From Candidatus Oxydemutator sp. (GTDB lineage: Bacteria > Pseudomonadota > Gammaproteobacteria > Poriferisulfidales > Oxydemutatoraceae), in assembly GCA_965203445.1 (NCBI GenBank), contig OZ241883.1, positions 1,120,001 to 1,184,000 of the forward strand: DNA of 64,000 nt. The letters are read 5' to 3'. The position numbers were made by a program, and so were the translations under genes. The notes under the pieces were generated by a model. The model saw nothing but the letters and a program-made list of their open reading frames with translations, ran no database searches and was not told the origin of the DNA. Each line of letters starts with the position of its first letter. Positions within the stretch are counted from its first letter, which is position 1. Below are positions 1-64,000 of the stretch, in pieces.

Positions 1-416
1 CCGGTTTCCGCCGCCAGCAGGATGTGGCGCCGGAACGCCTCGCGCTGGCGCGCGCGCGGCGCGAAGTCGCGGCAATAGTCGAGTCCGGTCTCGCCGATGG
101 CGACGACCTTGGGGGCGCCCGCCAGGCGCTTCAATGCGTCGTAACTTTGTCCGTCCCACTCGCCGGCGTGGTGCGGATGCACGCCGACCGCGGCGTGGAG
201 AACCTGCGAATAGCGTTTGGCCAGCGCCAGCGCCCGTGCGCTGTCGGCGACGCTTGCGCCGGGCACGATCATCGTCTGTACGCCGCCGGCCGCGGCCCGC
301 GCCAGCACCTCGCGCTCGTCGGCGCGAAACGACGGATGCGTGAAGTTGAAGCAGATGTCTATCAACGGGGTCGTCGGGGGTGCCGTCGGGGTGCCGTCGG
401 GGGTCGTCGGGGGCAC
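1..416 (-). CDS. tatD: TatD family DNase/amidohydrolase (3' end runs off the window)
   Basis: Not in the ORF track; manual translation gives LIDICFNFTHPSF...MIVPG...AVGVHPH...VVAIGETGLDY, typical TatD motifs. In-frame GTG at 416 lies just after the upstream regulator's stop. Confidence 0.85.
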   Translation of the reverse strand, partial: MPPTTPDGTPTAPPTTPLIDICFNFTHPSFRADEREVLARAAAGGVQTMIVPGASVADSARALALAKRYSQVLHAAVGVHPHHAGEWDGQSYDALKRLAGAPKVVAIGETGLDYCRDFAPRARQREAFRRHILLAAET

Positions 417-418
417 CG

Positions 419-1363
419 TCAGGTGGTTAGCTTCGCCATCTCGAAGCGCAGCTGCCTCAGGTTGTTGCAGTGGATCGCGTTGATCTCGCCGACGATGGCC
501 GGGTAGTGGCCGCCCGCCGGCGTATGCACGATCAGCGGCGCGTCGGGCAGCAGGCGCCGCAGGATCCTGAGCTGGTTCGGCACGTCGTCGTCGTCCGCCA
601 ACGCGCTCGCGCCGATGACCACGGCCTGCGCACGCGCGGCACACGCGGTGTCGGCGACGTCGCCGGGCACCGCGCGTTCTCCGATATAGACCGGGTTCCA
701 GCCGTTGGCGTTGGCGACCGCGGCGATTTTCAGCGCGCTCAGTTCCGGGTCGCGCTCGACGGCGCCGACGACGGCGCGGTTGCGCGGATGATCGTTCGCC
801 GCCGCGAGCATCAGCAGGCGCGCCGCGACCGCGCCGGTGAACAGGCGCTTGTGGCCGTTGGACAGCGCGCCGCGGCGGCACTCGTCGCGCACGTGCGCCA
901 GCAGCGGCGTGATCAGGTCCTCGATAAGAAACATCGTGCCGAGCGCCCGTTCGGCCCGCGCCAGCGTCGCGATGCAGCCGCAGGCGTTGAGATCGTCGAC
1001 CGCCTGGATGCAGGAGTCGAAGTATTCCATCACGGCCGCGGTGCTCCGGCGTTGGCGCTCGCCGGGAGCGCTGGCGGCGACCGCCTGGTCTTTGGCGAGC
1101 AACTCGGCCAGACGCTCATTCGGCAGGTCCGCGACGTCGCCGATTCTTCTGCCGGCCGCGGTCACCTTTGCGAGCAACGAAAGCCGTTCGACGTCGGCGT
1201 CGGTATAGGTGCGCCTGGCGCCCGCGGTGCGCCCGGGCGCGACGACTTTGTAGCGGCGCTCCCAGGCGCGGATGACGCTGGTGCTCAAGCCGCTGTAGCG
1301 GGCCGCGATGCCGATGGAATGCGCGCCGCCGCTGGCTCCGTCTGGCGCAGAATGTTTTCTCAT
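419..1363 (-). CDS. MerR-family regulator with CarH/LitR-like helical and B12-binding-type C-terminal domains
   Basis: N-terminal HSIGIAARYSGLSTSVIRAWERRY...RTAGARRTYTDADVERL is a CarH/CarA-type HTH; C-terminal Rossmann-like GWNPVYIGERAVP; cobalamin ligand motifs look degenerate. Confidence 0.8.
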   Translation of the reverse strand: MRKHSAPDGASGGAHSIGIAARYSGLSTSVIRAWERRYKVVAPGRTAGARRTYTDADVERLSLLAKVTAAGRRIGDVADLPNERLAELLAKDQAVAASAPGERQRRSTAAVMEYFDSCIQAVDDLNACGCIATLARAERALGTMFLIEDLITPLLAHVRDECRRGALSNGHKRLFTGAVAARLLMLAAANDHPRNRAVVGAVERDPELSALKIAAVANANGWNPVYIGERAVPGDVADTACAARAQAVVIGASALADDDDVPNQLRILRRLLPDAPLIVHTPAGGHYPAIVGEINAIHCNNLRQLRFEMAKLTT

Positions 1364-1490
1364 TTGTATAAGTTCCGTCTATAATAGTAGCATAATATAT
1401 CCAGATTTTGCATCTGGAAGTTGAACAATATGTCTCTTTATCCTATACAAATGATAAAAAAACTTTTTCTGTATAGGATTTGTCCCAATA
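1364..1490. promoter_or_regulatory. AT-rich divergent promoter/operator region
   Basis: TTGAAC-N17-TATACA (1421-1449, + strand); perfect inverted repeat ATCCTATACA (1440-1449)/TGTATAGGAT (1470-1479); TnnACA-type units at 11/22-bp spacing. Confidence 0.5.
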
Positions 1491-1558
1491 ATCATAGTGT
1501 GGTACTTCCCGTAACGAAGCCCGACAAAATAAAAACAGTTGGTGGTACAGTGGGGTGC

Positions 1559-2752
1559 ATGGAGCGGCCCGTCGGTATTCCTTTGAAAAGCCGCCGGAGG
1601 ACCTCCGGTGGCCTTTTGTTGCCGCCGGCGGCGCGCGCCGCCGACCGGCGCATCATCCATTTCGACATGGACGCATTCTTCGCGGCCGTGGAGCAGCGCG
1701 ATTTCCCGCGCTACGCCGGCAAGCCGCTCATCGTCGGCGGTCTGCCGGACAAGCGCGGCGTGGTCGCCACGTGCAGTTACGAGGCGCGCCGCTACGGCAT
1801 CCATTCGGCGATGTCGTCGGCGCGCGCGGCGCGGCTGTGCCCGTCGGCGGTTTTCGTAAAACCCCGTTTCGAGGTCTATCGCCGGGTGTCGGCGCGGATA
1901 CGCTCGATTTTCGAGGAGTTCACCGACCTCGTCGAGATGCCCTCGCTCGACGAGGGTTACCTGGACGTCAGCGAAAGCGCCGCCGACGTCGAGGCCGCCT
2001 GTGCCGTCGCGCGCGAGATCAAGCACCGCATCGCGCGCGCGACGCGGCTGACGGCCTCCGCCGGCGTCGCCTGCAACAAGTTCATCGCCAAGATCGCCTC
2101 CGACTTGGACAAGCCGGACGGTTGTTACGCGGTGCCCGCCGGGCACGCCGAACGCTTCGTCGGGAATCTGCCGGTGGGAAAATTCCACGGCGTCGGCAAA
2201 GTCACGCGCGCGCGCATGGAGAGGCTGGGAATCAAGACCGGCGCCGACCTGAGGCGCCACCCCCTCGACGAACTGGTCGGCATCTTCGGCAGCGCCGGGT
2301 ATTACTATTACGACGCGGCGCGCGGCATGGACGCGCGCCCGGTGATCACCGACCGCCCGCGCAAATCGGTCGGCGCCGAGACCACTTTCGAGAACGACCT
2401 GCGCGACGCGGACGAGATCGGCGTCGAGGTGCGTCGGCGCGCGCTCGAGGTCGCGCGTATCTTGAGGTCGCGCGAGTTGAGCGGCTACACGGTTACGCTG
2501 AAGGTCAAATACGCCGACTTCGTGCAGATTACCCGCAGCCGCACGCTCGATCATCCGCTGACCGGCCTGAAGGAGATGCTGCGCCTGCTGTCCGGGCTGT
2601 TGCGCAAGACCGAGGCCGGCCCGCGCCCGGTGCGGCTGCTCGGCGTGACGGTCTCCAATCTGTGCGCGCCCGGCACGCCTCGGCAGGCGGCGTTCGCCTT
2701 GTCCGAACCGGCGCGCGAACGCGGACGCGGCGCGGACGCCGAAGTTGCATGA
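1559..2752 (+). CDS. dinB: DNA polymerase IV (start uncertain, between 1559 and about 1620)
   Basis: IIHFDMDAFFAAVE, CSYEARRYG, SLDEGYLD, KIASDLDKPDG Y-family motifs. Confidence 0.95.
   Translation: MERPVGIPLKSRRRTSGGLLLPPAARAADRRIIHFDMDAFFAAVEQRDFPRYAGKPLIVGGLPDKRGVVATCSYEARRYGIHSAMSSARAARLCPSAVFVKPRFEVYRRVSARIRSIFEEFTDLVEMPSLDEGYLDVSESAADVEAACAVAREIKHRIARATRLTASAGVACNKFIAKIASDLDKPDGCYAVPAGHAERFVGNLPVGKFHGVGKVTRARMERLGIKTGADLRRHPLDELVGIFGSAGYYYYDAARGMDARPVITDRPRKSVGAETTFENDLRDADEIGVEVRRRALEVARILRSRELSGYTVTLKVKYADFVQITRSRTLDHPLTGLKEMLRLLSGLLRKTEAGPRPVRLLGVTVSNLCAPGTPRQAAFALSEPARERGRGADAEVA
1586..1620 (+). terminator. Intrinsic terminator-like hairpin just before the dinB catalytic region
   Basis: GCCGCCGGAG-GAC-CTCCGGTGGC followed by CTTTTGTT and preceded by AAAA. 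Confidence 0.5.
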
Positions 2753-3018
2753 ACCGGACTGCGCCGTTCGCGTTGTTCTCGTCGCTGGCGCTTACACGCG
2801 CCGTTTGCGGTCGCGGCCGCGCACGCCGCCCCTCGTCCCCGGTTCCGAAGCCGCATCTGATAAGCGCTGTGCGCGTGGCTTGCCCTGGGCGATCACGAAA
2901 GACGGCGAACGGCCGGAGGCGCTGGAGGAGTTGACGGCGGCTTATCGTGCGTTTCCGATGGACGCCCAGGTCGCGTTGCGGTGGCGCTGGTGCGGTTGAC
3001 ACGCTCACGGGCGCGCCA

Positions 3019-4164
3019 TCACGGCGCCTTCAGGTTCAGCACCTCGTTGTCCTGATCGATGGAAAACTCGAAGTTGCCGAGGAAATCCATGCCGAGCAGG
3101 CCGTCGGCGTCGAAGGTCTCCGGCATTTCGGCGATGCCTATCGGCATGTCCTCGAACGTGACGTCGCCCACGCGGAAGCTGCGCGCGTTGACTATCGTCA
3201 CCTCCACCTGGCTGCCGACGGCGTTGAAGCGCGTCTTCTCTCCGCCCTCGGTGGACAGGCCGACGGCGTCGGCGAAGCGTCGGCGCACGATGGAAATCGA
3301 GGCGCCGGTGTCCAGTACCAAGTCGGCACGGCGGTCGTTGACGTTTGCCTCTATCAGAAAGCCGTTGCCCGCGCGCGTCAATTCGATCGGCGCGCCCTCG
3401 CCGAGTTGCCTCAGTTGCTCGACCAGCCGCGAGAGCTTGCGCGCCTTGCCGCCCCACTCGGGGTCGTGCAGGATGCGGTTCAAGCTGCCCAGCCCCTCGT
3501 AGTAGCGCCCGGCGCGGTACTGCGCGCCGGCGAGTTCGTAATAGTATTCGGGGCGGTCGCCGTCTTTTTCGATGAGCAAGTGGTACATTTCGCCCAATTT
3601 GTGCCATTGTTTTTTCTGCGTCAGCTGGGCGCGCCAGGCTTTGGTGATCTGGCCGATGACCTGATCCGCGCTCTCGGTGACCGTGTTCTCGCGGTCGTAG
3701 ATCTTGCCGTCCAGCGCGTTTTCCAACGCCTGCTCATACCGTTCGCGCTGCGCGTCGAGGCGCGCGCGCAGCAGCAGCGCGCCCGGGTCGTAACTTTCGA
3801 TTTCGAGATAGCCGCTCAGTAAAGGCGCCGCCTGGTCCGGCTTTTTTTGCGCCATCAGCCGCCGCGCCCGGTTGAGCAGCGCCGTGCGCATCGCCGCCGC
3901 CCGCACCGGGTCGCTGCTTCTCGTCTCGCGGTACATCAACAACGCCTGCGGCACTTCGCCGCGCGCCAGATGCGCCTGAAAGGACGCGCCTTCGTCCGCT
4001 GTATCACCGTCGGCGATTGTTTGGCCGGGCGCGTCCGCCGGCGCTGGTTTTTCGGCCAGGACCGGCGCCGCGGGCGGTTCTTTTTCACTGTTTTGCCAGG
4101 CATGTAGCGACCAGCCGATGATGAGGCCCACCAGCAGCCAGAACGTGATATTCAGCAGAGGCAT
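3019..4164 (-). CDS. Membrane-anchored TPR-containing retropepsin-like aspartic protease
   Basis: N-terminal TM segment, TPR-like helices, C-terminal LVLDTGAS and DGLLGMDFL motifs. Confidence 0.85.
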   Translation of the reverse strand: MPLLNITFWLLVGLIIGWSLHAWQNSEKEPPAAPVLAEKPAPADAPGQTIADGDTADEGASFQAHLARGEVPQALLMYRETRSSDPVRAAAMRTALLNRARRLMAQKKPDQAAPLLSGYLEIESYDPGALLLRARLDAQRERYEQALENALDGKIYDRENTVTESADQVIGQITKAWRAQLTQKKQWHKLGEMYHLLIEKDGDRPEYYYELAGAQYRAGRYYEGLGSLNRILHDPEWGGKARKLSRLVEQLRQLGEGAPIELTRAGNGFLIEANVNDRRADLVLDTGASISIVRRRFADAVGLSTEGGEKTRFNAVGSQVEVTIVNARSFRVGDVTFEDMPIGIAEMPETFDADGLLGMDFLGNFEFSIDQDNEVLNLKAP

Positions 4165-4219
4165 TGTGGTATTATATCGCGCTACATACCACACTACTGG
4201 AAATAGGATTGCAGCAACA

Positions 4220-6433
4220 ATGGCATCCAGGAAAAAATCAAGAAGAAGCCGTAAAAAGGGCGCGGCAAGGCCCGCCGGCGCACCGCAAAGCGCCGGCGCA
4301 TCGGCGATCGTCGCCGACCAGTCGAAGGGCCGCGCGGCACCGGCGACGGACGTTCGCCCCGCGCGTACGCGCGGCGCGTCTATAAAAAACAGCGGTGCCG
4401 CGCCCGTGCTCTCGCGCGCTTTTCTGGCGGAAGCGGACTCCCGCTACAGCTGGGCGTTCGGTATCTTCTTCGGGCTGACCGCGATAGTCTCGCCGTACGG
4501 TCAGACCGCGAACGGTTTCAACCCCGATCTGCACATGGCCGGTTACTTGCAGGTGGGCAGTCTGGCGTTCCTGCTGGCGTATCTGTTTCATTATCTGCGG
4601 CGCGGCCACGATGAACTATTCATGCCGCGCTCGCCCATGGTGTGGATCGTGTTCGCGCTCTATCTGTGGATGGTGGTCTCGATGTTGTGGGCGCACAACT
4701 TTTACGAGGGGTTCGTCAAACTGCTCGACTGGGGCGCCGCGGTCTGCATTTTTGTGCTGATGCTGCTGCTGATCCGCACCAGCCGCACGTTCTACCCCGT
4801 TTTGCTCGGTTTCTACGCGGGCGGTCTCGCCGTGTCCCTGCTCGGCGTCGGCCAGTACCTGTTCGCGCTCGACTGGGTGCAGCAGCACCAGGCGCCGGCG
4901 GCCACGTTCGGCAACAAAAACATGGCGGGAGAATATCTGGTGTTGGTGGCGCCGCTCGGTATTTGTCTGCTGCTGAACTCCCGCCACAGGCTTGCCGCGT
5001 GGTTTTATGCCATGAGCGGTTCCTTGATCATCGCCTACCTGTTTTACGGGCGCACCCGCGGCTCATGGCTGTCTTTTGCAGCCGAGGTGGTGCTGCTGGC
5101 CGGGTTCTTTCTGTTCGTATGGTTCAAGCATGGTTACAGGCCGTATTGGGATCGCAACAAAACCTATGCTTTTGCAGCCTCGCTTCTGTTTCTCGCGGTG
5201 CTTGTCAACATGCATCCGCACATGTTCAGCGACGGCACCCTCGGCATAGACTCGAGGATCAATCCGTCCGCCGGAGGGACGAAGGCGGACTCTTTCACCG
5301 GTGCGATAGAGTCCGCCTTCGGGACTTTTTGGGAGAGCGCCGATCAACGCTTCGTCATGTGGCTTAATTCGCTTGCGATGTACAAGGATCACTGGTTGCT
5401 GGGAACCGGAATCGGCAACTGGATGGTGTATTACCCGCTGTATCAAGCCGCGGTCGAAATTGACTGGATGCTGACGGGCAACCTGTACCACATCAACGCG
5501 CACAACGACTATGTCGAGTTTCTGTGCGAGTTGGGCCTGGTCGGCGGCGTGCTGATGCTGATGCTGGTCGGAATCATACTGCATACGATGTGGCGCATTA
5601 TCGTGAGACCCGGGATCTCCGATGAAAACCGCGTGTTCGGCGCCGCCGCCTCGGTCAGTATCCTGGGAATCAGCGCCAACGCCGTCTTCAGTTTCCCGTT
5701 GCAGCAGCCGGTGACGATCGCGATGTTCCTGTTCTACCTGGCGATGATACTCTCGGTTGTGAATACCTTGAACGAGGAAGAGCGGGACGTGTACACAATC
5801 AGGCTGCCGTCCCAGCCTTTCAAGATTTTTCTGGTGGCGCTGGTGGGTCTGGGAATGTCCTTCCTGGCGTTCATGCACTACCACTGGTACGTGTCGGAAA
5901 GCCACTACCGCGTCGCCTCGGCCTCGATGAGTCTGGGGCGCTACAAGGTGATGAATCAGTACGCCAAGGTCGCGTTCGAGAACAACCCGATGCGCACCTA
6001 CCTGAACATCTTCCCGGGCTCTTACTACGCCAAGCAGTCGAAATACGACAAGGCCATAGATTATTTCGAGGAGGTGCGCGACGACTATCCGTACCGCATA
6101 GAGATCATGCAGAACCTGGGCGCCTCCTACCTGTATTCCGGAAACAACGACAAGGCTGAGGAAGTGTTCGGACTGTGGCGCAGACTCCAGCCGCACTCCA
6201 TGGATATGCTCAAGTCGTACGGGCTGATGATGTTGCAGTTCGGCAAAAGGGACCAGGCGCGCTATTACCTGACGCGGTCGAAGGAGCTGTTCGAGGAAGC
6301 ACTGGCGCAGGCGATTGCGCACGGGCGCAAGAAGAACGAGCGCCGCCGGCGCATACAGCTGGACGCGGTCAACAAGGCGCTCGCGCACCTGGGGCCGGTC
6401 GCGGCCAAGGCCGCGCCCATGCCGTCCCCATAG
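4220..6433 (+). CDS. O-antigen ligase-like (Wzy_C) membrane protein with C-terminal TPRs; possible O-oligosaccharyltransferase
   Basis: Many TM helices; ATFGNKN, TRGSW, LLGTGIGNW, NAHNDYVEFLCELG motifs; TPR-like tail. Confidence 0.8.
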   Translation: MASRKKSRRSRKKGAARPAGAPQSAGASAIVADQSKGRAAPATDVRPARTRGASIKNSGAAPVLSRAFLAEADSRYSWAFGIFFGLTAIVSPYGQTANGFNPDLHMAGYLQVGSLAFLLAYLFHYLRRGHDELFMPRSPMVWIVFALYLWMVVSMLWAHNFYEGFVKLLDWGAAVCIFVLMLLLIRTSRTFYPVLLGFYAGGLAVSLLGVGQYLFALDWVQQHQAPAATFGNKNMAGEYLVLVAPLGICLLLNSRHRLAAWFYAMSGSLIIAYLFYGRTRGSWLSFAAEVVLLAGFFLFVWFKHGYRPYWDRNKTYAFAASLLFLAVLVNMHPHMFSDGTLGIDSRINPSAGGTKADSFTGAIESAFGTFWESADQRFVMWLNSLAMYKDHWLLGTGIGNWMVYYPLYQAAVEIDWMLTGNLYHINAHNDYVEFLCELGLVGGVLMLMLVGIILHTMWRIIVRPGISDENRVFGAAASVSILGISANAVFSFPLQQPVTIAMFLFYLAMILSVVNTLNEEERDVYTIRLPSQPFKIFLVALVGLGMSFLAFMHYHWYVSESHYRVASASMSLGRYKVMNQYAKVAFENNPMRTYLNIFPGSYYAKQSKYDKAIDYFEEVRDDYPYRIEIMQNLGASYLYSGNNDKAEEVFGLWRRLQPHSMDMLKSYGLMMLQFGKRDQARYYLTRSKELFEEALAQAIAHGRKKNERRRRIQLDAVNKALAHLGPVAAKAAPMPSP

Positions 6434-6441
6434 GCGGAGCG

Positions 6442-7293
6442 ATGGCCGGTTTTACCCTGGCAGGATTGTCTTCGGGCGCGTCGGCCTTTCCCGCCGAGGG
6501 TCTCAACCGCATACTCGGCGCCGTCGCCGTGCTGCTGTTGGTGCCGCTGTGTTTTTACTCGCTTTCCGGCGTGTTCTGGAAACTCTACTACCCCGACCGC
6601 GTGGCCACCGGTTTTGACGTGGCGGCGCCGCAGGCCGGTGCGACCGCGGCCGCCAGACCGCCGGCTTCGTGGGACTGGTTCACCGTCCATGAGGCGCCCA
6701 AGCCGAAGGCGGTGCCGGCGAAGATCAACGCGCGGCTGCTCGGCGTGTTCGGCGTCGGCGACCGCGGCATTGCGATGATCTCGCTCAACAAGGGCAAGCC
6801 GCAGAACTTCCGCGTCGGCGACGAGATCAAGGACGGCGTGGTGCTCGGCAAGCTGGCGCAGGATCACGTCATCCTGTTGCGCGGCGAGCGCGAGGAAGTG
6901 CTGGCGATGAAGAAGTTCAACCTGTTCAACGCGAAGAAGGACGACGGGGCGTTGATCGGCGCCGACGAGCGCGGCATCTCGCGCGATCTCGTGCACAAGA
7001 TGCTCCGCGAGCAGCCGTTGCGCCTGGCGCAGATGGTGCGCTTCGAGCCGGTGCGAAACCGCCGCTACGGGCGCGGCGTCAAAATTACCCCGCGCCGCAG
7101 CGAAAACGAAACCATGTTCTACAATATGGGCTTGATTCCCGGCGACGTGTTGCTCAAGGCCAACGGCCAGAGCATGGAGCAGATAGAACAAAAGCCCGGC
7201 TCGTGGAGGCCGCTGCTTACGGGTAAGAGCGTGCGCCTGGAATTGTTGCGAAATGGAGTATTGCAAAACGTCACGGTCAACCTCGGCAGGTAA
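6442..7293 (+). CDS. gspC: T2SS protein C with PDZ domain
   Basis: TM segment, HR domain (LLGVFG...FRVGDEI...DHVILLRGEREEVL), C-terminal PDZ (GLIPGDVLLKANG); lies directly upstream of gspD. Confidence 0.85.
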   Translation: MAGFTLAGLSSGASAFPAEGLNRILGAVAVLLLVPLCFYSLSGVFWKLYYPDRVATGFDVAAPQAGATAAARPPASWDWFTVHEAPKPKAVPAKINARLLGVFGVGDRGIAMISLNKGKPQNFRVGDEIKDGVVLGKLAQDHVILLRGEREEVLAMKKFNLFNAKKDDGALIGADERGISRDLVHKMLREQPLRLAQMVRFEPVRNRRYGRGVKITPRRSENETMFYNMGLIPGDVLLKANGQSMEQIEQKPGSWRPLLTGKSVRLELLRNGVLQNVTVNLGR

Positions 7294-7303
7294 GGCGCCC
7301 GCG

Positions 7304-9376
7304 ATGCCGACGCCGCTGCCGCGGCGGTTCCGGCGCCGCCTCGCCGCGATCGTGTGGCCGGCGCTCGCGCTGTGGTGGCAGCCGCTGGTGGTCGAGGCGG
7401 CGACGCTGAACTTCCGCGACGTCGACATCCGCCAGATCATCGAGAGCGTGTCCGAGCTGACCGGGCGCAACTTTCTGATTGACCAGCGCGTCAAGGGCAA
7501 GGTCACCATCGTCGCCGCCTCCGAGGTGCCCGACGACGCGGTCTATGACGTCCTGCTGACGGTGCTGGCGATGCACGGCTTTCGCACGGTGGACGCGGGC
7601 AACGGTCTGACCCGCGTGGTGCCGGCCAACGCCGCCGCGCGCTTCTCGCCGCTCGACCTGCCCGAGGGCCTGACCACCGAGATCATCAAGATCAACCATT
7701 TGAACGCCGCCGGTGTCGTGCCGATGGTGCGCCCGCTGATGACCGGCGAGGCGCAGGTTACCGTGCACAAGGAGACCAACAGCATCATCGTAACCGAACT
7801 TCAGGCCAACCTGACCCGCATCAAGGACATCATCGAGGTGCTAGACCGCAAGACTCTCGGCGAATATGAAATCATCGAGCTGAAGAGAACCAAGGCCAAC
7901 GATCTCGTCAACCTGGTGCAGCGCGCGCGCAGCCAGCAGACCAAGCACTTGGCCGAGGTCATCGCCGACCCCCGCACCAACCGCGTGATCCTGGTGGGTG
8001 CGCCCGAACTGCGCCTGCCGCTGCGCGCGATGATCGCCGAGCTCGACACGCTGCCGGACACCGAGGACGCCGGTCGCGGCGTGGTACGCGTGCTCCACCT
8101 GAACTACGCCGACGCCGAGGAGATGAAGGAAATCCTCAAAGGTCTGCTGACCAAGCAGTTTCTCGACCTGGCGCAGGAGGGCGCCGACGTCAGCGATAGC
8201 GGCGACCAGAAGGAGGACGACAAAAAAGACGACAAGAAAGAAGACAAGAAAGACGACGACAAAAAGGAAGAAGACAAGAAAGACGACAAGGACGACGACA
8301 AACGCTACACGGTGCAGGCCGACCCGGCCACCAACGTGCTGATCATCAGCGGCCCGTCGAACATCGTGCAGGCGATAGAAAGCGTCGTCAAGGAACTCGA
8401 CGTGCCGCGCCCGCAGGTGTTCATCGAGGCGATTATTGCCGAGATCACGCTGAATAAGACGGCAGATGTACAGACGCGGTTGAGTGGCGGCAAAGATGGA
8501 GAACCATTCCCGGGCAGCTCGGCGATTACCTCTCTGGAGGGACTTTTCACCGCGTTTGATTTCACGCGGGCGTCACCGGCAGCAGGCACTTTTCTGGGAG
8601 GAAAGATAGACAATGTAACCATTGGCCTGTTCGTACAAGCCCTCCGAACCGATGAGAATACTAATATTCTCTCGACTCCATCGGTGATGACGTTGAACAA
8701 TGAGCGGGCAGTGATTACGATTGGTACTCAGAGGACTTTCGACACAGGCGCAGTTCTTATCGCCGGACAAGGTGGTAGCGGCGCAGACAGGCTGGAAAGA
8801 CGAGACGTGGATACGGTACTCGAAGTTACGCCACAGATCACAAAGGGGGACGTGGTGCGCCTTGAGATCAAGCAGTCGGTCAATCGGGTTCAGGCAGGTC
8901 AGGAGAACAGCCAAACCCCCAATACGTTCAAGCGCGAAATCGAGACTGACGTTGTCGTCAACGACAAGGAAGTCGTGATTCTTGGTGGCCTTCTCGAGGA
9001 GCGGCGTACCGATGAGAGAGACAGAGTGCCTCTGTTGAGCGATATTCCGGTGATCGGCTGGCTTTTCAAGGGTCGTTCGAGCGACCGCGACAAGACCAAC
9101 CTGATGGTGTTTATCCGCCCGACGATCTTCCGCGAGCCGGACGCGGCCAACGAGGAAGCCGTGAACCGCTACGTGCAGCTGCGCCTCGATCAGCTCGAGA
9201 ACCTGGAAACGGTGGACAGCCTGCTGGCCGAAGAGGAAAGAACGATGCTGCTGCCGACGCTGAACAAAGAGCGCGAACTCAGACGCGACGCCAAGCGCAA
9301 GGCCAAGCGCGACCAACGCCGCAAACCCCGCAAAAAACGCAAACCCCGCCGCCCCTCCGGCAACAACCCGTCGTAA
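7304..9376 (+). CDS. gspD: T2SS secretin
   Basis: LNFRDVDIRQIIESVSELTGRNF, LDVPRPQVFIEAIIAE, NILSTPS, VPLLSDIPVIGWLF, KTNLMVFIRPTI. Confidence 0.95.
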   Translation: MPTPLPRRFRRRLAAIVWPALALWWQPLVVEAATLNFRDVDIRQIIESVSELTGRNFLIDQRVKGKVTIVAASEVPDDAVYDVLLTVLAMHGFRTVDAGNGLTRVVPANAAARFSPLDLPEGLTTEIIKINHLNAAGVVPMVRPLMTGEAQVTVHKETNSIIVTELQANLTRIKDIIEVLDRKTLGEYEIIELKRTKANDLVNLVQRARSQQTKHLAEVIADPRTNRVILVGAPELRLPLRAMIAELDTLPDTEDAGRGVVRVLHLNYADAEEMKEILKGLLTKQFLDLAQEGADVSDSGDQKEDDKKDDKKEDKKDDDKKEEDKKDDKDDDKRYTVQADPATNVLIISGPSNIVQAIESVVKELDVPRPQVFIEAIIAEITLNKTADVQTRLSGGKDGEPFPGSSAITSLEGLFTAFDFTRASPAAGTFLGGKIDNVTIGLFVQALRTDENTNILSTPSVMTLNNERAVITIGTQRTFDTGAVLIAGQGGSGADRLERRDVDTVLEVTPQITKGDVVRLEIKQSVNRVQAGQENSQTPNTFKREIETDVVVNDKEVVILGGLLEERRTDERDRVPLLSDIPVIGWLFKGRSSDRDKTNLMVFIRPTIFREPDAANEEAVNRYVQLRLDQLENLETVDSLLAEEERTMLLPTLNKERELRRDAKRKAKRDQRRKPRKKRKPRRPSGNNPS

Positions 9377-9377
9377 T

Positions 9378-9451
9378 TCTCCCTCCCCCTCAGGGAGAAG
9401 TTGTTCGCAGGCCCGTAATGTAACCCTCTCCCCCTATAGGAGAGGGCGGGC
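9378..9451 (+). repeat. Double-hairpin REP/MITE-like repeat, copy 1
   Basis: CTCCCTCCCCCTCAGGGAGAAG-TTGTTCGCAGGCCCGTAATGTAA-CCCTCTCCCCCTATAGGAGAGGG; similar copies at about 56165, 59417 and 62821. Confidence 0.75.
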
Positions 9452-9617
9452 GGATTCCATGAGGGCCGATAGCAGAGGCTTTTGGCTTACCCTCTCCTAT
9501 GAAGGAGAAGTTTCAGGCCAACCTTAGCGGCGTGGCACACATCTGGCGCGAGGCTGATTGCCGACATGGAGAACTGCTGCCGGACATGCCGGGGCATGTT
9601 ATAATCCGTCCTTAATC

Positions 9618-9848
9618 ATGAGCACCATAGCCCTTTATCAACTGCTCAAGCGCATTCCCGACGTCACCGAAAATGAGGTGTAGGCGGCGGTGGACTCGAT
9701 TCCCCAAGTCGAGGAAGTGGCCACCAAAGCAGATTTGCACCGCCTTGAGATCAAGCTGGTCAATCTTGAGACCAGGCTGACCAGATTGATATTCAGTTCC
9801 GCTGCCGTCGTTATTGTCGCGGTCAGCGCAATAGTGAAGCTCACCTGA
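9618..9848 (+). pseudogene. Small DUF1640/CCDC90-like coiled-coil membrane protein with an in-frame TAG
   Basis: Manual translation MSTIALYQLLKRIPDVTENEV*AAVDSIPQVEEVATKADLHRLEIKLVNLETRLTRLIFSSAAVVIVAVSAIVKLT; stop at 9681-9683; TATAAT just upstream. Confidence 0.65.
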
Positions 9849-10019
9849 TATGCGCCGCCAGTGGTGCCCGGCGCCAGCCTATAGCTAGGCGAGGATTATG
9901 TAACCAACAAAAGAGGTTAACGACATGAAAGAATAGAGGATAATACGTGATCCGGACACATGGGTACCACCCAAACTGAAGAGGTACCCGAATGTAACAA
10001 GAACACATTTAGGGCGACA

Positions 10020-10255
10020 AGGAAGCCGTGAACCGCTACGTGCAGCTGCGCCTCGATCAACTCGAGAACCTGGAAACGGTCGACAGCCTGCTGGCCGAAG
10101 AGGAAAGAACGATGCTGCCGACGTTGAACAAAGAACGCGAACTCAAACGCGACGCCAAACACGGCGCCAAACGCAAGGCCAAGCGCGACCAACGCCGCAA
10201 ACCCCGCAAAAAACGCAAGTCCAGAACCCGTCGCTCCGACGGAAGCTCGTCGTAA
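10020..10255 (+). repeat. Diverged duplicate of the gspD 3' end (copy of 9153-9376)
   Basis: AGGAAGCCGTGAACCGCTACGTGCAGCTGCGCCTCGATCA... is nearly identical to the gspD end, with small indels and its own TCGTAA stop. Confidence 0.9.
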
Positions 10256-10619
10256 AAATCGGCGGCTTGTCGCGTGGCCACCCGCGTCGCCGTCGCTTGC
10301 GCCGCTCCTTTTTTCTGCGCCCCCACCGCGCCACAAGCCGTCTTCCCGATACCGTCAGGTGCTCTCCCGCCACCGGGGATGGGGCGCGTCGTCAGCGATT
10401 TTACCGTTCGTCGGATAAATGGTGCCTTTTGTTCCGTTTGTGATTATGCTGCCTGAATGACCGCGGCAGAGTAGCCCTTTTCAACCTGAAAGAGGCTGCC
10501 ATGCAAAACATCATGACAAAACAGACCGACAACCCGCAAGCGAAACAACCGGACGCGCTACCGGTGAACTGGAACGCCCCGGTCACCCGCGGCCAGTTTG
10601 AAACGACCATGGTCGCGAT

Positions 10620-11000
10620 GCGCGCCGATCTGGAAAGCCAGATAGCGGGCCTTCGTTCCGATCTGGAAAGCCAGATAGCGGGCCTTCGTTCCGACCTGGA
10701 AGGACAGATAGCAGGTCTGCGGAGCGATATGGTGGCGATGCGCGCCGACCTGGAAGGACAGACAGCAGGCCTGCGGAGCGACATGGTGGCGATGCGCGCC
10801 GATCTGGCAGGGCAGATAGCAAGCCTTCGTTCCGATCTGGAAAGCCAGGTAGCGAGCTTTCGTTCCGACCTGGAAAGCCAGATAGCGAGCTTTCGTTCCG
10901 ACCTGGAAGGACAGATAGTGAGTCTGCGCGCCGATCTGGCAGGGCAGACAGCGGGCCTTCGTTCCGATCTGGAAGGCCAGATAGCGAGGCTTCGTGCCGA
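10620..11000 (+). repeat. 33-bp tandem repeats encoding hendecads
   Basis: Units such as CTTCGTTCCGATCTGGAAAGCCAGATAGCGGGC recur about ten times with variation. Confidence 0.85.
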
Positions 11001-11181
11001 CATGATGGAGATGCGCGCCGATATTGACCGGCGCATCACCGGAGTCGAACTGCGGCTCGACCGCAGAATATCCGATCTCGAATCGCGGATGATCCGCTGG
11101 CAGATCATAACGGGAATTACATACTTTAATCCGTGAAGGATAGTGAAGTAGCTGATTTTATGTAAGATTTTGTTATAATGT

Positions 11182-12468
11182 TTGAGAATGAAGGTTCATA
11201 GAACAATTCGATACAGGCTGCATGCCGGCACGCATGCCAAAGCCCGCAAGTTGGCGGGTTTGGCGGGTGCGTGCAGGTTTGTGTGGAACCATTTTGTAGG
11301 AAAGTTACGGGATGAGTATATAGCATATGGAAGATGCAGGCCTTGGTATTTTACATTGGGCAAGCAGTTCACTCTGTTGCGACGTTATTGTGAACCCTGG
11401 TTGCAGGAATACTCGGCCAACATAGTAAAGAGTTCTTTGAAGCCCATAGAAACTGCGTACAAGAAGTTCTATGACAAGAAAGGAGGACTCCCTAGGTTTC
11501 ATGCAAGATATGTACATCATGAGAGTTTCCCTTTGGTATCTGGTTTGTTTCGTATAAGGGGTCGCCATTTGCATATAGCCAAGATAGGCGAGGTGCTGTT
11601 GCTTGGCCATAATCCGTATCCCGATGCAAAGCCCGTGTCGGGCACAGTCAAAAGGGAATGCGGGAATTGGTATGCATACATAGTGTATAAAGTGGAACAG
11701 AAAGAAGTTAAACGTGAATATAATTCAGTAGGCATAGACAGAAATGTAGGTCAAATAACATGCTCGGATGGGATAGTTTATCGAATGCCTGATACTACTC
11801 GATTAGAGGCGCGTCGTCGTCGTTATCAGCGGATGATGGCGAGGCGGAAGTGCGGTAGCAGGAAGCACAAGGTAAAACCCTCTAATCGCTATCTGCGTGC
11901 CAAGCATTCCCATGCCATAACGTGCAGGAAGATAAAGCAAAAGAGGAACAACTGGTGTCATCATGTAAGCAGTGAGATAGCAGAGAATTATTCTGTAGTG
12001 CATTTGGAGGATTTGAATACGAGGGGCATGACGAGGGGTGCCAAGGGCACGGCTACTGCCCCTGGCAGGAATGTGAAGGCCAAGTCGAGCCTGAACAAAG
12101 GAATACTACGTACGAACTGGTATAAATTAGAGCAGTATTTGGGTTACAAAACCCAAGTAAATTATGTATCTGCAAAGAACACGAGTCGTGCTTGCAACAA
12201 GTGCGGATGTATAAACGAGAAGAACAGAGTATCGCAATCAATGTTTGTTTGTGTTGATTGCGGCCATCGAGACAATGCGGACTGGAACGCCGCCAAGAAT
12301 GGCAAAGTTCTGGGCGATGCTACACTGAATTACAAGGCCTCCGGGAATGGGGCTACTGGACGCGGAGGTGGCGGTAAGACCTTGAAGGAATTATTAACCG
12401 ACAAGGCACGGCCTGTGAAGCGTCAAATGGATACTTCAATCTCAGAGAATAATGTTCTCACGGATTAA
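11182..12468 (+). CDS. tnpB: RNA-guided endonuclease TnpB (start TTG 11182 or ATG 11188)
   Basis: N-terminal HTH (TIRYRL...GACRFVWN), RuvC-I GIDRNV, RuvC-II HLEDL, zinc finger CNKC...CVDC, RuvC-III NADWNAAKN; extended -10 TGTTATAAT at 11171-11179. Confidence 0.92.
   Translation: MRMKVHRTIRYRLHAGTHAKARKLAGLAGACRFVWNHFVGKLRDEYIAYGRCRPWYFTLGKQFTLLRRYCEPWLQEYSANIVKSSLKPIETAYKKFYDKKGGLPRFHARYVHHESFPLVSGLFRIRGRHLHIAKIGEVLLLGHNPYPDAKPVSGTVKRECGNWYAYIVYKVEQKEVKREYNSVGIDRNVGQITCSDGIVYRMPDTTRLEARRRRYQRMMARRKCGSRKHKVKPSNRYLRAKHSHAITCRKIKQKRNNWCHHVSSEIAENYSVVHLEDLNTRGMTRGAKGTATAPGRNVKAKSSLNKGILRTNWYKLEQYLGYKTQVNYVSAKNTSRACNKCGCINEKNRVSQSMFVCVDCGHRDNADWNAAKNGKVLGDATLNYKASGNGATGRGGGGKTLKELLTDKARPVKRQMDTSISENNVLTD
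12330..12446 (+). ncRNA. Putative TnpB omegaRNA 3' scaffold and guide (boundaries approximate)
   Basis: GC-rich structured stretch overlapping the tnpB 3' end (GCCTCCG...CGGAGGT) that ends in GTGAAGCGTCAA, an IS605-like TCAA end at 12423-12426; inferred from TnpB biology. Confidence 0.45.
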
Positions 12469-12575
12469 AGTATATAATTCCCATTATAACGATGGTTACC
12501 CTGACTGGCGTTATCATCGCGGCAGCCGGGTATCTTTCAAGCATTCCGTCCTGAAGGAGAGCACGATGCAGTCAC

Positions 12576-12600
12576 AAAATCCCGATGGCGGGTTTTTCTT
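12576..12600 (+). terminator. Intrinsic terminator of the interrupted coiled-coil gene
   Basis: AAAATCCCG-ATGG-CGGGTTTTTCTT. Confidence 0.55.
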
Positions 12601-12780
12601 GTTGCGGCTTTGCAGAACAGGAGTGTACGAACGCCTCCTTCGCTCCCTTTCCCGCCGGGAGGGGGGTTATGCGCTGCGCTCTGGTTTGGCACGGGCCGCG
12701 CGGGCCGCGTGGGAGTGTACGGGCGCCGGGGTGCTACAATACCGTGTCGAACCAATTCCGCCGTTGATTTGCACCTCCCC

Positions 12781-14616
12781 ATGTACCAGTCCTACTTCAA
12801 CTTCTCGGAAGACCCGTTCACGATTTCGCCGAATCCTCGGTTTCTGTATTTGAGCGAGCGCCACCGCGAGGCGCTTGCGCATTTGCAGTACGGCGTGCGC
12901 GAGAACAGCGGCTTTATTCTGCTCACCGGCGAGGTCGGCACCGGCAAGACCACCGTGTGGCGCTGTCTTGCCAGCCGGCTGCCGGACGACGTTCATCTGG
13001 CCGTCGTGTTGAACCCGCGCCTGAGCGAGAGCGAGCTGGTCGAGTCCATCTGCGACGAGTTCGGCGTCGCCTGCGAACCGGCGGGCCGTGGCCTCAAGCG
13101 CCTGGTGGACGCGCTCAACCGCCACCTGCTCGCGCTGCACGAGCGTGGCGAGCGCGCGGTGCTGATCGTCGAGGAGGCGCAAAACCTAGACGCGACGCTG
13201 CTCGAACAACTGCGCCTGCTGACCAACCTGGAGACCGACGAAAGCAAACTGTTGCAGATCATCCTGGTGGGCCAGCCCGAGCTGCTGGACAAGATAGACG
13301 GCCCGCAACTGCGCCAGCTGCGCCAGCGCGTCACCGCGCGCTATCACCTGACGTCGCTGGACGCGGACGAAGTGCGCGCCTACGTCGCCCACCGCCTGGA
13401 GATGGTCGGCGGCGGCCTCGGCCTGTTCACCGAGCAGGCGTTGTTGCGCCTGACCCGCGTAAGCGCCGGCATTCCGCGCCTGATCAACCTGATTTGCTCG
13501 CGCGCGCTGCTTGGCTGTTTTTCCGAGGACAAGAGGCAGGTGGACTTGCGCGTCATCGAGCAGGCGGCGCACGAAGTGTTGGGAGAGAAGCCGGAGCAGG
13601 CGGCGTTCGCGTCGCCGCTCTCATCGCCGGCGCCGTTCGGCGTGACGCCGCGCCGGGGACTCGCCGTCGCCGCCGGTCTCGCGTTGCTGGCCGCCGGCAT
13701 CTGGTTGTACGGCGGTTCGTTGTCGGCACCCGATGATCCGCCGCTGCTGGTGCAAGGCGACGGGCCGAAGGCTGCGTCGGAAGTCGCACGGGCGGCCGAG
13801 GAGAAGAGTGTCGGCTTGGTGGCTGCGGCGCCTCCCGTATCGCAAGTGCCCCAATCACCGCCGGTCGCGCATACCCTCTGGGTACAGCGCCCGGGTTCGA
13901 TTACGGCGCCCGCCGCCGGTTCGCTTGCCGCCCCCGCCGCGCCGCCGCGCGCCGAACCCGCCGCCGACTGGCGCGATGGGGTTGCCGCAAAGACGCCCGG
14001 CGAAGCGCCGGACAGCGGCCCGTATCGCGCGTTGTTCGCGTTGTGGGGCGTCGAGCTGCCGCGCGAACTGACCGAATCGCCGTGCGAATACGCGCTGCGC
14101 CACGGGCTGGATTGCTGGCATCGTCGCGGCTCTTTCGACAGCGTCGAGCGCGTCAACCGCCCGGCGTTGCTGAAGATGGTCGCAAGGCGCGGCGGGCAGC
14201 CTTTCTACGCGGTGTTGAACGGCGTCACCGCCGACGGCTTGCTGCAAATGAACGTGGCCGGCGCCGCCATAGCCGTCGCGCGACGGGAATTGGAAGAGGT
14301 GTGGACCGGCGAATACACTTTGTTGTGGCGCCGCCCGTCCGGCTATATAGATACCATCTACCCGGGCGACAAGAACGACACGGTGCGCTGGGTCGCGCGA
14401 CAGCTCGCGGGGCTGATGAACAACCCGCCGCTGGCGCGACATTCTTCGGTGTATTCTCCGGCCCTCGAAAACCACGTGCGCGGTTTTCAGCACCACTGCG
14501 GGCTTTTTGTCGACGGCCTGGTCGGCAAGGAGACGCTGATCCGGCTGAGCGCGCTGGTGCGCAAGGAACCACTTTTGCGCGACGACGCGCCGTCGTGCCG
14601 CTCGCGCCTGGGATAG
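12781..14616 (+). CDS. gspA: T2SS ExeA/GspA AAA ATPase with peptidoglycan-binding domain
   Basis: MYQSYFNFSEDPFTISPNPRFLYLS, GEVGTGKT, C-terminal VRGFQ...GLFVDGLVGKET. Confidence 0.92.
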   Translation: MYQSYFNFSEDPFTISPNPRFLYLSERHREALAHLQYGVRENSGFILLTGEVGTGKTTVWRCLASRLPDDVHLAVVLNPRLSESELVESICDEFGVACEPAGRGLKRLVDALNRHLLALHERGERAVLIVEEAQNLDATLLEQLRLLTNLETDESKLLQIILVGQPELLDKIDGPQLRQLRQRVTARYHLTSLDADEVRAYVAHRLEMVGGGLGLFTEQALLRLTRVSAGIPRLINLICSRALLGCFSEDKRQVDLRVIEQAAHEVLGEKPEQAAFASPLSSPAPFGVTPRRGLAVAAGLALLAAGIWLYGGSLSAPDDPPLLVQGDGPKAASEVARAAEEKSVGLVAAAPPVSQVPQSPPVAHTLWVQRPGSITAPAAGSLAAPAAPPRAEPAADWRDGVAAKTPGEAPDSGPYRALFALWGVELPRELTESPCEYALRHGLDCWHRRGSFDSVERVNRPALLKMVARRGGQPFYAVLNGVTADGLLQMNVAGAAIAVARRELEEVWTGEYTLLWRRPSGYIDTIYPGDKNDTVRWVARQLAGLMNNPPLARHSSVYSPALENHVRGFQHHCGLFVDGLVGKETLIRLSALVRKEPLLRDDAPSCRSRLG

Positions 14617-14626
14617 GAGGGCCGTC

Positions 14627-15403
14627 GTGTCGTACATACTCTCCGCGTTGAAGAAGGTCGAACGCAAGCGCCAGGTCGGACAACCGCCGGACTTGCTGGC
14701 GATGCACGTCGAACCGGGCGCGGCTTCCGGCTATCGGGACAACCCGGCTTCCGGCGTACTCAAAGTGCTCGTGGTGACCGGGATCATCGCCGCCGCCGTC
14801 GCCTGGTCTTTGTCGCCGTCCGGCGCGCGCACGATGGACTGGCTTGGTCAGCGTTGGAGCGCGCTTACGCTGCCGCGACTTGCGATCTCGTCCGGCGATG
14901 CGCCGCCCGCTGACGCTGCCGTCGTCGACAAGCCGGCCTATAGAACCGTCACCGTGCGCGAGTTCACCCCGTCGCCCGGCGTCGCGCCGAGGCGTGGTGC
15001 CGTCGCCGACCACTCCGCTGCGGCGCCCGCCGTCGTCGCGCCCGCGCCACAGGCGCGGCCTGCATACGCCGCGCCCGTGCAAGTTGCGCCTGCGCCGTTC
15101 GACGCATTCGCGCCCGCTGCACCGCCGGCGTTCGACGTGGCCTTGCTGCCCGCTGCCGAGGTGGTTGATTTCGAGCACCTGCCCGCGCCCGTGCGCGCCC
15201 GGCTTCCGGTGCTGTCGGTAACCGGGCATCTCTACTCCAGCGCGCGCCCGCAGGCGAACAAGATTTTCATCAACGGCGCGGCGTTGCGCGAGGGCCAGTT
15301 TGTCAACGAAGAGCTGATGGTGCGCGAGATCACCGCCGCCGGCGCCGTCATGGAGTTTCACGGCGTGCGTTTTCGTCTCGGGAAGTCGAGGATATTCCGC
15401 TGA
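14627..15403 (+). CDS. gspB: T2SS ExeB/GspB
   Basis: MSYILSALKKVERKR N-terminus and GHLYSS...INGAALREGQ C-terminal domain. Confidence 0.88.
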   Translation: MSYILSALKKVERKRQVGQPPDLLAMHVEPGAASGYRDNPASGVLKVLVVTGIIAAAVAWSLSPSGARTMDWLGQRWSALTLPRLAISSGDAPPADAAVVDKPAYRTVTVREFTPSPGVAPRRGAVADHSAAAPAVVAPAPQARPAYAAPVQVAPAPFDAFAPAAPPAFDVALLPAAEVVDFEHLPAPVRARLPVLSVTGHLYSSARPQANKIFINGAALREGQFVNEELMVREITAAGAVMEFHGVRFRLGKSRIFR

Positions 15404-16884
15404 TGGCCGAAGTCAGAGGGGCGCGTCTGCCGTTCGCGTTCGCCCAGAAACACGGCTTGTTCGTCGGCGAGAGCGAGGGCGCGCTGCGGCTGTTCTGCCG
15501 TTCCGACGTGTCCATGAACGCGCTGCAGGAAGTGCGGCGCATGTTCAACCGCGAGTTCTCGCTGCGTATGCTCGATGCCGGCGAGTTCGACCAGAACCTG
15601 CAGAAGACCTACGCCAACCAGAGCGGCGGCTTGTCCTTCATGAGCGACGTCGAAGACCACGTCATGGGCATGGACGAGGTCGCCGCGGCCTTCGAGGAGC
15701 CGGAGGATCTGCTCAAGACCGAGGACGACGCGCCGATCATCAAGATGCTCAACGCGATCTTTTTCGAGGCGATCCGCGAGCGCGCCTCCGACATCCACGT
15801 CGAGCCTTACGAGCGCGACCTGCAGATCCGCTTTCGCTTAAACGGCGTGTTGCGCACGATGCTGACCTCGTCGGTCAAGCTGGCGCCGTTGCTGGTGTCG
15901 CGCGTCAAGGTGCTGGCGCGCCTCGACATCGCCGAAAAACGCCTGCCGCAGGACGGGCGTATCACCGTGCGCCTGGGCGGGCGCAGCGTGGATTTGCGCG
16001 TGTCCACGCTGCCGTCGAGCTACGGCGAGCGCGTGGTGTTGCGCATACTCGACAAGCAGACCGAGCAGATGCAGTTGGTGCAGTTGGGCATGGAGTCCGA
16101 GATGCAAAAACGCTTTCACAGCATGGTCAACCGCCCGCACGGCATCGTTCTCGTAACCGGCCCGACCGGTTCGGGCAAGACGACGACGCTCTACGCGGCG
16201 CTGGCCGAGGTCGACCGCCGCCAGCGCAACATCATGACGATAGAAGACCCCATCGAGTACGACTTCGAGGGCATCAGCCAGACGCAGGTCAACACCAAGG
16301 CCGGCATGACCTTTGCGCGCGGCCTGCGGGCGATTTTGCGCCAGGACCCCGACGTCGTGCTGATCGGCGAGATCCGCGACGGCGAGACCGCCGACATCGC
16401 GGTGCAGGCGAGCCTGACCGGCCACCTGGTGCTGTCGACGTTGCACACCAACACCGCCTTGGGCGCGATCACGCGCCTGTGCGACATGGGCGTCGAGCCG
16501 TTTCTGCTGACCGCGACGCTGCAAGGCACGCTCGCGCAACGCCTGGTCAGGCGGTTGTGTCCCGAGTGCCGCGAGTCGTTCATGCCCGACCTCGACGAAC
16601 TCAAGTTCTGGGACATAGACCCCGACAATTTCCGCGCCCAACCGGTGTACCGCCCGAAAGGCTGCGAGGCGTGCCACCACACCGGCTACTCCGGGCGCTT
16701 CGGCCTGTTCGACTTCGTCGTAATGGACGACGTGCTGCGCCAGATCATCCACGACGGCGGCAGCGAGCTGGACATGGAGCAGCACGTCCGCAAAACCCAG
16801 CCCAACCTCAGAACCATCGGCCTGCAATACGCATTCTCCGGCGACACGTCGTTAGAGGAAGTGCTGGCGGTAACGCTGCATTAG
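15403..16884 (+). CDS. gspE: T2SS ATPase
   Basis: ASDIHVEP, GPTGSGKTTTLY, LRQDPDVVLIGEIRD, CPEC...CEAC. Confidence 0.96.
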   Translation: MAEVRGARLPFAFAQKHGLFVGESEGALRLFCRSDVSMNALQEVRRMFNREFSLRMLDAGEFDQNLQKTYANQSGGLSFMSDVEDHVMGMDEVAAAFEEPEDLLKTEDDAPIIKMLNAIFFEAIRERASDIHVEPYERDLQIRFRLNGVLRTMLTSSVKLAPLLVSRVKVLARLDIAEKRLPQDGRITVRLGGRSVDLRVSTLPSSYGERVVLRILDKQTEQMQLVQLGMESEMQKRFHSMVNRPHGIVLVTGPTGSGKTTTLYAALAEVDRRQRNIMTIEDPIEYDFEGISQTQVNTKAGMTFARGLRAILRQDPDVVLIGEIRDGETADIAVQASLTGHLVLSTLHTNTALGAITRLCDMGVEPFLLTATLQGTLAQRLVRRLCPECRESFMPDLDELKFWDIDPDNFRAQPVYRPKGCEACHHTGYSGRFGLFDFVVMDDVLRQIIHDGGSELDMEQHVRKTQPNLRTIGLQYAFSGDTSLEEVLAVTLH

Positions 16885-16888
16885 GAAA

Positions 16889-17101
16889 ATGAAAACCAAA
16901 AAACGAAAACGCACCGGCGCCCGAACCCATGCCTGGGGCATACCGGATTTGTTTTATCCGGACCCTAAGGAGGTCTATGCAAGATTCAGCGATGATTTGG
17001 ATGTCGCTGATAAACTTACTTATTATGGCGCTGCACTGCGGCCATACTTTCTTGCTGCCCTCGATCAAGCGAGTGAGGACGTCGAGAAGGACAAAGCCTG
17101 A
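16889..17101 (+). CDS. Small hypothetical protein (70 aa)
   Basis: Lower-GC ORF with AGGA upstream, between gspE and gspF; no recognisable motif. Confidence 0.4.
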   Translation: MKTKKRKRTGARTHAWGIPDLFYPDPKEVYARFSDDLDVADKLTYYGAALRPYFLAALDQASEDVEKDKA

Positions 17102-17103
17102 TT

Positions 17104-17182
17104 CTCCCTCTCCCTCTGGGAGAGGGTTTCATTATTTGTCCGGCCTTCGGCCACTTTCTCCCAGAGGGTCAAGGTGAGGGGG
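17104..17182. repeat. REP-like hairpin repeat (variant)
   Basis: CCCTCTCCCTCTGGGAGAGGG palindrome followed by a second partial hairpin. Confidence 0.6.
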
Positions 17183-17249
17183 TCGTTCCGGCCTTCACAC
17201 CGGTAAGGGAACGCCCCCAAGGCGTTCCCGAAGTGTATACTCGTTGCCG

Positions 17250-18449
17250 ATGCAGGCATATAACTACCAAGCCTACGACCGCGAGGGCAAGACCCGCAAG
17301 GGGGTGCTCGAGGCCGATTCCGAGCGCCATCTGCGCCAGCAGTTGCGCGAGCAGAAGCTGACGCCGATTGAGATTTCCGCGGTCGGCGCGGCGCGCTCGC
17401 TGTTTCAGTTCCGGCGCAAGCTCGGGCGCGGCGATCTGATGTTGATGACGCGCCAGTTGGCGACGCTGCTCGGTTCCGGTATGCCGCTCGAATCCTGTCT
17501 GCGGTTGATGGCCGAGCAGGCCGAGAACGTGCAGGTCAAGCGGCTGGTGTCGGCGATTCGCGGCCAGCTGACCGAGGGGCACACGCTGGCCTACGCGCTG
17601 CAAAAGGCGCCGGCCGCGTTTCCGTCCGATTACATTGCGACCATATCGGCGGGCGAGGAGACCGGTCATCTGTCGCAGGTGCTGGAACGCCTGGCCGACG
17701 AGGTCGAGCAGTCCGGGCAGGCGCGCCAATCGCTGATGACGGCGTTGATCTACCCGCTGCTGATGTTGACGGTGGCCACGGCCGTGATCATCCTGCTGCT
17801 GGTCAACGTCGTGCCGCAGGTTACGCGCGTGTTCGTGCAGATGAACCAGGAACTGCCGCCGCTGACGTCGGCGCTGATCTCGATCAGCAACTGGCTCAGG
17901 GACTACGGCGTGTATCTGCTGGTCGCGTTCACCGGCGCGCTGACGATTTTCCTGCTGATATTGCGCAACCCCGAGGCCAAGGAGCGCTGGCACAACATGC
18001 TGCTGCAAACGCCGCGTTTCGGCTACTGGCTGGTGGTCGGCAACGTCGCCGGATGGGCGCGCAGTCTCGGCGTTCTGCTCGGCAGCGGCGTGCCGATCAT
18101 GGAGTCGCTGCGCATCGCCGCCGAGCGCGTCGGCAATCTCGCGCTGCGCCGCAACCTGGGCGACGTCGCCGAGCGCGTGCGCGAAGGCGACGGCCTGCAC
18201 CAGGCGCTGCTGAAGAGCAAGCGCTTCCCGCCGTTTCTGATCCACATGGTCAGCAGCGGCGAGTCGAGCGGCACCCTCGACAACATGCTGATCAAGGTCG
18301 CCGACTATTACGACCACCGGATACGCACGCTGGTGGACGCCGGCCTCAAAATGTTCGAGCCGCTATTGGTTATAATAATGGGCGGCATCGTGCTGCTGAT
18401 CGTGATGGCGGTGTTGGTGCCGATTATCCAAATGAACCAGCTGGTGTGA
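17250..18449 (+). CDS. gspF: T2SS inner membrane platform protein F
   Basis: TRQLATLLGSGMPL, AGEETGHL, SGESSGTL, FEPLLVIIMG. Confidence 0.95.
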   Translation: MQAYNYQAYDREGKTRKGVLEADSERHLRQQLREQKLTPIEISAVGAARSLFQFRRKLGRGDLMLMTRQLATLLGSGMPLESCLRLMAEQAENVQVKRLVSAIRGQLTEGHTLAYALQKAPAAFPSDYIATISAGEETGHLSQVLERLADEVEQSGQARQSLMTALIYPLLMLTVATAVIILLLVNVVPQVTRVFVQMNQELPPLTSALISISNWLRDYGVYLLVAFTGALTIFLLILRNPEAKERWHNMLLQTPRFGYWLVVGNVAGWARSLGVLLGSGVPIMESLRIAAERVGNLALRRNLGDVAERVREGDGLHQALLKSKRFPPFLIHMVSSGESSGTLDNMLIKVADYYDHRIRTLVDAGLKMFEPLLVIIMGGIVLLIVMAVLVPIIQMNQLV

Positions 18450-18454
18450 CGAAT

Positions 18455-18862
18455 ATGAAAAGAAAAAGCGCGCAAAGAAAAACAAAAGCTCAGCGCGGAT
18501 TTACGCTGATAGAAATCATGGTCGTCGTCGTCATCCTCGGCATTCTGGCGGCCCTGGTGGTGCCCTCGATCATGGAACGCCCCGACATGGCGCGCCAGGT
18601 GCGGGCCAAGCAGGACGTGCGCACGCTGACCAACGCGATCAACATGTATCGCCTCGATCACTTTAACTATCCCACGACGCTGCAGGACCTCGTCGCCGGC
18701 AATTACCTCGACAAGCTGCCGCAGGATCCGTGGGGCAAAGACTACCAGTACCGCAGCCCCGGTTCGCACGGCCGCTTCGACATCTACAGCTACGGCATGG
18801 ACGGACTGGATGGCGGCAACGGACTCGATCAGGACATCGGCAACTGGAACCTGGATGGGTAG
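18455..18862 (+). CDS. gspG: T2SS major pseudopilin
   Basis: QRGFTLIEIMVVVVILGILAALVVP, LPQDPWGKDYQY, DIGNW. Confidence 0.95.
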   Translation: MKRKSAQRKTKAQRGFTLIEIMVVVVILGILAALVVPSIMERPDMARQVRAKQDVRTLTNAINMYRLDHFNYPTTLQDLVAGNYLDKLPQDPWGKDYQYRSPGSHGRFDIYSYGMDGLDGGNGLDQDIGNWNLDG

Positions 18863-19463
18863 AGCCGTTCGTTTCGCAGGCGCGCCTTCACCCGCCCCGT
18901 CGTCCGGTTTTACCCTGATCGAAATCATCGTCGTCACCGTGATCATCGCGGTGGTCGTGTCCGCGACGCTGCTGTCGGTGTCGGTGGGCGAGCGCGGACG
19001 GGCGCAGGAGACCAGCCGCCGCATCGTCAGCCTGATGAACAATCTGTCCGCCGAGGCTATTTTGACTGGCGTGGCGCACGGCTTGCGCTGGGACCCCGGC
19101 GCGCGCCGCCTGGCCGCGGTGCGTTTGCCCGCGACGTCGTGGCAACCGGCCGCGCGTTTCGGCGATATAAACGTGCCGAACAACTGGAGTCTGCGGCTGT
19201 CGTTGGGCGGCCTCGACGAGGGCGTGGATCTGGCGGATCTCGGCGGCGACGAACCCGCCGCCGGTTTCGACGATGACGAGGAAGAGGCGGAGGCCGCCAG
19301 GCGCGTCGCGGTCGAACCCTGGGTGCAGTTTCAGCCGACCGGCCTGTGGCAGCCCGGTGGGATTTTGCAGATCTTCGTCGACCAGGAGCGTCAGGCGACG
19401 TTCGGCTGGAGCGCCACCGGGCGCATCGCCTTCGGCAGGCGCGTCGAGGAGGAACCGCCGTGA
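18855..19463 (+). CDS. gspH: T2SS minor pseudopilin H
   Basis: GFTLIEIIVV prepilin motif; gene order. Confidence 0.85.
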   Translation: MGRAVRFAGAPSPAPSSGFTLIEIIVVTVIIAVVVSATLLSVSVGERGRAQETSRRIVSLMNNLSAEAILTGVAHGLRWDPGARRLAAVRLPATSWQPAARFGDINVPNNWSLRLSLGGLDEGVDLADLGGDEPAAGFDDDEEEAEAARRVAVEPWVQFQPTGLWQPGGILQIFVDQERQATFGWSATGRIAFGRRVEEEPP

Positions 19464-19897
19464 CGCGACACCGCGCCCGCGCCGACAGCGCCGCCGGCTT
19501 CACGTTGATCGAGGTGCTGATCGCGGTCGCCGTGCTGGCGATTGCGCTCGGCGCCTCGCTGGACGCGCTCAACGTTTTTTCCGACACGCAGGTGCGGCTG
19601 CGCGAGCGCTATCTTGGGCACCTGACCGCGTGGAACGTGATGACCGATTACCGCAATGAACGGCTGCAAGCGCCCGCGGCCGACGGATTTGCGTCATTGA
19701 GCACCGAAGGTTCGGAAGAGCAGGGCGGTTCCATCTGGCAGTGGTCTTTGCAGAGGAGGGAACGGCGTGAAGAGGACGCCGAGGAGGCGCCGGCGGAGCG
19801 CGTCGCGATCGTCGTCGTCGACGTCTATTCGCCGGCGATGGCCGCGCGACGCGATAGCCCGCCGTCGGCGACGCTGCAAGCGATCTTCGGCCAATGA
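19460..19897 (+). CDS. gspI: T2SS minor pseudopilin I
   Basis: GFTLIEVLIAVAVLAIAL; gene order. Confidence 0.85.
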   Translation: MTRHRARADSAAGFTLIEVLIAVAVLAIALGASLDALNVFSDTQVRLRERYLGHLTAWNVMTDYRNERLQAPAADGFASLSTEGSEEQGGSIWQWSLQRRERREEDAEEAPAERVAIVVVDVYSPAMAARRDSPPSATLQAIFGQ

Positions 19898-20562
19898 ACC
19901 TTGGTGCGCGCGCCGGCGCCCGCGGCTTCACGCTGCTGGAGGTGCTGATCGCGATGTCCATTTTCGCGTTGATCTCGGCGATGGCCTTCCAGGGCCTGCA
20001 AACCTCGATGACGATGCAGGAGAAGGTCGAGGCCACCGCCACCGAGCTGAGCGACGTGCAGCTGGTAATGACGCTGATGTTGGACGACTTCATGAACGTC
20101 GTGCGCCGGCCGGTGCGCGCCGCTTTTGGCAGCGACCGTCTGCCGGCCTTCGACGACGAGGCGCCGCTGGTGGGCGGCAGCGAGGACGTCTATGCCTGCG
20201 AGGCGGTGTTCACGCGCGCCGGCCTGCCGCCGGGACGGCTGCTGCGCGCCGGCTTGCAGCGCGTCGCCTGGTGCACCGACGGTAGCAACCGGCTTTATCG
20301 TCTGTCGTGGCCGGTGCTCGACCTCGCGCAGGACAGCCTGCCGGTCGAGAGCCTGCTGCTCGAAAACGTGATTCTGTTCGATATACAACTCGAGTGGCGG
20401 CGCGACAACTACGGCAGGGAGACCGCGGCGTGGCTTGAAATGCTGCCGCAATCCATCGAGGTCACGCTCGAGGTCGAGCGCGGCGACGCCGGCGAAAGCG
20501 TGTCCTTCGTGCGCCGTTTCCCGGGCCTGCAGGACGTCTACCCGTGGCTCGAGGAGCGGTGA
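19894..20562 (+). CDS. gspJ: T2SS minor pseudopilin J
   Basis: GFTLLEVLIAMSIFA, LYRLSWPVLD, LPQSIEVTL. Confidence 0.9.
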   Translation: MNLGARAGARGFTLLEVLIAMSIFALISAMAFQGLQTSMTMQEKVEATATELSDVQLVMTLMLDDFMNVVRRPVRAAFGSDRLPAFDDEAPLVGGSEDVYACEAVFTRAGLPPGRLLRAGLQRVAWCTDGSNRLYRLSWPVLDLAQDSLPVESLLLENVILFDIQLEWRRDNYGRETAAWLEMLPQSIEVTLEVERGDAGESVSFVRRFPGLQDVYPWLEER

Positions 20563-21824
20563 CGGAGGCGCGCGGCGTCGCGCTTCTGAGCGTGATGATC
20601 GTCGTCGCCTCGGTGTCGGCCACCGCCTCGTGGCTGCTCTACAGCCAGAACCTCGACATCGAGCGCACCTCGCGCATCCTGAAGAAGGAGCAGGCCGTGC
20701 TGCTGGCGCTGACCGTCGAGTCGCGCGCGCTCATCGCGCTGCAACGGGATCGCGTCAGCGACGGCGACTCCGCCGTGGACTACTACGCGAGCAGCGGGGA
20801 GGATGAGGACGTCGCCGCCGATGAGAACGCCGCCGCCGATGGGGACGGCGACGAAGAATCCTGGTCCAGGCCCTGGCACGTCTCGGCCGACGTGCCGCCC
20901 CTGGAGTCGCTCGGCGACGCGCGCGTCTCGACGTGCATCTACGACCTGCACGGTTTGTTGAACGTCAACAACCTGCGCGCTGCAAGCCGTCTGAAGTCCG
21001 TGCCTGAAAATGAGAACAGGCACGACGCGAGGAATCCCGCGCACCCCGGCCAGTGGCACGCGCGGCGTTTCAGAAAGTTTCTCGAGAAGTTCGCCGCCAC
21101 CGTTCCCGTTACCGAAGAGGGAAGCGCGCCCGACGTCAACGTGCTGATGGACTCGCTCGGCGATTGGCTCGACGGCGACGACGACTTCCGCACCAGCGGC
21201 GCCGAGGACGCCGAGTATTCGCTGAAGAAGTTCGGCTACCACGCCGCCAACGCGGCCATGGTGTCGCCGCGCGAACTGCACTGGGTCAAGGGTTTCGAGG
21301 ACCTGCCGCCGGCGTCGCTGGCGTCGTTGCAAAGCCAGCTGGTGGCGCTGCCGGCGCGCATCGTCGGCAGGAGCAGCAAGATCAACGTCAACACCGCGAC
21401 CGAGGAGGTGCTAGAGACGCTGCCTTACTTCGAGGCCGAGAGCGCGCGCAAATTGAGGGAGCGCGTGCGCGACGAACCGCTTACCGCGCAAAACGAGATC
21501 GCCCAGGTGATACGCCCGCTGCTGTCGCCGCGCGAGGATCAGCAGCCGCATTTGCTGGACTGGGTGGACGAGTATCTGACGGTGCAGAGCCGCTTCTTCG
21601 GTCTCGTCGTGGCGGTGCGTTTCAGCGGCGTGGAGCTTACGATCAACAGCCTGCTCTACCGGGACAACACCGACCGACCGTACCGCGTCTACGTGTTGCA
21701 ACGGTATTTCGGCGGCAACCCCCACGCCGAGCTCGACGTGTTCGACGGCGGGCGCTGCGTCGTCGGTGCCGGCAAGGGCGTGGACGACGATGCAAACGCG
21801 ACGGACGACGAAACGATTTTTTGA
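20559..21824 (+). CDS. gspK: T2SS minor pseudopilin K
   Basis: RGVALLSV, LNVNNL, DWLDGDD...GAED, KINVNTA. Confidence 0.9.
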   Translation: MTEARGVALLSVMIVVASVSATASWLLYSQNLDIERTSRILKKEQAVLLALTVESRALIALQRDRVSDGDSAVDYYASSGEDEDVAADENAAADGDGDEESWSRPWHVSADVPPLESLGDARVSTCIYDLHGLLNVNNLRAASRLKSVPENENRHDARNPAHPGQWHARRFRKFLEKFAATVPVTEEGSAPDVNVLMDSLGDWLDGDDDFRTSGAEDAEYSLKKFGYHAANAAMVSPRELHWVKGFEDLPPASLASLQSQLVALPARIVGRSSKINVNTATEEVLETLPYFEAESARKLRERVRDEPLTAQNEIAQVIRPLLSPREDQQPHLLDWVDEYLTVQSRFFGLVVAVRFSGVELTINSLLYRDNTDRPYRVYVLQRYFGGNPHAELDVFDGGRCVVGAGKGVDDDANATDDETIF

Positions 21825-21890
21825 AACCGGAGCGGCGCGCCACCATCCGCCGCGCGGCGCGGATATGGTATTCTGCATCAAGCACCGCGC

Positions 21891-23000
21891 GTGACCATGT
21901 GGAAAATTACCCCCGACTCGCAACTGATCGAGCTGCCCGTCGCCGAGGGCGCGCGCGCGGGTCGCGGCGTCGTCTGGGTGCCGACCGAGGTGCTGGTCTT
22001 CGCGTGCCCGAAGCTGCCGCCGGGGCGCAGGAAGTTGTGGCGTCAAACGGCGCCGTTCGCGCTCGAGGAAGAGCTGATCGAATCAATAGAGGCGCTGCAT
22101 TTCGCGCTGGGCCCGCCGCGCGAGGAGGGGGTGCCGGTGGTCGTGGTGTCGCGCCGGCGCATGGACGAATGGCTGCGGTTGTTGAGCGCCGAAGGCGTCA
22201 AGCCGCGCGCGATGCTGCCCGACGTGTACGCGCTGCCGTGGGCCGACGAACGGCGCGTGGTTTGGCACGAGGGGGAGCGCTGCATCTACCGCGCCGCCGA
22301 ACACGCCGGCTTTGCCGGCGGCGTCGAATGGATCGCGTCGCTGGCCGCGTTGCAGGACCGCAGCGGGGCTTTCGACGTCTATGGTGGCGACCCCGGGGCG
22401 CTGCCCGAGGCGTGGCGCGATAGTTTGCGCCCGCCGCTGGCACCGCTCGACCAGATGATGGTGCGCGCCGACGCCGGCGGCGCTATTGACCTGTTGCAGG
22501 GGGAATACTCGGTCAAGAGCGGTGCCGCCGCGTGGCTGCGTCCGTGGCGTTGGGCCGCGGCGCTGGCGCTGATGCTGTTCGGTTCGCACCTGGCCACGCT
22601 GGTCATAGAGACGCGCTGGTTCGACGCCCGCGCCGGCCAATTCCGTGCCGACAGCGCGCGTTTGTTCGAGTCGTTGCGAATAGACGGCGAACTGATCAAC
22701 TTGCGCGCGCAGGTCGAGCGCCGCCTGCTGCAACTTGAGGAGCACCGCACCAAGAGCGACGACAACGCGTGGAAGCTGGTGGCGGCGCTCGAGAAGTCGC
22801 TGTCCGAATGCAAAAGCTGCCGCGTGGATATGCTGGACTTCAGGCAGCAGGAGATACTGCTCGAAGTGAGCCTCGCCGGCAACCCGCAGCAACTCAAGCG
22901 CGTGCTCGAACAACTGCCGGGCGGCGTCGCCGCCCACCAGGATCTGCCCCCCGACAAGGGGCGCACGCGCCTGCGTTTCCGGATAAGGCCGCGCCAGTGA
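21891..23000 (+). CDS. gspL: T2SS protein L
   Basis: PFALEEELIESIEALHFA, PDVYALP, DLLQGEY followed by a TM segment. Confidence 0.88.
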   Translation: MTMWKITPDSQLIELPVAEGARAGRGVVWVPTEVLVFACPKLPPGRRKLWRQTAPFALEEELIESIEALHFALGPPREEGVPVVVVSRRRMDEWLRLLSAEGVKPRAMLPDVYALPWADERRVVWHEGERCIYRAAEHAGFAGGVEWIASLAALQDRSGAFDVYGGDPGALPEAWRDSLRPPLAPLDQMMVRADAGGAIDLLQGEYSVKSGAAAWLRPWRWAAALALMLFGSHLATLVIETRWFDARAGQFRADSARLFESLRIDGELINLRAQVERRLLQLEEHRTKSDDNAWKLVAALEKSLSECKSCRVDMLDFRQQEILLEVSLAGNPQQLKRVLEQLPGGVAAHQDLPPDKGRTRLRFRIRPRQ

Positions 23001-23497
23001 AGCCGCTGCGCCAGATCGCCGACGCCTGGGGGCAGCGCAGCGGGCGCGAACGCGCGATGCTCGCCGGCGCCGTGGCGTTCGCCGTGGCGTTCGCCGCCTA
23101 CAGCCTGTTCTACCGCCCGCTGCTCGAGCGCCACGAGCGCGCGTCCGAGCTGTTCGCCGCCGCCGAGGGCGACCACCTGTGGCTGCAAAGCCGGGCGCAA
23201 ACAATCATCGGCCTGCAATCGTCGGTGCGCGGCGCGCGCCTGGCCGGCACCGCGTCCGGAAAACTGCGCGAGATTCTTGCCGAGAGCCTTGAGAAAAGCG
23301 GCTTGCAGGGGAAACTCGGCGTCGTTGATCAGGAAGAGGGCACGAAGCAGATAGAAATACAGTTTTCCCCCGCCGCCGGCAAGGACGTCATGCGCTGGAT
23401 CGAACGGCGCGTTGATGACGGCCACCTGTTGCAGCGTTTGCGCGTAGAGACCGGCGCCGGAGGGCAGGTGTCGGCTACGGCTTACTTCGAAGGGTAG
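22997..23497 (+). CDS. gspM: T2SS protein M
   Basis: W..RSGRERAML plus TM segment; gene order. Confidence 0.8.
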   Translation: MKPLRQIADAWGQRSGRERAMLAGAVAFAVAFAAYSLFYRPLLERHERASELFAAAEGDHLWLQSRAQTIIGLQSSVRGARLAGTASGKLREILAESLEKSGLQGKLGVVDQEEGTKQIEIQFSPAAGKDVMRWIERRVDDGHLLQRLRVETGAGGQVSATAYFEG

Positions 23498-23502
23498 GCG
23501 CG

Positions 23503-24246
23503 GTGGTCTGGCTCAGGCGTTTCTTTTATCTGCTGCTGGGCGTGCTGGTCCTGGCCGCGTGCGTCGTGCTGACGATGCCGGTGCGGTTCGCGCTCGATCA
23601 CGCGGGCGCGCCGCCGGGTGTCTCGCTGGCGCACGTGCGCGGCAACCTGGTCGGGGGGCGCGCCGGCCTGCTGTTCAATCCGCCGCCTGGTCTGCCGGCG
23701 CGCGCCGACGTCGGTTGGCGCTGGTGTCCCGGCCTCAATCCGATAGTCTGGTGCCTGGAGGTCGAGGCGCCGCCGGTGCGCGGCAAAGTCGTGGCCGCGT
23801 GGTCGCCGCCGCGCGCGTTGCGGCTGAGCGAAGGCGTGCTCGAGGCGCGGCTTGAGCGCCGCCCGTTGCCGCTCGGCAAGATCACGCTGCCGCTTAGCGC
23901 GAATCTGCGGCTCGCGTTGGACGAGGCGCGCTTTGCCCTCGGTGGCTGGTTGCCGCAATCGTTGCGCGCGCGCGCCGTGGTCGAGGACGTTGCGACCGAC
24001 CTGTTCAGCGCCGGCGATTTCCAGGCCGATCTGGCCTCCGATGAAAACGGCGGGCTTGGCGCGCGCGTGCGCGGCGGCGGTGAACTGTTCCGAGTGAACG
24101 GCGACGCGGCGCTCGCCGCCGACCTCGGCTACCGCTACCAGTTGGACGTCGACACCGACAACGACCTGGTGCGCGATTTTCTGGCGCAGCGGGGCAAGGC
24201 GAACGACAAGGGCGGCTACCGGCTGAGCGGCGACGGCGGGTTTTGA
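23503..24246 (+). CDS. gspN: T2SS protein N-like
   Basis: N-terminal TM, TMPV...VRGNLVGG motif; position after gspM. Confidence 0.7.
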   Translation: MVWLRRFFYLLLGVLVLAACVVLTMPVRFALDHAGAPPGVSLAHVRGNLVGGRAGLLFNPPPGLPARADVGWRWCPGLNPIVWCLEVEAPPVRGKVVAAWSPPRALRLSEGVLEARLERRPLPLGKITLPLSANLRLALDEARFALGGWLPQSLRARAVVEDVATDLFSAGDFQADLASDENGGLGARVRGGGELFRVNGDAALAADLGYRYQLDVDTDNDLVRDFLAQRGKANDKGGYRLSGDGGF

Positions 24247-24264
24247 GCCTGCTATAATGAGAGG

Positions 24265-24675
24265 ATGACGAAGTTGCAGAAAACGGTGGGCGATCTGATG
24301 GCCGAGGCGCTCGCGAACGTCGACACGCTGGAAGTCGCCGAGGCGCGTGCGCTGCACGGCGAGGACGGCGTGCAGTTCATAGACGTCCGCGATTTGCACG
24401 AGTTGACCGAGAGCGGCACCATCCCGGGCGCGGCGCACGCGCCGCGCGGCATGCTCGAATTTTTGGCCGATCCGGCCAGTCCCTACCACGACAAGGTATT
24501 CGCGCAGGACAAAAAGTTCGTCTTGTTCTGTGCCGGCGGCGGGCGCTCGTCGCTGGCGGCGTGGCGGCTTAAGGAGATGGGCCTCGAAAACGTGTGCCAC
24601 GTCGCCGGCGGCTTCAAGGCGTGGCGCGAGGCCGGCGCCGACGTGGCCGCCTACCGCGCAGGCTCCTCCGGATAG
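24265..24675 (+). CDS. Rhodanese-like domain protein
   Basis: IDVRD...GTIPGAAHAPRGMLEF, FCAGGGRSSLA, GGFKAW. Confidence 0.92.
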   Translation: MTKLQKTVGDLMAEALANVDTLEVAEARALHGEDGVQFIDVRDLHELTESGTIPGAAHAPRGMLEFLADPASPYHDKVFAQDKKFVLFCAGGGRSSLAAWRLKEMGLENVCHVAGGFKAWREAGADVAAYRAGSSG

Positions 24676-24692
24676 AACGCGCCGCGAATCTT

Positions 24693-25304
24693 TTGCGCCG
24701 GCTGTTTTCTGAGGCCGCGTTGGTCTTCGGGGTCGCGGCGGCGGCGGCGGTCGCCTCGTCGGAGGCGTTGCGGGAGCCGATGCTGTTCAACGCCGCGTTG
24801 GTCGGCGCGGGTGAATGGTGGCGGGTGTTGACCGGTAATTTCGCCCACCTGAACGGGCGCCACTTGGCGCTCGACTTGCTTGCCTGGCTGTTGATTTTTC
24901 TTATCGGGCGCGCGTGGATGGGCGTCGCCGCCTGGATTTTTTATCTCGTCGTCGGCTGTTTGGCGGTATCCGCCTGCCTGTACTGGTTCGCTCCCGAGAA
25001 CGCGTTTTTCGGCGGATTGTCGGGCGCGTTGCACGGTCTTTTCGCGGTGATCGCGTTGCAGCAGCTGCGCGACGGCGAACGCCTGGGGCTTGTGCTGCTG
25101 GCGTTGCTCGCGGCCAAGCTGGCGTACGAGGGATACTACGGAAGCACCGTCGGCACCTCGGCGTTTATCGGCGTGCCGGTGGCCGCCGAGACTCATCTTT
25201 ATGGCGTGGCCGGCGCCGTCCTGTTCTTTTTGCTGGCGCGTCTGCCCGCCTGGCTGAAGGGAGGGGGAAGCGGCCGCCCGGGCCGCGGCCTCGGAGCGGC
25301 ATAG
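24693..25304 (+). CDS. Rhombosortase (rhomboid serine protease; start approximate)
   Basis: GEWWRVLTGNFAHLNGRHL, GLSGALHG, KLAYE, VAAETHLYG; adjacent to the T2SS cluster. Confidence 0.82.
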   Translation: MRRLFSEAALVFGVAAAAAVASSEALREPMLFNAALVGAGEWWRVLTGNFAHLNGRHLALDLLAWLLIFLIGRAWMGVAAWIFYLVVGCLAVSACLYWFAPENAFFGGLSGALHGLFAVIALQQLRDGERLGLVLLALLAAKLAYEGYYGSTVGTSAFIGVPVAAETHLYGVAGAVLFFLLARLPAWLKGGGSGRPGRGLGAA

Positions 25305-25307
25305 TGT

Positions 25308-25340
25308 AAAAAGCCCGGCCACGAGAAACGTGGCCGGGCT
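25308..25340 (-). terminator. Terminator between convergent genes
   Basis: 12-bp stem AGCCCGGCCACG/CGTGGCCGGGCT with a T-run on the minus strand. Confidence 0.75.
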
Positions 25341-25363
25341 GCAAAGTCCGTCAGTGCGGGGAC

Positions 25364-25720
25364 TTATATCTTCTTTTTGGCGGTGCGCCTCTTCTTGGTG
25401 GTGCGTTTTTTCTTGGGCGCCGCTCTTTTTTTCTTGACGGTACGTTTTTTCTTGGGCGCCGCTCTTTTTTTCTTGACGGTGCGTTTTTTCTTGGGCGCCG
25501 CTCTTTTTTTCTTGACGGCGCGTTTTTTCTTGGGTGCCGCTCTTTTTTTCTTGACGGTGCGTTTTTTCTTGGGTGCCGCCTTCTTGCGCACGGTGCGCTT
25601 CTTACGCGTGGCTTTGCGCTTCGGCGCCGCCCGCTTCACGGCACGTTTTTTTGCCGGTCTGCGTTTGACCGCGGACTTCTTTTTGACAAGTCGCTTTTTG
25701 GTGCGTCTTTTAATGGCCAT
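25364..25720 (-). CDS. Histone H1-like (Hc2/AlgP-like) basic DNA-binding protein
   Basis: MAIKRRTKKR... with tandem KKKRAAPKKKRTV repeats (39-bp units); strong RBS AAGGAGG. Confidence 0.8.
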   Translation of the reverse strand: MAIKRRTKKRLVKKKSAVKRRPAKKRAVKRAAPKRKATRKKRTVRKKAAPKKKRTVKKKRAAPKKKRAVKKKRAAPKKKRTVKKKRAAPKKKRTVKKKRAAPKKKRTTKKRRTAKKKI

Positions 25721-25800
25721 CAATACCTCCTTGATAACGTTGTTGGTGATGGATCTGACGGGGCCGCCAAGACGCGGCGGCACACGTTCTTTTGAAAAGT

Positions 25801-25988
25801 GAGATAACTCCGTAGAAGTCGTCGTCCTCCGACGTCCTTTGACCATGAGGTCCAAGGAAGGGTCGGCCCGCCGTCTTCAGGCTTCTCATCCACGTGAGCA
25901 TGCGCACCGACGGCGGGAGTAACCCCTTTTTTCAAGAAGTACGGTAAAGGATTATTCAGGGGACTAACGAGTATCACAGAGTTATCTC
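25801..25988 (-). ncRNA. ssrS: 6S RNA
   Basis: Directly downstream of zapA; terminal stem GAGATAACTCTGT/ACGGAGTTATCTC; motifs GTCCCCTGA, GGTGCGCATGCTC, GAGAAGCCT and CCTTGGACC resemble gammaproteobacterial 6S RNA. Confidence 0.85.
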
Positions 25989-26300
25989 AAGACTTTTAGA
26001 ATCGTCGCGGCTGCGTCGGGGCGACGGGGGGCTTTGTCTGCTTTCGACGAGCCGCGTCAGGCGTTTGATTTTTTGTTCCAATTCGCGCCGTATGCTCAAT
26101 AGCCTGGCCGCGAGGTTAAGTGCCGTGATTGCTATGACTTTTTCGTTATCGGTAGTGGTGACGGCCTGCTTCATTTCGGCGGCCTGCTCGTTGAGATAAC
26201 GCGCCGCGTCGTGCACGGTTTTTTCCTCGTGCGGCGCGCAGGCTATCAGGTATTCCCTGCCCATGAGCTTGATCTCGACGTTCGCGTAATTTTCGCTCAT
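25974..26300 (-). CDS. zapA: Cell division protein ZapA
   Basis: IKLMGREYLIACAPHEE...AARYL...AITALNL. Confidence 0.9.
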   Translation of the reverse strand: MSENYANVEIKLMGREYLIACAPHEEKTVHDAARYLNEQAAEMKQAVTTTDNEKVIAITALNLAARLLSIRRELEQKIKRLTRLVESRQSPPSPRRSRDDSKSLEITL

Positions 26301-26319
26301 CGGTGAATCAGATTCGGCG

Positions 26320-26550
26320 TCAGGGTTTCTCGATCAGGCGCAGACGTTCGAGCAACGCCTCGATCTTGTGCTGCACACGTTGGTTGGCCTCGGTGAGAGC
26401 TCTGTTTGCAGAGACCAGGTTTTGGTGATCACGGCGCAGGGTTTCGTTTTCCTCGACCAGCTTGGCGTGCTCCGCGAGCAGCTTTTCCAGTCCTCGCTCG
26501 AGCTCGGCCAGCGAATCGAGTTTTTCATGAACAGTGTCAGACTGATTCAT
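26320..26550 (-). CDS. ZapB-like / TIGR02449 coiled-coil protein
   Basis: Short coiled coil ending KIEALLERLR, upstream of zapA. Confidence 0.75.
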   Translation of the reverse strand: MNQSDTVHEKLDSLAELERGLEKLLAEHAKLVEENETLRRDHQNLVSANRALTEANQRVQHKIEALLERLRLIEKP

Positions 26551-26805
26551 GGGCTGCAATGGTAGTATATTTTCTGCAATGGTCAAGTAATAAAAATAAA
26601 AAAATTTTTCCTCGATACGCTACACTCCGATCATCAAAACGGCGACGCTCGACCGCACGCCTCGAGGCCTCCGGACGAATCGGACGCGACGTCACCGTGC
26701 TTTTTGTAACATTATGAAATAAAATGAAAAAAGAACGCCGCGCGTGATCGCTGTACGATCGTGCTCGCAGTGGTATCGTAGCGTTCTCAGCGTTTGGAAA
26801 CCGGG

Positions 26806-28122
26806 ATGGAAGAAAAAAACATCGAACGCGCAAACGCCGAATTTCGGAAGCGTCGGCGTCGCCTCCTGCGTCAAATCGGGCGCGACGCCCTGTTGTGCCT
26901 GCGCGCCGCTCCCGGCAGAATCTACGCCGGCGACGTTCTCTATCCGTACCGCCAGCACAGTGATTTCGCGTATCTGACCGGTCTGTCGGAAGACGGGATG
27001 ATCGCGGTCTTCGCCCCCGCTTGCGAGCACGGCGACTACCTCCTCTTTTGCACGCCGAACGACGACGCGCGCGTGATCTGGGAAGGCAGGCGCGTTGGTC
27101 TGCGCGGCGCGGTGCGTGACCACGGCGTGGACCTCGCGCTGCCGTTGCAGGATTTTTCCGAATGGTTGCCGCGTTTGCTTGCCGGACGCCGGCGGCTTTA
27201 TTGCGACCTGGAGGACGCGGCGCACGTGGCTGATCTGGCCACCGCCTGCACCCGTGCGCGCGGCGCCGCGCGCGGCGCCGCGGCGCCGCGCGAATTGGTG
27301 GACGCCGGCGTGCCGTTGCACGAGATGCGGCTCAAGAAATCGCCGTTCGAGTTGCGCCTGATGCGCCGCGCCGTCGAAATTTCCGTCGCGGCGCACCGGC
27401 GCGCGTGGCGTTTTTGCCGTGCCGGCGCGTCCGAACGCGAAGTCGCCGCCGAGTTGCTGCATGAGTTTCACGCCAACGGCGCGGTGGCGGCGTACCCGCC
27501 GATAGTCGGCGGTGGTGCCAACGCCTGCGTGTTGCATTACACCGCCAACGAGGACCTTTTGAAAGACGGCGATCTGCTGCTGATAGACGCCGGTGCCGAA
27601 TACCAGCTGTACGCCGGCGACGTGACGCGCGTGATCCCGGTCAACGGACGTTTCCGCCCGGCGCAGCGCGAACTGTATGAGATGGTGCTCGAGGCGCAGC
27701 GCGAGGCGATAGCGCGCGCCGTCGTCGGCAACACCTGGGCCGAGGTCGACGCCGCGGCCGCGGCCTCGTTGACGCGCGCCCTCGCCGCCGCCGGTCTGCT
27801 GCGCGGGCGTCCGGACGTGCTGCTGAAGAAACGCGCCTACACGCGCTTTTACATGCACGGCATCGGCCATTGGCTGGGCCTGAACGTGCACGACGTCGGC
27901 GACTATCGGCGCGCCGGGCGCCCTCGCCGTTTCGAGCCGGGCATGGTGCTGACGATAGAGCCGGGTGTGTACGTGCGTCCGGCGCGCGACGTCGCAAGGC
28001 GCTGGTGGAACACCGGCATCCGCATCGAGGACGACGTATTGATCACCGCGCGCGGGCCGCAAGTGCTGAGCGCGGCGCTGCCGAAAGAGGCCGGGCAGAT
28101 CGAGGCGGCGATGGCGCGATGA
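26806..28122 (+). CDS. pepP: Xaa-Pro aminopeptidase
   Basis: YRQHSDFAYLTG, LIDAGAE...GDVTR, HGIGHWLGLNVHD, TIEPG, GIRIEDD. Confidence 0.95.
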   Translation: MEEKNIERANAEFRKRRRRLLRQIGRDALLCLRAAPGRIYAGDVLYPYRQHSDFAYLTGLSEDGMIAVFAPACEHGDYLLFCTPNDDARVIWEGRRVGLRGAVRDHGVDLALPLQDFSEWLPRLLAGRRRLYCDLEDAAHVADLATACTRARGAARGAAAPRELVDAGVPLHEMRLKKSPFELRLMRRAVEISVAAHRRAWRFCRAGASEREVAAELLHEFHANGAVAAYPPIVGGGANACVLHYTANEDLLKDGDLLLIDAGAEYQLYAGDVTRVIPVNGRFRPAQRELYEMVLEAQREAIARAVVGNTWAEVDAAAAASLTRALAAAGLLRGRPDVLLKKRAYTRFYMHGIGHWLGLNVHDVGDYRRAGRPRRFEPGMVLTIEPGVYVRPARDVARRWWNTGIRIEDDVLITARGPQVLSAALPKEAGQIEAAMAR

Positions 28123-29354
28123 AGGGCGAGGGCGCCGTGGCCGACTTTGACGTCGTGGTCGTCGGTGGCGGCTTGGCCGGATCGGCGGCGGCGTTGGCCG
28201 CGTCGGCGGCCGGCGTGCGTTGTGCGATCATCGAGCCGCGCGACGTCGCCGCGGCGGCGAACGTGCCGTTGCGCGCGCTCGCGTTGTCGGCGGTCAGCCG
28301 GCGCATTCTTGACCACGTGGGCGCGTGGCGCGCGTTGCGCGAACGCGCGTGTCCGGTGCGCAAGATCCACGTGTCCGAGCAGGGGGTTTTCGGCGTGACT
28401 CGGATATGCGCGCGGCAGGAGGGACTGGACGCGCTCGGATACGTGGTCACCGCCGCCGACTTGATGCACGCGCTGCACCGGTCGCTGGCCGCGGCGCCCG
28501 CGATGACCGTGCTCTCCCCGGCGCGCGCCGAACGCGTCGAGCGCGATGCCGATTGCGTCCACGTCTCGGTCGCTGACGGCGGCGGCGCGCGCCGCCTGCG
28601 CGCGCGCTTGCTGGTGCTGGCCGACGGCGGCGCGTCGGATTTCTCGCGACGGCTGGGTTTCGAGCCGCGCACCAGGGATTACCGGCAGGTCGCGGTCGTC
28701 GCCGCGGTCGAAACCGACGAGGACGGCGGCGAGCACGTCGCCTATGAACGCTTCACTCCGAACGGCCCGCTCGCGGTGTTGCCGGTCGGCGGCCGTGCGC
28801 GCGTGGTCGCGTGGGTACACCCCGAGGCCGCGGCCGCCGAAGTCGCGGCCCTGCCGGACGCCGATTTCATCGCGCGTCTGCAACGGGTGCTGGGGAGGCG
28901 TCTCGGCCGCCTGGCGAATCCGGGGGAGCGTTTCGTCTATCCGCTGACGTTGCGCCGTGCGCCCGGCATGGCGCGCGATCGCGTCGTGCTGTTGGGCGAC
29001 GCCGCGCACCGCGTGCATCCGGTCGCCGGGCAGGGCTACAATCTGACGTTGCGCGACGTGGCTTTTCTGTCGCAGTGCGCGGCGGACGCCGGCGACGTCG
29101 GCGCGCGTGCGGTGCTCGACGCGTACCAGGCGTGCAGGACGCGCGACGTGCGCCGCGTGGTGCGCTTCACCGACGCGCTCGCCACGGCCTTTGTAAAACC
29201 CGGCAGGAGCGCGGCGTGTCTGCGTGGCGCCGCTCTCGTCGCGCTCGATCTGCTGCCGCCGTTGCGCCGCGCCATCGTGCGTCGCAGCCTCGGTCTGGCG
29301 CCGCCGTGGCCGCGTCTCGCCGGTGTTCCGCCGGTCACAGCCGATGCGGCCTGA
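28119..29354 (+). CDS. ubiH: 2-octaprenyl-6-methoxyphenol hydroxylase
   Basis: GGGLAG, AYERFTPNGPLA, GDAAHRVHPVAGQGYNL; pepP-ubiH order. Confidence 0.88.
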   Translation: MKGEGAVADFDVVVVGGGLAGSAAALAASAAGVRCAIIEPRDVAAAANVPLRALALSAVSRRILDHVGAWRALRERACPVRKIHVSEQGVFGVTRICARQEGLDALGYVVTAADLMHALHRSLAAAPAMTVLSPARAERVERDADCVHVSVADGGGARRLRARLLVLADGGASDFSRRLGFEPRTRDYRQVAVVAAVETDEDGGEHVAYERFTPNGPLAVLPVGGRARVVAWVHPEAAAAEVAALPDADFIARLQRVLGRRLGRLANPGERFVYPLTLRRAPGMARDRVVLLGDAAHRVHPVAGQGYNLTLRDVAFLSQCAADAGDVGARAVLDAYQACRTRDVRRVVRFTDALATAFVKPGRSAACLRGAALVALDLLPPLRRAIVRRSLGLAPPWPRLAGVPPVTADAA

Positions 29355-30546
29355 ACCGCCGACGGCAGTCGTCGGCGGCGGCGTCATCGGCCTGGCGTGC
29401 GCGGCCAGACTGGGATTGGACGGGCGTCGCGTGCTGCTGTTCGCGTCGCGACCGCGCGCCGTCGCGACCGACGCCGATGCTCCCTATACTCCGAGAACCT
29501 ACGCGCTGAACGCCGCCGCGTGCGCGTTTCTCGATTCCATCGGCGTGCTCGGGTCGCTGGCACGCTACGAGCGCTTTTGCGCGCTCGAGGTATGGGACGC
29601 CGAAGGCGGCGGGCGCATTCGCTTCGACGCGGCGGGTATCGGCGCCTCGCATCTGGGGCTGGTCGTCGAACACGCGCATTTGTCGCGGGCCTTGTTCACG
29701 CGCCTCGATGCGCTGGCGTGCGTCGAGCGTATCGAAGCGCGCCCGGCGGCGTATGCGCGGGCCGCGGCCGCGCATACGCACGGCGCGCCCCGTGGCCGGC
29801 GTATCTTCTTCGACGCGGGCGAGCGCGACGTGGGGGTGATCATCGGCGCCGACGGTGCGCGCTCCCGGGTGCGCGAATGGATGGGGGTGGGGTGGCGCGC
29901 GTGCGACTATCGGCAGACCGCGCTGGCCGCCGTCGTGCGCACCGAGATCGGGCACGAGGCCACCTGCTGGCAGTGCTTTTCGCGCGACGGTATCGTCGCG
30001 TTTCTGCCGTTGGCTGAGCGCGTCTGCGCGGTGGTCTGGTCGTGCCCGCGCGCGCTGGCCGGCGAGATCCTGGGCACGGGCGGGGACGCGGGCGCTTCTT
30101 TCGAGAGGCGTCTGGAACGCGCCTTCGGCGGGCGTCTCGGCGGCGTCGAACTCGTGTCCGAGGTCGCCTCGTTCCCGCTCTACGGCGGCATCGCCCGCGA
30201 CTACGTGCGCCCGGGTTTTGCGCTGGTCGGCGACGCCGCCCACGGCGTGCATCCGCTGGCGGGGCAGGGCGCGAACCTGGGTTTCGCCGACTTGGCGGCT
30301 TTGTTCGAGGCGCGCGAACAAAGCCGCGCCGCGGCCTTCTCGTGGCCGGTGTTGCGCCGTTATCAGAGAAGCGTCAAGGCGCGCAACTGGTGCATGAAGA
30401 CCGGGCTGGAAGCGCTGCTGTGGTTGTTCTCGCACCGCCGGGGCGCGGTGGTCGCGACGCGCAGCGCCGGTCTGGATTGCAGCGACCGTATCGCGCCGTT
30501 GAAGAGTTTCTTTATGCGCGTCGCCGGTGGCGCGCCACTCGGGTGA
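29344..30546 (+). CDS. ubiI: UbiI/UbiF family FAD-dependent hydroxylase
   Basis: GGGVIG, GADGARSRVR, GDAAHGVHPLAGQGANLG; follows ubiH. Confidence 0.78.
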   Translation: MRPEPPTAVVGGGVIGLACAARLGLDGRRVLLFASRPRAVATDADAPYTPRTYALNAAACAFLDSIGVLGSLARYERFCALEVWDAEGGGRIRFDAAGIGASHLGLVVEHAHLSRALFTRLDALACVERIEARPAAYARAAAAHTHGAPRGRRIFFDAGERDVGVIIGADGARSRVREWMGVGWRACDYRQTALAAVVRTEIGHEATCWQCFSRDGIVAFLPLAERVCAVVWSCPRALAGEILGTGGDAGASFERRLERAFGGRLGGVELVSEVASFPLYGGIARDYVRPGFALVGDAAHGVHPLAGQGANLGFADLAALFEAREQSRAAAFSWPVLRRYQRSVKARNWCMKTGLEALLWLFSHRRGAVVATRSAGLDCSDRIAPLKSFFMRVAGGAPLG

Positions 30547-30621
30547 CGGGCCGCCGCGGGTTTGTCCGGCTGTGCCCGGTTCTGCACGACCGCGACCGGG
30601 CGTCGTCGTCGTGCGCGCGGT

Positions 30622-31128
30622 TCAGCCGTCTTGCAGCGCCGCCAGCGCGCTCTCGTAGTCCGGTTCGTCGCTGATCTCGCCGACCAATTCGCCGTGCAGC
30701 ACCTGGTTGTGCTCATCGAGCACGACGACGGCGCGCGCGGTGATGCCGGCGAGCGGGCCGTCCTCTATCAGGACGCCGTAATCGCGCGCGAAATCGCGCG
30801 AGCGCATCATGGACAGCGCGACGACGTCTTCCAGCCCCTCGGCGTCGCAGAAACGGTGCATCGCAAAGGGCAGGTCGGCGGACACCACCAGGATTTTGGC
30901 GTGCTCCTGACGCGCCGCCGCGGTATCGAATCTTTTGGTCGAGGTCGCGCACACCGGCGTGTCGAGGCTCGGCACGATGCTGATCAGCTTTTTCGAACCG
31001 GGGAAGGATTCCAGCGTAAGATCCTCGAGTTCATGGTTCGTCAGTCTGAAGTCGGGCGCCTGCGAACCGTTCGCCGGCAACTCGCCGTTGGTGTGAACCT
31101 CCTTGCCTTGCAAGGTAATAATTGCCAT
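30622..31128 (-). CDS. tpx: Thiol peroxidase
   Basis: VPSLDTPVCATST, SADLPFAMHRFC, EPDYE. Confidence 0.95.
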   Translation of the reverse strand: MAIITLQGKEVHTNGELPANGSQAPDFRLTNHELEDLTLESFPGSKKLISIVPSLDTPVCATSTKRFDTAAARQEHAKILVVSADLPFAMHRFCDAEGLEDVVALSMMRSRDFARDYGVLIEDGPLAGITARAVVVLDEHNQVLHGELVGEISDEPDYESALAALQDG

Positions 31129-31438
31129 TACGCTTCCTCCATAGTGTCGGGTAACGGTGCGGGAATGCGCGCGCATTATACTAAAATGCAGGGGTGTGCA
31201 TGGGGAGCCGCGGGCGGCGCGCGGGAGAAGACGCTTTTTTATCCGATAACAAGCAGATATGCGAGTGTGGACGAGATCTCTGCCACGGGTTTTTGAACGT
31301 TTTGCGGCGTCGAACCCGCCGTCGCTTCTCGTACAATGCGCGTGTCCGCAAGGGCTTGGTTGCAGAGTGCGACGCGCGGGCGTCGTGGCGCGTCTTAGCG
31401 GACGGCGTGAACCACGGATACTCTATCGGAGGAGAACC

Positions 31439-31777
31439 ATGAGCGACAAGTACGAACAAGTATCGAAGTTTTTCGAGGAAGCCAGGACCAACGCGTCGTT
31501 GCGCGCGGCCCTGGCGCGGACCCGGAGCGAAGACGACGCGCTCGAGGTGGCCCGTCGTTTCGGCTATGAGTTCACCGAAGACGACGTGGCCGCGCTCAAG
31601 GAGCGGGTCGCCGTGCTGGACGAGGAGGAAATGGCGGACGTTTCCGGCGGTGATCCGCCGGGCGCCCCGATCACGCCCGTGGACTACGACGGGAGTTCCG
31701 CCTTCCAGAGTCTTTCGAGTGGTAGCCGCGGCAGATTGCTGAGAGGACTGCAAAGCTTTCGGTGCGGCCTGTCGTAG
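31439..31777 (+). CDS. Nif11-like leader RiPP precursor
   Basis: FFEEARTNASLRAAL...VARRFGYEFTEDD...LDEEEMADVSGG double-glycine site, then a 41-aa core; RBS GGAGGAG. Confidence 0.8.
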   Translation: MSDKYEQVSKFFEEARTNASLRAALARTRSEDDALEVARRFGYEFTEDDVAALKERVAVLDEEEMADVSGGDPPGAPITPVDYDGSSAFQSLSSGSRGRLLRGLQSFRCGLS

Positions 31778-31861
31778 CGCCCCGCGTGGCGGTGCAGATT
31801 TCGGCCCTTGCATGGACGCCGGTCGCGGCGACGGTCTCGTAATAAAACAGGATGAACCGAT

Positions 31862-31890
31862 AAGCCCCCTTCTCGAAGGGGACTTTTCTT
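31862..31890 (+). terminator. Putative terminator
   Basis: AAGCCCCCTTC-TC-GAAGGGGACTTTTCTT. Confidence 0.5.
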
Positions 31891-32049
31891 GTTCGTCGTG
31901 CCCGCCGCCTCGCGCTTCGTCATTTCCGCGAAAGCCGCAACCCGGCCACAAGACGGCGGCTCCGCCCCACGTCCGGCTGCCATAATTCTGTTACATTCGG
32001 CGCGTATAAAGGCGCCCATTCACCTTGTTTATCCATCCGGAGGAATTCA

Positions 32050-33243
32050 ATGTCTATTTTGCAATCCCGAATCGCGGGCATCCTGTTTCTGTCGCTTGCT
32101 TTTGTCGGTGCATCGCCGACGGCGTCCGCCGCCAAGTTCAAAGTCGGGGACGGTGCGACGATAGACGTCTGGGGTCTGCTGCAATTCGGTTTCGAGCAGT
32201 ACGACAGAAAAGGCGGCGACTCGGATCGGGACGGCCTGGAGTTCGACACCGACCGCGTTCGCTTCGGCACCAAGATGAAGTGGGGCGACTGGGACGGTGG
32301 TTTTCAGTTCGACGCCAATAACACCGATGGCGGCGGCAGGCCGACCACGCTCGATACTTTCATCCGCGACGCGTTTGTCCGCTACAAGTTCGGCGACGCC
32401 GCAAAGCTCAAATTAGGCCAGTTCAAGACGCCGGTCGGCATGGGTTACACGTTGAGCGGCACGCGCCTGCCGCTGATCAAGCGCACGTTCACGGCGCGCT
32501 TGGCGCTCGACCGTTCCATCGGCGCGATGCTGAGCGGACGCAACGTCGGCGGCGGCAAGGAAACCGGCGGTTTTGGTTACGACGTCGGCATCTTCAACAC
32601 CGCCGATCGTTCCAAGGCCGTTGGAATTATTGATGATAGTCAAAAGGGTGATGATCATAGTTTCGCCGCCCGCCTGATGTACGACTACGGCAAGGTGCTG
32701 CACGTGCAGGCGTATTACGGCGAGATCGAGAACGCCGGAGGGCCGGACGATGGTTTTCACGCTTGTGCCGCCGATGCAGATGACAATACCGCCGGCTATC
32801 AGCCGTCTCGATATGGTTGTACGGAAGCAGGTCAAGAATTGGATAGCGAAGACTACGAAGTCATGGGCGCGGGTATGATCTACAAAAACGGCCCGATGCA
32901 TTTCCGTGCCGAGTATATTGACGGTGAAGACGTGCGGGGCAGGGACGGATACGACGAACGGGCGTGGTATCTGATGGCCGGCTACAAGTTCACCGACGTC
33001 GTCGAGGGCATGGTGCGTTATCAGGACATGGAATGCGACAACTGCGGCGGCGCCGCCAACGTGGATGAAGACATCAACCGCCTCGAGGTCGGCCTGAACT
33101 TTTATCTCGGCCCCAACGACAGGAACGGGCGCGTGCAGCTGAACTACGTCACAGTCGGCGGCGACGAGGAGGATTATTCCGGTCGCGCCAGCGGCGACGA
33201 CAAGTACGACGCGATATTAGGTCAAGTCCAACTGTATTTCTAA
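32050..33243 (+). CDS. Outer membrane porin (OprO/P-like)
   Basis: Signal peptide, KLGQFKTP motif, alternating beta strands, terminal QLYF. Confidence 0.8.
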   Translation: MSILQSRIAGILFLSLAFVGASPTASAAKFKVGDGATIDVWGLLQFGFEQYDRKGGDSDRDGLEFDTDRVRFGTKMKWGDWDGGFQFDANNTDGGGRPTTLDTFIRDAFVRYKFGDAAKLKLGQFKTPVGMGYTLSGTRLPLIKRTFTARLALDRSIGAMLSGRNVGGGKETGGFGYDVGIFNTADRSKAVGIIDDSQKGDDHSFAARLMYDYGKVLHVQAYYGEIENAGGPDDGFHACAADADDNTAGYQPSRYGCTEAGQELDSEDYEVMGAGMIYKNGPMHFRAEYIDGEDVRGRDGYDERAWYLMAGYKFTDVVEGMVRYQDMECDNCGGAANVDEDINRLEVGLNFYLGPNDRNGRVQLNYVTVGGDEEDYSGRASGDDKYDAILGQVQLYF

Positions 33244-33352
33244 AGTCTCCTTACGCGGTCGCTTCGCCGGCACCCGGCGAAGCGGTGTTTCGATGCGTGG
33301 CAATGGGGTTGCGTTTGCGTGTCGTGCAACCTCGTTAGATGGCCTCATCTGC

Positions 33353-33385
33353 ATGCCCGGCGGCACGTCCGCCGGGCATTTTTTT
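33353..33385 (+). terminator. Intrinsic terminator after the porin
   Basis: ATGCCCGGCGG-CACGT-CCGCCGGGCAT followed by a T-run. Confidence 0.75.
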
Positions 33386-33430
33386 GCGCACCCGCCGGAA
33401 TACCGCTTCGCCGTATAATCGCGTCAGCCC

Positions 33431-34717
33431 ATGTCCCTCCGCTGTTCCTTTTTTTGGCTGTCGCTGCTGACGTTGGCCGCCGCCTCGGGCGCGAGCGCCG
33501 CCGGCGGGCGCGTCGCGGTGGTGTCGTTGTTGGGCGACGTTTTTCCCGCGACCTACATCGGCGCCACCGCGATGTCGAAGCGAACCTACCGCACGCGCGT
33601 GGCGCCGTGGCGGCTCGACGATTACGCGCGCGCCGTCGCCGCCGCCGCCATCAAGCGCGAAGACGAGTTCGACTACGTGGATTTTCGCCCCAATCGCAAG
33701 GCTTTCATGCGTCTCTACAGCGACGAGTTCCGCCTGCTCGACGACGGCCACTACGATGTCGACAACGTCGCCGGTCTGGTGCGCGCGCTGCGCGCGAAGT
33801 ACGGGGTGGATACACTGGTGCTTATCATCGCCGACCGCGTAAGCGACCCGATCGAGGAGACCTCGCTTACGTTCGGCGGCTACGGCCTGTATCGCAACGA
33901 CTTCATCGGCGACCGTAGCTATCTCTACGGTTTTTTCAAGGTGCTCGTGATAGACACCGACACGCTCGCCGAGCGGGCGCGGGGGACGGCCGCGGCCTAC
34001 ACCAGGATAGCCAAACGCTACTGGGGAGCGGGGTTGAATAAACTGTCGCGCGCCGCGCGCCGCACGGTGCGCGATACGACCGAAAGCCTGCTGGCAAAGC
34101 ACGTGCCGCTGGCGCTGGCCGACGCCGGGTTGATCGTGCGCACAAGCGTTGCCGCGCCTATGGATGAAGATGGGCTACCCTCGGGAGGGGAGATCGAGGA
34201 GCTCGAGTTCGAGGCCTCGCGCGTCGCTCCGGGCGAGGCGGGCGCCGACGTCGAGGCCGATTCCGACGCGAACGCCGGCACCGCTCGCCGCCGCGTCGCC
34301 GGTGGCTATGGGGCCGCGGCGCGGCGGCTTTTCATCGCGTCTGACGCGCGCCGGGCGTTCTACGAGTACACGCTGGAACACGTCAAGAATCGTCTGCTGC
34401 ACCGAGGAGAGAGCGCCGCGCCGTACCGGGACGTATGCCGCGCCTGGGTCGCCGAGCACTTTCGGTGGCCCGCCGTCGGAAAGCGGGTGATCGCGATGTA
34501 TCGGCGCACGGGTTTCAGCGCGCGCGATCTTGCCGAGATCGCCGATTTCGGCGCTTCCGCCGCCGGCGCGAAATTGCTGAAAAACGTACGATTTTCCGAC
34601 GAGCAGCGCAAGATATGGCGCGCAGTGGCGACCGCGCCACGTCTGAAAAGGCTGGCTGCGGCGGTGGCTGCACGCCGCGACTTGATCAGGCGCCAGGCCG
34701 GAAACCCGCAACCCTGA
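33431..34717 (+). CDS. Exported hypothetical protein with DUF2059-like C-terminus
   Basis: Signal peptide; FSARDLAEIADFGASAAGAKLL resembles DUF2059. Confidence 0.55.
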   Translation: MSLRCSFFWLSLLTLAAASGASAAGGRVAVVSLLGDVFPATYIGATAMSKRTYRTRVAPWRLDDYARAVAAAAIKREDEFDYVDFRPNRKAFMRLYSDEFRLLDDGHYDVDNVAGLVRALRAKYGVDTLVLIIADRVSDPIEETSLTFGGYGLYRNDFIGDRSYLYGFFKVLVIDTDTLAERARGTAAAYTRIAKRYWGAGLNKLSRAARRTVRDTTESLLAKHVPLALADAGLIVRTSVAAPMDEDGLPSGGEIEELEFEASRVAPGEAGADVEADSDANAGTARRRVAGGYGAAARRLFIASDARRAFYEYTLEHVKNRLLHRGESAAPYRDVCRAWVAEHFRWPAVGKRVIAMYRRTGFSARDLAEIADFGASAAGAKLLKNVRFSDEQRKIWRAVATAPRLKRLAAAVAARRDLIRRQAGNPQP

Positions 34718-34853
34718 AGGTTCCAATTCGCCGACGAGGACGCTGCCGTAAGTTATTGAACGGGAAAGCGCCGGATGCCTGGTATCATGATCTTCCATAT
34801 GATGGTCGGGTTCAATTTCGGCCCGATGACGACGCAGGAGCACAAAACTGAAA

Positions 34854-35159
34854 ATGAAGGACTTTCGCGACGTATTAAGAAGTATGCGGGAAGTGGCGCT
34901 TCAGTACGGCGACGACGCCGAGTTCAAGGCACGCGTGGACGACGATCCGGTCGCGGTGCTGCGAGAGCAGGGAATTGACGTCGCGCCGCCGGAAAAGGGC
35001 GCCGTACGTTTATACGTGAACGACGACAAGACGATGCACATTGTGTTTCCGCCCGCGCCCGGGCAACTCGGCGACGCCAAGTTGGAACGGGTGTCCGGCG
35101 GCACCCACGTCCAATTCGACACTTTCTGGCGCTCGCCCCAGTACTACGGCTATCCCTGA
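34854..35159 (+). CDS. NHLP (nitrile hydratase-like leader, proteusin-type) RiPP precursor
   Basis: DDAEFKARVDDDPVAVLREQGI...MHIVFPPAP..LGDAKLERVSGG, then core THVQFDTFWRSPQYYGYP. Confidence 0.8.
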   Translation: MKDFRDVLRSMREVALQYGDDAEFKARVDDDPVAVLREQGIDVAPPEKGAVRLYVNDDKTMHIVFPPAPGQLGDAKLERVSGGTHVQFDTFWRSPQYYGYP

Positions 35160-36577
35160 ACTTCCCGCGTGTGCGGGTCGTGACCGCTGCGGCAGCGCGC
35201 GGCGGCGGCCAACATTTCCCCGACGCGCGTGAACTTCTCGCGCGGCTTTTGCTTCGGCGCGCCGCGCGCTATCTCGGCGGCGTCTATCGCCTTCCAGCGG
35301 GCGTAGTCCACGTGTTCGACGCCGCGTTCGTCCAGTATCTCGAGCAGTCTCGCGGCGCCGGGTTTTGCGCGCGCGCGCAACGAGGCGGCGTCTTCCAGCA
35401 GCGCCGCGACGGTCTCGACCGCGCACGCGCGGTTGGTGCCGATGATTCCGGACGGCCCCCTCTTGATCCAACCCGCGGTATAGACGCCGGGGACTACCCC
35501 GCCGCCCCTGGACTCGGTAACCCTGCCGGCGCGGTTCGGGAAGGTGCCGCTTGCGTCGTCGAAGGGCACGCCGGCAATCGGCACGCCGCGGTAACCGATG
35601 CTGCGAAACAGCAGGCCGCACGCAAGCGCGCTCGTGGCGCCGGTCGCACGCGCCGATTGGCGAAAAGGTTCGCCTTCGAGGCGGTTGTGTTCGAGCACGA
35701 CGCGCTCAAGCCGCGCGCCGCCTTCGAGGCGCAGCGGGCTTTTCAGGAACGTGAAGCGGCAGACGCGCGGCTTGGCCGCATCCGCGTCGGCGTCCGCGAA
35801 TTGTTGCAGGATGGCGTAGTTTTTTTTGCCCATCGCGCCGGCTTTGTCCTCGATCTCGCGCCGGCTTTGCGGGTTTAGCGCAAGCTCCCGGGCGTCGACG
35901 CGCGCGCTGCAATTTTCGATCGTCAGAAACTCGCGCAATTCCTTCGACGTGAACTTGACCTGCGCCGGGCCGCGCCGCCCGACGACGTGGATCTCGCGGA
36001 TGCGGCTTTCGGCCAGCGCCGCAAGCGCGTGCTCGGCGATGTCGGTGTTTTTCAATTCGTCCACCGATTTGGCGAGGATGCGCGCCGCGTCGGCGGCGAC
36101 GTTGCCCTGGCCGATGATGACCGCGGTCTCGCGGGAGAAGTCGAAGACGCGGTCGCGGTAATCGGGATGGCCGTTGTACCAGCCGACCAGCTCGGTCGCG
36201 GTGTGGCTGCCCGGCAGGTGCTCGCCGGGGATACCGAGCTTGCGGTCGGTCTCCGCGCCGCAGGTATAGATCACGGCGTGGTGCGTTTGCCGCAGTTCCT
36301 CGGCGTCCAGGTCGCGGCCTACGGTGACGTTGCCGATGAAGCGGAACTCGGGGTTGTGCGCGATCTTGTCATAGACCCCGATAGCCTGTTTCAGCTTGGG
36401 ATGATCGGGTGCTACGCCGTTGCGCACCAGCCCGTACGGCGCCGGCAGGCGCTCGATCACGTCGACCCGCACCGGGCAGTCGGATTTGATCAGCGCCTCG
36501 GCGGCGTAAAAGCCGCTCGGCCCGGAACCGACGATGGCTACCTGGAGCGGATTTCTTTCGGTTGCGGTGCGTGCCAC
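35150..36577 (-). CDS. Ferredoxin-NADP+ reductase (adrenodoxin reductase/FprA type)
   Basis: VGSGPSGFYAA, PYGLVRNGVAPDH, GQGNVAAD, GRRGPAQ, GWIKRGPSGIIGTN. Confidence 0.92.
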   Translation of the reverse strand: MARTATERNPLQVAIVGSGPSGFYAAEALIKSDCPVRVDVIERLPAPYGLVRNGVAPDHPKLKQAIGVYDKIAHNPEFRFIGNVTVGRDLDAEELRQTHHAVIYTCGAETDRKLGIPGEHLPGSHTATELVGWYNGHPDYRDRVFDFSRETAVIIGQGNVAADAARILAKSVDELKNTDIAEHALAALAESRIREIHVVGRRGPAQVKFTSKELREFLTIENCSARVDARELALNPQSRREIEDKAGAMGKKNYAILQQFADADADAAKPRVCRFTFLKSPLRLEGGARLERVVLEHNRLEGEPFRQSARATGATSALACGLLFRSIGYRGVPIAGVPFDDASGTFPNRAGRVTESRGGGVVPGVYTAGWIKRGPSGIIGTNRACAVETVAALLEDAASLRARAKPGAARLLEILDERGVEHVDYARWKAIDAAEIARGAPKQKPREKFTRVGEMLAAAARCRSGHDPHTREVQG

Positions 36578-36584
36578 CGAGGCG

Positions 36585-36890
36585 TCAAAAGCCGAGTTCC
36601 GCCTTGCGGTCGTCGGCGCCCGGCAGCGGATCCATTTTGTCCTCTATCACCGGCAGGCCGGGGGCGCGTTCGGCGTTGATCGCGATCCACTCGTGCTTGT
36701 CCTCTGGCAGGTCGTCCTCCTCGTATATCGCCTCGACCGGGCATTCCGGGATGCACGCGCTGCAATCTATGCACACGTCGGGGTCTATGTAGAGCATTTC
36801 GTCGTCGTAGTGAAAGCAGGCGACCGGGCACACCGAAACGCAGTCGGTGAAGCGGCAACCCTTGCAGTTGTCGGTAACGATGGTGGTCAT
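36585..36890 (-). CDS. fdxA: FdxA-type dicluster ferredoxin
   Basis: VTDNCKGCRFTDCVSVCPVACF...CIDCSACIPECPVEAI. Confidence 0.9.
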   Translation of the reverse strand: MTTIVTDNCKGCRFTDCVSVCPVACFHYDDEMLYIDPDVCIDCSACIPECPVEAIYEEDDLPEDKHEWIAINAERAPGLPVIEDKMDPLPGADDRKAELGF

Positions 36891-36924
36891 GGGGTTTCTC
36901 CGGTTATTTGCCAGGTGGATTCTA

Positions 36925-37740
36925 TCAGTCCGACGGATGAAACAACAGAATTTCACCCTTGTTCAATTCGAGTCCGTCGCCACTGAAGCGCCGGTAGAGA
37001 CCGCTTGCATGGCGGTCTTCGACGGCGAGGCCGAGGTGCCGCAGGCGCGCCAGGTAGAGCGCGATGAACGGCGGTCGGTAGGTGCAGGCGTAGCCGTAGG
37101 TCGGCAGCATTTCCGCCGGCCTCATGCTCACGATGGTGGCGCGTTTCATGCCGGCGCCGGCGCGTATGCCGAGGTTGCCGAACACGAAGATCGTGCCCGC
37201 GATTGCGTTGACGCCGGTGAAGTCGCCGGCGTCGCCGCCGATGGCGATCAGGCCGCGGCGCATGGCCGCCCCGACCTCGTTGCGGACGCTGCCGTGGACG
37301 ATAATCTCGCCGCCGCAAATGCCGGAAGTCTGGCCGCGGTAGGCGCTGCCGACCATGTGCCCGGCGTCGCCCTTGACGATGATGCGCCCGCCCCTCATCT
37401 CCGGCCCGACCCAGTCGTGGGCGTCGCCGTCGACGACAATCTCGCCGCCGCTCATGCCCCAGCCGAGGTGCATACCGGCGTTGCCCGCGACGCGGATACT
37501 GCCGTGCGACATCTGTGCGCCGATCATCTTGACCAGCGACAGGTCGCCGCCGAGCGCGATCTCGTCGCCGCCTTGGCCTTGGACCTTGAAGAAGTCGCCG
37601 ATGCGCACCTTGCGGTTGCCGTGCATCGCGTCGAGATTCTCGACCGCGGCCGCGCTCAGGCCGGCCAGGCGGTGCGGGGTCAGACATTCCGCCTCGAGCG
37701 GCACCTCGGGGCGCGTGTGCAGCGTCAGTTCGATGGCCAT
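36925..37740 (-). CDS. fwdC: Formylmethanofuran dehydrogenase subunit C
   Basis: VPLEAECL, GXGMXGG beta-helix repeats, GAGMKRATI, terminal KGEIL. Confidence 0.92.
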   Translation of the reverse strand: MAIELTLHTRPEVPLEAECLTPHRLAGLSAAAVENLDAMHGNRKVRIGDFFKVQGQGGDEIALGGDLSLVKMIGAQMSHGSIRVAGNAGMHLGWGMSGGEIVVDGDAHDWVGPEMRGGRIIVKGDAGHMVGSAYRGQTSGICGGEIIVHGSVRNEVGAAMRRGLIAIGGDAGDFTGVNAIAGTIFVFGNLGIRAGAGMKRATIVSMRPAEMLPTYGYACTYRPPFIALYLARLRHLGLAVEDRHASGLYRRFSGDGLELNKGEILLFHPSD

Positions 37741-37754
37741 GGTGCGCTCCGCGC

Positions 37755-38645
37755 TCAGGCGCCTTTCAGGATCTCCTCGAGGTGGAGATGGTGGCGCCCG
37801 AGGGTGCCGCCGTAGTTGCCGGCGCTGATCATGTCGACGCCGGCGTCGGCCGCGGCCAGCATGCCGCGGCGCATGGCCTCGCGCACCGCGGCCTCGCTCA
37901 AGCCGTTGATGACGATCTCGTAGACCGCGTTGATGCCTTCCGGCAGTTGCGTCGCCGGTGCGACGTCGCGCAGCGTCGGGCAGTAGGCGTCGTTGGTCGA
38001 GGCCGGCAGGGTTTTGTATTTCGAGCCGACCTTGCTGCCCGAGCGGGTGCCGCCTGGAAACGGCATGAACGTGCCCTCGACTTCGGCGATCGCGGCGCAC
38101 GCCGCCTGCGTTGCTTCCAGCGTCGGCGCCGCCGACGCGCCCAGCAGCAGCAGGTTGCCGCCGCCGACGGTGCGTTGCACGCCGAACAGCTCGTCTATCA
38201 GGAATTCGCCGTCGAACACCGGAATGCGCCACATGCGCCGTCCGTCCAGAACTTTCGATCCCTGGTAGCCGTCGCCGAAATAGCGCAGCGCGCCGCCCAC
38301 GGAGACGCTTTGCGCCGACTCGAGACCGTTGAAGCAGGCCGTCGTCGGGCAGGTCATCACGCATTGGCCGATGCGTTCCACCAAGCGTTTCTTGAGGTCC
38401 CGTTCGCGCATCGTGAACAGCAGCACGCCGACGCCGGGGCGTCCGTCGGGGGTCGCGTCTGCGGCGACGTCGCTCTCGATGGCGGCCTCGCATCCGCAGG
38501 CGATGACCGACGTCGCAAACCCGGTCATCGTGCGCGCCGCGGTGCGCGCCCACTCGCGGTCGCTCGCGGTTATCACGACGCGGCTGCCCCAGGTCTCGAA
38601 GGCCTCGGCGTAGGTGGCGACGATCTCGGTGTTCTTGATTTTCAC
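37755..38645 (-). CDS. ftr: Formylmethanofuran:tetrahydromethanopterin formyltransferase
   Basis: TYAEAF, TGFATSVIACGCEA, TPDGRPG, RIGQCVMTCPTT, RSGSKVGSKY, SAGNYGG. Confidence 0.95.
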   Translation of the reverse strand: MKIKNTEIVATYAEAFETWGSRVVITASDREWARTAARTMTGFATSVIACGCEAAIESDVAADATPDGRPGVGVLLFTMRERDLKKRLVERIGQCVMTCPTTACFNGLESAQSVSVGGALRYFGDGYQGSKVLDGRRMWRIPVFDGEFLIDELFGVQRTVGGGNLLLLGASAAPTLEATQAACAAIAEVEGTFMPFPGGTRSGSKVGSKYKTLPASTNDAYCPTLRDVAPATQLPEGINAVYEIVINGLSEAAVREAMRRGMLAAADAGVDMISAGNYGGTLGRHHLHLEEILKGA

Positions 38646-40291
38646 CGCGCGTCCTTATCCGTTGCGGTCGGCACCACCTCGTGCAGATGCAGATAGTCGT
38701 CGCTGATCGCGTAGTTGTCGAAGCGGATGGTGTAATAGTCGTCGAAGAACGGGCGCAGCACGCCCTCGATGGCGTCGTCGTAGCCGGGCGCCACGTGCAG
38801 CAGGCGCCCGCGATGGTCGTGCTTGAACTCGTGATCCTCGATCACCAGCACGCCGTCCTTGATGACGTAGCGCGGCGAGTTGAACATCTTTTCGCGGTCG
38901 GCGTCCTCGGTGTATATCGTCACGTCGGCGTCGGCGCCGACGCCCAGGTGCCCCTTGTTGGCGAGGCCGAGGGCGCGCGCCGGGCCGGCGCGCGTGATGA
39001 TCGCGATCTCGCTCATCGTGTATTCGCGCTCCAAGCTCGCAAGGCTGGTCGTCGCCACCGCCTTCTCGTTGATGCGCTTGATCTCCTCGCGCCGAAACGC
39101 GCCGTCCATCAGCAGCCGGATCAGGCGCGGGTAATGCATGAACGAGCCGCCGTTGGGGTGGTCGGTGGACAACACCAGGCGCCACGGATCCTCCGACAGC
39201 AGGAACAATTCGAGGCCGATGGCCCATTGCAGCGCGTGCGTGAACACGTGCTCCTGGTAGGCGAACGGCATGATGCCGCAGCCGCTTTCGCATTCGGTAT
39301 CGGCGTTGACCCACTTGCTGGCCTTGTAACGGCGCAGCATCCACGCCAGCGGCGCGTCGGCGGTCATCGTGATGGCCTTGCCGAACATCACCTGGCCGAC
39401 GTCGGCGGTGACGTTCGGGTTGGCGTTGATGTAGTCTATGATCTGCTGCGCGCCCGAGCGCGGATTTTTGCCGGCCTCGCCGTCGTAACTGTGGAACTGA
39501 ATGTGCGCGATGTGCACGCGCCGTCCCTCGGCGGCCTTCATCGTTTGCAGCGTCGTGTGATAGTTGCCGCTGTGCCCCAGGTTGTTGCAGTGGATATGCG
39601 GCGGGTGCGGGAGACCGAGTTCGTTCACGGCCTCGACGAACGAGTGGATGATCTCCAGCGGCGTCAGCTCGAAGTGGTCCACCTTCTGGTCGAGGTCGGT
39701 GATGTTGCCGCGCCGCCCCTTCCACAACTCGTCGCTGCCGGGGTTGACCAGTTTCGTCGTGTAGCCCTTGGCCGCGTTCAGCCACCACGCAATCGCTTCC
39801 TTGAAGTCCTTCTTGCGGCCCTCCTTGAGCATTTTGTAGAGAAAGACGTTGTTGCCGAGCAGGATGTAAAAGCCCTTGTCTATGACCGGCGTGTCGCTGA
39901 ATTCCTCTATCGTGTGGCGCGCGAAGATCGGCGGCACCGCGGCCTCCATCGCGGTCGTGTAGCCCATGGTCGCGTAGCGGTAGCCGGTGGTGAAGGTCGA
40001 GGGCGTGATGCCGCCGGTGCCCGAGCGCGTGACCTCGGTGCCGGGGTGCACGTCCAGGCGGTGGTCCTCGGGTTGCAGCTTGCGCGCGAGATTGACCTTG
40101 GGGCCGGCGATGTGGCAATGGATGTCGACGCCGCCCGGCATCACGACCATGCCGTGCGCGTTGATGGTTCTGGCTGCGTCGGACACCGACTCGACGATTT
40201 TGCCGTCGCGGATGCAAATGGTCGCGACGTCGCCGTCCACGCCGTTGGCCGGGTCATAGACGCGCCCGTTGGTTATGCGCAATTCTGGCAC
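38642..40291 (-). CDS. fwdA: Formylmethanofuran dehydrogenase subunit A (amidohydrolase)
   Basis: DIHCHIAG, KLVNPG, HIHCNNLG, HIQFHSY, STDHPNGG. Confidence 0.95.
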   Translation of the reverse strand: MPELRITNGRVYDPANGVDGDVATICIRDGKIVESVSDAARTINAHGMVVMPGGVDIHCHIAGPKVNLARKLQPEDHRLDVHPGTEVTRSGTGGITPSTFTTGYRYATMGYTTAMEAAVPPIFARHTIEEFSDTPVIDKGFYILLGNNVFLYKMLKEGRKKDFKEAIAWWLNAAKGYTTKLVNPGSDELWKGRRGNITDLDQKVDHFELTPLEIIHSFVEAVNELGLPHPPHIHCNNLGHSGNYHTTLQTMKAAEGRRVHIAHIQFHSYDGEAGKNPRSGAQQIIDYINANPNVTADVGQVMFGKAITMTADAPLAWMLRRYKASKWVNADTECESGCGIMPFAYQEHVFTHALQWAIGLELFLLSEDPWRLVLSTDHPNGGSFMHYPRLIRLLMDGAFRREEIKRINEKAVATTSLASLEREYTMSEIAIITRAGPARALGLANKGHLGVGADADVTIYTEDADREKMFNSPRYVIKDGVLVIEDHEFKHDHRGRLLHVAPGYDDAIEGVLRPFFDDYYTIRFDNYAISDDYLHLHEVVPTATDKDAR

Positions 40292-40391
40292 TGATACGTA
40301 GCGAGGACGCCGGATCGCGCCCTATCTTCAGGGGCCGATTCGGCGGCTGGCTCGATCTGCTGGTTTGGCGGACAACTATGATTTCCCGTCG

Positions 40392-41741
40392 CTACGCGGC
40401 CCGTGGTCGGTTGCGCAGCGCGAGCACTTTGTCGTGGATCGCGGACAGGATCTCCTCGTCGTCCGGGAACGGCGACGCAAACGCCGGGCGCAGCGAAATC
40501 GGCACGTCGTCCATCCGGTACACGGTGCCGCCGGTGTTGATACCGTAGGTGGCGACGGTGAAGGCGACCCTGGCCAGGCGGCTGGTCTCGGTCGGCTTGG
40601 TGTCGAGCGAGATTACCGGGATGCGCCGCAGGCACTCGATGGCCTTCTTCGGAAAATTGGACGCCGGGTCGGTGGCGATGACCATGGCCGCGTCGGCCTC
40701 GCCGCGCGCGAGCACGTCCACGGTCGTGAACTCGCCCGGGTTGAAACGCGGAAAACCGCGATTGAAGTTGACGCCGAACGGATAACCGGTCTGCCACGAC
40801 ACGACGTTGTCGGCGCCGGTCACGTTGCCGTGTCCGCGCACCGGCTTGGCGACGAACGGCGCGTATTTGTTGAGGTCCGCGGCCAGCGCCAGCACCGCGC
40901 CCGAATTGAAGTGGCGCCCGCGCGTCATCGTCAGCCCCATGCCGAAGAACAACACACCGTAGCGACAGCTTTTCATGCGCGCGACGAGATCGTCCAGGGT
41001 CTCGCGCGACACGCCGGTCACCTCCTCGACGTCGGCGGACACCCGGCGGCCCTCGACCAGCGCGCGCAGCGTCCACAGCAACTCGAAGTCGCGCCCCGGC
41101 TTGACCTGGATGAAGATGTCGGCGACCGGCGCGCTCGGCGTCTTGCGCACGTCCACCAGCACCACGGTGCGGTCCTTCTTGCCGTTGGGGACGTGCATGC
41201 CCTTGGGCGTTACCGCGTAGCGCGTGAAGTGGCGCGGGTGCGACTCGGCCGGGTTGCCGCCCCAATAGATGACCAGGTCGGCGCGGTTCTTGACTTCGCC
41301 CAGGGTCGAGGTGGTCTCGCCGACGCCCTGAAACGCGATGCCGGAGGGGCCGTGGCACACCGACGTCGTGGTATCCACGCTGCCGCGAATCGCGTCGCTG
41401 ATCGCGACCGCGACGCGCTGTGCCTCGCAGGTCGAGTCGCTGAGCCCGTAGGTGATCGGATAGCGGGCGTTTACCAGGATGCGCGCGGCCTCCTCGACCG
41501 CCTCCTCGACGCTCGCCTCGCGCCCGTCTATCAGCGCCGCCGGACGATCCTCTATCGTATGTTCGGCGAACCACGCGCGTCCGAGCACGCATGCGTTCTT
41601 GGCCTTGGTGATCCGGTTTTCCTTCAGGTCGACGGTCAGTTCCATGTCGTCGCAGACGCAGCCGCAGAAGGTGCAGGTCGCGTCCTTGACGATTTTGGTC
41701 GGGTTTTTTTCCCGTTCCGGTTTTGTTTTGTTCTCGCTCAT
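40392..41741 (-). CDS. fwdB: Formylmethanofuran dehydrogenase subunit B (Mo/W-bis-PGD)
   Basis: CTFCGCVCDD Fe-S motif, SVCHGP metal-ligand motif, TLGEVKNRADL, RGHGNV, YRMDDVP. Confidence 0.93.
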   Translation of the reverse strand: MSENKTKPEREKNPTKIVKDATCTFCGCVCDDMELTVDLKENRITKAKNACVLGRAWFAEHTIEDRPAALIDGREASVEEAVEEAARILVNARYPITYGLSDSTCEAQRVAVAISDAIRGSVDTTTSVCHGPSGIAFQGVGETTSTLGEVKNRADLVIYWGGNPAESHPRHFTRYAVTPKGMHVPNGKKDRTVVLVDVRKTPSAPVADIFIQVKPGRDFELLWTLRALVEGRRVSADVEEVTGVSRETLDDLVARMKSCRYGVLFFGMGLTMTRGRHFNSGAVLALAADLNKYAPFVAKPVRGHGNVTGADNVVSWQTGYPFGVNFNRGFPRFNPGEFTTVDVLARGEADAAMVIATDPASNFPKKAIECLRRIPVISLDTKPTETSRLARVAFTVATYGINTGGTVYRMDDVPISLRPAFASPFPDDEEILSAIHDKVLALRNRPRAA

Positions 41742-41745
41742 CGGA

Positions 41746-42114
41746 TTACTCGGCTTTGTCGTGCTCGTTGGTCTTGGGCACGGCCTCGACGCGGACTTCG
41801 ATCTGCTTGGACAAGGGCATGCCGCTGCCCGCCGTGTCGCTGCCCATCAACTCGCTCGACGACGGGCCGTAGGCCATGAAAATTATACCAGACGGCAAGT
41901 CGGCGGCCTTCTTCGGCACGCACGTTACGACGACCTCGCCCTCGTCGGAAGTCAGGCGCACCGCGTCGCCTTTTTCGAGTTTCAGGCTCTTCATGTCGTC
42001 TTCGTTCATCTCGACGGTCGAGGTGACGGCGAGGTATTCGTCCTTGAGTTTGCCGGCGTTCAGCGAGGTGCCCTGCTTGGTCGTTCTGCCGGGAATCAGC
42101 AGCATGGTTCTCAT
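41746..42114 (-). CDS. fwdD: Formylmethanofuran dehydrogenase subunit D (molybdopterin dinucleotide-binding)
   Basis: LIPGRTTKQG, MNEDDM..L, GIIFMAYGP, TAGSGMP. Confidence 0.88.
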   Translation of the reverse strand: MRTMLLIPGRTTKQGTSLNAGKLKDEYLAVTSTVEMNEDDMKSLKLEKGDAVRLTSDEGEVVVTCVPKKAADLPSGIIFMAYGPSSSELMGSDTAGSGMPLSKQIEVRVEAVPKTNEHDKAE

Positions 42115-42461
42115 ACGGTTTTTGTACGTACGTCGTGCGGAAGTCGTGGTAAGGAATCGTGAAGGAATTGCGCGCACGGCGCGAGCGCAGGCGACAAAGA
42201 TACTACGATACTACAATACAAGCTTAATTCAAGAAATATCCGGCTTTGCCTGGCCGGGCGCGGCCCGCGGCCACGCCCGCACGCTGACCCGGAAGTTATA
42301 GTCGTCGTTGCCGGCCCCTTCGGTGGGTACGCCGGCGGGGCCGCCGGCTGCGTTGCTTGTCTGTTATACTGGTATATTCTGCCGCGTACAATCCGCAAAA
42401 CAGTTCCGCGCCAGGCAGAACGTCAGGCCACGGCATCTAACGAAGTCTTTTTAAGGAGAGA

Positions 42462-43577
42462 ATGGTGAGCCAAGCAAGCCAGCCGTGCGTCGGCGTCTTG
42501 TCGGAGACGACCGCGCTCGAGAAACGGGTTTCATTGGTGCCGGAGACGGTGGGTTCTCTGGTCGGCGCCGGTCTTCGGGTCACGGTGGCGCGCGACGCCG
42601 GCGCGGGCGCCGGTTTCGGCGACGAATTGTACGCCGACGCGGGCGCGTCGCTCGCCGACAACGACGCGGTCTATCGCGACGCCGACGTCATCGTTTGCGT
42701 GACGCCGTTTTCGCCCGACAACGCCGAGCGTCTGCGCGACGGCTGCATCGTCGCCGGCTTTCTCGATCCCGTGGGGCAGCCCCAGGCGGCGGAAGTGTTC
42801 GCGCGCAAGAACGTCACGGCCTTGGCGTTCGAGCAAATGCCGCGCACGACGCGCGCCCAGGCCATGGACGCGCTGTCGTCGCAGCGCTCGGTCATCGGCT
42901 ACACGTCGGTGCTGATGGGCGCCAACCTGCTGCCGCGTTTTATCCCGATGCTGACGACGCCGGCGGGAACGATCCGTCCGGCGAGCATCTTTGTCATCGG
43001 CACCGGCGTCGCCGGCTTGCAGGCGATTGCGACGGCCAAGCGCCTCGGCGCCATCGTGCTTGCGACCGACGTGCGCGCGGTGGCCAAGGAGCAGGTCGAA
43101 TCTCTCGGCGCGCGTTTCGTGTTTCCCGACATCGAGGCCGACGCCGACGGCGGCTACGCGCGCGAATTGACCGAGGACGAAAAGAAAAAGCAGCAGGAGC
43201 TGCTGGCCAAGAGCATCGCCGACTCCGATATCGTGATCACCACGGCCCTGATCCCGGGGCGCCCGGCGCCGAAGATCGTCGGCGAGGACGTGATCAAGAC
43301 GATGAAGCCGGGTTCGGTTATCGTCGACGCCGCGGCCGACGGCGGCGGCAACTGCGCGCTCAGCAATCCGGGCGCCACCGAGACGCACCACGGCGTCACG
43401 GTGCACGCGCCGCTGAACGTGCCGAGCCACCTGCCGACCCATTCGAGCGTCATGTATTCGCGCAACCTGCACAACCTCCTGAAACTGATGTTGGACGACG
43501 ACGGGAACTTGGCGCCGGATTGGGAAGACGAGATTTTGCAGGGGGCGCGGCTTGCGCGCGCCGGCGCCGAAAACTAA
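42462..43577 (+). CDS. pntAA: NAD(P) transhydrogenase alpha, part 1
   Basis: EKRVSLVP, RTTRAQAMDALSSQ, GTGVAGLQA, TTALIPGRPAP. Confidence 0.95.
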   Translation: MVSQASQPCVGVLSETTALEKRVSLVPETVGSLVGAGLRVTVARDAGAGAGFGDELYADAGASLADNDAVYRDADVIVCVTPFSPDNAERLRDGCIVAGFLDPVGQPQAAEVFARKNVTALAFEQMPRTTRAQAMDALSSQRSVIGYTSVLMGANLLPRFIPMLTTPAGTIRPASIFVIGTGVAGLQAIATAKRLGAIVLATDVRAVAKEQVESLGARFVFPDIEADADGGYARELTEDEKKKQQELLAKSIADSDIVITTALIPGRPAPKIVGEDVIKTMKPGSVIVDAAADGGGNCALSNPGATETHHGVTVHAPLNVPSHLPTHSSVMYSRNLHNLLKLMLDDDGNLAPDWEDEILQGARLARAGAEN

Positions 43578-43697
43578 GGCGGCGCACGGCGACCCGAACC
43601 AACCCCCGGTGCTCTTTGTTTTTGCCAACCCCAATTTTATCAACCCAACTTTACCAACCAAGGGCCCCCACGAGAAACGCCCACACAGGAGACACCC

Positions 43698-44039
43698 ATG
43701 AGTGCGGAAATTATCGGAATCATCGCGTTGTACATTTTCATGCTGTCGGCGTTCACCGGCTACGAGGTCATCAGCCGCGTGCCTTCGATTTTGCACACGC
43801 CGCTGATGTCGGGCTCGAACTTCATCCACGGCATCGTGCTGGTCGGCGCCATGGTGGTGTTGGGTCGGGCCGATCCGAATGACGTGGTCAGCTTGGTCAT
43901 CGGCTTCATCGGCGTGGTGCTGGCCGCCGGCAACGCGGTCGGCGGCTACGTCGTGACCGAGCGCATGCTCGGCATGTTCAAACAGAGCGGCGACTCCAAG
44001 AACGACTCCAAGGGCGATTCCAAGGGCGGCTCCAAATGA
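43698..44039 (+). CDS. pntAB: NAD(P) transhydrogenase alpha, part 2
   Basis: VPSILHTPLMSGSNFIHG, GGYVVTERMLGMF. Confidence 0.95.
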   Translation: MSAEIIGIIALYIFMLSAFTGYEVISRVPSILHTPLMSGSNFIHGIVLVGAMVVLGRADPNDVVSLVIGFIGVVLAAGNAVGGYVVTERMLGMFKQSGDSKNDSKGDSKGGSK

Positions 44040-45415
44040 TCTCCGAGATCCAGACCGCGGTCATCCAGATCGCGTACTTCGTCGCCGCGTTTTTGTTCAT
44101 CGTCGGCCTGCGCCAGATGAGCTCGCCGGTGTCCGCCGGACGCGGCATCGTCTGGGCCGGCATCGGCATGCTGGTGGCGACGCTGGTCACCTTCGGCTGG
44201 CCCGACATGGGCAACTACGCGCTGATGACGGTCGCAATTTTCGTCGGCGGCATCGTCGCGTGGATCACCGGCAAGCGCGTGCAGATGACCGGAATGCCGC
44301 AGATGATCGCGCTCTACAACGGCATGGGCGGCGGCGCCGCGGCCTGCATCGGCGCGCTCGAACTATGGCACAGCGAAAGCCACGGCCACGTCGTGCTGGC
44401 GCTGGCGGCGGCCGGCGGCCTGATCGGTTCGGTGTCCTTTTCCGGTTCGCTGATCGCGTTCGCCAAGCTGCAAGGGCTGATCAACAAGTCGTTCGTGTTC
44501 AAGGGGCAGCACGTGCTGAACGGCGCGCTGCTGCTGGCGGCGGTCGTGCTCGGCGTGATATTTGCAAGCGGCGCGGTGCCGACCCATCTGCTGATCCTGT
44601 TCTTTGCCGGCGTCCTGCTGCTCGGCATCCTGATGACGCTGCCGATAGGCGGCGCCGACATGCCGGTCGTGATCTCGCTCTACAACGCGCTGACCGGCCT
44701 GGCCGTCGGCTTCGAGGGTTTCGTGCTGAACAACGCGGCGATGATTATCGCCGGCACCGTGGTCGGCGCCTCGGGCACGCTGCTTACGCAGCTGATGGCC
44801 AAGGCCATGAACCGCTCGCTTGCGAACGTGCTGTTCTCCGGTTTCGGTTCGCAGCAGCAGGCCGAGGGCGACGTCGACGGTCAGATGAAGCCCATCGAGG
44901 CCAACGACGCGGCCGTGATGATGGCGTACTCGCAGAAGGTCATCGTCATTCCCGGCTACGGCATGGCCGTGGCCCAGGCGCAGCACAAGCTGTGGGAGTT
45001 CGCGCAGATGCTCGAGGCGCGGAACGTCGAGGTGCTGTTTGCGATCCATCCGGTGGCCGGGCGCATGCCGGGGCACATGAACGTGCTGCTGGCCGAGGCC
45101 GGCGTACCCTACGACAAAATTTTCGATCTGGAGGACGTCAACGCCAGTTTCCCGCAGACCGACGTCGCGCTGGTCATCGGCGCCAACGACGTCGTCAACC
45201 CGGACGCGCGCACCAACAAGTCGAGTCCGATCTACGGCATGCCGATCCTGGACGCCGACCGGGCGGCGACGTGCATCGTCATCAAGCGCGGCCAGGGCAA
45301 GGGCTTCTCCGGCATCCAGAACAAACTGTTTTTCGCCGACAACACGCGCATGCTGTACGGCGACGGCCAGAAGGTCTGCTCCAACCTGGTACAGGGAATC
45401 AAGCAGTTGGGCTGA
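44036..45415 (+). CDS. pntB: NAD(P) transhydrogenase beta
   Basis: IGGADMPVVIS, PGYGMAVAQAQ, HPVAGRMPGHMNVLLAEA. Confidence 0.96.
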   Translation: MISEIQTAVIQIAYFVAAFLFIVGLRQMSSPVSAGRGIVWAGIGMLVATLVTFGWPDMGNYALMTVAIFVGGIVAWITGKRVQMTGMPQMIALYNGMGGGAAACIGALELWHSESHGHVVLALAAAGGLIGSVSFSGSLIAFAKLQGLINKSFVFKGQHVLNGALLLAAVVLGVIFASGAVPTHLLILFFAGVLLLGILMTLPIGGADMPVVISLYNALTGLAVGFEGFVLNNAAMIIAGTVVGASGTLLTQLMAKAMNRSLANVLFSGFGSQQQAEGDVDGQMKPIEANDAAVMMAYSQKVIVIPGYGMAVAQAQHKLWEFAQMLEARNVEVLFAIHPVAGRMPGHMNVLLAEAGVPYDKIFDLEDVNASFPQTDVALVIGANDVVNPDARTNKSSPIYGMPILDADRAATCIVIKRGQGKGFSGIQNKLFFADNTRMLYGDGQKVCSNLVQGIKQLG

Positions 45416-45592
45416 ACGCGCGCGGCGCGCGCGCGCCGCGCCATACACGTCGTCGGTCGGCGCCACGCCGAACGCGCGACGGGGCGGCTGCGCCGCCGGC
45501 GACGAGGCGACGATCCGCCACACCCCGCGGCCGTCGAGAAAATCAGAAAACGCGCCAAGTTGCGAAAGCCCGCGCCGTGATAAAATCCGGCC

Positions 45593-46561
45593 GTGTCCGC
45601 GCACGCCGAAATCAACAACCTCAAAACCTGCATCGAACGGCGCATCATCGGCCAGGACGCGCTGGTCGAACGGCTTTTGATCGCGCTGTTGGCCGACGGC
45701 CACTTGCTGGTGGAAGGCGCGCCGGGACTGGCCAAGACGCGCGCGGTCAAGGTGCTCGGAGACGCCGTCGAGGGCGACTTCCAGCGCATCCAGTTCACGC
45801 CGGATCTATTGCCCGCCGATCTCACCGGCACCGAGATCTACCGCCCGCAAGAGGGCGTTTTTACATTTCGCAGCGGCCCGTTGTTCCACAACCTGGTGCT
45901 GGCCGACGAAGTCAACCGCGCGCCGGCCAAGGTGCAGTCGGCGCTGCTCGAGGCGATGGCCGAGCGCCAGGTTACGGTCGGCGACCGCACCTATCCGCTG
46001 CCGAGGCTGTTTCTGGTAATGGCGACGCAGAACCCGATCGAGCAGGAGGGTACCTACGGCCTGCCCGAGGCGCAGCTCGATCGTTTTCTGATGCACGTGC
46101 GCATAGACTATCCCGATGCCGAACGCGAACGGGAGATACTGAGGCTGGTGCGCGATGAGCAGCTCAGCGCCGCCGCCGAGCGGCGCGATGCCGACGCGCC
46201 GCTGTCGCAACGGACGGTCTTCGCCGCGCGCGACGAGGTGCTGGGGCTGCACATGTCGCAGGAGGTCGAGGGGTATCTGCTGCAACTGGTGTTGGCGACG
46301 CGCGATCCCGGCGCCTATGGCGACGATCTCGCGGGGTGGTTGCAGTACGGCGGCAGCCCGCGCGCGACCATCGCGCTGGACCGTTGCGCCCGCGCCCGTG
46401 CCTGGCTGGCCGACCGCGACTACGTGGCGCCCGACGACGTCCAGGCCGTCAGCGCCGACGTGCTGCGCCACCGTTTGATTCTGAATTACGAGGCGGAAGC
46501 GGACGGCGTCACGCCGGATCAGGTGGTCTCCGAACTCGTTGCCCGCATCGCGGTGCCGTGA
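45593..46561 (+). CDS. moxR: MoxR family AAA+ ATPase
   Basis: EGAPGLAKT, RIQFTPDLLPAD, DEVNRAPAKVQSALLEAM, ATQNPIEQEGTY. Confidence 0.93.
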   Translation: MSAHAEINNLKTCIERRIIGQDALVERLLIALLADGHLLVEGAPGLAKTRAVKVLGDAVEGDFQRIQFTPDLLPADLTGTEIYRPQEGVFTFRSGPLFHNLVLADEVNRAPAKVQSALLEAMAERQVTVGDRTYPLPRLFLVMATQNPIEQEGTYGLPEAQLDRFLMHVRIDYPDAEREREILRLVRDEQLSAAAERRDADAPLSQRTVFAARDEVLGLHMSQEVEGYLLQLVLATRDPGAYGDDLAGWLQYGGSPRATIALDRCARARAWLADRDYVAPDDVQAVSADVLRHRLILNYEAEADGVTPDQVVSELVARIAVP

Positions 46562-46757
46562 GCGGCACGGCAGTTGGTTTGTCGCCGGCGGATCGGACGG
46601 CCGCTACGACCCTTCCGGTATAGAAGGCGTGTCGGCGTCGGGCCTCGCTTGCGCGTGCCTCGCCGAGTCATCCGCCTGGGAAAGTCCGATTCGCTTTGGT
46701 GAAGGTGTACACTTCGTGTATTGGGGCGCCGGGTACAATAGTTTGTGTTCAAAGCCG

Positions 46758-46846
46758 GGAGAGGTGGCTGAGTGGTCGAAGGCGGCGGTCTTGAAAACCG
46801 TTGACCGTTTTGCGGTCCGGGGGTTCGAATCCCTCCCTCTCCGCCA
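46758..46846 (+). tRNA. tRNA-Ser (TGA)
   Basis: GGAGAGG...CT-TGA-AA anticodon loop, long variable arm, GGTTCGAATCC, CCTCTCCGCCA. Confidence 0.95.
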
Positions 46847-46980
46847 CAGTTTTCCGGGCGCGCGGCCGCGGCGCTTGCAGTGACGCCAGAGCAGCCCGCG
46901 CGCCGTTGTTTTGGGCACCTCGTGCCATTCCCATACAATAGCGGCATGAAATTTGCGTGCGGCAGGAGGAGTGGGCGCGG

Positions 46981-47430
46981 ATGACGCCACCGGCCTACAA
47001 GCGTCCCGAATCGGTGCTGGTGTTGGTGTACGCAAAGTCCGGCAAAGTGCTGTTGTTGCGCCGCAAGACCCCCGACTTTTTCTGGCAGTCGGTCGCCGGC
47101 AGCCTGGAATGGGGCGAGGCGCCGCGCGCCGCGGCGGCGCGCGAATTGCAAGAGGAGACCGGCTTGAGCGCGGCCGACGTCGTGGATTGCGAGACCGTGA
47201 ACCGTTATCTGATTTACCCGATGTGGCGGCACCGCTACGCGCCGGGCGTGATCGAAAATACCGAGTACGTGTTTCGCCTGCGTCTTGAGCGACCCTGCGA
47301 CGTCAGGCTCGATACGCGCGAACACCGCGAATACCAGTGGCTCGCCGCCGCCGAGGCCGCGGCCGCGGTCGGTTCGCACACCAACCGCACCGCGATAGAG
47401 CGATGGGTGGACGGGTATGGCCGGCCATAG
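46981..47430 (+). CDS. nudB: Dihydroneopterin triphosphate diphosphatase
   Basis: [18 protein letters not shown]...[19 protein letters not shown]. Confidence 0.92.
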
Positions 47431-48184
47431 CAAGTGGGCCAACATACAGCACCGCAAAAAGGCGCAGGACGCCAAGCGCGGCAAGTTGTTCACGCGCCTG
47501 ATCCGCGAGGTCACGGTCGCCGCGCGCCTGGGCGGCGGCGACCCCGACGCCAACCCGCGCCTGCGCGTAGCGGTCGAGAAAGCCACGGCGGCCAACATTG
47601 GCAAGGACAACATCCGGCGCTCGATTCAACGCGGCGTCGGCGAGTCGGACGGGTGCGTCTATGAAAACGTCACCTACGAAGGCTATGGCCCCGGCGCCGC
47701 CGCGGTGCTCGTCGAGTGCGCGACCGACAACAAAAACCGCACCGTGGCCGAGGTGCGCCACGCCTTCGGCCGCTACGGCGGCAATCTCGGCGCCTCGGGT
47801 TCGGTTCTCTATCTGTTCAAACAAAGGGGCGTGCTCAGGTACCCGCCCGGCTGCGACGAGGACGCGGTGATAGAGGCGGCCATCGCCGCCGGTGCCGACG
47901 ACGTGGCGTCGGACGCCGACGGTCTGCGCGTGATCGTCGCCCCGCAACGACTCCTCGAGACGCGCCAGGCGATGCAACGCGCGGGGTCGGCGCCCGCCGC
48001 CGACGCGGTCGAGATGACGCCCGTAAGCATGGTGCCGCTGGCCGCGGACGACGCCGACAAATTGGCGCGCCTGCTCGAGGCGCTCGAGGCGATAGACGAC
48101 GTGCAGGACGTCTATTGCAACGCCGCCTTCCCCGACGAGCGCCCGGACGAGGCGCCCGCCGAGAGACCCGGCGCGCCGGGCTGA
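47417..48184 (+). CDS. yebC: YebC/PmpR family protein
   Basis: [28 protein letters not shown]. Confidence 0.95.
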
Positions 48185-48202
48185 CGGCGCGCGTGGAGCA
48201 CG

Positions 48203-48700
48203 TTGAGACGAATACTCGGCATAGACCCCGGTTTTCGCAACACCGGCTATTGCGTCATCGAAAGCGACGGGCGCGCGCACCGCTATATCGCGGGCGGCGT
48301 GATCGCCGTCGCGCCCCTGCCGCCGCACCGCCGGCTGGCCGCGATCTTCGACGCCACCTGCGACGTGATCCGCGCGCATGAACCGCGCGAGCTGGCGGTC
48401 GAGGAAGTGTTTTTGGCAAAGAACGTCTCGATAGCGTTGAAGCTCGGCCAGGCGCGCGGCGTCGCAATATGCGCGGCCGTCAAGGCCGGCGTCGCGGTGC
48501 ACGAGTACAGCGCGCGCTTCATCAAGAAAACGGTGACCGGCGGCGGCGGCGCCGACAAGCGCCAGGTGCAATACATGGTGTGCCGCCTGCTCGGTATCGC
48601 CGAGCGCGAGATCGAGGACGAGGCGGACGCGCTGGCCGCGGCGCTGTGCCACGCCTTCGTGGCGCGCGCCGAGCGGCGGCTGACGGAGGCGGCGCGATGA
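48203..48700 (+). CDS. ruvC: Holliday junction resolvase
   Basis: ILGIDPG, AVEEVF, KLGQARG, DEADALA. Confidence 0.95.
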   Translation: MRRILGIDPGFRNTGYCVIESDGRAHRYIAGGVIAVAPLPPHRRLAAIFDATCDVIRAHEPRELAVEEVFLAKNVSIALKLGQARGVAICAAVKAGVAVHEYSARFIKKTVTGGGGADKRQVQYMVCRLLGIAEREIEDEADALAAALCHAFVARAERRLTEAAR

Positions 48701-49278
48701 TCGCGCGTCTGCGCGGCCAGCTGCTCGTAAAGAGGCCGCCGCACCTGCTGATAGACGTGGACGGCGTCGGTTACGAGTTGCAGGCGCCGATGTCCACGTT
48801 CTACGCGCTGCCGGACGTCGGCTGCGAGGTGGTCGTGCTGACGCATCTGCTGGTGCGCGACGACGCGCACGTGCTGTACGCGTTCAGCGGCGAGTACGAC
48901 CGCGCGTTGTTTCGGGAATTGCTCAAGGTCGGCGGCGTCGGCGCGAAGATCGCGCTGGCGATACTGTCCGGCATGGAGGCCGCGGTCTTCCGCGAGTGTA
49001 TCGCAGCCGCCGACGCCGACGCGCTGGCGCGTCTGCCCGGCATCGGGCGCAAGACCGCGGAACGCCTCATCGTCGAGATGAAAAATCGCTTCGACGACGA
49101 GTTCTGGCGCGCGGCGACGACGGGTGCCGTCGCGCGCGACGACGTCGCGCGCGACGCGCGCAACGCGCTGATCGCGCTCGGCTACAAGCCGGGCGACGCG
49201 AAGCGCATGGTCGAGACCGTGAACACCGCCGGCGGGAACCTCGAACAGATCATCCGCGACGCGCTGCAATCATCGTGA
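48697..49278 (+). CDS. ruvA: Holliday junction branch migration protein A
   Basis: MIARLRG...DVDGVGYE, LPGIGRKTAER. Confidence 0.95.
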   Translation: MIARLRGQLLVKRPPHLLIDVDGVGYELQAPMSTFYALPDVGCEVVVLTHLLVRDDAHVLYAFSGEYDRALFRELLKVGGVGAKIALAILSGMEAAVFRECIAAADADALARLPGIGRKTAERLIVEMKNRFDDEFWRAATTGAVARDDVARDARNALIALGYKPGDAKRMVETVNTAGGNLEQIIRDALQSS

Positions 49279-49339
49279 ATTCGCCGTGCCCCTCGTGAAT
49301 CCCGGCGAACCGGACAAGGCGTCGCGGGTATAATCCGGC

Positions 49340-50374
<1,035 letters not shown>

Positions 50375-50436
50375 GGCGGTTTTGCGCCGGATGCGCTACA
50401 ATCGCAGCGTGCGCCAAGCATACGGAGAGGTTTCCC

Positions 50437-51138
50437 ATGCAATCTGAATTCAGTTTTTTCTCGCTGGTGGCGGAAGCCACTTTTGTCGTGCAGCTGGTGC
50501 TGTTGGTTCTGATAGCGGCCTCCGTCGTAAGTTGGACGCGCATCATCGGCAAGTGGCGCGAGTTCAAGAGGGTGCGGCGCGACGCCGCCGATTTCGAGCG
50601 GCGGTTCTGGTCGGGCGACGACCTGACGCAGTTGTATTCCGAAATCGGGGAGCGCGAGGCTTCCGGCATGGCCGCTATTTTTCAAAGCGGCTTCAAGGAA
50701 TACGCGCGTCTGCACAAGCAGGGCGCGCTGTCGCCGTCGGCCATCGCCGACACCGCGGTGCGCTCGATGAAAGTGGCGCTGTCGCGGGAAGTGGAAAGTC
50801 TTGGCAGGCACCTCAATTTTCTGGCCACGGTCGGTTCGACCTCGCCGTACGTCGGTCTGTTCGGCACCGTGTGGGGCATCATGCACGCTTTTCTCGCGTT
50901 GCGCGACGTGCAGCAGGCGACCCTGTCGCTGGTGGCGCCCGGCATCGCCGAGGCGCTGGTAGCGACGGCGATAGGACTGTTCGCGGCCATTCCGGCGACC
51001 ATCGCCTACAACCGCTTCAGCGCCGCCACCAACCAGCAACTGCTGCGCTACGACAACTTTATCGAGGAATTCACCGCGATCCTGCACAAGCAACTGCATC
51101 GCGCCGACGCCGCGGCGCGGGAGACGCACGATGAATGA
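50437..51138 (+). CDS. tolQ: TolQ
   Basis: SPYVGLFGTVWGIM, VAPGIAEALVATAIGLFAAIPA. Confidence 0.95.
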   Translation: MQSEFSFFSLVAEATFVVQLVLLVLIAASVVSWTRIIGKWREFKRVRRDAADFERRFWSGDDLTQLYSEIGEREASGMAAIFQSGFKEYARLHKQGALSPSAIADTAVRSMKVALSREVESLGRHLNFLATVGSTSPYVGLFGTVWGIMHAFLALRDVQQATLSLVAPGIAEALVATAIGLFAAIPATIAYNRFSAATNQQLLRYDNFIEEFTAILHKQLHRADAAARETHDE

Positions 51139-51556
51139 CCGCCGCCGCTTCGGCCCGATGTCCGAGATCAACGTCGTCCCGTACATAGACGTGATGCTGG
51201 TGTTGCTGATCATCTTCATGGTGACGGTGCCGCTGATCCAGCAGGGCGTCGAGATCGATCTGCCGGAGGCCTCGACCGAGACCCTGACCGACGAGGCCGA
51301 GACCGAACCGCTGATCGTGTCGGTCGACCGCCACGGCCGGTTTTTCCTGAACCGGGGGAAAAACGCCAACCGCCCGATTTCGGCCGCGGTGTTGACGCGG
51401 GACGTCAAGGCGCTGATGGCCGCGGCCGCCGCGCCGCCGGTGTACGTGCGCGGCGACCGCGGTACCGAATACGGGCACGTAATGACCGCGATGGTCGTTT
51501 TGCAGCGCGCCGGGGCCGACCAGATCGGGTTGGTGACGCAGCCGCCCGTCCGATAG
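51131..51556 (+). CDS. tolR: TolR
   Basis: SEINVVPYIDVMLVLLIIFMVT. Confidence 0.95.
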   Translation: MNDRRRFGPMSEINVVPYIDVMLVLLIIFMVTVPLIQQGVEIDLPEASTETLTDEAETEPLIVSVDRHGRFFLNRGKNANRPISAAVLTRDVKALMAAAAAPPVYVRGDRGTEYGHVMTAMVVLQRAGADQIGLVTQPPVR

Positions 51557-51572
51557 TCCGGCGCGCGCGGTC

Positions 51573-52475
51573 GTGATGGACAGACGCTCCGTAGTGCGGT
51601 CTTCGGCGGCGCTTTCGGTACTGCTGCACGCCGCCGTTTTCGGGTTGCTCGGCGTCAGCTTCGCGTCGTGCACCGGCCCCGTCGAGCGCGGCGTCGCGGC
51701 GCAGCCGCGCGTGATACAGGCGGAGGCGGTCGCGCCGCGCAAGGTCGAGGCGTATTACCGCGAGCGGCGCGCGCGCGAACGCGAGCGGCTCGAGGCGCTC
51801 GAGGAGAAAAAGCGCGAGCAGCGCAAACGCCTGGAGCAGGAGCGGCGCCGCGCCGAGGCGCTGGCGAGTGAGCAACGGGAACTGCAGAAACGCAAGCAAG
51901 CCGAGCGCGAGCGCCGGCAGGCGCTGTTGCAGAGCAAGAAGCGCAAGGCCGAGGAGGCGCGCCGCATGCAGGAGCAGCTCGAGCATCGGGAGGCCGAGCG
52001 CAAGCGCAAGGAACGGCAGGCGCGCGTCGAACGCGAGCGCAAGGAACGGGAGGCGAGGCGCCTGGCCGAGGAGCAGCGCCTGCGCAAGGAGCAGCAAGCG
52101 AGACGCAAGGCCGAGGAGGAACGCCTGCGCAAGGAGCAGGAAGCGCGGCGCCTGGCCGAGGAACAACAACGGCTGATCATGCGCAAGCGCCAGCGCGCGC
52201 TGTGGACGCGGCAGTACGCGGGCCTGTTGCGCGCCAGCATCGAGCGCCACTGGAAAAAGCCGCCCAGCAGCGTCAAGGGCGGCGACTGCGTCCTCAAGCT
52301 GCGCCAGGACGAGAACGGCACGGTGCTCGATTTGGACGTCGTCAGTTGCGACGGCGACCGCCTGTTCGTGCGTTCGGTCGAGGAGGCGGTGTGGAAGGCA
52401 AGCCCGCTGCCGTCGCCGCCGTCGCCGGAAGTGTTCGACGCCGACGTGGAATTGACTTTTCGGCAGAAGTACTGA
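51573..52475 (+). CDS. tolA: TolA
   Basis: SVLLH TM motif, E/R/K-rich helical region, C-terminal SVEEAVWKASPLP. Confidence 0.9.
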   Translation: MMDRRSVVRSSAALSVLLHAAVFGLLGVSFASCTGPVERGVAAQPRVIQAEAVAPRKVEAYYRERRARERERLEALEEKKREQRKRLEQERRRAEALASEQRELQKRKQAERERRQALLQSKKRKAEEARRMQEQLEHREAERKRKERQARVERERKEREARRLAEEQRLRKEQQARRKAEEERLRKEQEARRLAEEQQRLIMRKRQRALWTRQYAGLLRASIERHWKKPPSSVKGGDCVLKLRQDENGTVLDLDVVSCDGDRLFVRSVEEAVWKASPLPSPPSPEVFDADVELTFRQKY

Positions 52476-53758
52476 TGAGCAGGCCGTGCCTTAGCGCGTT
52501 TTTGCTCGCGGCGCTCGTCGGCGCGGCGCAGGCTGAGCTCAAGATCGAGATCACCGAGGGCGTCGAGGGCGGCGTGCCGATTGCGGTGCTGCCGTTCGAC
52601 GACGAGCCGCCGGAGCTCGAACGCGGCTACAGCGCCATCGTCGCCTCGGATCTCGCGTACAGCGGCTTGTTCAGCCTGATCTCGGCGCGCGACGTCGCCG
52701 CGCTCGAGCGGCGCCCCGGCGAGGCCTCCGATTACGTCGCGTGGGCCGACGCCGGCGTCGAGAAAATCGTCGTCGGCAGGGTCGTGCCCGGCGGCGACCT
52801 GCAGGTCGCGCTGTTCGACGTCGTCAGGCGCAAGAGACTGCGCGAATGGGAATTTCCGGTGGATTCGCGCAGGGTCAGCGACGTTGCGCATTACGCCAGC
52901 GACCTGGTCTACGAGGAGCTTACCGGCGTTCCGGGAATCTTCAGCACGCGCCTCGCGTTCGTGGATTCGGTGCAGGTCAAACCGCGCGTGCGGCGTTTCC
53001 GTCTGAACGTGGCGGACGCCGACGGCGGCAATCGCATCGCCATTTTCACGTCGCACAGTCCGATCATGTCCCCGTGCTGGTCGCCGGACTACAAACGTCT
53101 GGCCTACGTCTCCTACGAGAACGGCGCGCCGGAGATCTTCGTGCAGGTCCTGGGCAGCGGCCAGCGCACCAATCTGTCGGCCTCGATCGGCGAGGGCAAT
53201 TCGCCGGACTGGTCGGACGACGGCGACGCGCTGGCCTTTGTTTCATCGCGCGACGACAACCCCGAGATCTACGTCTATCATTTTGCCGATGACCGCATCG
53301 AGCGCGTCACGGAAAACCTGGCGATAGACACCGAACCGGCGTGGGCGCCCGACGGCTCGCTGTTCTTCACTTCCGACCGCGGCGGTTCACCGCAGTTGTA
53401 CCGCCTGGACCGCGACCGCGGCGACCTCAAGCGATTGACGTTCGACGGCGATTACAACTCGGACGCCGACGTCTCTCCGCGCGGCGACAAGTTCGCCTAC
53501 GTCAGCCAGCGTCCCGGGGGCTTCTCGATAGTCGTACGCGACGTGTCCGGCGGCGATGGGCTGGAGTTGAGTCTCGGCCACCTCGACGAGCGCCCGCGGT
53601 TTGCTCCGAACGGCAATTTGCTGAGCTATCTGACCGAGCAGGGCGGACGCTCGGCGCTGGGGCTGGTGACCGTGGATGGCCTGTTCGGCAAGCGGATTCC
53701 GGTGTCGGAGGACGTCGGCAAGGTGCGCGGCGTCGCATGGTCGCCGCTGGTGCGCTGA
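52475..53758 (+). CDS. tolB: TolB
   Basis: ELKIEITEG, PD40 repeats, FTSDRGGSPQLY, terminal WSP. Confidence 0.93.
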   Translation: MSRPCLSAFLLAALVGAAQAELKIEITEGVEGGVPIAVLPFDDEPPELERGYSAIVASDLAYSGLFSLISARDVAALERRPGEASDYVAWADAGVEKIVVGRVVPGGDLQVALFDVVRRKRLREWEFPVDSRRVSDVAHYASDLVYEELTGVPGIFSTRLAFVDSVQVKPRVRRFRLNVADADGGNRIAIFTSHSPIMSPCWSPDYKRLAYVSYENGAPEIFVQVLGSGQRTNLSASIGEGNSPDWSDDGDALAFVSSRDDNPEIYVYHFADDRIERVTENLAIDTEPAWAPDGSLFFTSDRGGSPQLYRLDRDRGDLKRLTFDGDYNSDADVSPRGDKFAYVSQRPGGFSIVVRDVSGGDGLELSLGHLDERPRFAPNGNLLSYLTEQGGRSALGLVTVDGLFGKRIPVSEDVGKVRGVAWSPLVR

Positions 53759-53759
53759 G

Positions 53760-54767
53760 ATGCGCGGGCTGGTGGCGACCGTCGTTTTGTTCGTCGCGTT
53801 GTCGGCGACGGCGCGGGAGGAAAACGCCGGCGATAACCGCCCCGAAAGCCGGCTGCTGATGCGCCTGCTCGACAAGGTGGAGCGTTTGCAGGGCGAGTTG
53901 CAGGAAGTGCGCGGGCGCAGCGATCGCCAGGAGCGTGAGTTGCGCGCGCTCAGGAGGAAAATGCGTGAACTGGAAGGCCGCGGCGCCGCGTCTGCCGCGC
54001 CTGCCACTGCCGCCGATGCCGCACCCACCGTGCCTATTGTGCGGCCGCCTGCTGCCGCTGCTGATGCCACGCCCGCCGCTGATGCCGCGCCCGCCGCGCC
54101 CGTAACGCAGCCGCCGGCCGCGGAACGGGAAGCGCCGGATGACGATGTACGGAGCGCGACAAGGCCCGCCGACGAAACGCCGCCGCGAGTGCAGGCGCCG
54201 TCGTCCGGCGATGGCGAAGCGCCTGCCGTTGGCGAGTCGCCTGCCGGTGCCGAAGCGCCTGCCGCTGCCGAGTCGCCTGCCGCAGCCGCGCAAGCCGCGC
54301 GCGCCGACGGCGCGCGCGCGCCGCAGCCGCACGAGCAGCGTTTGGGATTTTTGCCGAAAGACGCGGCGACGCCGAATGAAAGGGACGAGCGCCGTGCGTA
54401 TCAGCGTGCGACGCGCGCGTTGGACGACAACGACTACGCGCTTTTGCGACAAGAGCTCGACGTGTTTTTGCGCGGCTGGCCGCGCGGAAGATACGCGGCC
54501 AACGCGAAGTTCTGGATCGGCGAGGCCTGGTACGCCGAACGCAACCTCGATGAGGCCGAGCATTATTACAAGCGCGTGACGGAGGAAAACGCCGACCACC
54601 AGAAGAGCGAAGACGCCCGTCTCAAGCTCGCCTATATCCACATGGAGCGCGAGCAGTGGGACGCCGCCGCCGCCGTTTTGCAGGAACTCGCGCAAAACGC
54701 CAGCCAGGGGCGCATCCGCGCGCTTGCGCACAAGAAGCTCGGCCAGGTACAGGAGCAGGAGCGCTGA
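53760..54767 (+). CDS. cpoB: CpoB/YbgF with a long Pro/Ala linker
   Basis: Signal peptide, coiled coil LQGELQEVRG, TPRs ANAKFWIGEAWY and DARLKLA. Confidence 0.85.
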   Translation: MRGLVATVVLFVALSATAREENAGDNRPESRLLMRLLDKVERLQGELQEVRGRSDRQERELRALRRKMRELEGRGAASAAPATAADAAPTVPIVRPPAAAADATPAADAAPAAPVTQPPAAEREAPDDDVRSATRPADETPPRVQAPSSGDGEAPAVGESPAGAEAPAAAESPAAAAQAARADGARAPQPHEQRLGFLPKDAATPNERDERRAYQRATRALDDNDYALLRQELDVFLRGWPRGRYAANAKFWIGEAWYAERNLDEAEHYYKRVTEENADHQKSEDARLKLAYIHMEREQWDAAAAVLQELAQNASQGRIRALAHKKLGQVQEQER

Positions 54768-55468
54768 CGTCGTCCACGTCGCACCGGCTTACGCCCGCAA
54801 ACGGAAGCGGCGCCGCCACGCAGGAGCGCGCGCGCCTCAAAGTCACCGAGTTGTTCCATTCCTTGCAGGGCGAGTCGCTGACGGCGGGCGTGCCGACCGC
54901 GTTCGTGCGTCTGACCGGCTGTCCGTTGCGCTGTCGCTATTGCGACACGGCCTATGCCTTCGGCGGCGGACACTGGATGAGCATAAGCGACGTGCTGGCG
55001 CGCGTGCGCGGCTACGGCGCGCGCTACGTCACGGTCACCGGCGGCGAGCCGCTGGCGCAGAAACGCTGCCTCGATCTGCTGACCGAGCTTTGCGACGCGG
55101 GCTACCGGGTCTCGCTCGAAACCGGCGGCGCGCACGACGTCGCCGGCGTTGATGCGCGCGTCGTGATTGTGATGGACTTGAAGACGCCGGCCTCCGGCGA
55201 GGTCGCGCGCAACCGCTACGAGAACGTCGCTCGTCTGCGCGCCAAGGATCAGATCAAGTTCGTCATTTGCGGGCGCGCCGATTACGAGTGGGCCAAGCGC
55301 AAGCTCGGCGAGTACCGCCTCGATGAACGCTGTTGCGTGCTGTTTTCCCCAAGTTACGGCGAGCAGGACGCCACCGAGCTGGCCGACTGGATATTGCGCG
55401 ACGCGCTGCCCGTGCGCTTGCAGTTGCAGCTCCATAAGATTCTGTGGGGCGAGGAGCGCGGGCGGTGA
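54764..55468 (+). CDS. queE: 7-carboxy-7-deazaguanine synthase (start uncertain)
   Basis: [37 protein letters not shown]. Confidence 0.93.
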
Positions 55469-56157
55469 GCACCACCGTCGGTGCGCGCGCCGTGGTGCTG
55501 CTGTCGGGCGGTCTCGATTCGGCGACGACGTTGGCCGTCGCCGCGCACGAGGGCTGCCGATGTTACGCGCTGAGCTTCGCCTACGGCCAACGCCACGCCG
55601 TCGAAGTGGAAGCGGCGCGCCGCGTCGCCGCCGCCGTCGGCGTCGCCCGCCACCGTGTCTTCGATCTCGATCTGGCGGCCATCGCCGCGTCGGCCTTGAC
55701 CGACGCCAAGGCGCCGCTGCCGCCGGCCGCGGACGGCGCGATTCCGCCGACCTACGTGCCGGCGCGCAACACCGTGTTTCTTGCGCTGGCGCTGGCCTGG
55801 GCCGAGACGCTGGACGCGCGCCGGATTTACATCGGCGCCAACGCGGTGGATTATTCGGGGTATCCCGACTGTCGTCCCGAGTTCATCAGGGCCTTCGAGC
55901 ACGTCGCAAACCTTGCGACGCGCGCCGGCGTCGAAGGCGACGGTTTCCGCGTCGTCGCGCCGCTGATCTCGCTGACCAAGGCCGCGATCATACGGCGCGG
56001 CGTCGAACTCGGCCTCGATTATTCGCTGACGGTGTCCTGCTACCGCGCCGACGAACGCGGCCGTGCCTGCGGCGAATGCGATTCCTGCCGCCTGCGCCGC
56101 CGCGGCTTCGAGGAGGCCGGCGTACCCGACCCGACCGGCTACGTCGCCGCCGCTTGA
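55465..56157 (+). CDS. queC: 7-cyano-7-deazaguanine synthase
   Basis: [29 protein letters not shown]. Confidence 0.95.
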
Positions 56158-56164
56158 TGGAAGT

Positions 56165-56235
56165 GGCCCATCCTCTCCTAGGGGGAGAGGGTTATATTAC
56201 GGGCCTGCGGACAACTCTTCCCGCTGGGAGAGGGC
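56165..56235 (-). repeat. Double-hairpin REP/MITE-like repeat
   Basis: GGCCCATCCTCTCCTAGGGGGAGAGGGTTATATTACGGGCCTGCGGACAACTCTTCCCGCTGGGAGAGGG. Confidence 0.8.
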
Positions 56236-56289
56236 AGGATTACACTGGCGTATACAATTCCCCCTTATAATAGATAACGGGAGGTTCAC

Positions 56290-57507
56290 GTGGAACTTTC
56301 ATTGCCGCAACAGGTTTTGCTCTCGGGTTTCGCCATCGCGTTGGTGATGGGCGCGGTCGCGTGCAAGACGAGTTTTTGCACGATGGGCGCGGTCTCCGAC
56401 TGGGTCAACATCGGCGACACCGGGCGCCTGCGCGCGTGGCTGTGCGCGATGGCGGTTGCGGTGCTCGGGGTCGCGCTGATCGACGGCCTGGCCGGCGCCG
56501 ACCTGTCGCTGGCGGATAGTGGCGAAACCGGCAGGCCGCCTTACGGGACGCCGGTGTTCGTATGGCCGCGCTATCTGCTGGGCGGGCTGCTGTTCGGCAT
56601 CGGCATGACCTTGGGCTCCGGTTGCGGCAACAAGACGCTGGTGCGCGTCGGCGGCGGCAACCTGAAGTCGCTCGTCGTGTTCCTGGTGATGGGCGCCGGC
56701 GCCTACCTGATGATCTACACCGATTTCGGCTACCACCTGTTTCTGCGCTGGATGCCGGCGCTCGACTTTTCCGCCTACGGCCTCGGCAGCCAGGGCGTGG
56801 ACGAGCTGATCGGCGCGCCGCTCGGCGTCGCCGGGCCGGCCTTTGCGTACGCGACGGCGCTGGTGATCGGCGTGTCGGTGCTGGCGTGGGCTTTCCGATC
56901 GCGCGAATTCCGCTCCAGCGCGGATAACGTTCTCGGCGCGCTCGTCGTCGGCGCCGCGGTGGTCGCGGCCTGGTACGTGACGACCGGGCCGCTCGGCCGC
57001 AGCCTGATGGAGGAGCTTGAGTTTCTCGACGAGGTTCCGTACGACGTGGGTGCGCAGTCCCTCACCTTCGTCAAACCAAGCGGCCAGTTGTACTACTTCA
57101 TCGGCGAAGGCTTCGCCGCCAACGTCGCAACCTTCGCGCTAATCGCGGCGCTCGGCGTCGTCGTCGGGGCCTTTCTCTACTCGGTCTTTTCCGGAAAATT
57201 CCGCGTCGAATGGTTCAGCGACGGTGGCGACTTCCTGCGCCACCTCGTCGGCGGCCTGTTGATGGGCATCGGCGGCGTGCTGTCGCTCGGCTGCACCTTC
57301 GGCCAGGCGATCACCGGCGCTTCAACGCTGGCGTTGGGTTCTTTCGTAACCTTCGCGTCCATAGTGCTCGGCGCGGCACTGACGATGAAGGTGCAGTACT
57401 ACAAGATGGTCTATGAGGAGGAGGCGACTTTCGCCAAGGCGATGGTCGCGGCGCTCGCCGATCTCCGCATCGTGCCCGGCGCCTGGCGCAAGCTCGACAA
57501 CGTCTGA
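56290..57507 (+). CDS. YeeE/YedE family sulfur-compound transporter
   Basis: FCTMGAVSD, LGSGCGNK, LGCTFGQ conserved Cys motifs; multi-TM. Confidence 0.9.
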   Translation: MELSLPQQVLLSGFAIALVMGAVACKTSFCTMGAVSDWVNIGDTGRLRAWLCAMAVAVLGVALIDGLAGADLSLADSGETGRPPYGTPVFVWPRYLLGGLLFGIGMTLGSGCGNKTLVRVGGGNLKSLVVFLVMGAGAYLMIYTDFGYHLFLRWMPALDFSAYGLGSQGVDELIGAPLGVAGPAFAYATALVIGVSVLAWAFRSREFRSSADNVLGALVVGAAVVAAWYVTTGPLGRSLMEELEFLDEVPYDVGAQSLTFVKPSGQLYYFIGEGFAANVATFALIAALGVVVGAFLYSVFSGKFRVEWFSDGGDFLRHLVGGLLMGIGGVLSLGCTFGQAITGASTLALGSFVTFASIVLGAALTMKVQYYKMVYEEEATFAKAMVAALADLRIVPGAWRKLDNV

Positions 57508-57570
57508 GGACGCGCGCGGACGGCATCGTGGGCGCGCCCACGCCGCGCCCGCGTCCTGGGCGCGGGGCGG

Positions 57571-58452
57571 CTACCGCCCGAACAGATACTTGAGCGTGAA
57601 CAGCGCGCTCCACCGGCTCATGCCGGCGAACCTCGTGGTGTTGGTCAGGTCCGGTTCGCGCGTGTGCTCGTCGTAAAGCTCGGTGTCGGAGAAATCGTTG
57701 AGATCGGTGTAGGAAACCTTGAGACCGGCGAGCAGGTCGCGTCGCACGCGATAATCGAAGCCCGCGTGCGCCTGCCACGCGTAGCTCGAGTCGCTCATGT
57801 CCGTGTCCTGGATAATGCGGCGGTTGTCGTTTGTGAATATGGACGAGAAACGCACTCTTTCGACCGTGACGTCGGCTTTGCCGACGCCGACGCCGAGATA
57901 CGGAACAAAGCCGCCGCGTTCCGCGAAATCGTAATAAACGCTGGCGAACAACGACCGGATTTCGACCCGATCCAGGCTGCTGCCGTCGTCGGCGGCATCC
58001 GCCGGATTGCGGTTGCCGGGAATACCGCCGTTGAAGAAACGCAGGCCCCGGAAACTATGCGTCGCGCTGTTGCGCGACTGGCCGGCGGCGACCTCGAGGC
58101 GCAGGCGCTCCCAGATCCAGCCGGCGGCGAGATCGTATTGGAAGCCGGTGTCCGTATCCACCGCGTAGTTCCATCGGTAGCCGCCGTGGGACGCGGGACT
58201 GGTGCAGTTGTCGTAGTAGCAATCCATTTCCCGATTGCGCCCTTGCTGGCGAAAGTCGCCGAGCCAGCTGGCACCCGCGCCGGCACCGACGTAGAAGCCG
58301 GAACGCGCCGCCGCGTCGCCGGCGTGGGCCGTTCCGCCGAGCGCCAGGCCCGTGAGCACCGTGAGCAGCGCGGCGAAAATCTTGTTGTTCCCGGCTTTGG
58401 CCGCCGCTGAGGAGGGTGTTGTGGCGGGCGGCGTCGTGGCGGGGGGCGTCAT
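57571..58452 (-). CDS. Outer membrane beta-barrel protein (OmpA/Opa-like)
   Basis: Signal peptide, SGFYVGAGAG, YYDF...PYLGVGVG, AWQAHAG, C-terminal LKYLF. Confidence 0.8.
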   Translation of the reverse strand: MTPPATTPPATTPSSAAAKAGNNKIFAALLTVLTGLALGGTAHAGDAAARSGFYVGAGAGASWLGDFRQQGRNREMDCYYDNCTSPASHGGYRWNYAVDTDTGFQYDLAAGWIWERLRLEVAAGQSRNSATHSFRGLRFFNGGIPGNRNPADAADDGSSLDRVEIRSLFASVYYDFAERGGFVPYLGVGVGKADVTVERVRFSSIFTNDNRRIIQDTDMSDSSYAWQAHAGFDYRVRRDLLAGLKVSYTDLNDFSDTELYDEHTREPDLTNTTRFAGMSRWSALFTLKYLFGR

Positions 58453-58492
58453 CGGGGGCCTCGTGGCGGCTGCGCGGGCGGCGGGGCGACGC

Positions 58493-58891
58493 TTAGCGCT
58501 TCGAGTACTGGATGTCCTTGCGCGCCTTGCGCAGTCCGACTTTTTTGCGCTCGACGATGCGCGCGTCGCGCGTCAGAAAATCACCCTTGCGCAGCACGGC
58601 GCGCGTGCTTTCGTCGTATTGCAACAGCGCGCGGGCGATGCCTAAGCGCACCGCGCCGGCCTGGCCGCTGGGGCCGCCGCCGCGCACGGTGACGTCCAGG
58701 TCGAATTTTTTCTGCATGGACAACGCCGCCAAGGGCTGCTCGACGATCATGCACAAGGTCTCGCGCGAAAAATAATCCTCGAACTTGCGTCGGTTGACGC
58801 GGATTTTGCCGGAACCGGGACGCAGGAAGACGCGCGCCACCGAGCACTTGCGCCGCCCGGTTCCGTAATACCGCTGCGCCGCCTCGGCCAT
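58493..58891 (-). CDS. rpsI: 30S ribosomal protein S9
   Basis: [29 protein letters not shown]...SKR. Confidence 0.98.
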
Positions 58892-59325
58892 CAGTTCAGG
58901 ATCTCCAGTCTGGTCGGCCGTTGCGCCTCGTGTTTATGGTGCCCGTCGGCATAGACGCGCAGCTTGCGAAACATCGCGCGCCCGAGACGGTTTTTCGGCA
59001 GCATGCCCTTGACCGCGTATTCGATGGCGCGCTCCGGGCGTTCCTCGAGTATTTTCCTGAGCGAGGTCTGCTTCAGGTTGCCGACGTAACCGCTGTGGCG
59101 GTAATAGATCTTGTGTTCTTTCTTGTTGCCGGTGACCGCAACCCGTGCGGCGTTGATGACGACGATATGGTCGCCGGTGTCCACGTGTGGCGTGAACTGC
59201 GGCTTGTGCTTGCCGCGCAGGCGCCGCGCGATCTCGCTGGCGAGCCGCCCGAGCGGCTTGTCCGAGGCGTCAATCAGATACCATTTCTGCTCGATTTCGC
59301 CGGGCTTGGCGCTGTAGGTTTTCAT
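58891..59325 (-). CDS. rplM: 50S ribosomal protein L13
   Basis: [33 protein letters not shown]. Confidence 0.98.
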
Positions 59326-59416
59326 GAGGTTTTCATTCGGGTCTTGTTTTCGATGCGGGTTCCCGCCGTGCGGGACGGGCAATCATATCCGAAGCGACGG
59401 CGATGGGCAAGTTCTT

Positions 59417-59494
59417 GGCCCACCCTCTCCTAGGGGGAGAGGGTTACAGTACGGGCCTGCGGACAACTTCTCCTGGAGGGAGAGGGTTTGAGGG
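59417..59494 (-). repeat. Double-hairpin REP/MITE-like repeat
   Basis: GGCCCACCCTCTCCTAGGGGGAGAGGGTTACAGTACGGGCCTGCGGACAACTTCTCCTGGAGGGAGAGGG. Confidence 0.8.
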
Positions 59495-59581
59495 CCTCGT
59501 GCGTTGTGCACGTTTAGGGTTCCGCGTGGGTTTCCTCTATACTTACCAGCGCCTTTCTTGGCACAGGAGCGCATCCGTTCC

Positions 59582-60859
59582 ATGAAAATCGAAAGCATCC
59601 GTCTGCGAAATTTCAAGTCTTTCAAAGAGGTCGAGATAAAGCGAATTCCCGACTTTTGCGTGATCGTGGGCGCCAACGGCACCGGCAAGTCCACGCTGTT
59701 CGACGTCTTCGGCTTTCTCAAGGACGCGCTGACCGACAACGTCCAGATGGCGCTCTCCAAGCGCGGCGGCTTCCGTGAAGTACGCACGAGAACCTCCGAT
59801 GGGGCTATCGAGCTGGAAATCAAATTCAGATTCAAAGCCAAGGAAAAGGAAAAGCCGAAACTCGCCACCTACCTTCTTGCGATCAACGAGAGAAACGGGG
59901 AGCCCGTCGTCGAGCGCGAGGAGCTGCGTTATCGGCGCGGCAGCCATGGCCGACCGTGGAGATTTTTGTCTTTCGCCTGCGGCAAGGGAGAGGCGGTCAT
60001 CAACGAAATTGATGACGTCGAAAGCGAGAAAGACCTGAAGCGCGAGCAGCAGGAACTCGCCAAGCCCGACATACTGGCGATCAAAGGCTTGGCGCAATTT
60101 CGGCGCTATCCGGCGGTTATGGCACTTGGGCAGACGATAGAAAACTGGCACCTCTCCGACTTCCATATCAGCGACGCCCGGTTCAGCCTTCCGGATGCCG
60201 GTGTCGCCCCGCATCTGTCACGGGAAGGAGAGAATCTTGCCTTGGTGACGCAGTATCTTTATGACCACCACCGAGAAAAATTTAACGACATATTGGAGCG
60301 CATGACCAGGAGGGTTCCAGGCATATCGAAAGTGCAGGCAAAGACCACGGAAGAAGGGCGGGTGCTGTTGAAATTTCAGGACAGCGCGTTCAAGGATCCA
60401 TTTCTGATGAGATACGTCTCCGACGGAACCATCAAAATGTTCGCCTATCTGGTGCTGCTGTACGATCCCTCTCCGCACCCGTTGTTGTGCGTCGAGGAAC
60501 CGGAGAATCAACTGTATCCCAGTCTGCTTGCGGAACTGGCGGAAGAATTTTCGAGCTACGCGCGCGATGATCGGCAGGTTTTCGTTTCCACCCACTCTCC
60601 GGATTTCTTGAACGCCGTCGAACTGGAAAGCGTATTCTGGTTCGTGAAAAAAGACGGTTTTACCCAAATCAGGCGTGCGCAAGACGACGCCCAAATTGCC
60701 GCCTTCATAGAGGAAGGAGACCAGATGGGCTATCTTTGGAAAGAAGGCCTCTTTGAAGGGGCGCACCCCGGATTTGAACGCCGTGGAGTGGGGATTGGGG
60801 ATCGGCAATTCGACGGCGTTCGCCGACTGGCCCGACTGCCACCGTCGAACGAACCTTGA
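59582..60859 (+). CDS. AAA_21/ABC-type ATPase (defence-associated type)
   Basis: MKIESIRLRNFKSF, GANGTGKST, SDGT, LCVEEPEN, VSTHS. Confidence 0.88.
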   Translation: MKIESIRLRNFKSFKEVEIKRIPDFCVIVGANGTGKSTLFDVFGFLKDALTDNVQMALSKRGGFREVRTRTSDGAIELEIKFRFKAKEKEKPKLATYLLAINERNGEPVVEREELRYRRGSHGRPWRFLSFACGKGEAVINEIDDVESEKDLKREQQELAKPDILAIKGLAQFRRYPAVMALGQTIENWHLSDFHISDARFSLPDAGVAPHLSREGENLALVTQYLYDHHREKFNDILERMTRRVPGISKVQAKTTEEGRVLLKFQDSAFKDPFLMRYVSDGTIKMFAYLVLLYDPSPHPLLCVEEPENQLYPSLLAELAEEFSSYARDDRQVFVSTHSPDFLNAVELESVFWFVKKDGFTQIRRAQDDAQIAAFIEEGDQMGYLWKEGLFEGAHPGFERRGVGIGDRQFDGVRRLARLPPSNEP

Positions 60860-60921
60860 CACCGCGCGTTTGCGGCAACGCGCGGGCTTCCTCTATACTT
60901 ACCCGCGTGCGCACGATTCGG

Positions 60922-61011
60922 GGAGAGGTACCGAAGTGGTCATAACGGCGCTGACTCGAAATCAGATGGTCGGTTTTTGCCGGCACGTGGGTTCGAATCC
61001 CACCCTCTCCG
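60922..61011 (+). tRNA. tRNA-Ser (CGA), CCA not encoded
   Basis: GGAGAGG...CT-CGA-AA anticodon loop, variable arm, GGTTCGAATCCC, CCTCTCCG. Confidence 0.93.
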
Positions 61012-61045
61012 CCGCGCCGTGAGCGTCCGCCGCAGCGAGAGCAAA

Positions 61046-62767
61046 ATGTCTCAAGAACGAAACCAGACAGGCTTTGAAAAAGTCCATTTGGAACCGGGAA
61101 ACCAGACGTTTTCCGGGGTGATGGCCAATGACAAAAAATACATAATCCCGAGATTTCAGCGCGATTACTCGTGGGAAGAGGGTCATTGGGAAGAGTTGTG
61201 GCAGGACGTCGAGCACATGCGCAAAGATCGAAAGCAACACTTTATGGGGTATCTGGTCTTTCAGGAGCAAAAGGGGAAAACGTTGCAGATTATTGACGGC
61301 CAGCAACGGTTGACGACTTTGTCCATTGTAATCCTGGCGGCGATTGGCAAGCTGAAAAAATTGATTGCCGACGAAATAGAACCTGATGCAAATGAAAAGC
61401 GAATAAAAATCTACCGCGACACCTATGTCGGTGTTTTCGATCCCGTGACCTTGACGGTCAAACCGAAATTGGCCCTCAACCGGAATAATGATGGGCACTT
61501 CCGCACCATTGCGAAAGCTTCGGCGGTAACCACGCAACGCAACGTTACCGTGATAAACCGGCGGCTCAACAAGGCGCTTCGGTTTTTTCAATCCAAATTC
61601 GAGTCTTGTAAGTCCGGCGAAGAAGTAGCCGCGATTCTGGCCGACGTTGCGGACGGCCTGCTTTTTACAACCATCACCGTACAGAATGATCTGAACGCCT
61701 ATATGGTTTTTGAGACTCTCAATGCCAGAGGGCTGCATTTGTCCACGCCCGATTTGTTGAAAAATTATCTGCTCTCGACGATGGCGACTGATGAGGCATA
61801 TTCAGAAGAGCATTTTGTTGATTTTGAGGAACAATGGGCCGGTATTCTGGAGCAGCTGGGGGAGACGGAATTTACCAACTTTCTGCGTAGCTACCGCGGA
61901 ATGCGGAAAAAACTCGTCAGTAAAAAAGACTTGTTCCGCCACTTGAAAACAGACGTGGACCAGCCTGACCAGGTCACGCCTTATCTGGAGGACTTGAAAA
62001 AATACGCTGCCGTCTATGCCGCGTTACAGAACCCCAAAGATGATTTTTGGGAGGAACCTGACGGCGAATACAAAGAGGCGGGCCGACATCTGGAAGCCTT
62101 GGATCTGTTTCACATCAAGACCCCGCTCAGCCTGATGATGGCGGGGTATGAAAAATTGTCACCCGCGGATTTTTTGGGTTTGCTCCGCTATATCGTTATT
62201 GTTACTATTCGCTACAACGTGATCTGCGGGAAGTCTCCCAATAATCAGGAAATCTTGTACAACCGCATGGCCAACGAACTGATGCACTCCGAAGTCGCCT
62301 TGCGCGATCTGATCGCTATGCTCGAACCTGCGTATCCCGGAGATAAAGAATTCGAGAACGCATTTACGTCAAAAACCATGCCGAGCCGTCAATCCAACAA
62401 GAAAATCCTCTTTTTGTTGAGAAAAATAGAACGACATCTCAGCGGCGGCGATGAACCGCCCCGCACCCTGACGCTGGAGCACGTCCTGCCGTTTTCTCCG
62501 GCCGACGCGTGGCAAGAGTATTTTGGCAGAGAAACTTATGAAAACGCGACGGATCGGCTGGGCAATATGGCTTTGCTGGCGTCGAGGGAAAACATGGGGC
62601 AGGAAAGCTTTACAAAGAAAAAGGGGGTTTTGAAAAACAGCCCCTACAAGATAAATCAATGCATCGCTGAATATGCGGAATGGAACATGGACAATTTGGA
62701 TTGCCACCAAAAATGGTTGTCAAAGCATGCCAAAGCCATATGGAGAATACCTCAGCTCGAGCAATAA
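61046..62767 (+). CDS. DUF262-DUF1524 (GmrSD-like type IV restriction) protein
   Basis: IPRFQRDYSW, IIDGQQRLTT, FETLNARG, LEHVLP...LGNMALL (HNH); low GC. Confidence 0.9.
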   Translation: MSQERNQTGFEKVHLEPGNQTFSGVMANDKKYIIPRFQRDYSWEEGHWEELWQDVEHMRKDRKQHFMGYLVFQEQKGKTLQIIDGQQRLTTLSIVILAAIGKLKKLIADEIEPDANEKRIKIYRDTYVGVFDPVTLTVKPKLALNRNNDGHFRTIAKASAVTTQRNVTVINRRLNKALRFFQSKFESCKSGEEVAAILADVADGLLFTTITVQNDLNAYMVFETLNARGLHLSTPDLLKNYLLSTMATDEAYSEEHFVDFEEQWAGILEQLGETEFTNFLRSYRGMRKKLVSKKDLFRHLKTDVDQPDQVTPYLEDLKKYAAVYAALQNPKDDFWEEPDGEYKEAGRHLEALDLFHIKTPLSLMMAGYEKLSPADFLGLLRYIVIVTIRYNVICGKSPNNQEILYNRMANELMHSEVALRDLIAMLEPAYPGDKEFENAFTSKTMPSRQSNKKILFLLRKIERHLSGGDEPPRTLTLEHVLPFSPADAWQEYFGRETYENATDRLGNMALLASRENMGQESFTKKKGVLKNSPYKINQCIAEYAEWNMDNLDCHQKWLSKHAKAIWRIPQLEQ

Positions 62768-62820
62768 TAACCGGCTGAAGTCTCGCTTGCGCAGGGAATA
62801 AATCAGAAGCTTTTCAATCT

Positions 62821-62891
62821 ACCTTCTCCCTCTGGGAGAGGGGTGCCACAGGCTCGTAATGTAACCCTCTCCCCCTAGGAGAGGGTGGGCC
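62821..62891 (+). repeat. Double-hairpin REP/MITE-like repeat (supplies the MTase stop codon)
   Basis: CCTTCTCCCTCTGGGAGAGGGG...CAGGCTCGTAATGTAACCCTCTCCCCCTAGGAGAGGGTGGGCC. Confidence 0.8.
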
Positions 62892-63747
62892 GCATCCTTC
62901 GGGGGTCGTAGACGGGTCTGTTCATCGGGCGGGTGGCCAGCGTCCCCGCCATTTGCCGGCGGATGCGCTCGCGCGCCAACTGCACATAGGGTGCGCATAT
63001 TTCCGCTCCGGCACCGCGCCGGTCGTGTCTCAGCGCCGCGATGATGGTCGTTCCCGTCCCCAGAAACGGATCCAGCACCCAATCGTTTTCGGTGGTCATC
63101 GAGAGCACCAGCCGCTCGATCAACTCGACCGGAAATTGGCACGGGTGCCCGGTCTTCTCCACGTGGTTGTTCTTGACGTTGGGAATGACCCAGACGTCGC
63201 CCGGATTTTTGCCCAGCGGGTTGCAGGAATACTCGCCGGCGCGCGGGCCTTTGAAGTATTTTTTGCCGGGATATTTCTGCGGAACCCTGACCGCGTCAAG
63301 GTCAAAGACGTAATCGTCGCTTCTGGTGAACCACAGGACGGTTTCGTATCTTCCGGAGAAGCGCTTGCTGCAATGCAGCCCGTGCTCGAAATGCCAGACA
63401 ATCCGGTTCCTCAGTTTCAGGCCGTGGCGTGCGAACAGCGGGTACAGCACCGTGTCCAACGGGACGATGGCCCCGTTTTCGACGGTATTGCCGACCTGCC
63501 AGCAGATACTGCCGGACGGGGAGAGAACACGGATGCACTCTTTGATAACCGCATCCTGCTCTTTCAGGTAGGCGTCCAGTTTCAGCTTCTTTTCGTACTC
63601 CTTGCCGAGATTGTAGGGGGGCGACGTAGCCACCAGGCGGATCGCTTCGTCGGGTATCCGGCGCAATAATTTTCTGCAATCCCCCGGGAACACGACGGCC
63701 CGTCCTTCGGCGGAGAACTTCTCGAGGATGGGGAGGGGTCGGGTCAT
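62875..63747 (-). CDS. Site-specific DNA methyltransferase (N4-C/N6-A, beta class)
   Basis: TSPPYN motif IV precedes HPCQFP and LDPFLGTGTT motif I. Confidence 0.92.
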   Translation of the reverse strand: MTRPLPILEKFSAEGRAVVFPGDCRKLLRRIPDEAIRLVATSPPYNLGKEYEKKLKLDAYLKEQDAVIKECIRVLSPSGSICWQVGNTVENGAIVPLDTVLYPLFARHGLKLRNRIVWHFEHGLHCSKRFSGRYETVLWFTRSDDYVFDLDAVRVPQKYPGKKYFKGPRAGEYSCNPLGKNPGDVWVIPNVKNNHVEKTGHPCQFPVELIERLVLSMTTENDWVLDPFLGTGTTIIAALRHDRRGAGAEICAPYVQLARERIRRQMAGTLATRPMNRPVYDPRRMRPTLS

Positions 63748-63804
63748 CGGAGGGTCATCGGCGTTGCCGTCGGGCGCCGACGGCCGGATGATTTATAACC
63801 CGGC

Positions 63805-64000
63805 TCAGAACGTCAGTTGCAGGCCGACGCCGGTGTGAAAGTCGGAGTGGTGCATTGCGCCTACGGACAGGGTTTTGTTGATCTCCCAGAACAGGCCGAC
63901 GTGGTATTCGTCCTCGTCGTCGAACTTGTATTTCCAGTGGAGGCTGGCGCGCTCCGTCAGTTGCAGCTCGGAGTGCAGCCGCAGGCTCAGGTCGTTGTCG
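63805..64000 (-). CDS. C-terminal beta-barrel fragment of an outer-membrane or CopA/CopB-like protein (partial)
   Basis: Manual translation ...HSELQLTERASLHWKYKFDDEDEYHVGLFWEINKTLSVGAMHHSDFHTGVGLQLTF*; terminal Phe beta-signal. Confidence 0.5.
   Translation of the reverse strand, partial: DNDLSLRLHSELQLTERASLHWKYKFDDEDEYHVGLFWEINKTLSVGAMHHSDFHTGVGLQLTF

Follow-up and report, generated by a model that had tools for sequence, protein, structure and literature searches.

An IS1595-ended cassette whose only gene is tnpB interrupts a host gene in the window, the 64,000-nt stretch of DNA analysed here, which comes from a source genome (G000) that is 100% complete in one contig. The cassette is a non-autonomous IS1595 derivative and lies outside both IS200/IS605 and IS607. 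It is likely moved in trans by an IS1595 transposase encoded elsewhere in the genome, and a guide RNA formed at its right end is predicted to direct cutting of empty alleles, upon which repair would copy the cassette back in. We give this reading, drawn from sequence comparison, a probability of roughly 0.7. The features on which it rests are collected in Table 1; coordinates without a prefix refer to the window.

Table 1. Features of the tnpB cassette and its insertion site in the window. TIR, terminal inverted repeat; TAM, target-adjacent motif.
Feature	Coordinates	Strand	Remarks
Interrupted host gene, 11-residue-repeat coiled-coil protein	10501..12554	+	Hydrophobic C-terminal segment lost through insertion
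Predicted TAM position	11100..11103	+	Directly 5′ of left duplication; G at 11103; family-wide purine bias
Left 8-bp target-site duplication, ATCATAAC	11104..11111	+	Form present in empty allele
Non-autonomous IS1595-type cassette, only tnpB and predicted omegaRNA	11112..12482	+	1371 bp; inverted repeats, empty allele, twin
Left TIR, 25 bp	11112..11136	+	6 mismatches to resident IS1595 TIR
tnpB, 426 aa from ATG (428 from TTG at 11182)	11188..12468	+	RuvC D-E-D and C4 zinc finger intact
Predicted omegaRNA stem 1	12337..12353	+	Loop 12343-12348 complementary to last six element bases 12477-12482: predicted pseudoknot
Predicted omegaRNA stem 2 and inner stem	12359..12424	+	12359-12363 pairs with 12420-12424
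Predicted terminal hairpin	12431..12473	+	3′ arm is inner part of right TIR
Right TIR, 25 bp; also predicted 3′ end of omegaRNA scaffold	12458..12482	-	5 mismatches to resident IS1595 TIR
Right 8-bp target-site duplication, ATTATAAC	12483..12490	+	Third base changed; predicted first 8 nt of guide
Predicted guide, right duplication and host flank	12483..12498	+	From pseudoknot position; length inferred from ISDra2

The first-pass annotation had described a low-GC element of 1371 bp holding only tnpB, bounded by 25-bp inverted repeats with one mismatch and by an 8-bp duplication, and this description stands. The GC content of the cassette is 45.6% against 63.6% for the genome, and tnpB is its single open reading frame (ORF). 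The two terminal inverted repeats (TIRs) differ at one position in 25 bp and form the top inverted repeat within 10500-13200, while the direct repeats at 11104-11111 and 12483-12490 also differ at one base. The tnpB stop codon (12466-12468) falls within the right TIR, as had been stated. TIRs of ~25 bp and 8-bp direct repeats are characteristic of the IS1595 family, and the proposal that these are true IS1595-type ends is upheld by the TIRs, the duplications, and related ends on an IS1595 element resident in the same genome. Within the IS1595 family, the group may be ISNwi1. As a chance control, the finder of TIR pairs returned none in 237 shuffled loci. The cassette lacks the transposase that an IS1595 element carries inside it, and is to that extent a derivative. 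Rfam gave nothing near a gathering score in 10900-12800, and a promoter scan gave two sites against 2.4 expected.

Pfam returned weak CCDC90-like and apolipoprotein matches for the interrupted host protein, all below cut-off except Nbl1_Borealin_N. Deletion of the cassette together with one repeat restores a host ORF of 224 aa, as the annotation had claimed, and the C-terminus of the restored protein resembles that of an intact paralogue (G000:256783-256953; 58% over 57 aa). The empty allele, which the annotation had suggested looking for in related genomes, is present in public contigs from two sequencing runs (one contig each, depth 2.5 and 4, min_likeness 88), in which position 11106 is joined to 12486 and 1379 bases (1371 + 8) are skipped. 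One run derives from the same sample as the best-matching run, the other, labelled sponge metagenome, from a second study of a related strain. Because the empty site carries the left repeat, the right repeat must have changed after insertion. No joint across the twin cassette (described below) was found in contigs of three runs, a search in which contigs cannot show absence, and no circle junction was found among the contigs examined at this cassette and its twin.

The encoded protein scores 176 bits with the NCBIfam model guided_TnpB (cut-off 100), and 137 and 80 bits with IS200_TnpB and IS607_TnpB, both below their cut-offs. It is homologous to ISDra2 TnpB over residues 21-372 (E 1.4e-17). 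In numbering that starts at the ATG (11188), the RuvC residues D184, E274, and D365 and the zinc finger C336/C339/C355/C358 are all in place, in agreement with the annotation. The dN/dS ratio of this tnpB is 0.08-0.10 against its two nearest non-twin copies, and ranges from 0.08 to 0.23 in 24 G000 tnpB pairs that are neither saturated nor near-identical. The D-E-D triad is intact in 78 of 83 TIR-flanked TnpB proteins.

A search for the end motif found 46 sites in G000, 32 of which make 16 pairs. Twelve pairs enclose tnpB cassettes of 1252-1377 bp at separate sites, with duplications that are perfect in eight, have one mismatch in two (the window cassette included), two mismatches in one, and four in one. 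The annotation had called for a search for further TIR-tnpB-TIR copies with target-site duplications of their own, and these twelve provide them. One is a twin of the window cassette (G000:25458-26828), 99.93% identical, which lies at another site with its own, different, perfect duplication and unrelated flanks. A further pair (G000:1978350-1980965) bounds an intact IS1595 element, with perfect TIRs and duplication, an open transposase frame (NF033547, 206 bits, cut-off 75; PF12762 and PF12760), and a methyltransferase-HNH passenger. The remaining three pairs are short or deleted elements; two short TIR-bounded elements in the genome measure 163 and 180 bp, the latter being a deleted cassette that retains the start of tnpB. 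No Y1 (HUH) transposase (PF01797) and no IS607 serine-recombinase TnpA (NF033518) was matched in this complete genome.

The expectation of an autonomous IS1595 with the same ends was borne out in part: an intact element is present, and its ends are related to those of the window cassette, with 5-6 of 25 positions differing and the first 15 bases the same as in the right TIR. The nearest transposase-element TIR found anywhere is four mismatches away from the window cassette. Three other G000 cassettes have TIRs only one to three mismatches from the resident IS1595, and one cassette TIR is identical to an IS1595 TIR of another genome (G001); an autonomous IS1595 with matching ends is available in trans. 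The right TIR of the window cassette recurs without a mismatch on a cassette with a TnpB of just 61% identity; ends and cargo thus reassort. An IS1595 transposase, encoded elsewhere and acting in trans, very probably moves the cassettes, whether it is the resident one or, for the window copy, a horizontally passing variant.

Relatives were drawn from 79 genome loci, 74 metagenome loci, and stretches of related genomes, giving 209 TnpB matches after removal of duplicate sites, 182 of them with a matched length of 250 aa or more and no less than 250 bp of flank. The TIR pair is present in 90 of 129 relatives with at least 33% identity, 62 of them with a duplication of at most one mismatch, and only 1 of 53 relatives below 33% has the IS1595-like TIR type. 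The arrangement of TIRs and tnpB reaches down to 33-35% TnpB identity and several phyla, and the suggestion that a TnpB clade might consistently have these TIRs is supported. The relatives' metagenome-assembled genomes include members of Gammaproteobacteria, Bacteroidota, Caldilineaceae, Thermodesulfobacteriota, and Spirochaetia, and judging from their names most are sponge symbionts. IS1595 transposases matching at 40% or more numbered 43, 31 of them with this kind of TIR and 26 with a perfect duplication; flanks were short in some of the misses. These elements are often long enough for cargo (2.0-3.0 kb in 10 of 26), as with the methyltransferase-HNH gene of the resident element, and their two TIRs differ by a mean of 0.4 mismatches against 3.3 in the cassettes. 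An IS1595 transposase match also occurs in 22 of 24 genomes with a TnpB match, these genomes being kin and not independent.

No TIR-bounded tnpB element and no transposase element examined contained both genes. An autonomous element joining IS1595 transposase and tnpB was accordingly rejected for the loci studied, an adjacent pair in genome G015 being two separate elements. A DDE gene within 1 kb as part of the element was likewise rejected: the longer elements inspected proved to hold nested IS1380-type or other insertions. In a plasmid collection, the best matches were 30-34% identical and annotated as TnpB of IS200/IS605 type.

The 3′ end of tnpB overlaps a scaffold that is conserved in 110 right ends. 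When 60 of these ends, 59 of them distinct, were aligned, a four-helix model had 96.3% of cells paired, against 84.2% when shuffled and 33-57% with slid partners; pairs changed on both sides were not in excess of shuffles (268/500). The pseudoknot helix is 93.8% paired, and in 18 of 59 sequences C-G has replaced A-U at one of its pairs. Across the 110 ends, U-U occurs at the covarying pseudoknot pair in 14, and A-C beside it in seven. The covariation of the pseudoknot stems from few lineage events. The stem loop matches the first six bases of the right TIR and not those of the left in 19 of 83 cassettes, the reverse being seen in one of 83. In 83 of 85 cases, the arm of the terminal hairpin finds a better pairing partner in its own TIR than in the median foreign one. 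This pairing falls within the best 5% at 31 of 56 right ends of tnpB cassettes, compared with 6 of 59 left ends and 5 of 35 ends of transposase elements. All 15 strong nhmmer matches to the RNA in G000 lie in whole or deleted cassettes, and standalone copies are absent.

ISDra2 forms its pseudoknot between an internal loop and the terminal bases of the element, with the guide following immediately (PMC10097598). The predicted pseudoknot likewise involves the last bases of the cassette, which would make the opening base of the right duplication the first of the guide. We consider it likely, with good confidence, that the omegaRNA ends at the last base of the element, that it folds into this pseudoknot and a terminal hairpin made from the TIR, and that the 8-bp duplication and adjoining flank serve as its guide. 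Covariation points to the kind of RNA expected of an OMEGA system, one that is structured, finishes where the element does, and carries a pseudoknot ahead of the guide. No exact second site was found elsewhere in the genome for any of the 12 guides, which have a few matches with two mismatches.

A guide beginning with the duplication would put the TAM immediately 5′ of the left duplication, and a one-sided mark is found there. The base in question is a purine in 60 of 62 cassettes (43 G, 17 A, 2 T, 0 C), whereas purines make up 23 of 62 bases on the right, 29 of 52 at the ends of transposase elements, and 53% further upstream (Fisher p 2e-13 against the right side and 9e-8 against the transposase-element ends, which belong to 26 elements, eight of them copies of one family). 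Positions -10 to -12 show a weak bias (p 0.009-0.03 against the right side). The dinucleotide TA occupies the mark in 9 of 57 cassettes, clustered on the tree, while 39 end in G. The G or A state follows the TnpB tree, with 10 changes against 16.0 when shuffled over 57 tips, and the TnpB columns that track it best (78, 117, 118, and 120) lie at or next to the TAM-contacting residues F77 and T123 of ISDra2, a correspondence confounded by descent. The mark most likely stems from TnpB, as it is missing from the elements of the transposase itself. Self-matching would be extended by a G immediately following the right duplication, but such a G shows no depletion (11 of 62 compared with 12 of 52). 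Young copies have the purine in 13 of 13 cases, as strongly as old ones, which fits an insertion bias as well as later selection.

These features could be joined in a homing cycle. TnpB would recognise a short TAM that ends in a purine and immediately precedes the duplicated site, and would cut the sequence of TAM, duplication, and flank in empty alleles, and repair would copy the cassette in. Empty alleles would arise by loss of the element or arrive from element-free cells. Filled alleles would be spared at both junctions, given that only 8-9 guide bases match at the left and that the TIR takes the place of the TAM at the right. That cutting of empty alleles at purine TAMs drives homing seems to us somewhat more probable than the contrary. 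The window copy may cut its own empty allele poorly, since its guide differs from that allele at position 3. Excision of IS1595 elements is thought to be replicative (PMC5704250), so that restoration may be less important than homing into alleles that come from element-free cells; a 2026 review considers both modes for TnpB (PMC13565253). That a DDE element should yield a precise empty site also weighs against the model.

A second group of relatives shows a similar arrangement on other ends. TnpBs of 470 aa, at ~30% identity, occur at 22 examined loci that lack IS1595-type TIRs and have another TIR type instead. Eleven of these loci have a TIR pair and an 8-bp duplication, with G at the mark position in all 11, and the stem loop is complementary to the group's own terminus, i.e., the pseudoknot has been re-matched. 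The ends are those of ISL3 elements, four of which were found (two were scanned, with 296 and 284 bits against a cut-off of 180), and G stands at the mark position in only one of eight ISL3 ends. Asymmetry of the ends was discarded as evidence for the pseudoknot in this group, because ISL3 transposase elements are equally asymmetric. In a FastTree phylogeny of 134 proteins with IS605-ended TnpBs as outgroups, the IS1595-borne and ISL3-borne proteins and 57 context-less representatives form one clade (support 0.94); monophyly of the IS1595-borne group by itself is weak (0.65). A single DDE-adapted TnpB lineage that has switched carriers is plausible. More tentatively, and at a little under even odds, a homing TnpB without a transposase may pirate DDE insertion sequences that make 8-bp duplications, passing between IS1595 and ISL3 by rewriting of the loop and hairpin arm, with a TAM close to a single purine and only purine-adjacent insertions spreading. 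The nuclease would then have relaxed to so short a TAM because its carrier does not choose one.

The main rival to homing, since young copies show the mark in full, is that TnpB with its RNA scans for TAMs while holding the IS1595 transposase, and that insertion itself creates the purine mark. A near-absolute mark without a single C, absent from transposase-only elements, is what such steering would produce, but we regard it as unlikely. The flanks of the twin copies are unrelated, so insertion is not guide-directed, and the mark borders the duplication at the very point where a guide target has to begin. Known RNA-guided transposons use inactive effectors, unlike the intact nuclease of the cassettes. 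Copies in consensus genomes are, moreover, already past fixation, and the young ones among them may bear a mark that has been selected.

Slightly less probable again is that the IS1595 transposase itself reads the asymmetric cassette ends and so generates the mark, TnpB serving some end other than homing, such as cutting of incoming DNA or post-segregational effects. The greater asymmetry of the cassette TIRs would suit this explanation, but the G or A state follows the TnpB tree, the mark recurs with another transposase family (ISL3), and the tracking columns align at or near F77 and T123, with the reservation of descent given above. That tnpB is a passive passenger without a working guide RNA, comparable to the methyltransferase-HNH gene, agrees with the cargo often carried by IS1595 elements; purifying selection, the intact catalytic triad, the covarying scaffold that uses the TIR, and the one-sided flank mark make it improbable. 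The weakest rival, an ordinary IS605/IS1341 element recently nested in an unrelated MITE, could draw on the IS200/IS605 type of the TnpB and the two short TIR-bounded elements, but it is removed by the right ends of the cassettes, in which no conserved subterminal hairpin or TCAA-type end was found, unlike the outgroup TnpBs with their usual IS605 hairpin end (two of them beside a Y1 gene), and it is opposed by the lack of Y1 in the genome, by the origin of the 180-bp element as a deleted cassette, by a tnpB ORF and scaffold that run into the TIR, and by the persistence of the TIR arrangement at low identity across phyla. The annotation had named a single such nested copy, or the lack of any IS1595 with these ends, as grounds for abandoning its view; instead there are 12 cassettes and a resident IS1595 with related ends.

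The cassette family bears on a question raised by the 2026 review, which describes TnpB in prokaryotic DDE transposons as rare and leaves its benefit there open (PMC13565253). The family offers a direct test of that benefit, with dozens of dated sites, an empty allele, and a matched control in the same transposases' own elements, as well as precise predictions of the RNA end, guide start, and TAM. It also illustrates the rebuilding of an RNA scaffold on the end of an unrelated transposon, a step needed for a Fanzor-type spread of nucleases among DDE transposons. If the TAM truly approaches a single purine, these proteins of 400 aa would be candidate wide-range compact editors.

The annotation knew of no earlier description of TnpB on DDE ends moved in trans, but the literature does not support the view that this pairing is undescribed. 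Altae-Tran et al. (2023, PNAS; PMC10691335) delineated six DDE-linked TnpB branches with inverted terminal repeats, DDE-1 to DDE-6, and solo TnpBs between matching ends that were inferred to move in trans, as given in the parts of the article available. IS630 is the only family named in that text, IS1595 appearing only in the supplement's list of HMMs, and the review, as far as its accessible sections go, gives ISL2, IS630, and IS1031 as the partners in that study and calls the pairing rare (PMC13565253). We found no paper on TnpB with IS1595, ISXO2, or ISL3 in the accessible literature, although Fig. 4 and the additional files of Altae-Tran et al. (2023) may name IS1595, and none on TnpB of sponge symbionts; co-adaptation of pseudoknot and TIR is not described in the text of PMC10691335 that was available. 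The outline has been known since 2023, and what appears to be new is the IS1595 partner and the co-adaptation of RNA and end. The cassettes share with the DDE branches, as there defined, the TIRs, a tnpB 3′ end within 250 bp of the element end, and the solo copies. The DDE label additionally calls for a transposase within 1 kb, which the cassettes do not have. The cassettes may belong to one of the six branches, and DDE-5 may be their kin: according to the supplement portion consulted, it has a TA motif 8 bp upstream of its end, a geometry that is the same as here when compared by description. DDE-5 is, however, named in that study among the branches with rearranged catalytic sites and on plasmids, while the D-E-D of the cassettes is canonical.

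As predicted from its sequence, the cassette works like an IS605 OMEGA module grafted onto an IS1595 shell. With ISDra2 (PMC10097598, PDB 8h1j/8bf8) it shares a scaffold at the 3′ end of tnpB, a pseudoknot before the guide, and a TAM 5′ of the target. The cassette differs from ISDra2 in that it lacks TnpA and hairpin ends and has TIRs and an 8-bp duplication, that a six-base strand of its predicted pseudoknot is supplied by the TIR, and that the duplication lies between its left end and its predicted TAM position, in whose choice the transposase has no part. Of the traits of IS200/IS605 elements (IS1341 included), it has a TnpB with RuvC D-E-D and zinc finger but neither Y1 nor hairpin ends, and it carries the TIRs and duplication that they lack. 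IS607 elements have a serine TnpA and no TIR or target-site duplication; the cassette has both of the latter, and the genome has no such TnpA.

Among IS1595 elements, the passenger-carrying MTnSag1 and tISCpe8 have, in the account available (PMC5704250), similar 25-bp TIRs and 8-bp direct repeats, and the resident NF033547 element has the same end type and AT-rich duplications. The cassette departs from passenger-carrying elements in having no transposase in cis and in its cargo, an RNA-guided nuclease whose predicted RNA makes use of the end. A further likeness is to Fanzor1 in eukaryotic DDE transposons, where a TnpB-family nuclease also resides in elements with TIRs and target-site duplications that are often non-autonomous. 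In Fanzor1, as summarised in the sections of the review consulted, the TAM includes the 5′ duplication, the scaffold contains the 3′ one, and there is no pseudoknot (PMC13565253), whereas in the cassettes the predicted pseudoknot is kept and the duplication forms the predicted start of the guide.

In the complete source genome (G000), a further tnpB cassette ends in a right terminal inverted repeat (TIR) identical to that of the cassette in the coiled-coil host gene, while its left TIR was looked for and not found. Because the TnpB beside this identical repeat is only 61% identical to that of the studied cassette, cassette ends and cargo reassort. Two short TIR-bounded elements were also located in G000.

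The passenger of the autonomous IS1595 element is a fusion of an N6/N4 DNA methyltransferase with an HNH domain, and a broken IS1595 element carries another methyltransferase. A second IS1595 group, found in genome G009 (loci L336 and L337), comprises 753-bp elements in many copies, with different ends and a short transposase that lacks the zinc ribbon. Other insertion sequences are nested in the tnpB cassettes at two fetched loci.

The insertion lies within a type II secretion gene cluster, in which Pfam identified gspC, gspD and an ExeA-type ATPase with a peptidoglycan-binding domain; gspB-, gspE- and gspF-like ORFs were recognised by eye. The 3′-end of the secretin gene is partially duplicated: its C-terminal tail recurs in a short ORF. 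Repeats of 33 bp (11 residues) are arrayed in the interrupted host gene, and the related strain of run X3, a second study's sequencing run labelled as sponge metagenome, has a different number of them.

Coordinates of the elements and neighbouring features
Feature	Location	Remarks
tnpB cassette	G000:C1:1431141-1432387	
MITE	G000:C1:113341-113503	163 bp, AT-rich
Deleted cassette	G000:C1:757576-757755	180 bp, holds tnpB start
Autonomous IS1595	G000:C1:1978350-1980965 (L001:1851-4466)	
Broken IS1595	G000:512926-514351	
Nested insertion	L045:2266-3645	IS1380 transposase
Nested insertion	L055:2469-3652	IS630-like ORF pair, by eye
Secretion cluster	window 6391-9376, 12781-18449	
Secretin gene	window 7253-9376	
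Short ORF	window 10028-10255	
Repeat array	window 10592-11054	
ISL3-borne TnpB group	L295-L316	G030, G032, G034, G036, G038, G040, G044, G046, G026
Transposase elements with ISL3-type ends	L351-L354	

A related group of TnpB proteins, of about 470 aa, is carried by ISL3-type ends with 8-bp duplications. The base directly 5′ of the left duplication is G in all cases (11/11), and the group's own terminus is complementary to a stem loop.

Follow-up and report, generated by a model that had tools for sequence, protein, structure and literature searches.

A predicted archaeal-type formylmethanofuran dehydrogenase operon with its own ferredoxin and FprA-type reductase genes in a sponge-associated gammaproteobacterium

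Introduction

The archaeal complex FwdABCDFG has been solved (M. wolfeii, PDB 5T5I; also 8RJA, 9SFI and 7BKB), and in 'Ca. Ethanoperedens thermophilum', whose Fwd carries the F420-reductase subunit FwdI, the higher-potential hydride carrier makes formyl-MFR oxidation strongly exergonic (excerpt of PMC11493965). The FhcABCD complex of Methylorubrum extorquens (PDB 6S6Y) belongs to the bacterial H4MPT pathway; in its FhcB the Fe-S domain is missing, as are Cys118, His119 and Arg288, and the complex has no FwdD (excerpt of PMC6926001). Fwd-type genes have also been described in bacteria: Hakuba Actinobacteria carry a fwdDBA-ftr-fwdC operon that retains the Fe-S domain and Cys118 (excerpt of PMC7325909), and a survey of bacterial FwdB counted 149 representatives (excerpt of PMC10100899). 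The excerpts of the latter two papers name no electron acceptor, ferredoxin/FprA module or FwdD-reductase fusion, and we found no descriptions of FdxA/FprA or FwdD-CysJ reductase modules in the literature. Here, we describe an operon in a 64,000-nucleotide stretch of Candidatus Oxydemutator sp. (the window; contig OZ241883.1, positions 1,120,001 to 1,184,000), which probably encodes a bacterial Mo/W-pterin formylmethanofuran dehydrogenase of the archaeal type (FwdABCD), together with Ftr and a dedicated electron outlet.

Results

Organization of the locus

Seven minus-strand genes lie in a row in the order fwdD-fwdB-fwdA-ftr-fwdC-fdxA-fprA, with spacings of -4 to 100 nt (fwdD/fwdB, 4; fwdB/fwdA, 100; fwdA/ftr, -4; ftr/fwdC, 11; fwdC/fdxA, 34; fdxA/fprA, 7). 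The product of fwdD (41746..42105, 119 aa) is a separate 'domain IV' cap over the pterin site (Pfam Molydop_binding, 8.1e-11; NCBIfam FwdD, 3.6e-22); its reading frame extends to 42177, and homologues begin at the ATG at 42105. The predicted catalytic subunit, of the Mo/W-bis-pterin class and with a [4Fe-4S] domain at its N terminus, is encoded by fwdB (40392..41741, 449 aa; TIGR03129, 507 bits, cut-off 328), and the amidohydrolase that splits or forms formyl-methanofuran is encoded by fwdA (38642..40291, 549 aa; TIGR03121, 717.7 bits against 392.75; Pfam Amidohydro_3, 2.4e-49). These are followed by the fhcD-like ftr (37755..38645, 296 aa), encoding the formylmethanofuran:H4MPT formyltransferase (Pfam FTR, 8.9e-59, and FTR_C, 3.5e-56; TIGR03119, 407 bits against 292.6), and by fwdC (36925..37743, 272 aa), encoding the beta-helix scaffold subunit (TIGR03122, 254.6 bits against 130.65; Pfam GXGXG). 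The row closes with fdxA (36585..36890, 101 aa), a second, divergent copy of a 7Fe (3Fe-4S + 4Fe-4S) ferredoxin gene, and fprA (35150..36577, 475 aa), encoding an FAD-dependent NADPH:ferredoxin oxidoreductase of the adrenodoxin-reductase type.

Divergent from these on the plus strand lie the proton-translocating transhydrogenase genes pntAA (42462..43577), pntAB (43698..44039) and pntB (44036..45415), which carry the Pfam domains AlaDh_PNT, PNTB_4TM and PNTB. Family scans place all ten genes where the first-pass annotation had put them. The promoters are presumed to lie in the divergent fwdD/pntAA intergenic region (42106..42461), in which neither an Rfam match nor a Moco riboswitch was found. 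Across 34500-42700, no sigma-70-like site was detected, and the sole minus-strand terminator-like hairpins fall within 42106..42461, upstream of fwdD, with none inside the operon. The pnt genes had been proposed as a balancing partner of fwd, yet among the 56 loci whose sequence extends 5 kb or more upstream of fwdB, they adjoin fwd in just one, namely, the nearest relative of the window (L004), which is also the only locus to share its outer flanks. Membership of pntAA-pntAB-pntB in the fwd system is thus not supported by linkage, and on gene order they would be neighbours.

FwdB and FwdD are of the archaeal redox type

By alignment to M. wolfeii FwdB (5t5i_B), the CTFCGCVCDD and SVCHGP motifs of the window's FwdB correspond to the [4Fe-4S] cysteines and to Cys118/His119, respectively. 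The cluster cysteines are matched by C23, C26, C30 and C51, and at each of these positions 76-77 of 77 related sequences have the cysteine; C129, H130 and R302 are equivalent to M. wolfeii C118, H119 and R288. Of the 77 bacterial FwdB sequences at related loci, 74 retain all seven cofactor residues (four Fe-S cysteines, the Cys-His pair and the arginine), and do so across phyla; the Cys column is gapped in the remaining three (L077, L078 and L080), with an in-frame TGA at that position in L078 and L080. The Fe-S motif, the metal-ligating cysteine and the presence of FwdD, which had been read from the window at first pass, are therefore borne out, and Arg288 is kept as well. The same annotation had proposed setting FwdB against the cofactor-less FhcB: FwdB is approximately 50% identical to solved archaeal FwdB/FmdB (E-values of 7e-114 to 4e-99), whereas its match to Methylorubrum FhcB (6s6y_B) reaches only 3.6e-13.

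For FwdD, matches to archaeal FwdD chains of known structure range from 1.5e-16 to 3.9e-12, and the subunit accompanies FwdB in 21 of 21 and in 23 of 23 genomes. FwdA and FwdC, which complete the Fwd/Fmd set, both score above their family cut-offs, and no FwdF/FwdG electron-transfer subunit is present in the operon. Of the features that mark Fhc, the window has the formyltransferase gene within the cluster (ftr lies between fwdA and fwdC); it does not have a B subunit devoid of the Fe-S domain and of Cys118/His119/Arg288, nor does it lack a D subunit. FhcB-like paralogues in Methylococcales-type genomes have lost the FwdB cofactor residues; no such paralogue was found in the window's genome. 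These comparisons support the assignment of FwdB and FwdD to the archaeal redox type rather than to FhcB.

The ferredoxin and the reductase

The last gene of the row had been annotated as 'fnr'; a reductase gene does lie there, but its class is different. A plant-type FNR was rejected, and the protein is a full-length homologue of FprA/adrenodoxin reductase, matching M. tuberculosis FprA (1lqt) at 1.8e-107 over residues 10-457 and bovine adrenodoxin reductase (1cjc) at 1.1e-99. The alignment to 1lqt reveals a complete two-domain FAD/NADP fold with a GRRGP stretch, which we take to bind the 2'-phosphate. The gene is present in a single copy in the genome.

FdxA resembles A. vinelandii ferredoxin I (about 1e-30), and it has nine cysteines that are invariant in 25 orthologues and a C-terminal DUF3470 extension; its match to FwdG (1.4e-4 only) runs through the Fe-S motif. 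The operon FdxA scores 116.8 bits for FdxA_Protbact, under the cut-off of 135, and the other FdxA of the genome (at 751890), to which it is 50% identical, scores 165.2. Ferredoxins of the 7Fe class are one-electron carriers whose 4Fe cluster is very low in potential, and in mycobacteria FprA is known to pair with them.

Conservation of fdxA and fprA with fwd

By FwdB, 34 loci group with the window, and the 28 of them that extend at least 300 nt beyond fwdC form the informative set. In this set, fdxA is present in 27 loci and fprA in 26. One locus (L033) retains the pair upstream of fwdD; another (L039) continues for 2.5 kb beyond fwdC without fdxA and fprA, which we count against the NADP+ reading. 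In a 400-genome sample of the class, FwdB occurs in 21 genomes, FprA-like proteins in 29 and both in 20, spanning 11 families, although these co-occurrence counts are inflated by kinship; 15 of these 20 have both genes on one contig, no more than 7 kb apart. The first-pass annotation would have been refuted by ferredoxin and reductase genes not conserved with fwd; in the related loci both are conserved, and in the class sample 20 of the 21 FwdB genomes have FprA. Three genomes that retain a close fprA have no Fwd-type fwdB and were counted against. In G204, fdxA-fprA adjoins an Fhc-type cluster; in G381, fprA adjoins an Fhc-type cluster, and fdxA was not found in the stretch fetched; and in G119, fdxA and fprA flank a fwdA remnant. 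Therefore, the fdxA/fprA pair can persist without FwdB. The window's genome is no special case: this seven-gene arrangement recurs in many uncultured proteobacteria.

Another finding concerns the Methylococcales-type order around L038, in which FwdD is fused to a CysJ-type FMN/FAD/NADPH diflavin reductase. The fusion was found in 18 of 26 FwdD matches and in 78 of 79 protein clusters. Such a fusion in a separate lineage suggests that the chain ends at NADP(H), and thus supports, independently of FdxA and FprA, a putative NADP(H) outlet. Moco genes are embedded in the fwd clusters of L048 and L078, and some genomes hold Fwd and Fhc sets in tandem.

Genome context

A search of the genome for H4MPT, methanofuran, Mo/W-cofactor and C1 dehydrogenase genes, as suggested at first pass, recovered the pathway genes fae, mtdB and mch; those for beta-RFAP synthase, MptN and CitG-like and ATP-grasp proteins; the methanofuran biosynthesis gene for MfnB; and those for MobA and MoaB. 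ModA was not found in the genome, and a TupA-like protein scores below its cut-off. An XoxF/MxaF-family (PQQ methanol/ethanol-family) dehydrogenase (771 bits) is encoded, as is the alpha subunit of an NAD-type (FdsA-like) formate dehydrogenase (764 bits), whose gene has a NuoF-like neighbour; because of this formate dehydrogenase, Fwd is not the sole or strictly needed route from formate-level carbon to CO2. RuBisCO was not found in the genome, nor was anything seen there that points to an H4MPT-based assimilation route. The host was said to have ubiquinone genes, and a UbiH-family ubiquinone hydroxylase is indeed encoded at 29224-30546.

Discussion

Based on the results presented above, formaldehyde, for example, from the XoxF/MxaF-family dehydrogenase, would be converted by Fae, MtdB and Mch to formyl-H4MPT, and Ftr would transfer the formyl group from H4MPT to methanofuran or methylofuran. 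FwdA would hydrolyse formyl-methanofuran, FwdBD would oxidize the formate-level carbon to CO2, and the two electrons would leave the FwdB [4Fe-4S] cluster for the dedicated 7Fe FdxA and pass via the FprA-type flavoprotein to NADP+. The net reaction would be formyl-H4MPT + NADP+ -> CO2 + H4MPT + NADPH, with no free formate. We hold with moderate confidence that formyl-MFR is oxidized to CO2 and that the electrons reach NADP+ via the operon's own outlet; the metal content, direction, partners and acceptor are predicted from sequence.

It is also conceivable that the enzyme is a true dehydrogenase whose product is reduced FdxA, a low-potential reductant, with FprA equilibrating the ferredoxin pool with NADPH or feeding ferredoxin from NADPH, so that NADP+ would not be an obligatory acceptor. 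Archaeal Fwd enzymes use ferredoxin (excerpt of PMC11493965), FdxA is a soluble-type 7Fe ferredoxin and no FwdG/FwdF homologue, and in a CRISPRi screen of M. capsulatus, fwdB, fwdA, the Rnf complex and a ferredoxin were all needed on methane (PMC13108547), which fits a ferredoxin currency. This proposal appears unlikely, however, given that fprA is conserved with fwd as tightly as fdxA (26 versus 27 of 28 loci), that Methylococcales join FwdD straight to an NADPH reductase with no ferredoxin, and that a canonical FdxA is already encoded in the genome. We consider it improbable that the complex works like Fhc, i.e., that formyl-methylofuran is hydrolysed, formate is freed and then oxidized by the NAD-dependent formate dehydrogenase, the FwdBD scaffold keeps its motifs by chance, and fdxA-fprA are neighbours by descent. 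Three observations agree with it: ftr separates fwdA from fwdC, an arrangement shared with fhc clusters; an FdsA-like enzyme is encoded; and in G204 and G381, which lack FwdB, fprA (in one case with fdxA) persists next to an Fhc-type cluster. On the other hand, the seven cofactor residues are invariant in 74 of 77 sequences across phyla and lost in the FhcB-like paralogues of the Methylococcales-type order, FwdD is invariably kept with FwdB, Moco genes sit inside some fwd clusters, and genomes with tandem Fwd and Fhc argue for differing functions.

A reverse run, in which NADPH would reduce FdxA through FprA and Fwd would fix CO2 into formyl-MFR for assimilation, had also been entertained at first pass. 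The very low potential of the 4Fe cluster in 7Fe ferredoxins would suit it, and the potential of NADP+ is -320 mV. Fwd chemistry is reversible, with a direction not set by the active sites, and E0' of formyl-MFR/CO2 is -530 mV (excerpt of PMC11493965). Such a run would be about 210 mV uphill from NADPH, a penalty of roughly +40 kJ/mol at standard potentials, and these potentials speak for the oxidative reading; the cluster contains no bifurcating partner of the Hdr or Nfn type, fae and the methanol-family dehydrogenase fit oxidation, and the genome search yielded no assimilation route, all of which makes this direction very unlikely. Equally slight is the chance that the role of FdxA and FprA, in an aerobic host, is to keep the Mo/W centre or the Fe-S cluster, which are sensitive to oxygen, intact or to activate them by reduction, rather than to act as the catalytic outlet. 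The carriers do look aerobic (ubiquinone genes, PQQ dehydrogenase), and some other enzymes have metal centres that are repaired by NADPH-driven systems; nevertheless, a stoichiometric acceptor would still be required, the cluster encodes no alternative one, and the FwdD-CysJ fusion puts a full-size reductase on the enzyme itself. In general, the archaeal redox type of FwdB/FwdD, the H4MPT pathway and the conserved ferredoxin-reductase pair of the first-pass annotation are supported by comparison, and its NADP(H) end is suggested by the fusion; the link to pnt is not supported, and the reverse run is disfavoured.

Fwd + FdxA + FprA wiring, with the function predicted here, appears to be common to many uncultured bacteria. 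Carriers of an Fwd with either type of outlet include sponge symbionts and some of the Methylococcales, as well as a Chromatiales MAG from Frasassi; the FwdB of this MAG is almost identical to the one in the USC-gamma MAG from upland soil. In the sponge-associated gammaproteobacterium, the last bound C1 intermediate is probably burnt straight to CO2 and its electrons probably stored as NADPH. Whether, in many aerobic bacteria, the final step of H4MPT-linked C1 oxidation falls to an Fwd supercomplex that forms CO2 and reduces NADP+ instead of to the textbook Fhc and formate dehydrogenase, with the NADP(H) outlet acquired at least twice (FdxA + FprA; FwdD::CysJ), seems to us evenly balanced. The frequent Fwd/Fhc tandem, if true, may imply a cellular switch between formate and NADPH production.

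Comparison with known systems

The window shares FwdA, FwdB, FwdC and FwdD, the last as a separate cap, with archaeal FwdABCDFG but has no FwdF/FwdG polyferredoxin in the cluster; ftr lies inside the operon, a 7Fe ferredoxin and an FAD reductase would form the outlet, and the host is an aerobic-type bacterium in which the direction is presumed to be oxidative. FhcABCD is likewise a bacterial H4MPT pathway complex whose formyltransferase is encoded with A, B and C in a similar order around ftr; however, Fhc releases formate and lacks FwdD, whereas the window's FwdB keeps the Fe-S domain, the Cys-His pair and the arginine. The gene order fwdDBA-ftr-fwdC of the Hakuba Actinobacteria is identical to that in the window. 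The Fwd of 'Ca. Ethanoperedens thermophilum' follows the same plan, with the polyferredoxin replaced by a dedicated reductase module, but it is archaeal and anaerobic, uses F420 rather than NADP+ and keeps FwdG; its bound reductase was demonstrated by structure and assay, whereas the module in the window is a predicted one. Finally, M. tuberculosis FprA (1LQT) and adrenodoxin reductase (1CJC), to which the window's FprA is similar over its full length, take electrons from NADPH and deliver them to the ferredoxins that serve P450s and similar enzymes, whereas in the window the gene belongs to a C1-oxidation operon and the proposed flow is from ferredoxin to NADP+.

Organization of the fwd operon

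Family scans of the window located all ten genes where the first-pass annotation had placed them. The minus strand carries fwdD (41746-42105), fwdB (40392-41741), fwdA (38642-40291), ftr (37755-38645), fwdC (36925-37743), fdxA (36585-36890) and fprA (35150-36577), the last encoding a 475-aa flavoprotein, and pntAA, pntAB and pntB (42462-45415) lie divergently on the plus strand. The intergenic gaps from fwdD to fprA are, in order, 4, 100, -4, 11, 34 and 7 nt. A consensus scan of 34500-42700 returned no sigma-70-like promoter (0 sites) and no minus-strand terminator-like hairpin within the operon; the only two such hairpins both lie upstream of fwdD. An Rfam scan gave no match upstream of fwdD, the Moco riboswitch included.

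The reductase had been named FNR. A gene of the ferredoxin-reductase type is indeed present at that place, but it does not encode a plant-type FNR: over its full length the flavoprotein is homologous to M. tuberculosis FprA (E = 1.8e-107) and to adrenodoxin reductase (1.1e-99), and it contains a GRRGP stretch. FdxA matches the 7Fe ferredoxin I of Azotobacter at about 1e-30. It is 101 aa long in 26/26 complete orthologues, the 27th (L057) being truncated by a contig end, and nine cysteines are invariant across 25 aligned sequences. Against the NCBIfam model FdxA_Protbact (cut-off 135), the operon FdxA scores 116.8 and the other FdxA of the genome 165.2; the operon FdxA is therefore a specialised second copy.

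Conservation of the fdxA-fprA pair

With the window's proteins, 80 related loci were searched. Assignment by FwdB placed 34 proteobacterial loci in the window group; the other 46 come from Methylococcales, Planctomycetota, and singles from Gemmatimonadota, Acidobacteriota, Actinomycetota and others. In 28 of the 34, at least 300 nt of sequence extends beyond fwdC, and among these informative loci fdxA was found in 27/28 and fprA in 26/28, bearing out the claimed conservation of the ferredoxin and reductase genes with fwd. The informative locus lacking fdxA-fprA is L039; in L057 the contig ends inside fdxA, L010 has a 2.3-kb insert, and in L033 the pair lies upstream of fwdD. Outside the window group, fprA occurs in 0/46 loci and an fdxA-like gene in 1/46 (L034). 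On a quick IQ-TREE tree (midpoint root, SH-aLRT support only), the fdxA-fprA label requires 8 changes, compared with 22.6 in shuffles. Eight relatives of the window do not carry the pair: for seven of them the contig is truncated, and the eighth is L039. L004 is the only locus that shares the genes on either side of the window's cluster, pnt among them. The transhydrogenase had also been tied to fwd; adjacency was found in just 1/56 loci whose upstream sequence is 5 kb or longer, and pnt was rejected as a component of the fwd system for want of conserved linkage.

Co-occurrence was followed in the window's genome and a sample of 400 others from the class. Proteins resembling FprA (E up to 1e-40) were found in 29/400 scored genomes, FwdB (E up to 1e-60) in 21/401, with FwdD in the same 21, and FwdB and FprA together in 20 genomes of 11 families, counts that are an association and not a statistic, since kin are not independent. 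Without the unpublished genomes G308, G039, G296 and G141, these numbers become 25 for FprA, 17 for FwdB and 16 for both. In 15 of the 20 genomes with both, fwdB and fprA lie no more than 7 kb apart on one contig; in G232, a contig break inside fwdA splits the cluster. The sole FwdB genome without FprA, G010, is 75% complete, and its contig ends inside fwdC. Nine genomes have FprA without FwdB: five with distant homologues (44-48% identity, one being just an N-terminal piece), one with a contig-end fragment, and three with close homologues (61-63%) beside fwd/fhc genes. An Fhc-type cluster is adjoined by fdxA-fprA in G204 and by fprA in G381. In G119 the order is fdxA, a fwdA remnant (residues 399-523 only) and fprA (L112:1841-5442), which looks like a decayed fwd cluster.

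Type of FwdB and FwdD

The window's FwdB matches the solved archaeal FwdB/FmdB chains 9sfi_Q, 8rja_B, 5t5i_B, 9sw6_J and 7bkb_H at 7e-114 to 4e-99, compared with a partial-length match at 3.6e-13 to Methylorubrum FhcB (6s6y_B). Aligned to 5t5i_B, it retains the four cluster cysteines, Cys118-His119 (in SVCHGP) and Arg288 (in RGH). Hemmann et al. name those same residues as lost in FhcB, along with FwdD and the Fe-S domain (PMC6926001). For the window's FwdD, the matches to solved chains of this subunit range from 1.5e-16 to 3.9e-12. Given these matches and the retention of the residues lost in FhcB, the assignment of FwdB and FwdD to the archaeal redox type holds.

All seven cofactor residues are present in 74/77 FwdB sequences from the related loci. 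In the remaining three the Cys column is gapped: L077, and two Actinomycetota-labelled MAGs with an in-frame TGA at the catalytic Cys (L078:9945-11375 and L080:5105-7297). The simplest reading of this codon is selenocysteine, and both FwdB proteins are probably selenocysteine enzymes. Moco genes (MoeA with a PBP-like domain, MobA-like and a ModC-like ATPase) lie within or adjoining bacterial fwd clusters at L048:10548-14092 and L078:11866-13712.

A second reductase attached to FwdD

In L038, from a Methylococcaceae MAG, the FwdD domain forms the N-terminus of a 730-aa protein (L038:7509-9701, minus strand), whose gene is divergent from fwdB. The remainder of this protein is an FMN/FAD/NADPH reductase of the CysJ type (TIGR01931 at 685 bits, above cut-off). 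Similar fusions are found in Methylococcales-type genomes at L107:514-2670, L108:13985-16135, L109:5909-8077 and L111:2996-5185, and a search limited to the FwdD part gave the fusion architecture in 78/79 clusters. For one of these, Molydop_binding is absent from the precomputed hits, and two that are shorter have no NAD-binding domain; where named, they are mostly labelled sulfite reductase flavoprotein.

Across 121 genomes of the order of L038, FwdD was found in 26: 18 hits lie in frames of 727-770 aa, 3 are truncated by contig ends and 5 stand alone (25 genomes and 17 long frames without the unpublished G444). Fwd-type FwdB is present in 23 genomes, all within the 26, and is accompanied by an FhcB-like gene in 22/23; in 70 further genomes of the order the FhcB-like gene occurs alone (25-33% identity). 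These FhcB-like paralogues lack three of the four Fe-S cysteines, the Cys-His pair and the Arg. Among the examples inspected, complete tandem Fwd-type and Fhc-type sets occur at L107:2819-12211, L108:4369-13797, L115:1-8998 and L116:2080-12442. G403, of the same order, has the window's arrangement with fdxA-fprA.

An apparent 570-aa FprA+FwdD fusion, the protein record P0321, was rejected as a frameshift artefact from a single contig, with residues about 340-460 out of frame; its locus shows only fprA just upstream of fwdD. A third variant of the B subunit, adjoining fprA, keeps the four Fe-S cysteines and lacks Cys-His and Arg (L113:5559-6857; L114:10413-11651, longest frame 9690-11663; L116:5457-6812). 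This is a warning that the role of the fdxA-fprA pair may be independent of the pterin site.

Genome context

The window lies within a single 2.38-Mb contig. The search for H4MPT, methanofuran and Mo-cofactor genes found an H4MPT island (beta-RFAP synthase, mtdB, an ATP-grasp gene, mch, MptN, a CitG-like gene and fae), MfnB, which serves the furan moiety, and MobA and MoaB. The genome also encodes a PQQ methanol/ethanol-family dehydrogenase (771 bits), a second, weaker one, and three molybdopterin enzymes besides Fwd, including an FdsA-like formate dehydrogenase alpha subunit (764 bits) adjoined by a NuoF-like gene. Because of this FdsA-like gene, the idea that Fwd is required for want of a formate dehydrogenase was rejected. 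No FhcB-like paralogue, ModA or RuBisCO large subunit was found in the genome; a TupA-like binding protein scores 216.7 bits, below the cut-off of 400. There is one copy each of fwdA and fwdC, the second fdxA is 50% identical, and the second ftr is an orphan (42% identical) near ergothioneine-type genes (G000:C1:1912027-1912914 in this genome; L089:10003-11226); the frame of this ftr may have an N-terminal extension of ~100 aa.

Directly upstream of the H4MPT island are genes for a MauG/MbnH-family di-heme enzyme and a ResA-like thiol-disulfide oxidoreductase (L087:10237-12147; genome about 2,010,200-2,012,100). Elsewhere, the window carries a type II secretion cluster (gspD, E, F, H, J, K, L; 7253-23000, plus strand), a 6S RNA gene (25803-25985, minus strand, 81.7 bits) and a low-GC stretch (0.53-0.56; 59504-63747) with an adjoining tRNA at 60922, a MADS3-like AAA ATPase and an adenine methyltransferase, which is probably a defence island. 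Among public genomes, the closest relatives are MAGs under the labels 'Candidatus Porisulfidus' and Chromatiales, and the datasets partially matching the window DNA are sponge metagenomes.

Proposed electron path and comparison with known systems

From sequence, we infer the metal, activity, partners and direction of this Fwd. Electrons would pass from the FwdB cluster to FdxA, then to the FAD of FprA and on to NADP+; since the operon includes ftr, the formyltransferase may, as in Fhc, be part of the complex too. The strongest argument for NADP(H) as the partner of Fwd is that two unrelated NADP(H)-linked reductases appear to have been attached to the same enzyme. NADP+ lies at -320 mV. With a standard potential of -530 mV for formyl-MFR/CO2 (PMC11493965), NADP+-coupled oxidation would be about 40 kJ/mol downhill, and the reverse, CO2-reducing reaction is therefore unlikely without bifurcation.

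Bacterial FwdB with Cys118 and the gene order fwdDBA-ftr-fwdC have been noted for Hakuba Actinobacteria (PMC7325909), and one survey counts 149 bacterial FwdB representatives (PMC10100899). For this enzyme, the paper on the M. capsulatus genome names subunits A, B and C alone (PMC517821), and a CRISPRi screen reports fwdB, fwdA, Rnf and a ferredoxin as important on methane (PMC13108547). Our literature search found no account of the fdxA-fprA module or of the FwdD-reductase fusion. To our knowledge, Methylorubrum Fhc is the only bacterial enzyme of this step that has been studied biochemically. This enzyme has no cofactor and its product is formate, and it underlies the models of methylotrophy and methanotrophy. 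Should the Fwd type prove active, with NADPH as its end product, C1 oxidation would conserve its most reducing step (-530 mV) directly as reductant for biosynthesis, formate would no longer be an obligatory intermediate, and routine 'fwdABCD' calls in metagenomes would conceal two different enzymes; the operon and the FwdD fusion offer concrete, expressible constructs for testing this. A related arrangement is described for an archaeal Fwd, in which an F420-reductase subunit replaces the polyferredoxin and the direction is argued to be set by the acceptor, not by the active site (PMC11493965). Whereas that enzyme uses an F420-reductase subunit, the bacterial analogue proposed here would use FdxA and FprA to reach NADP+.
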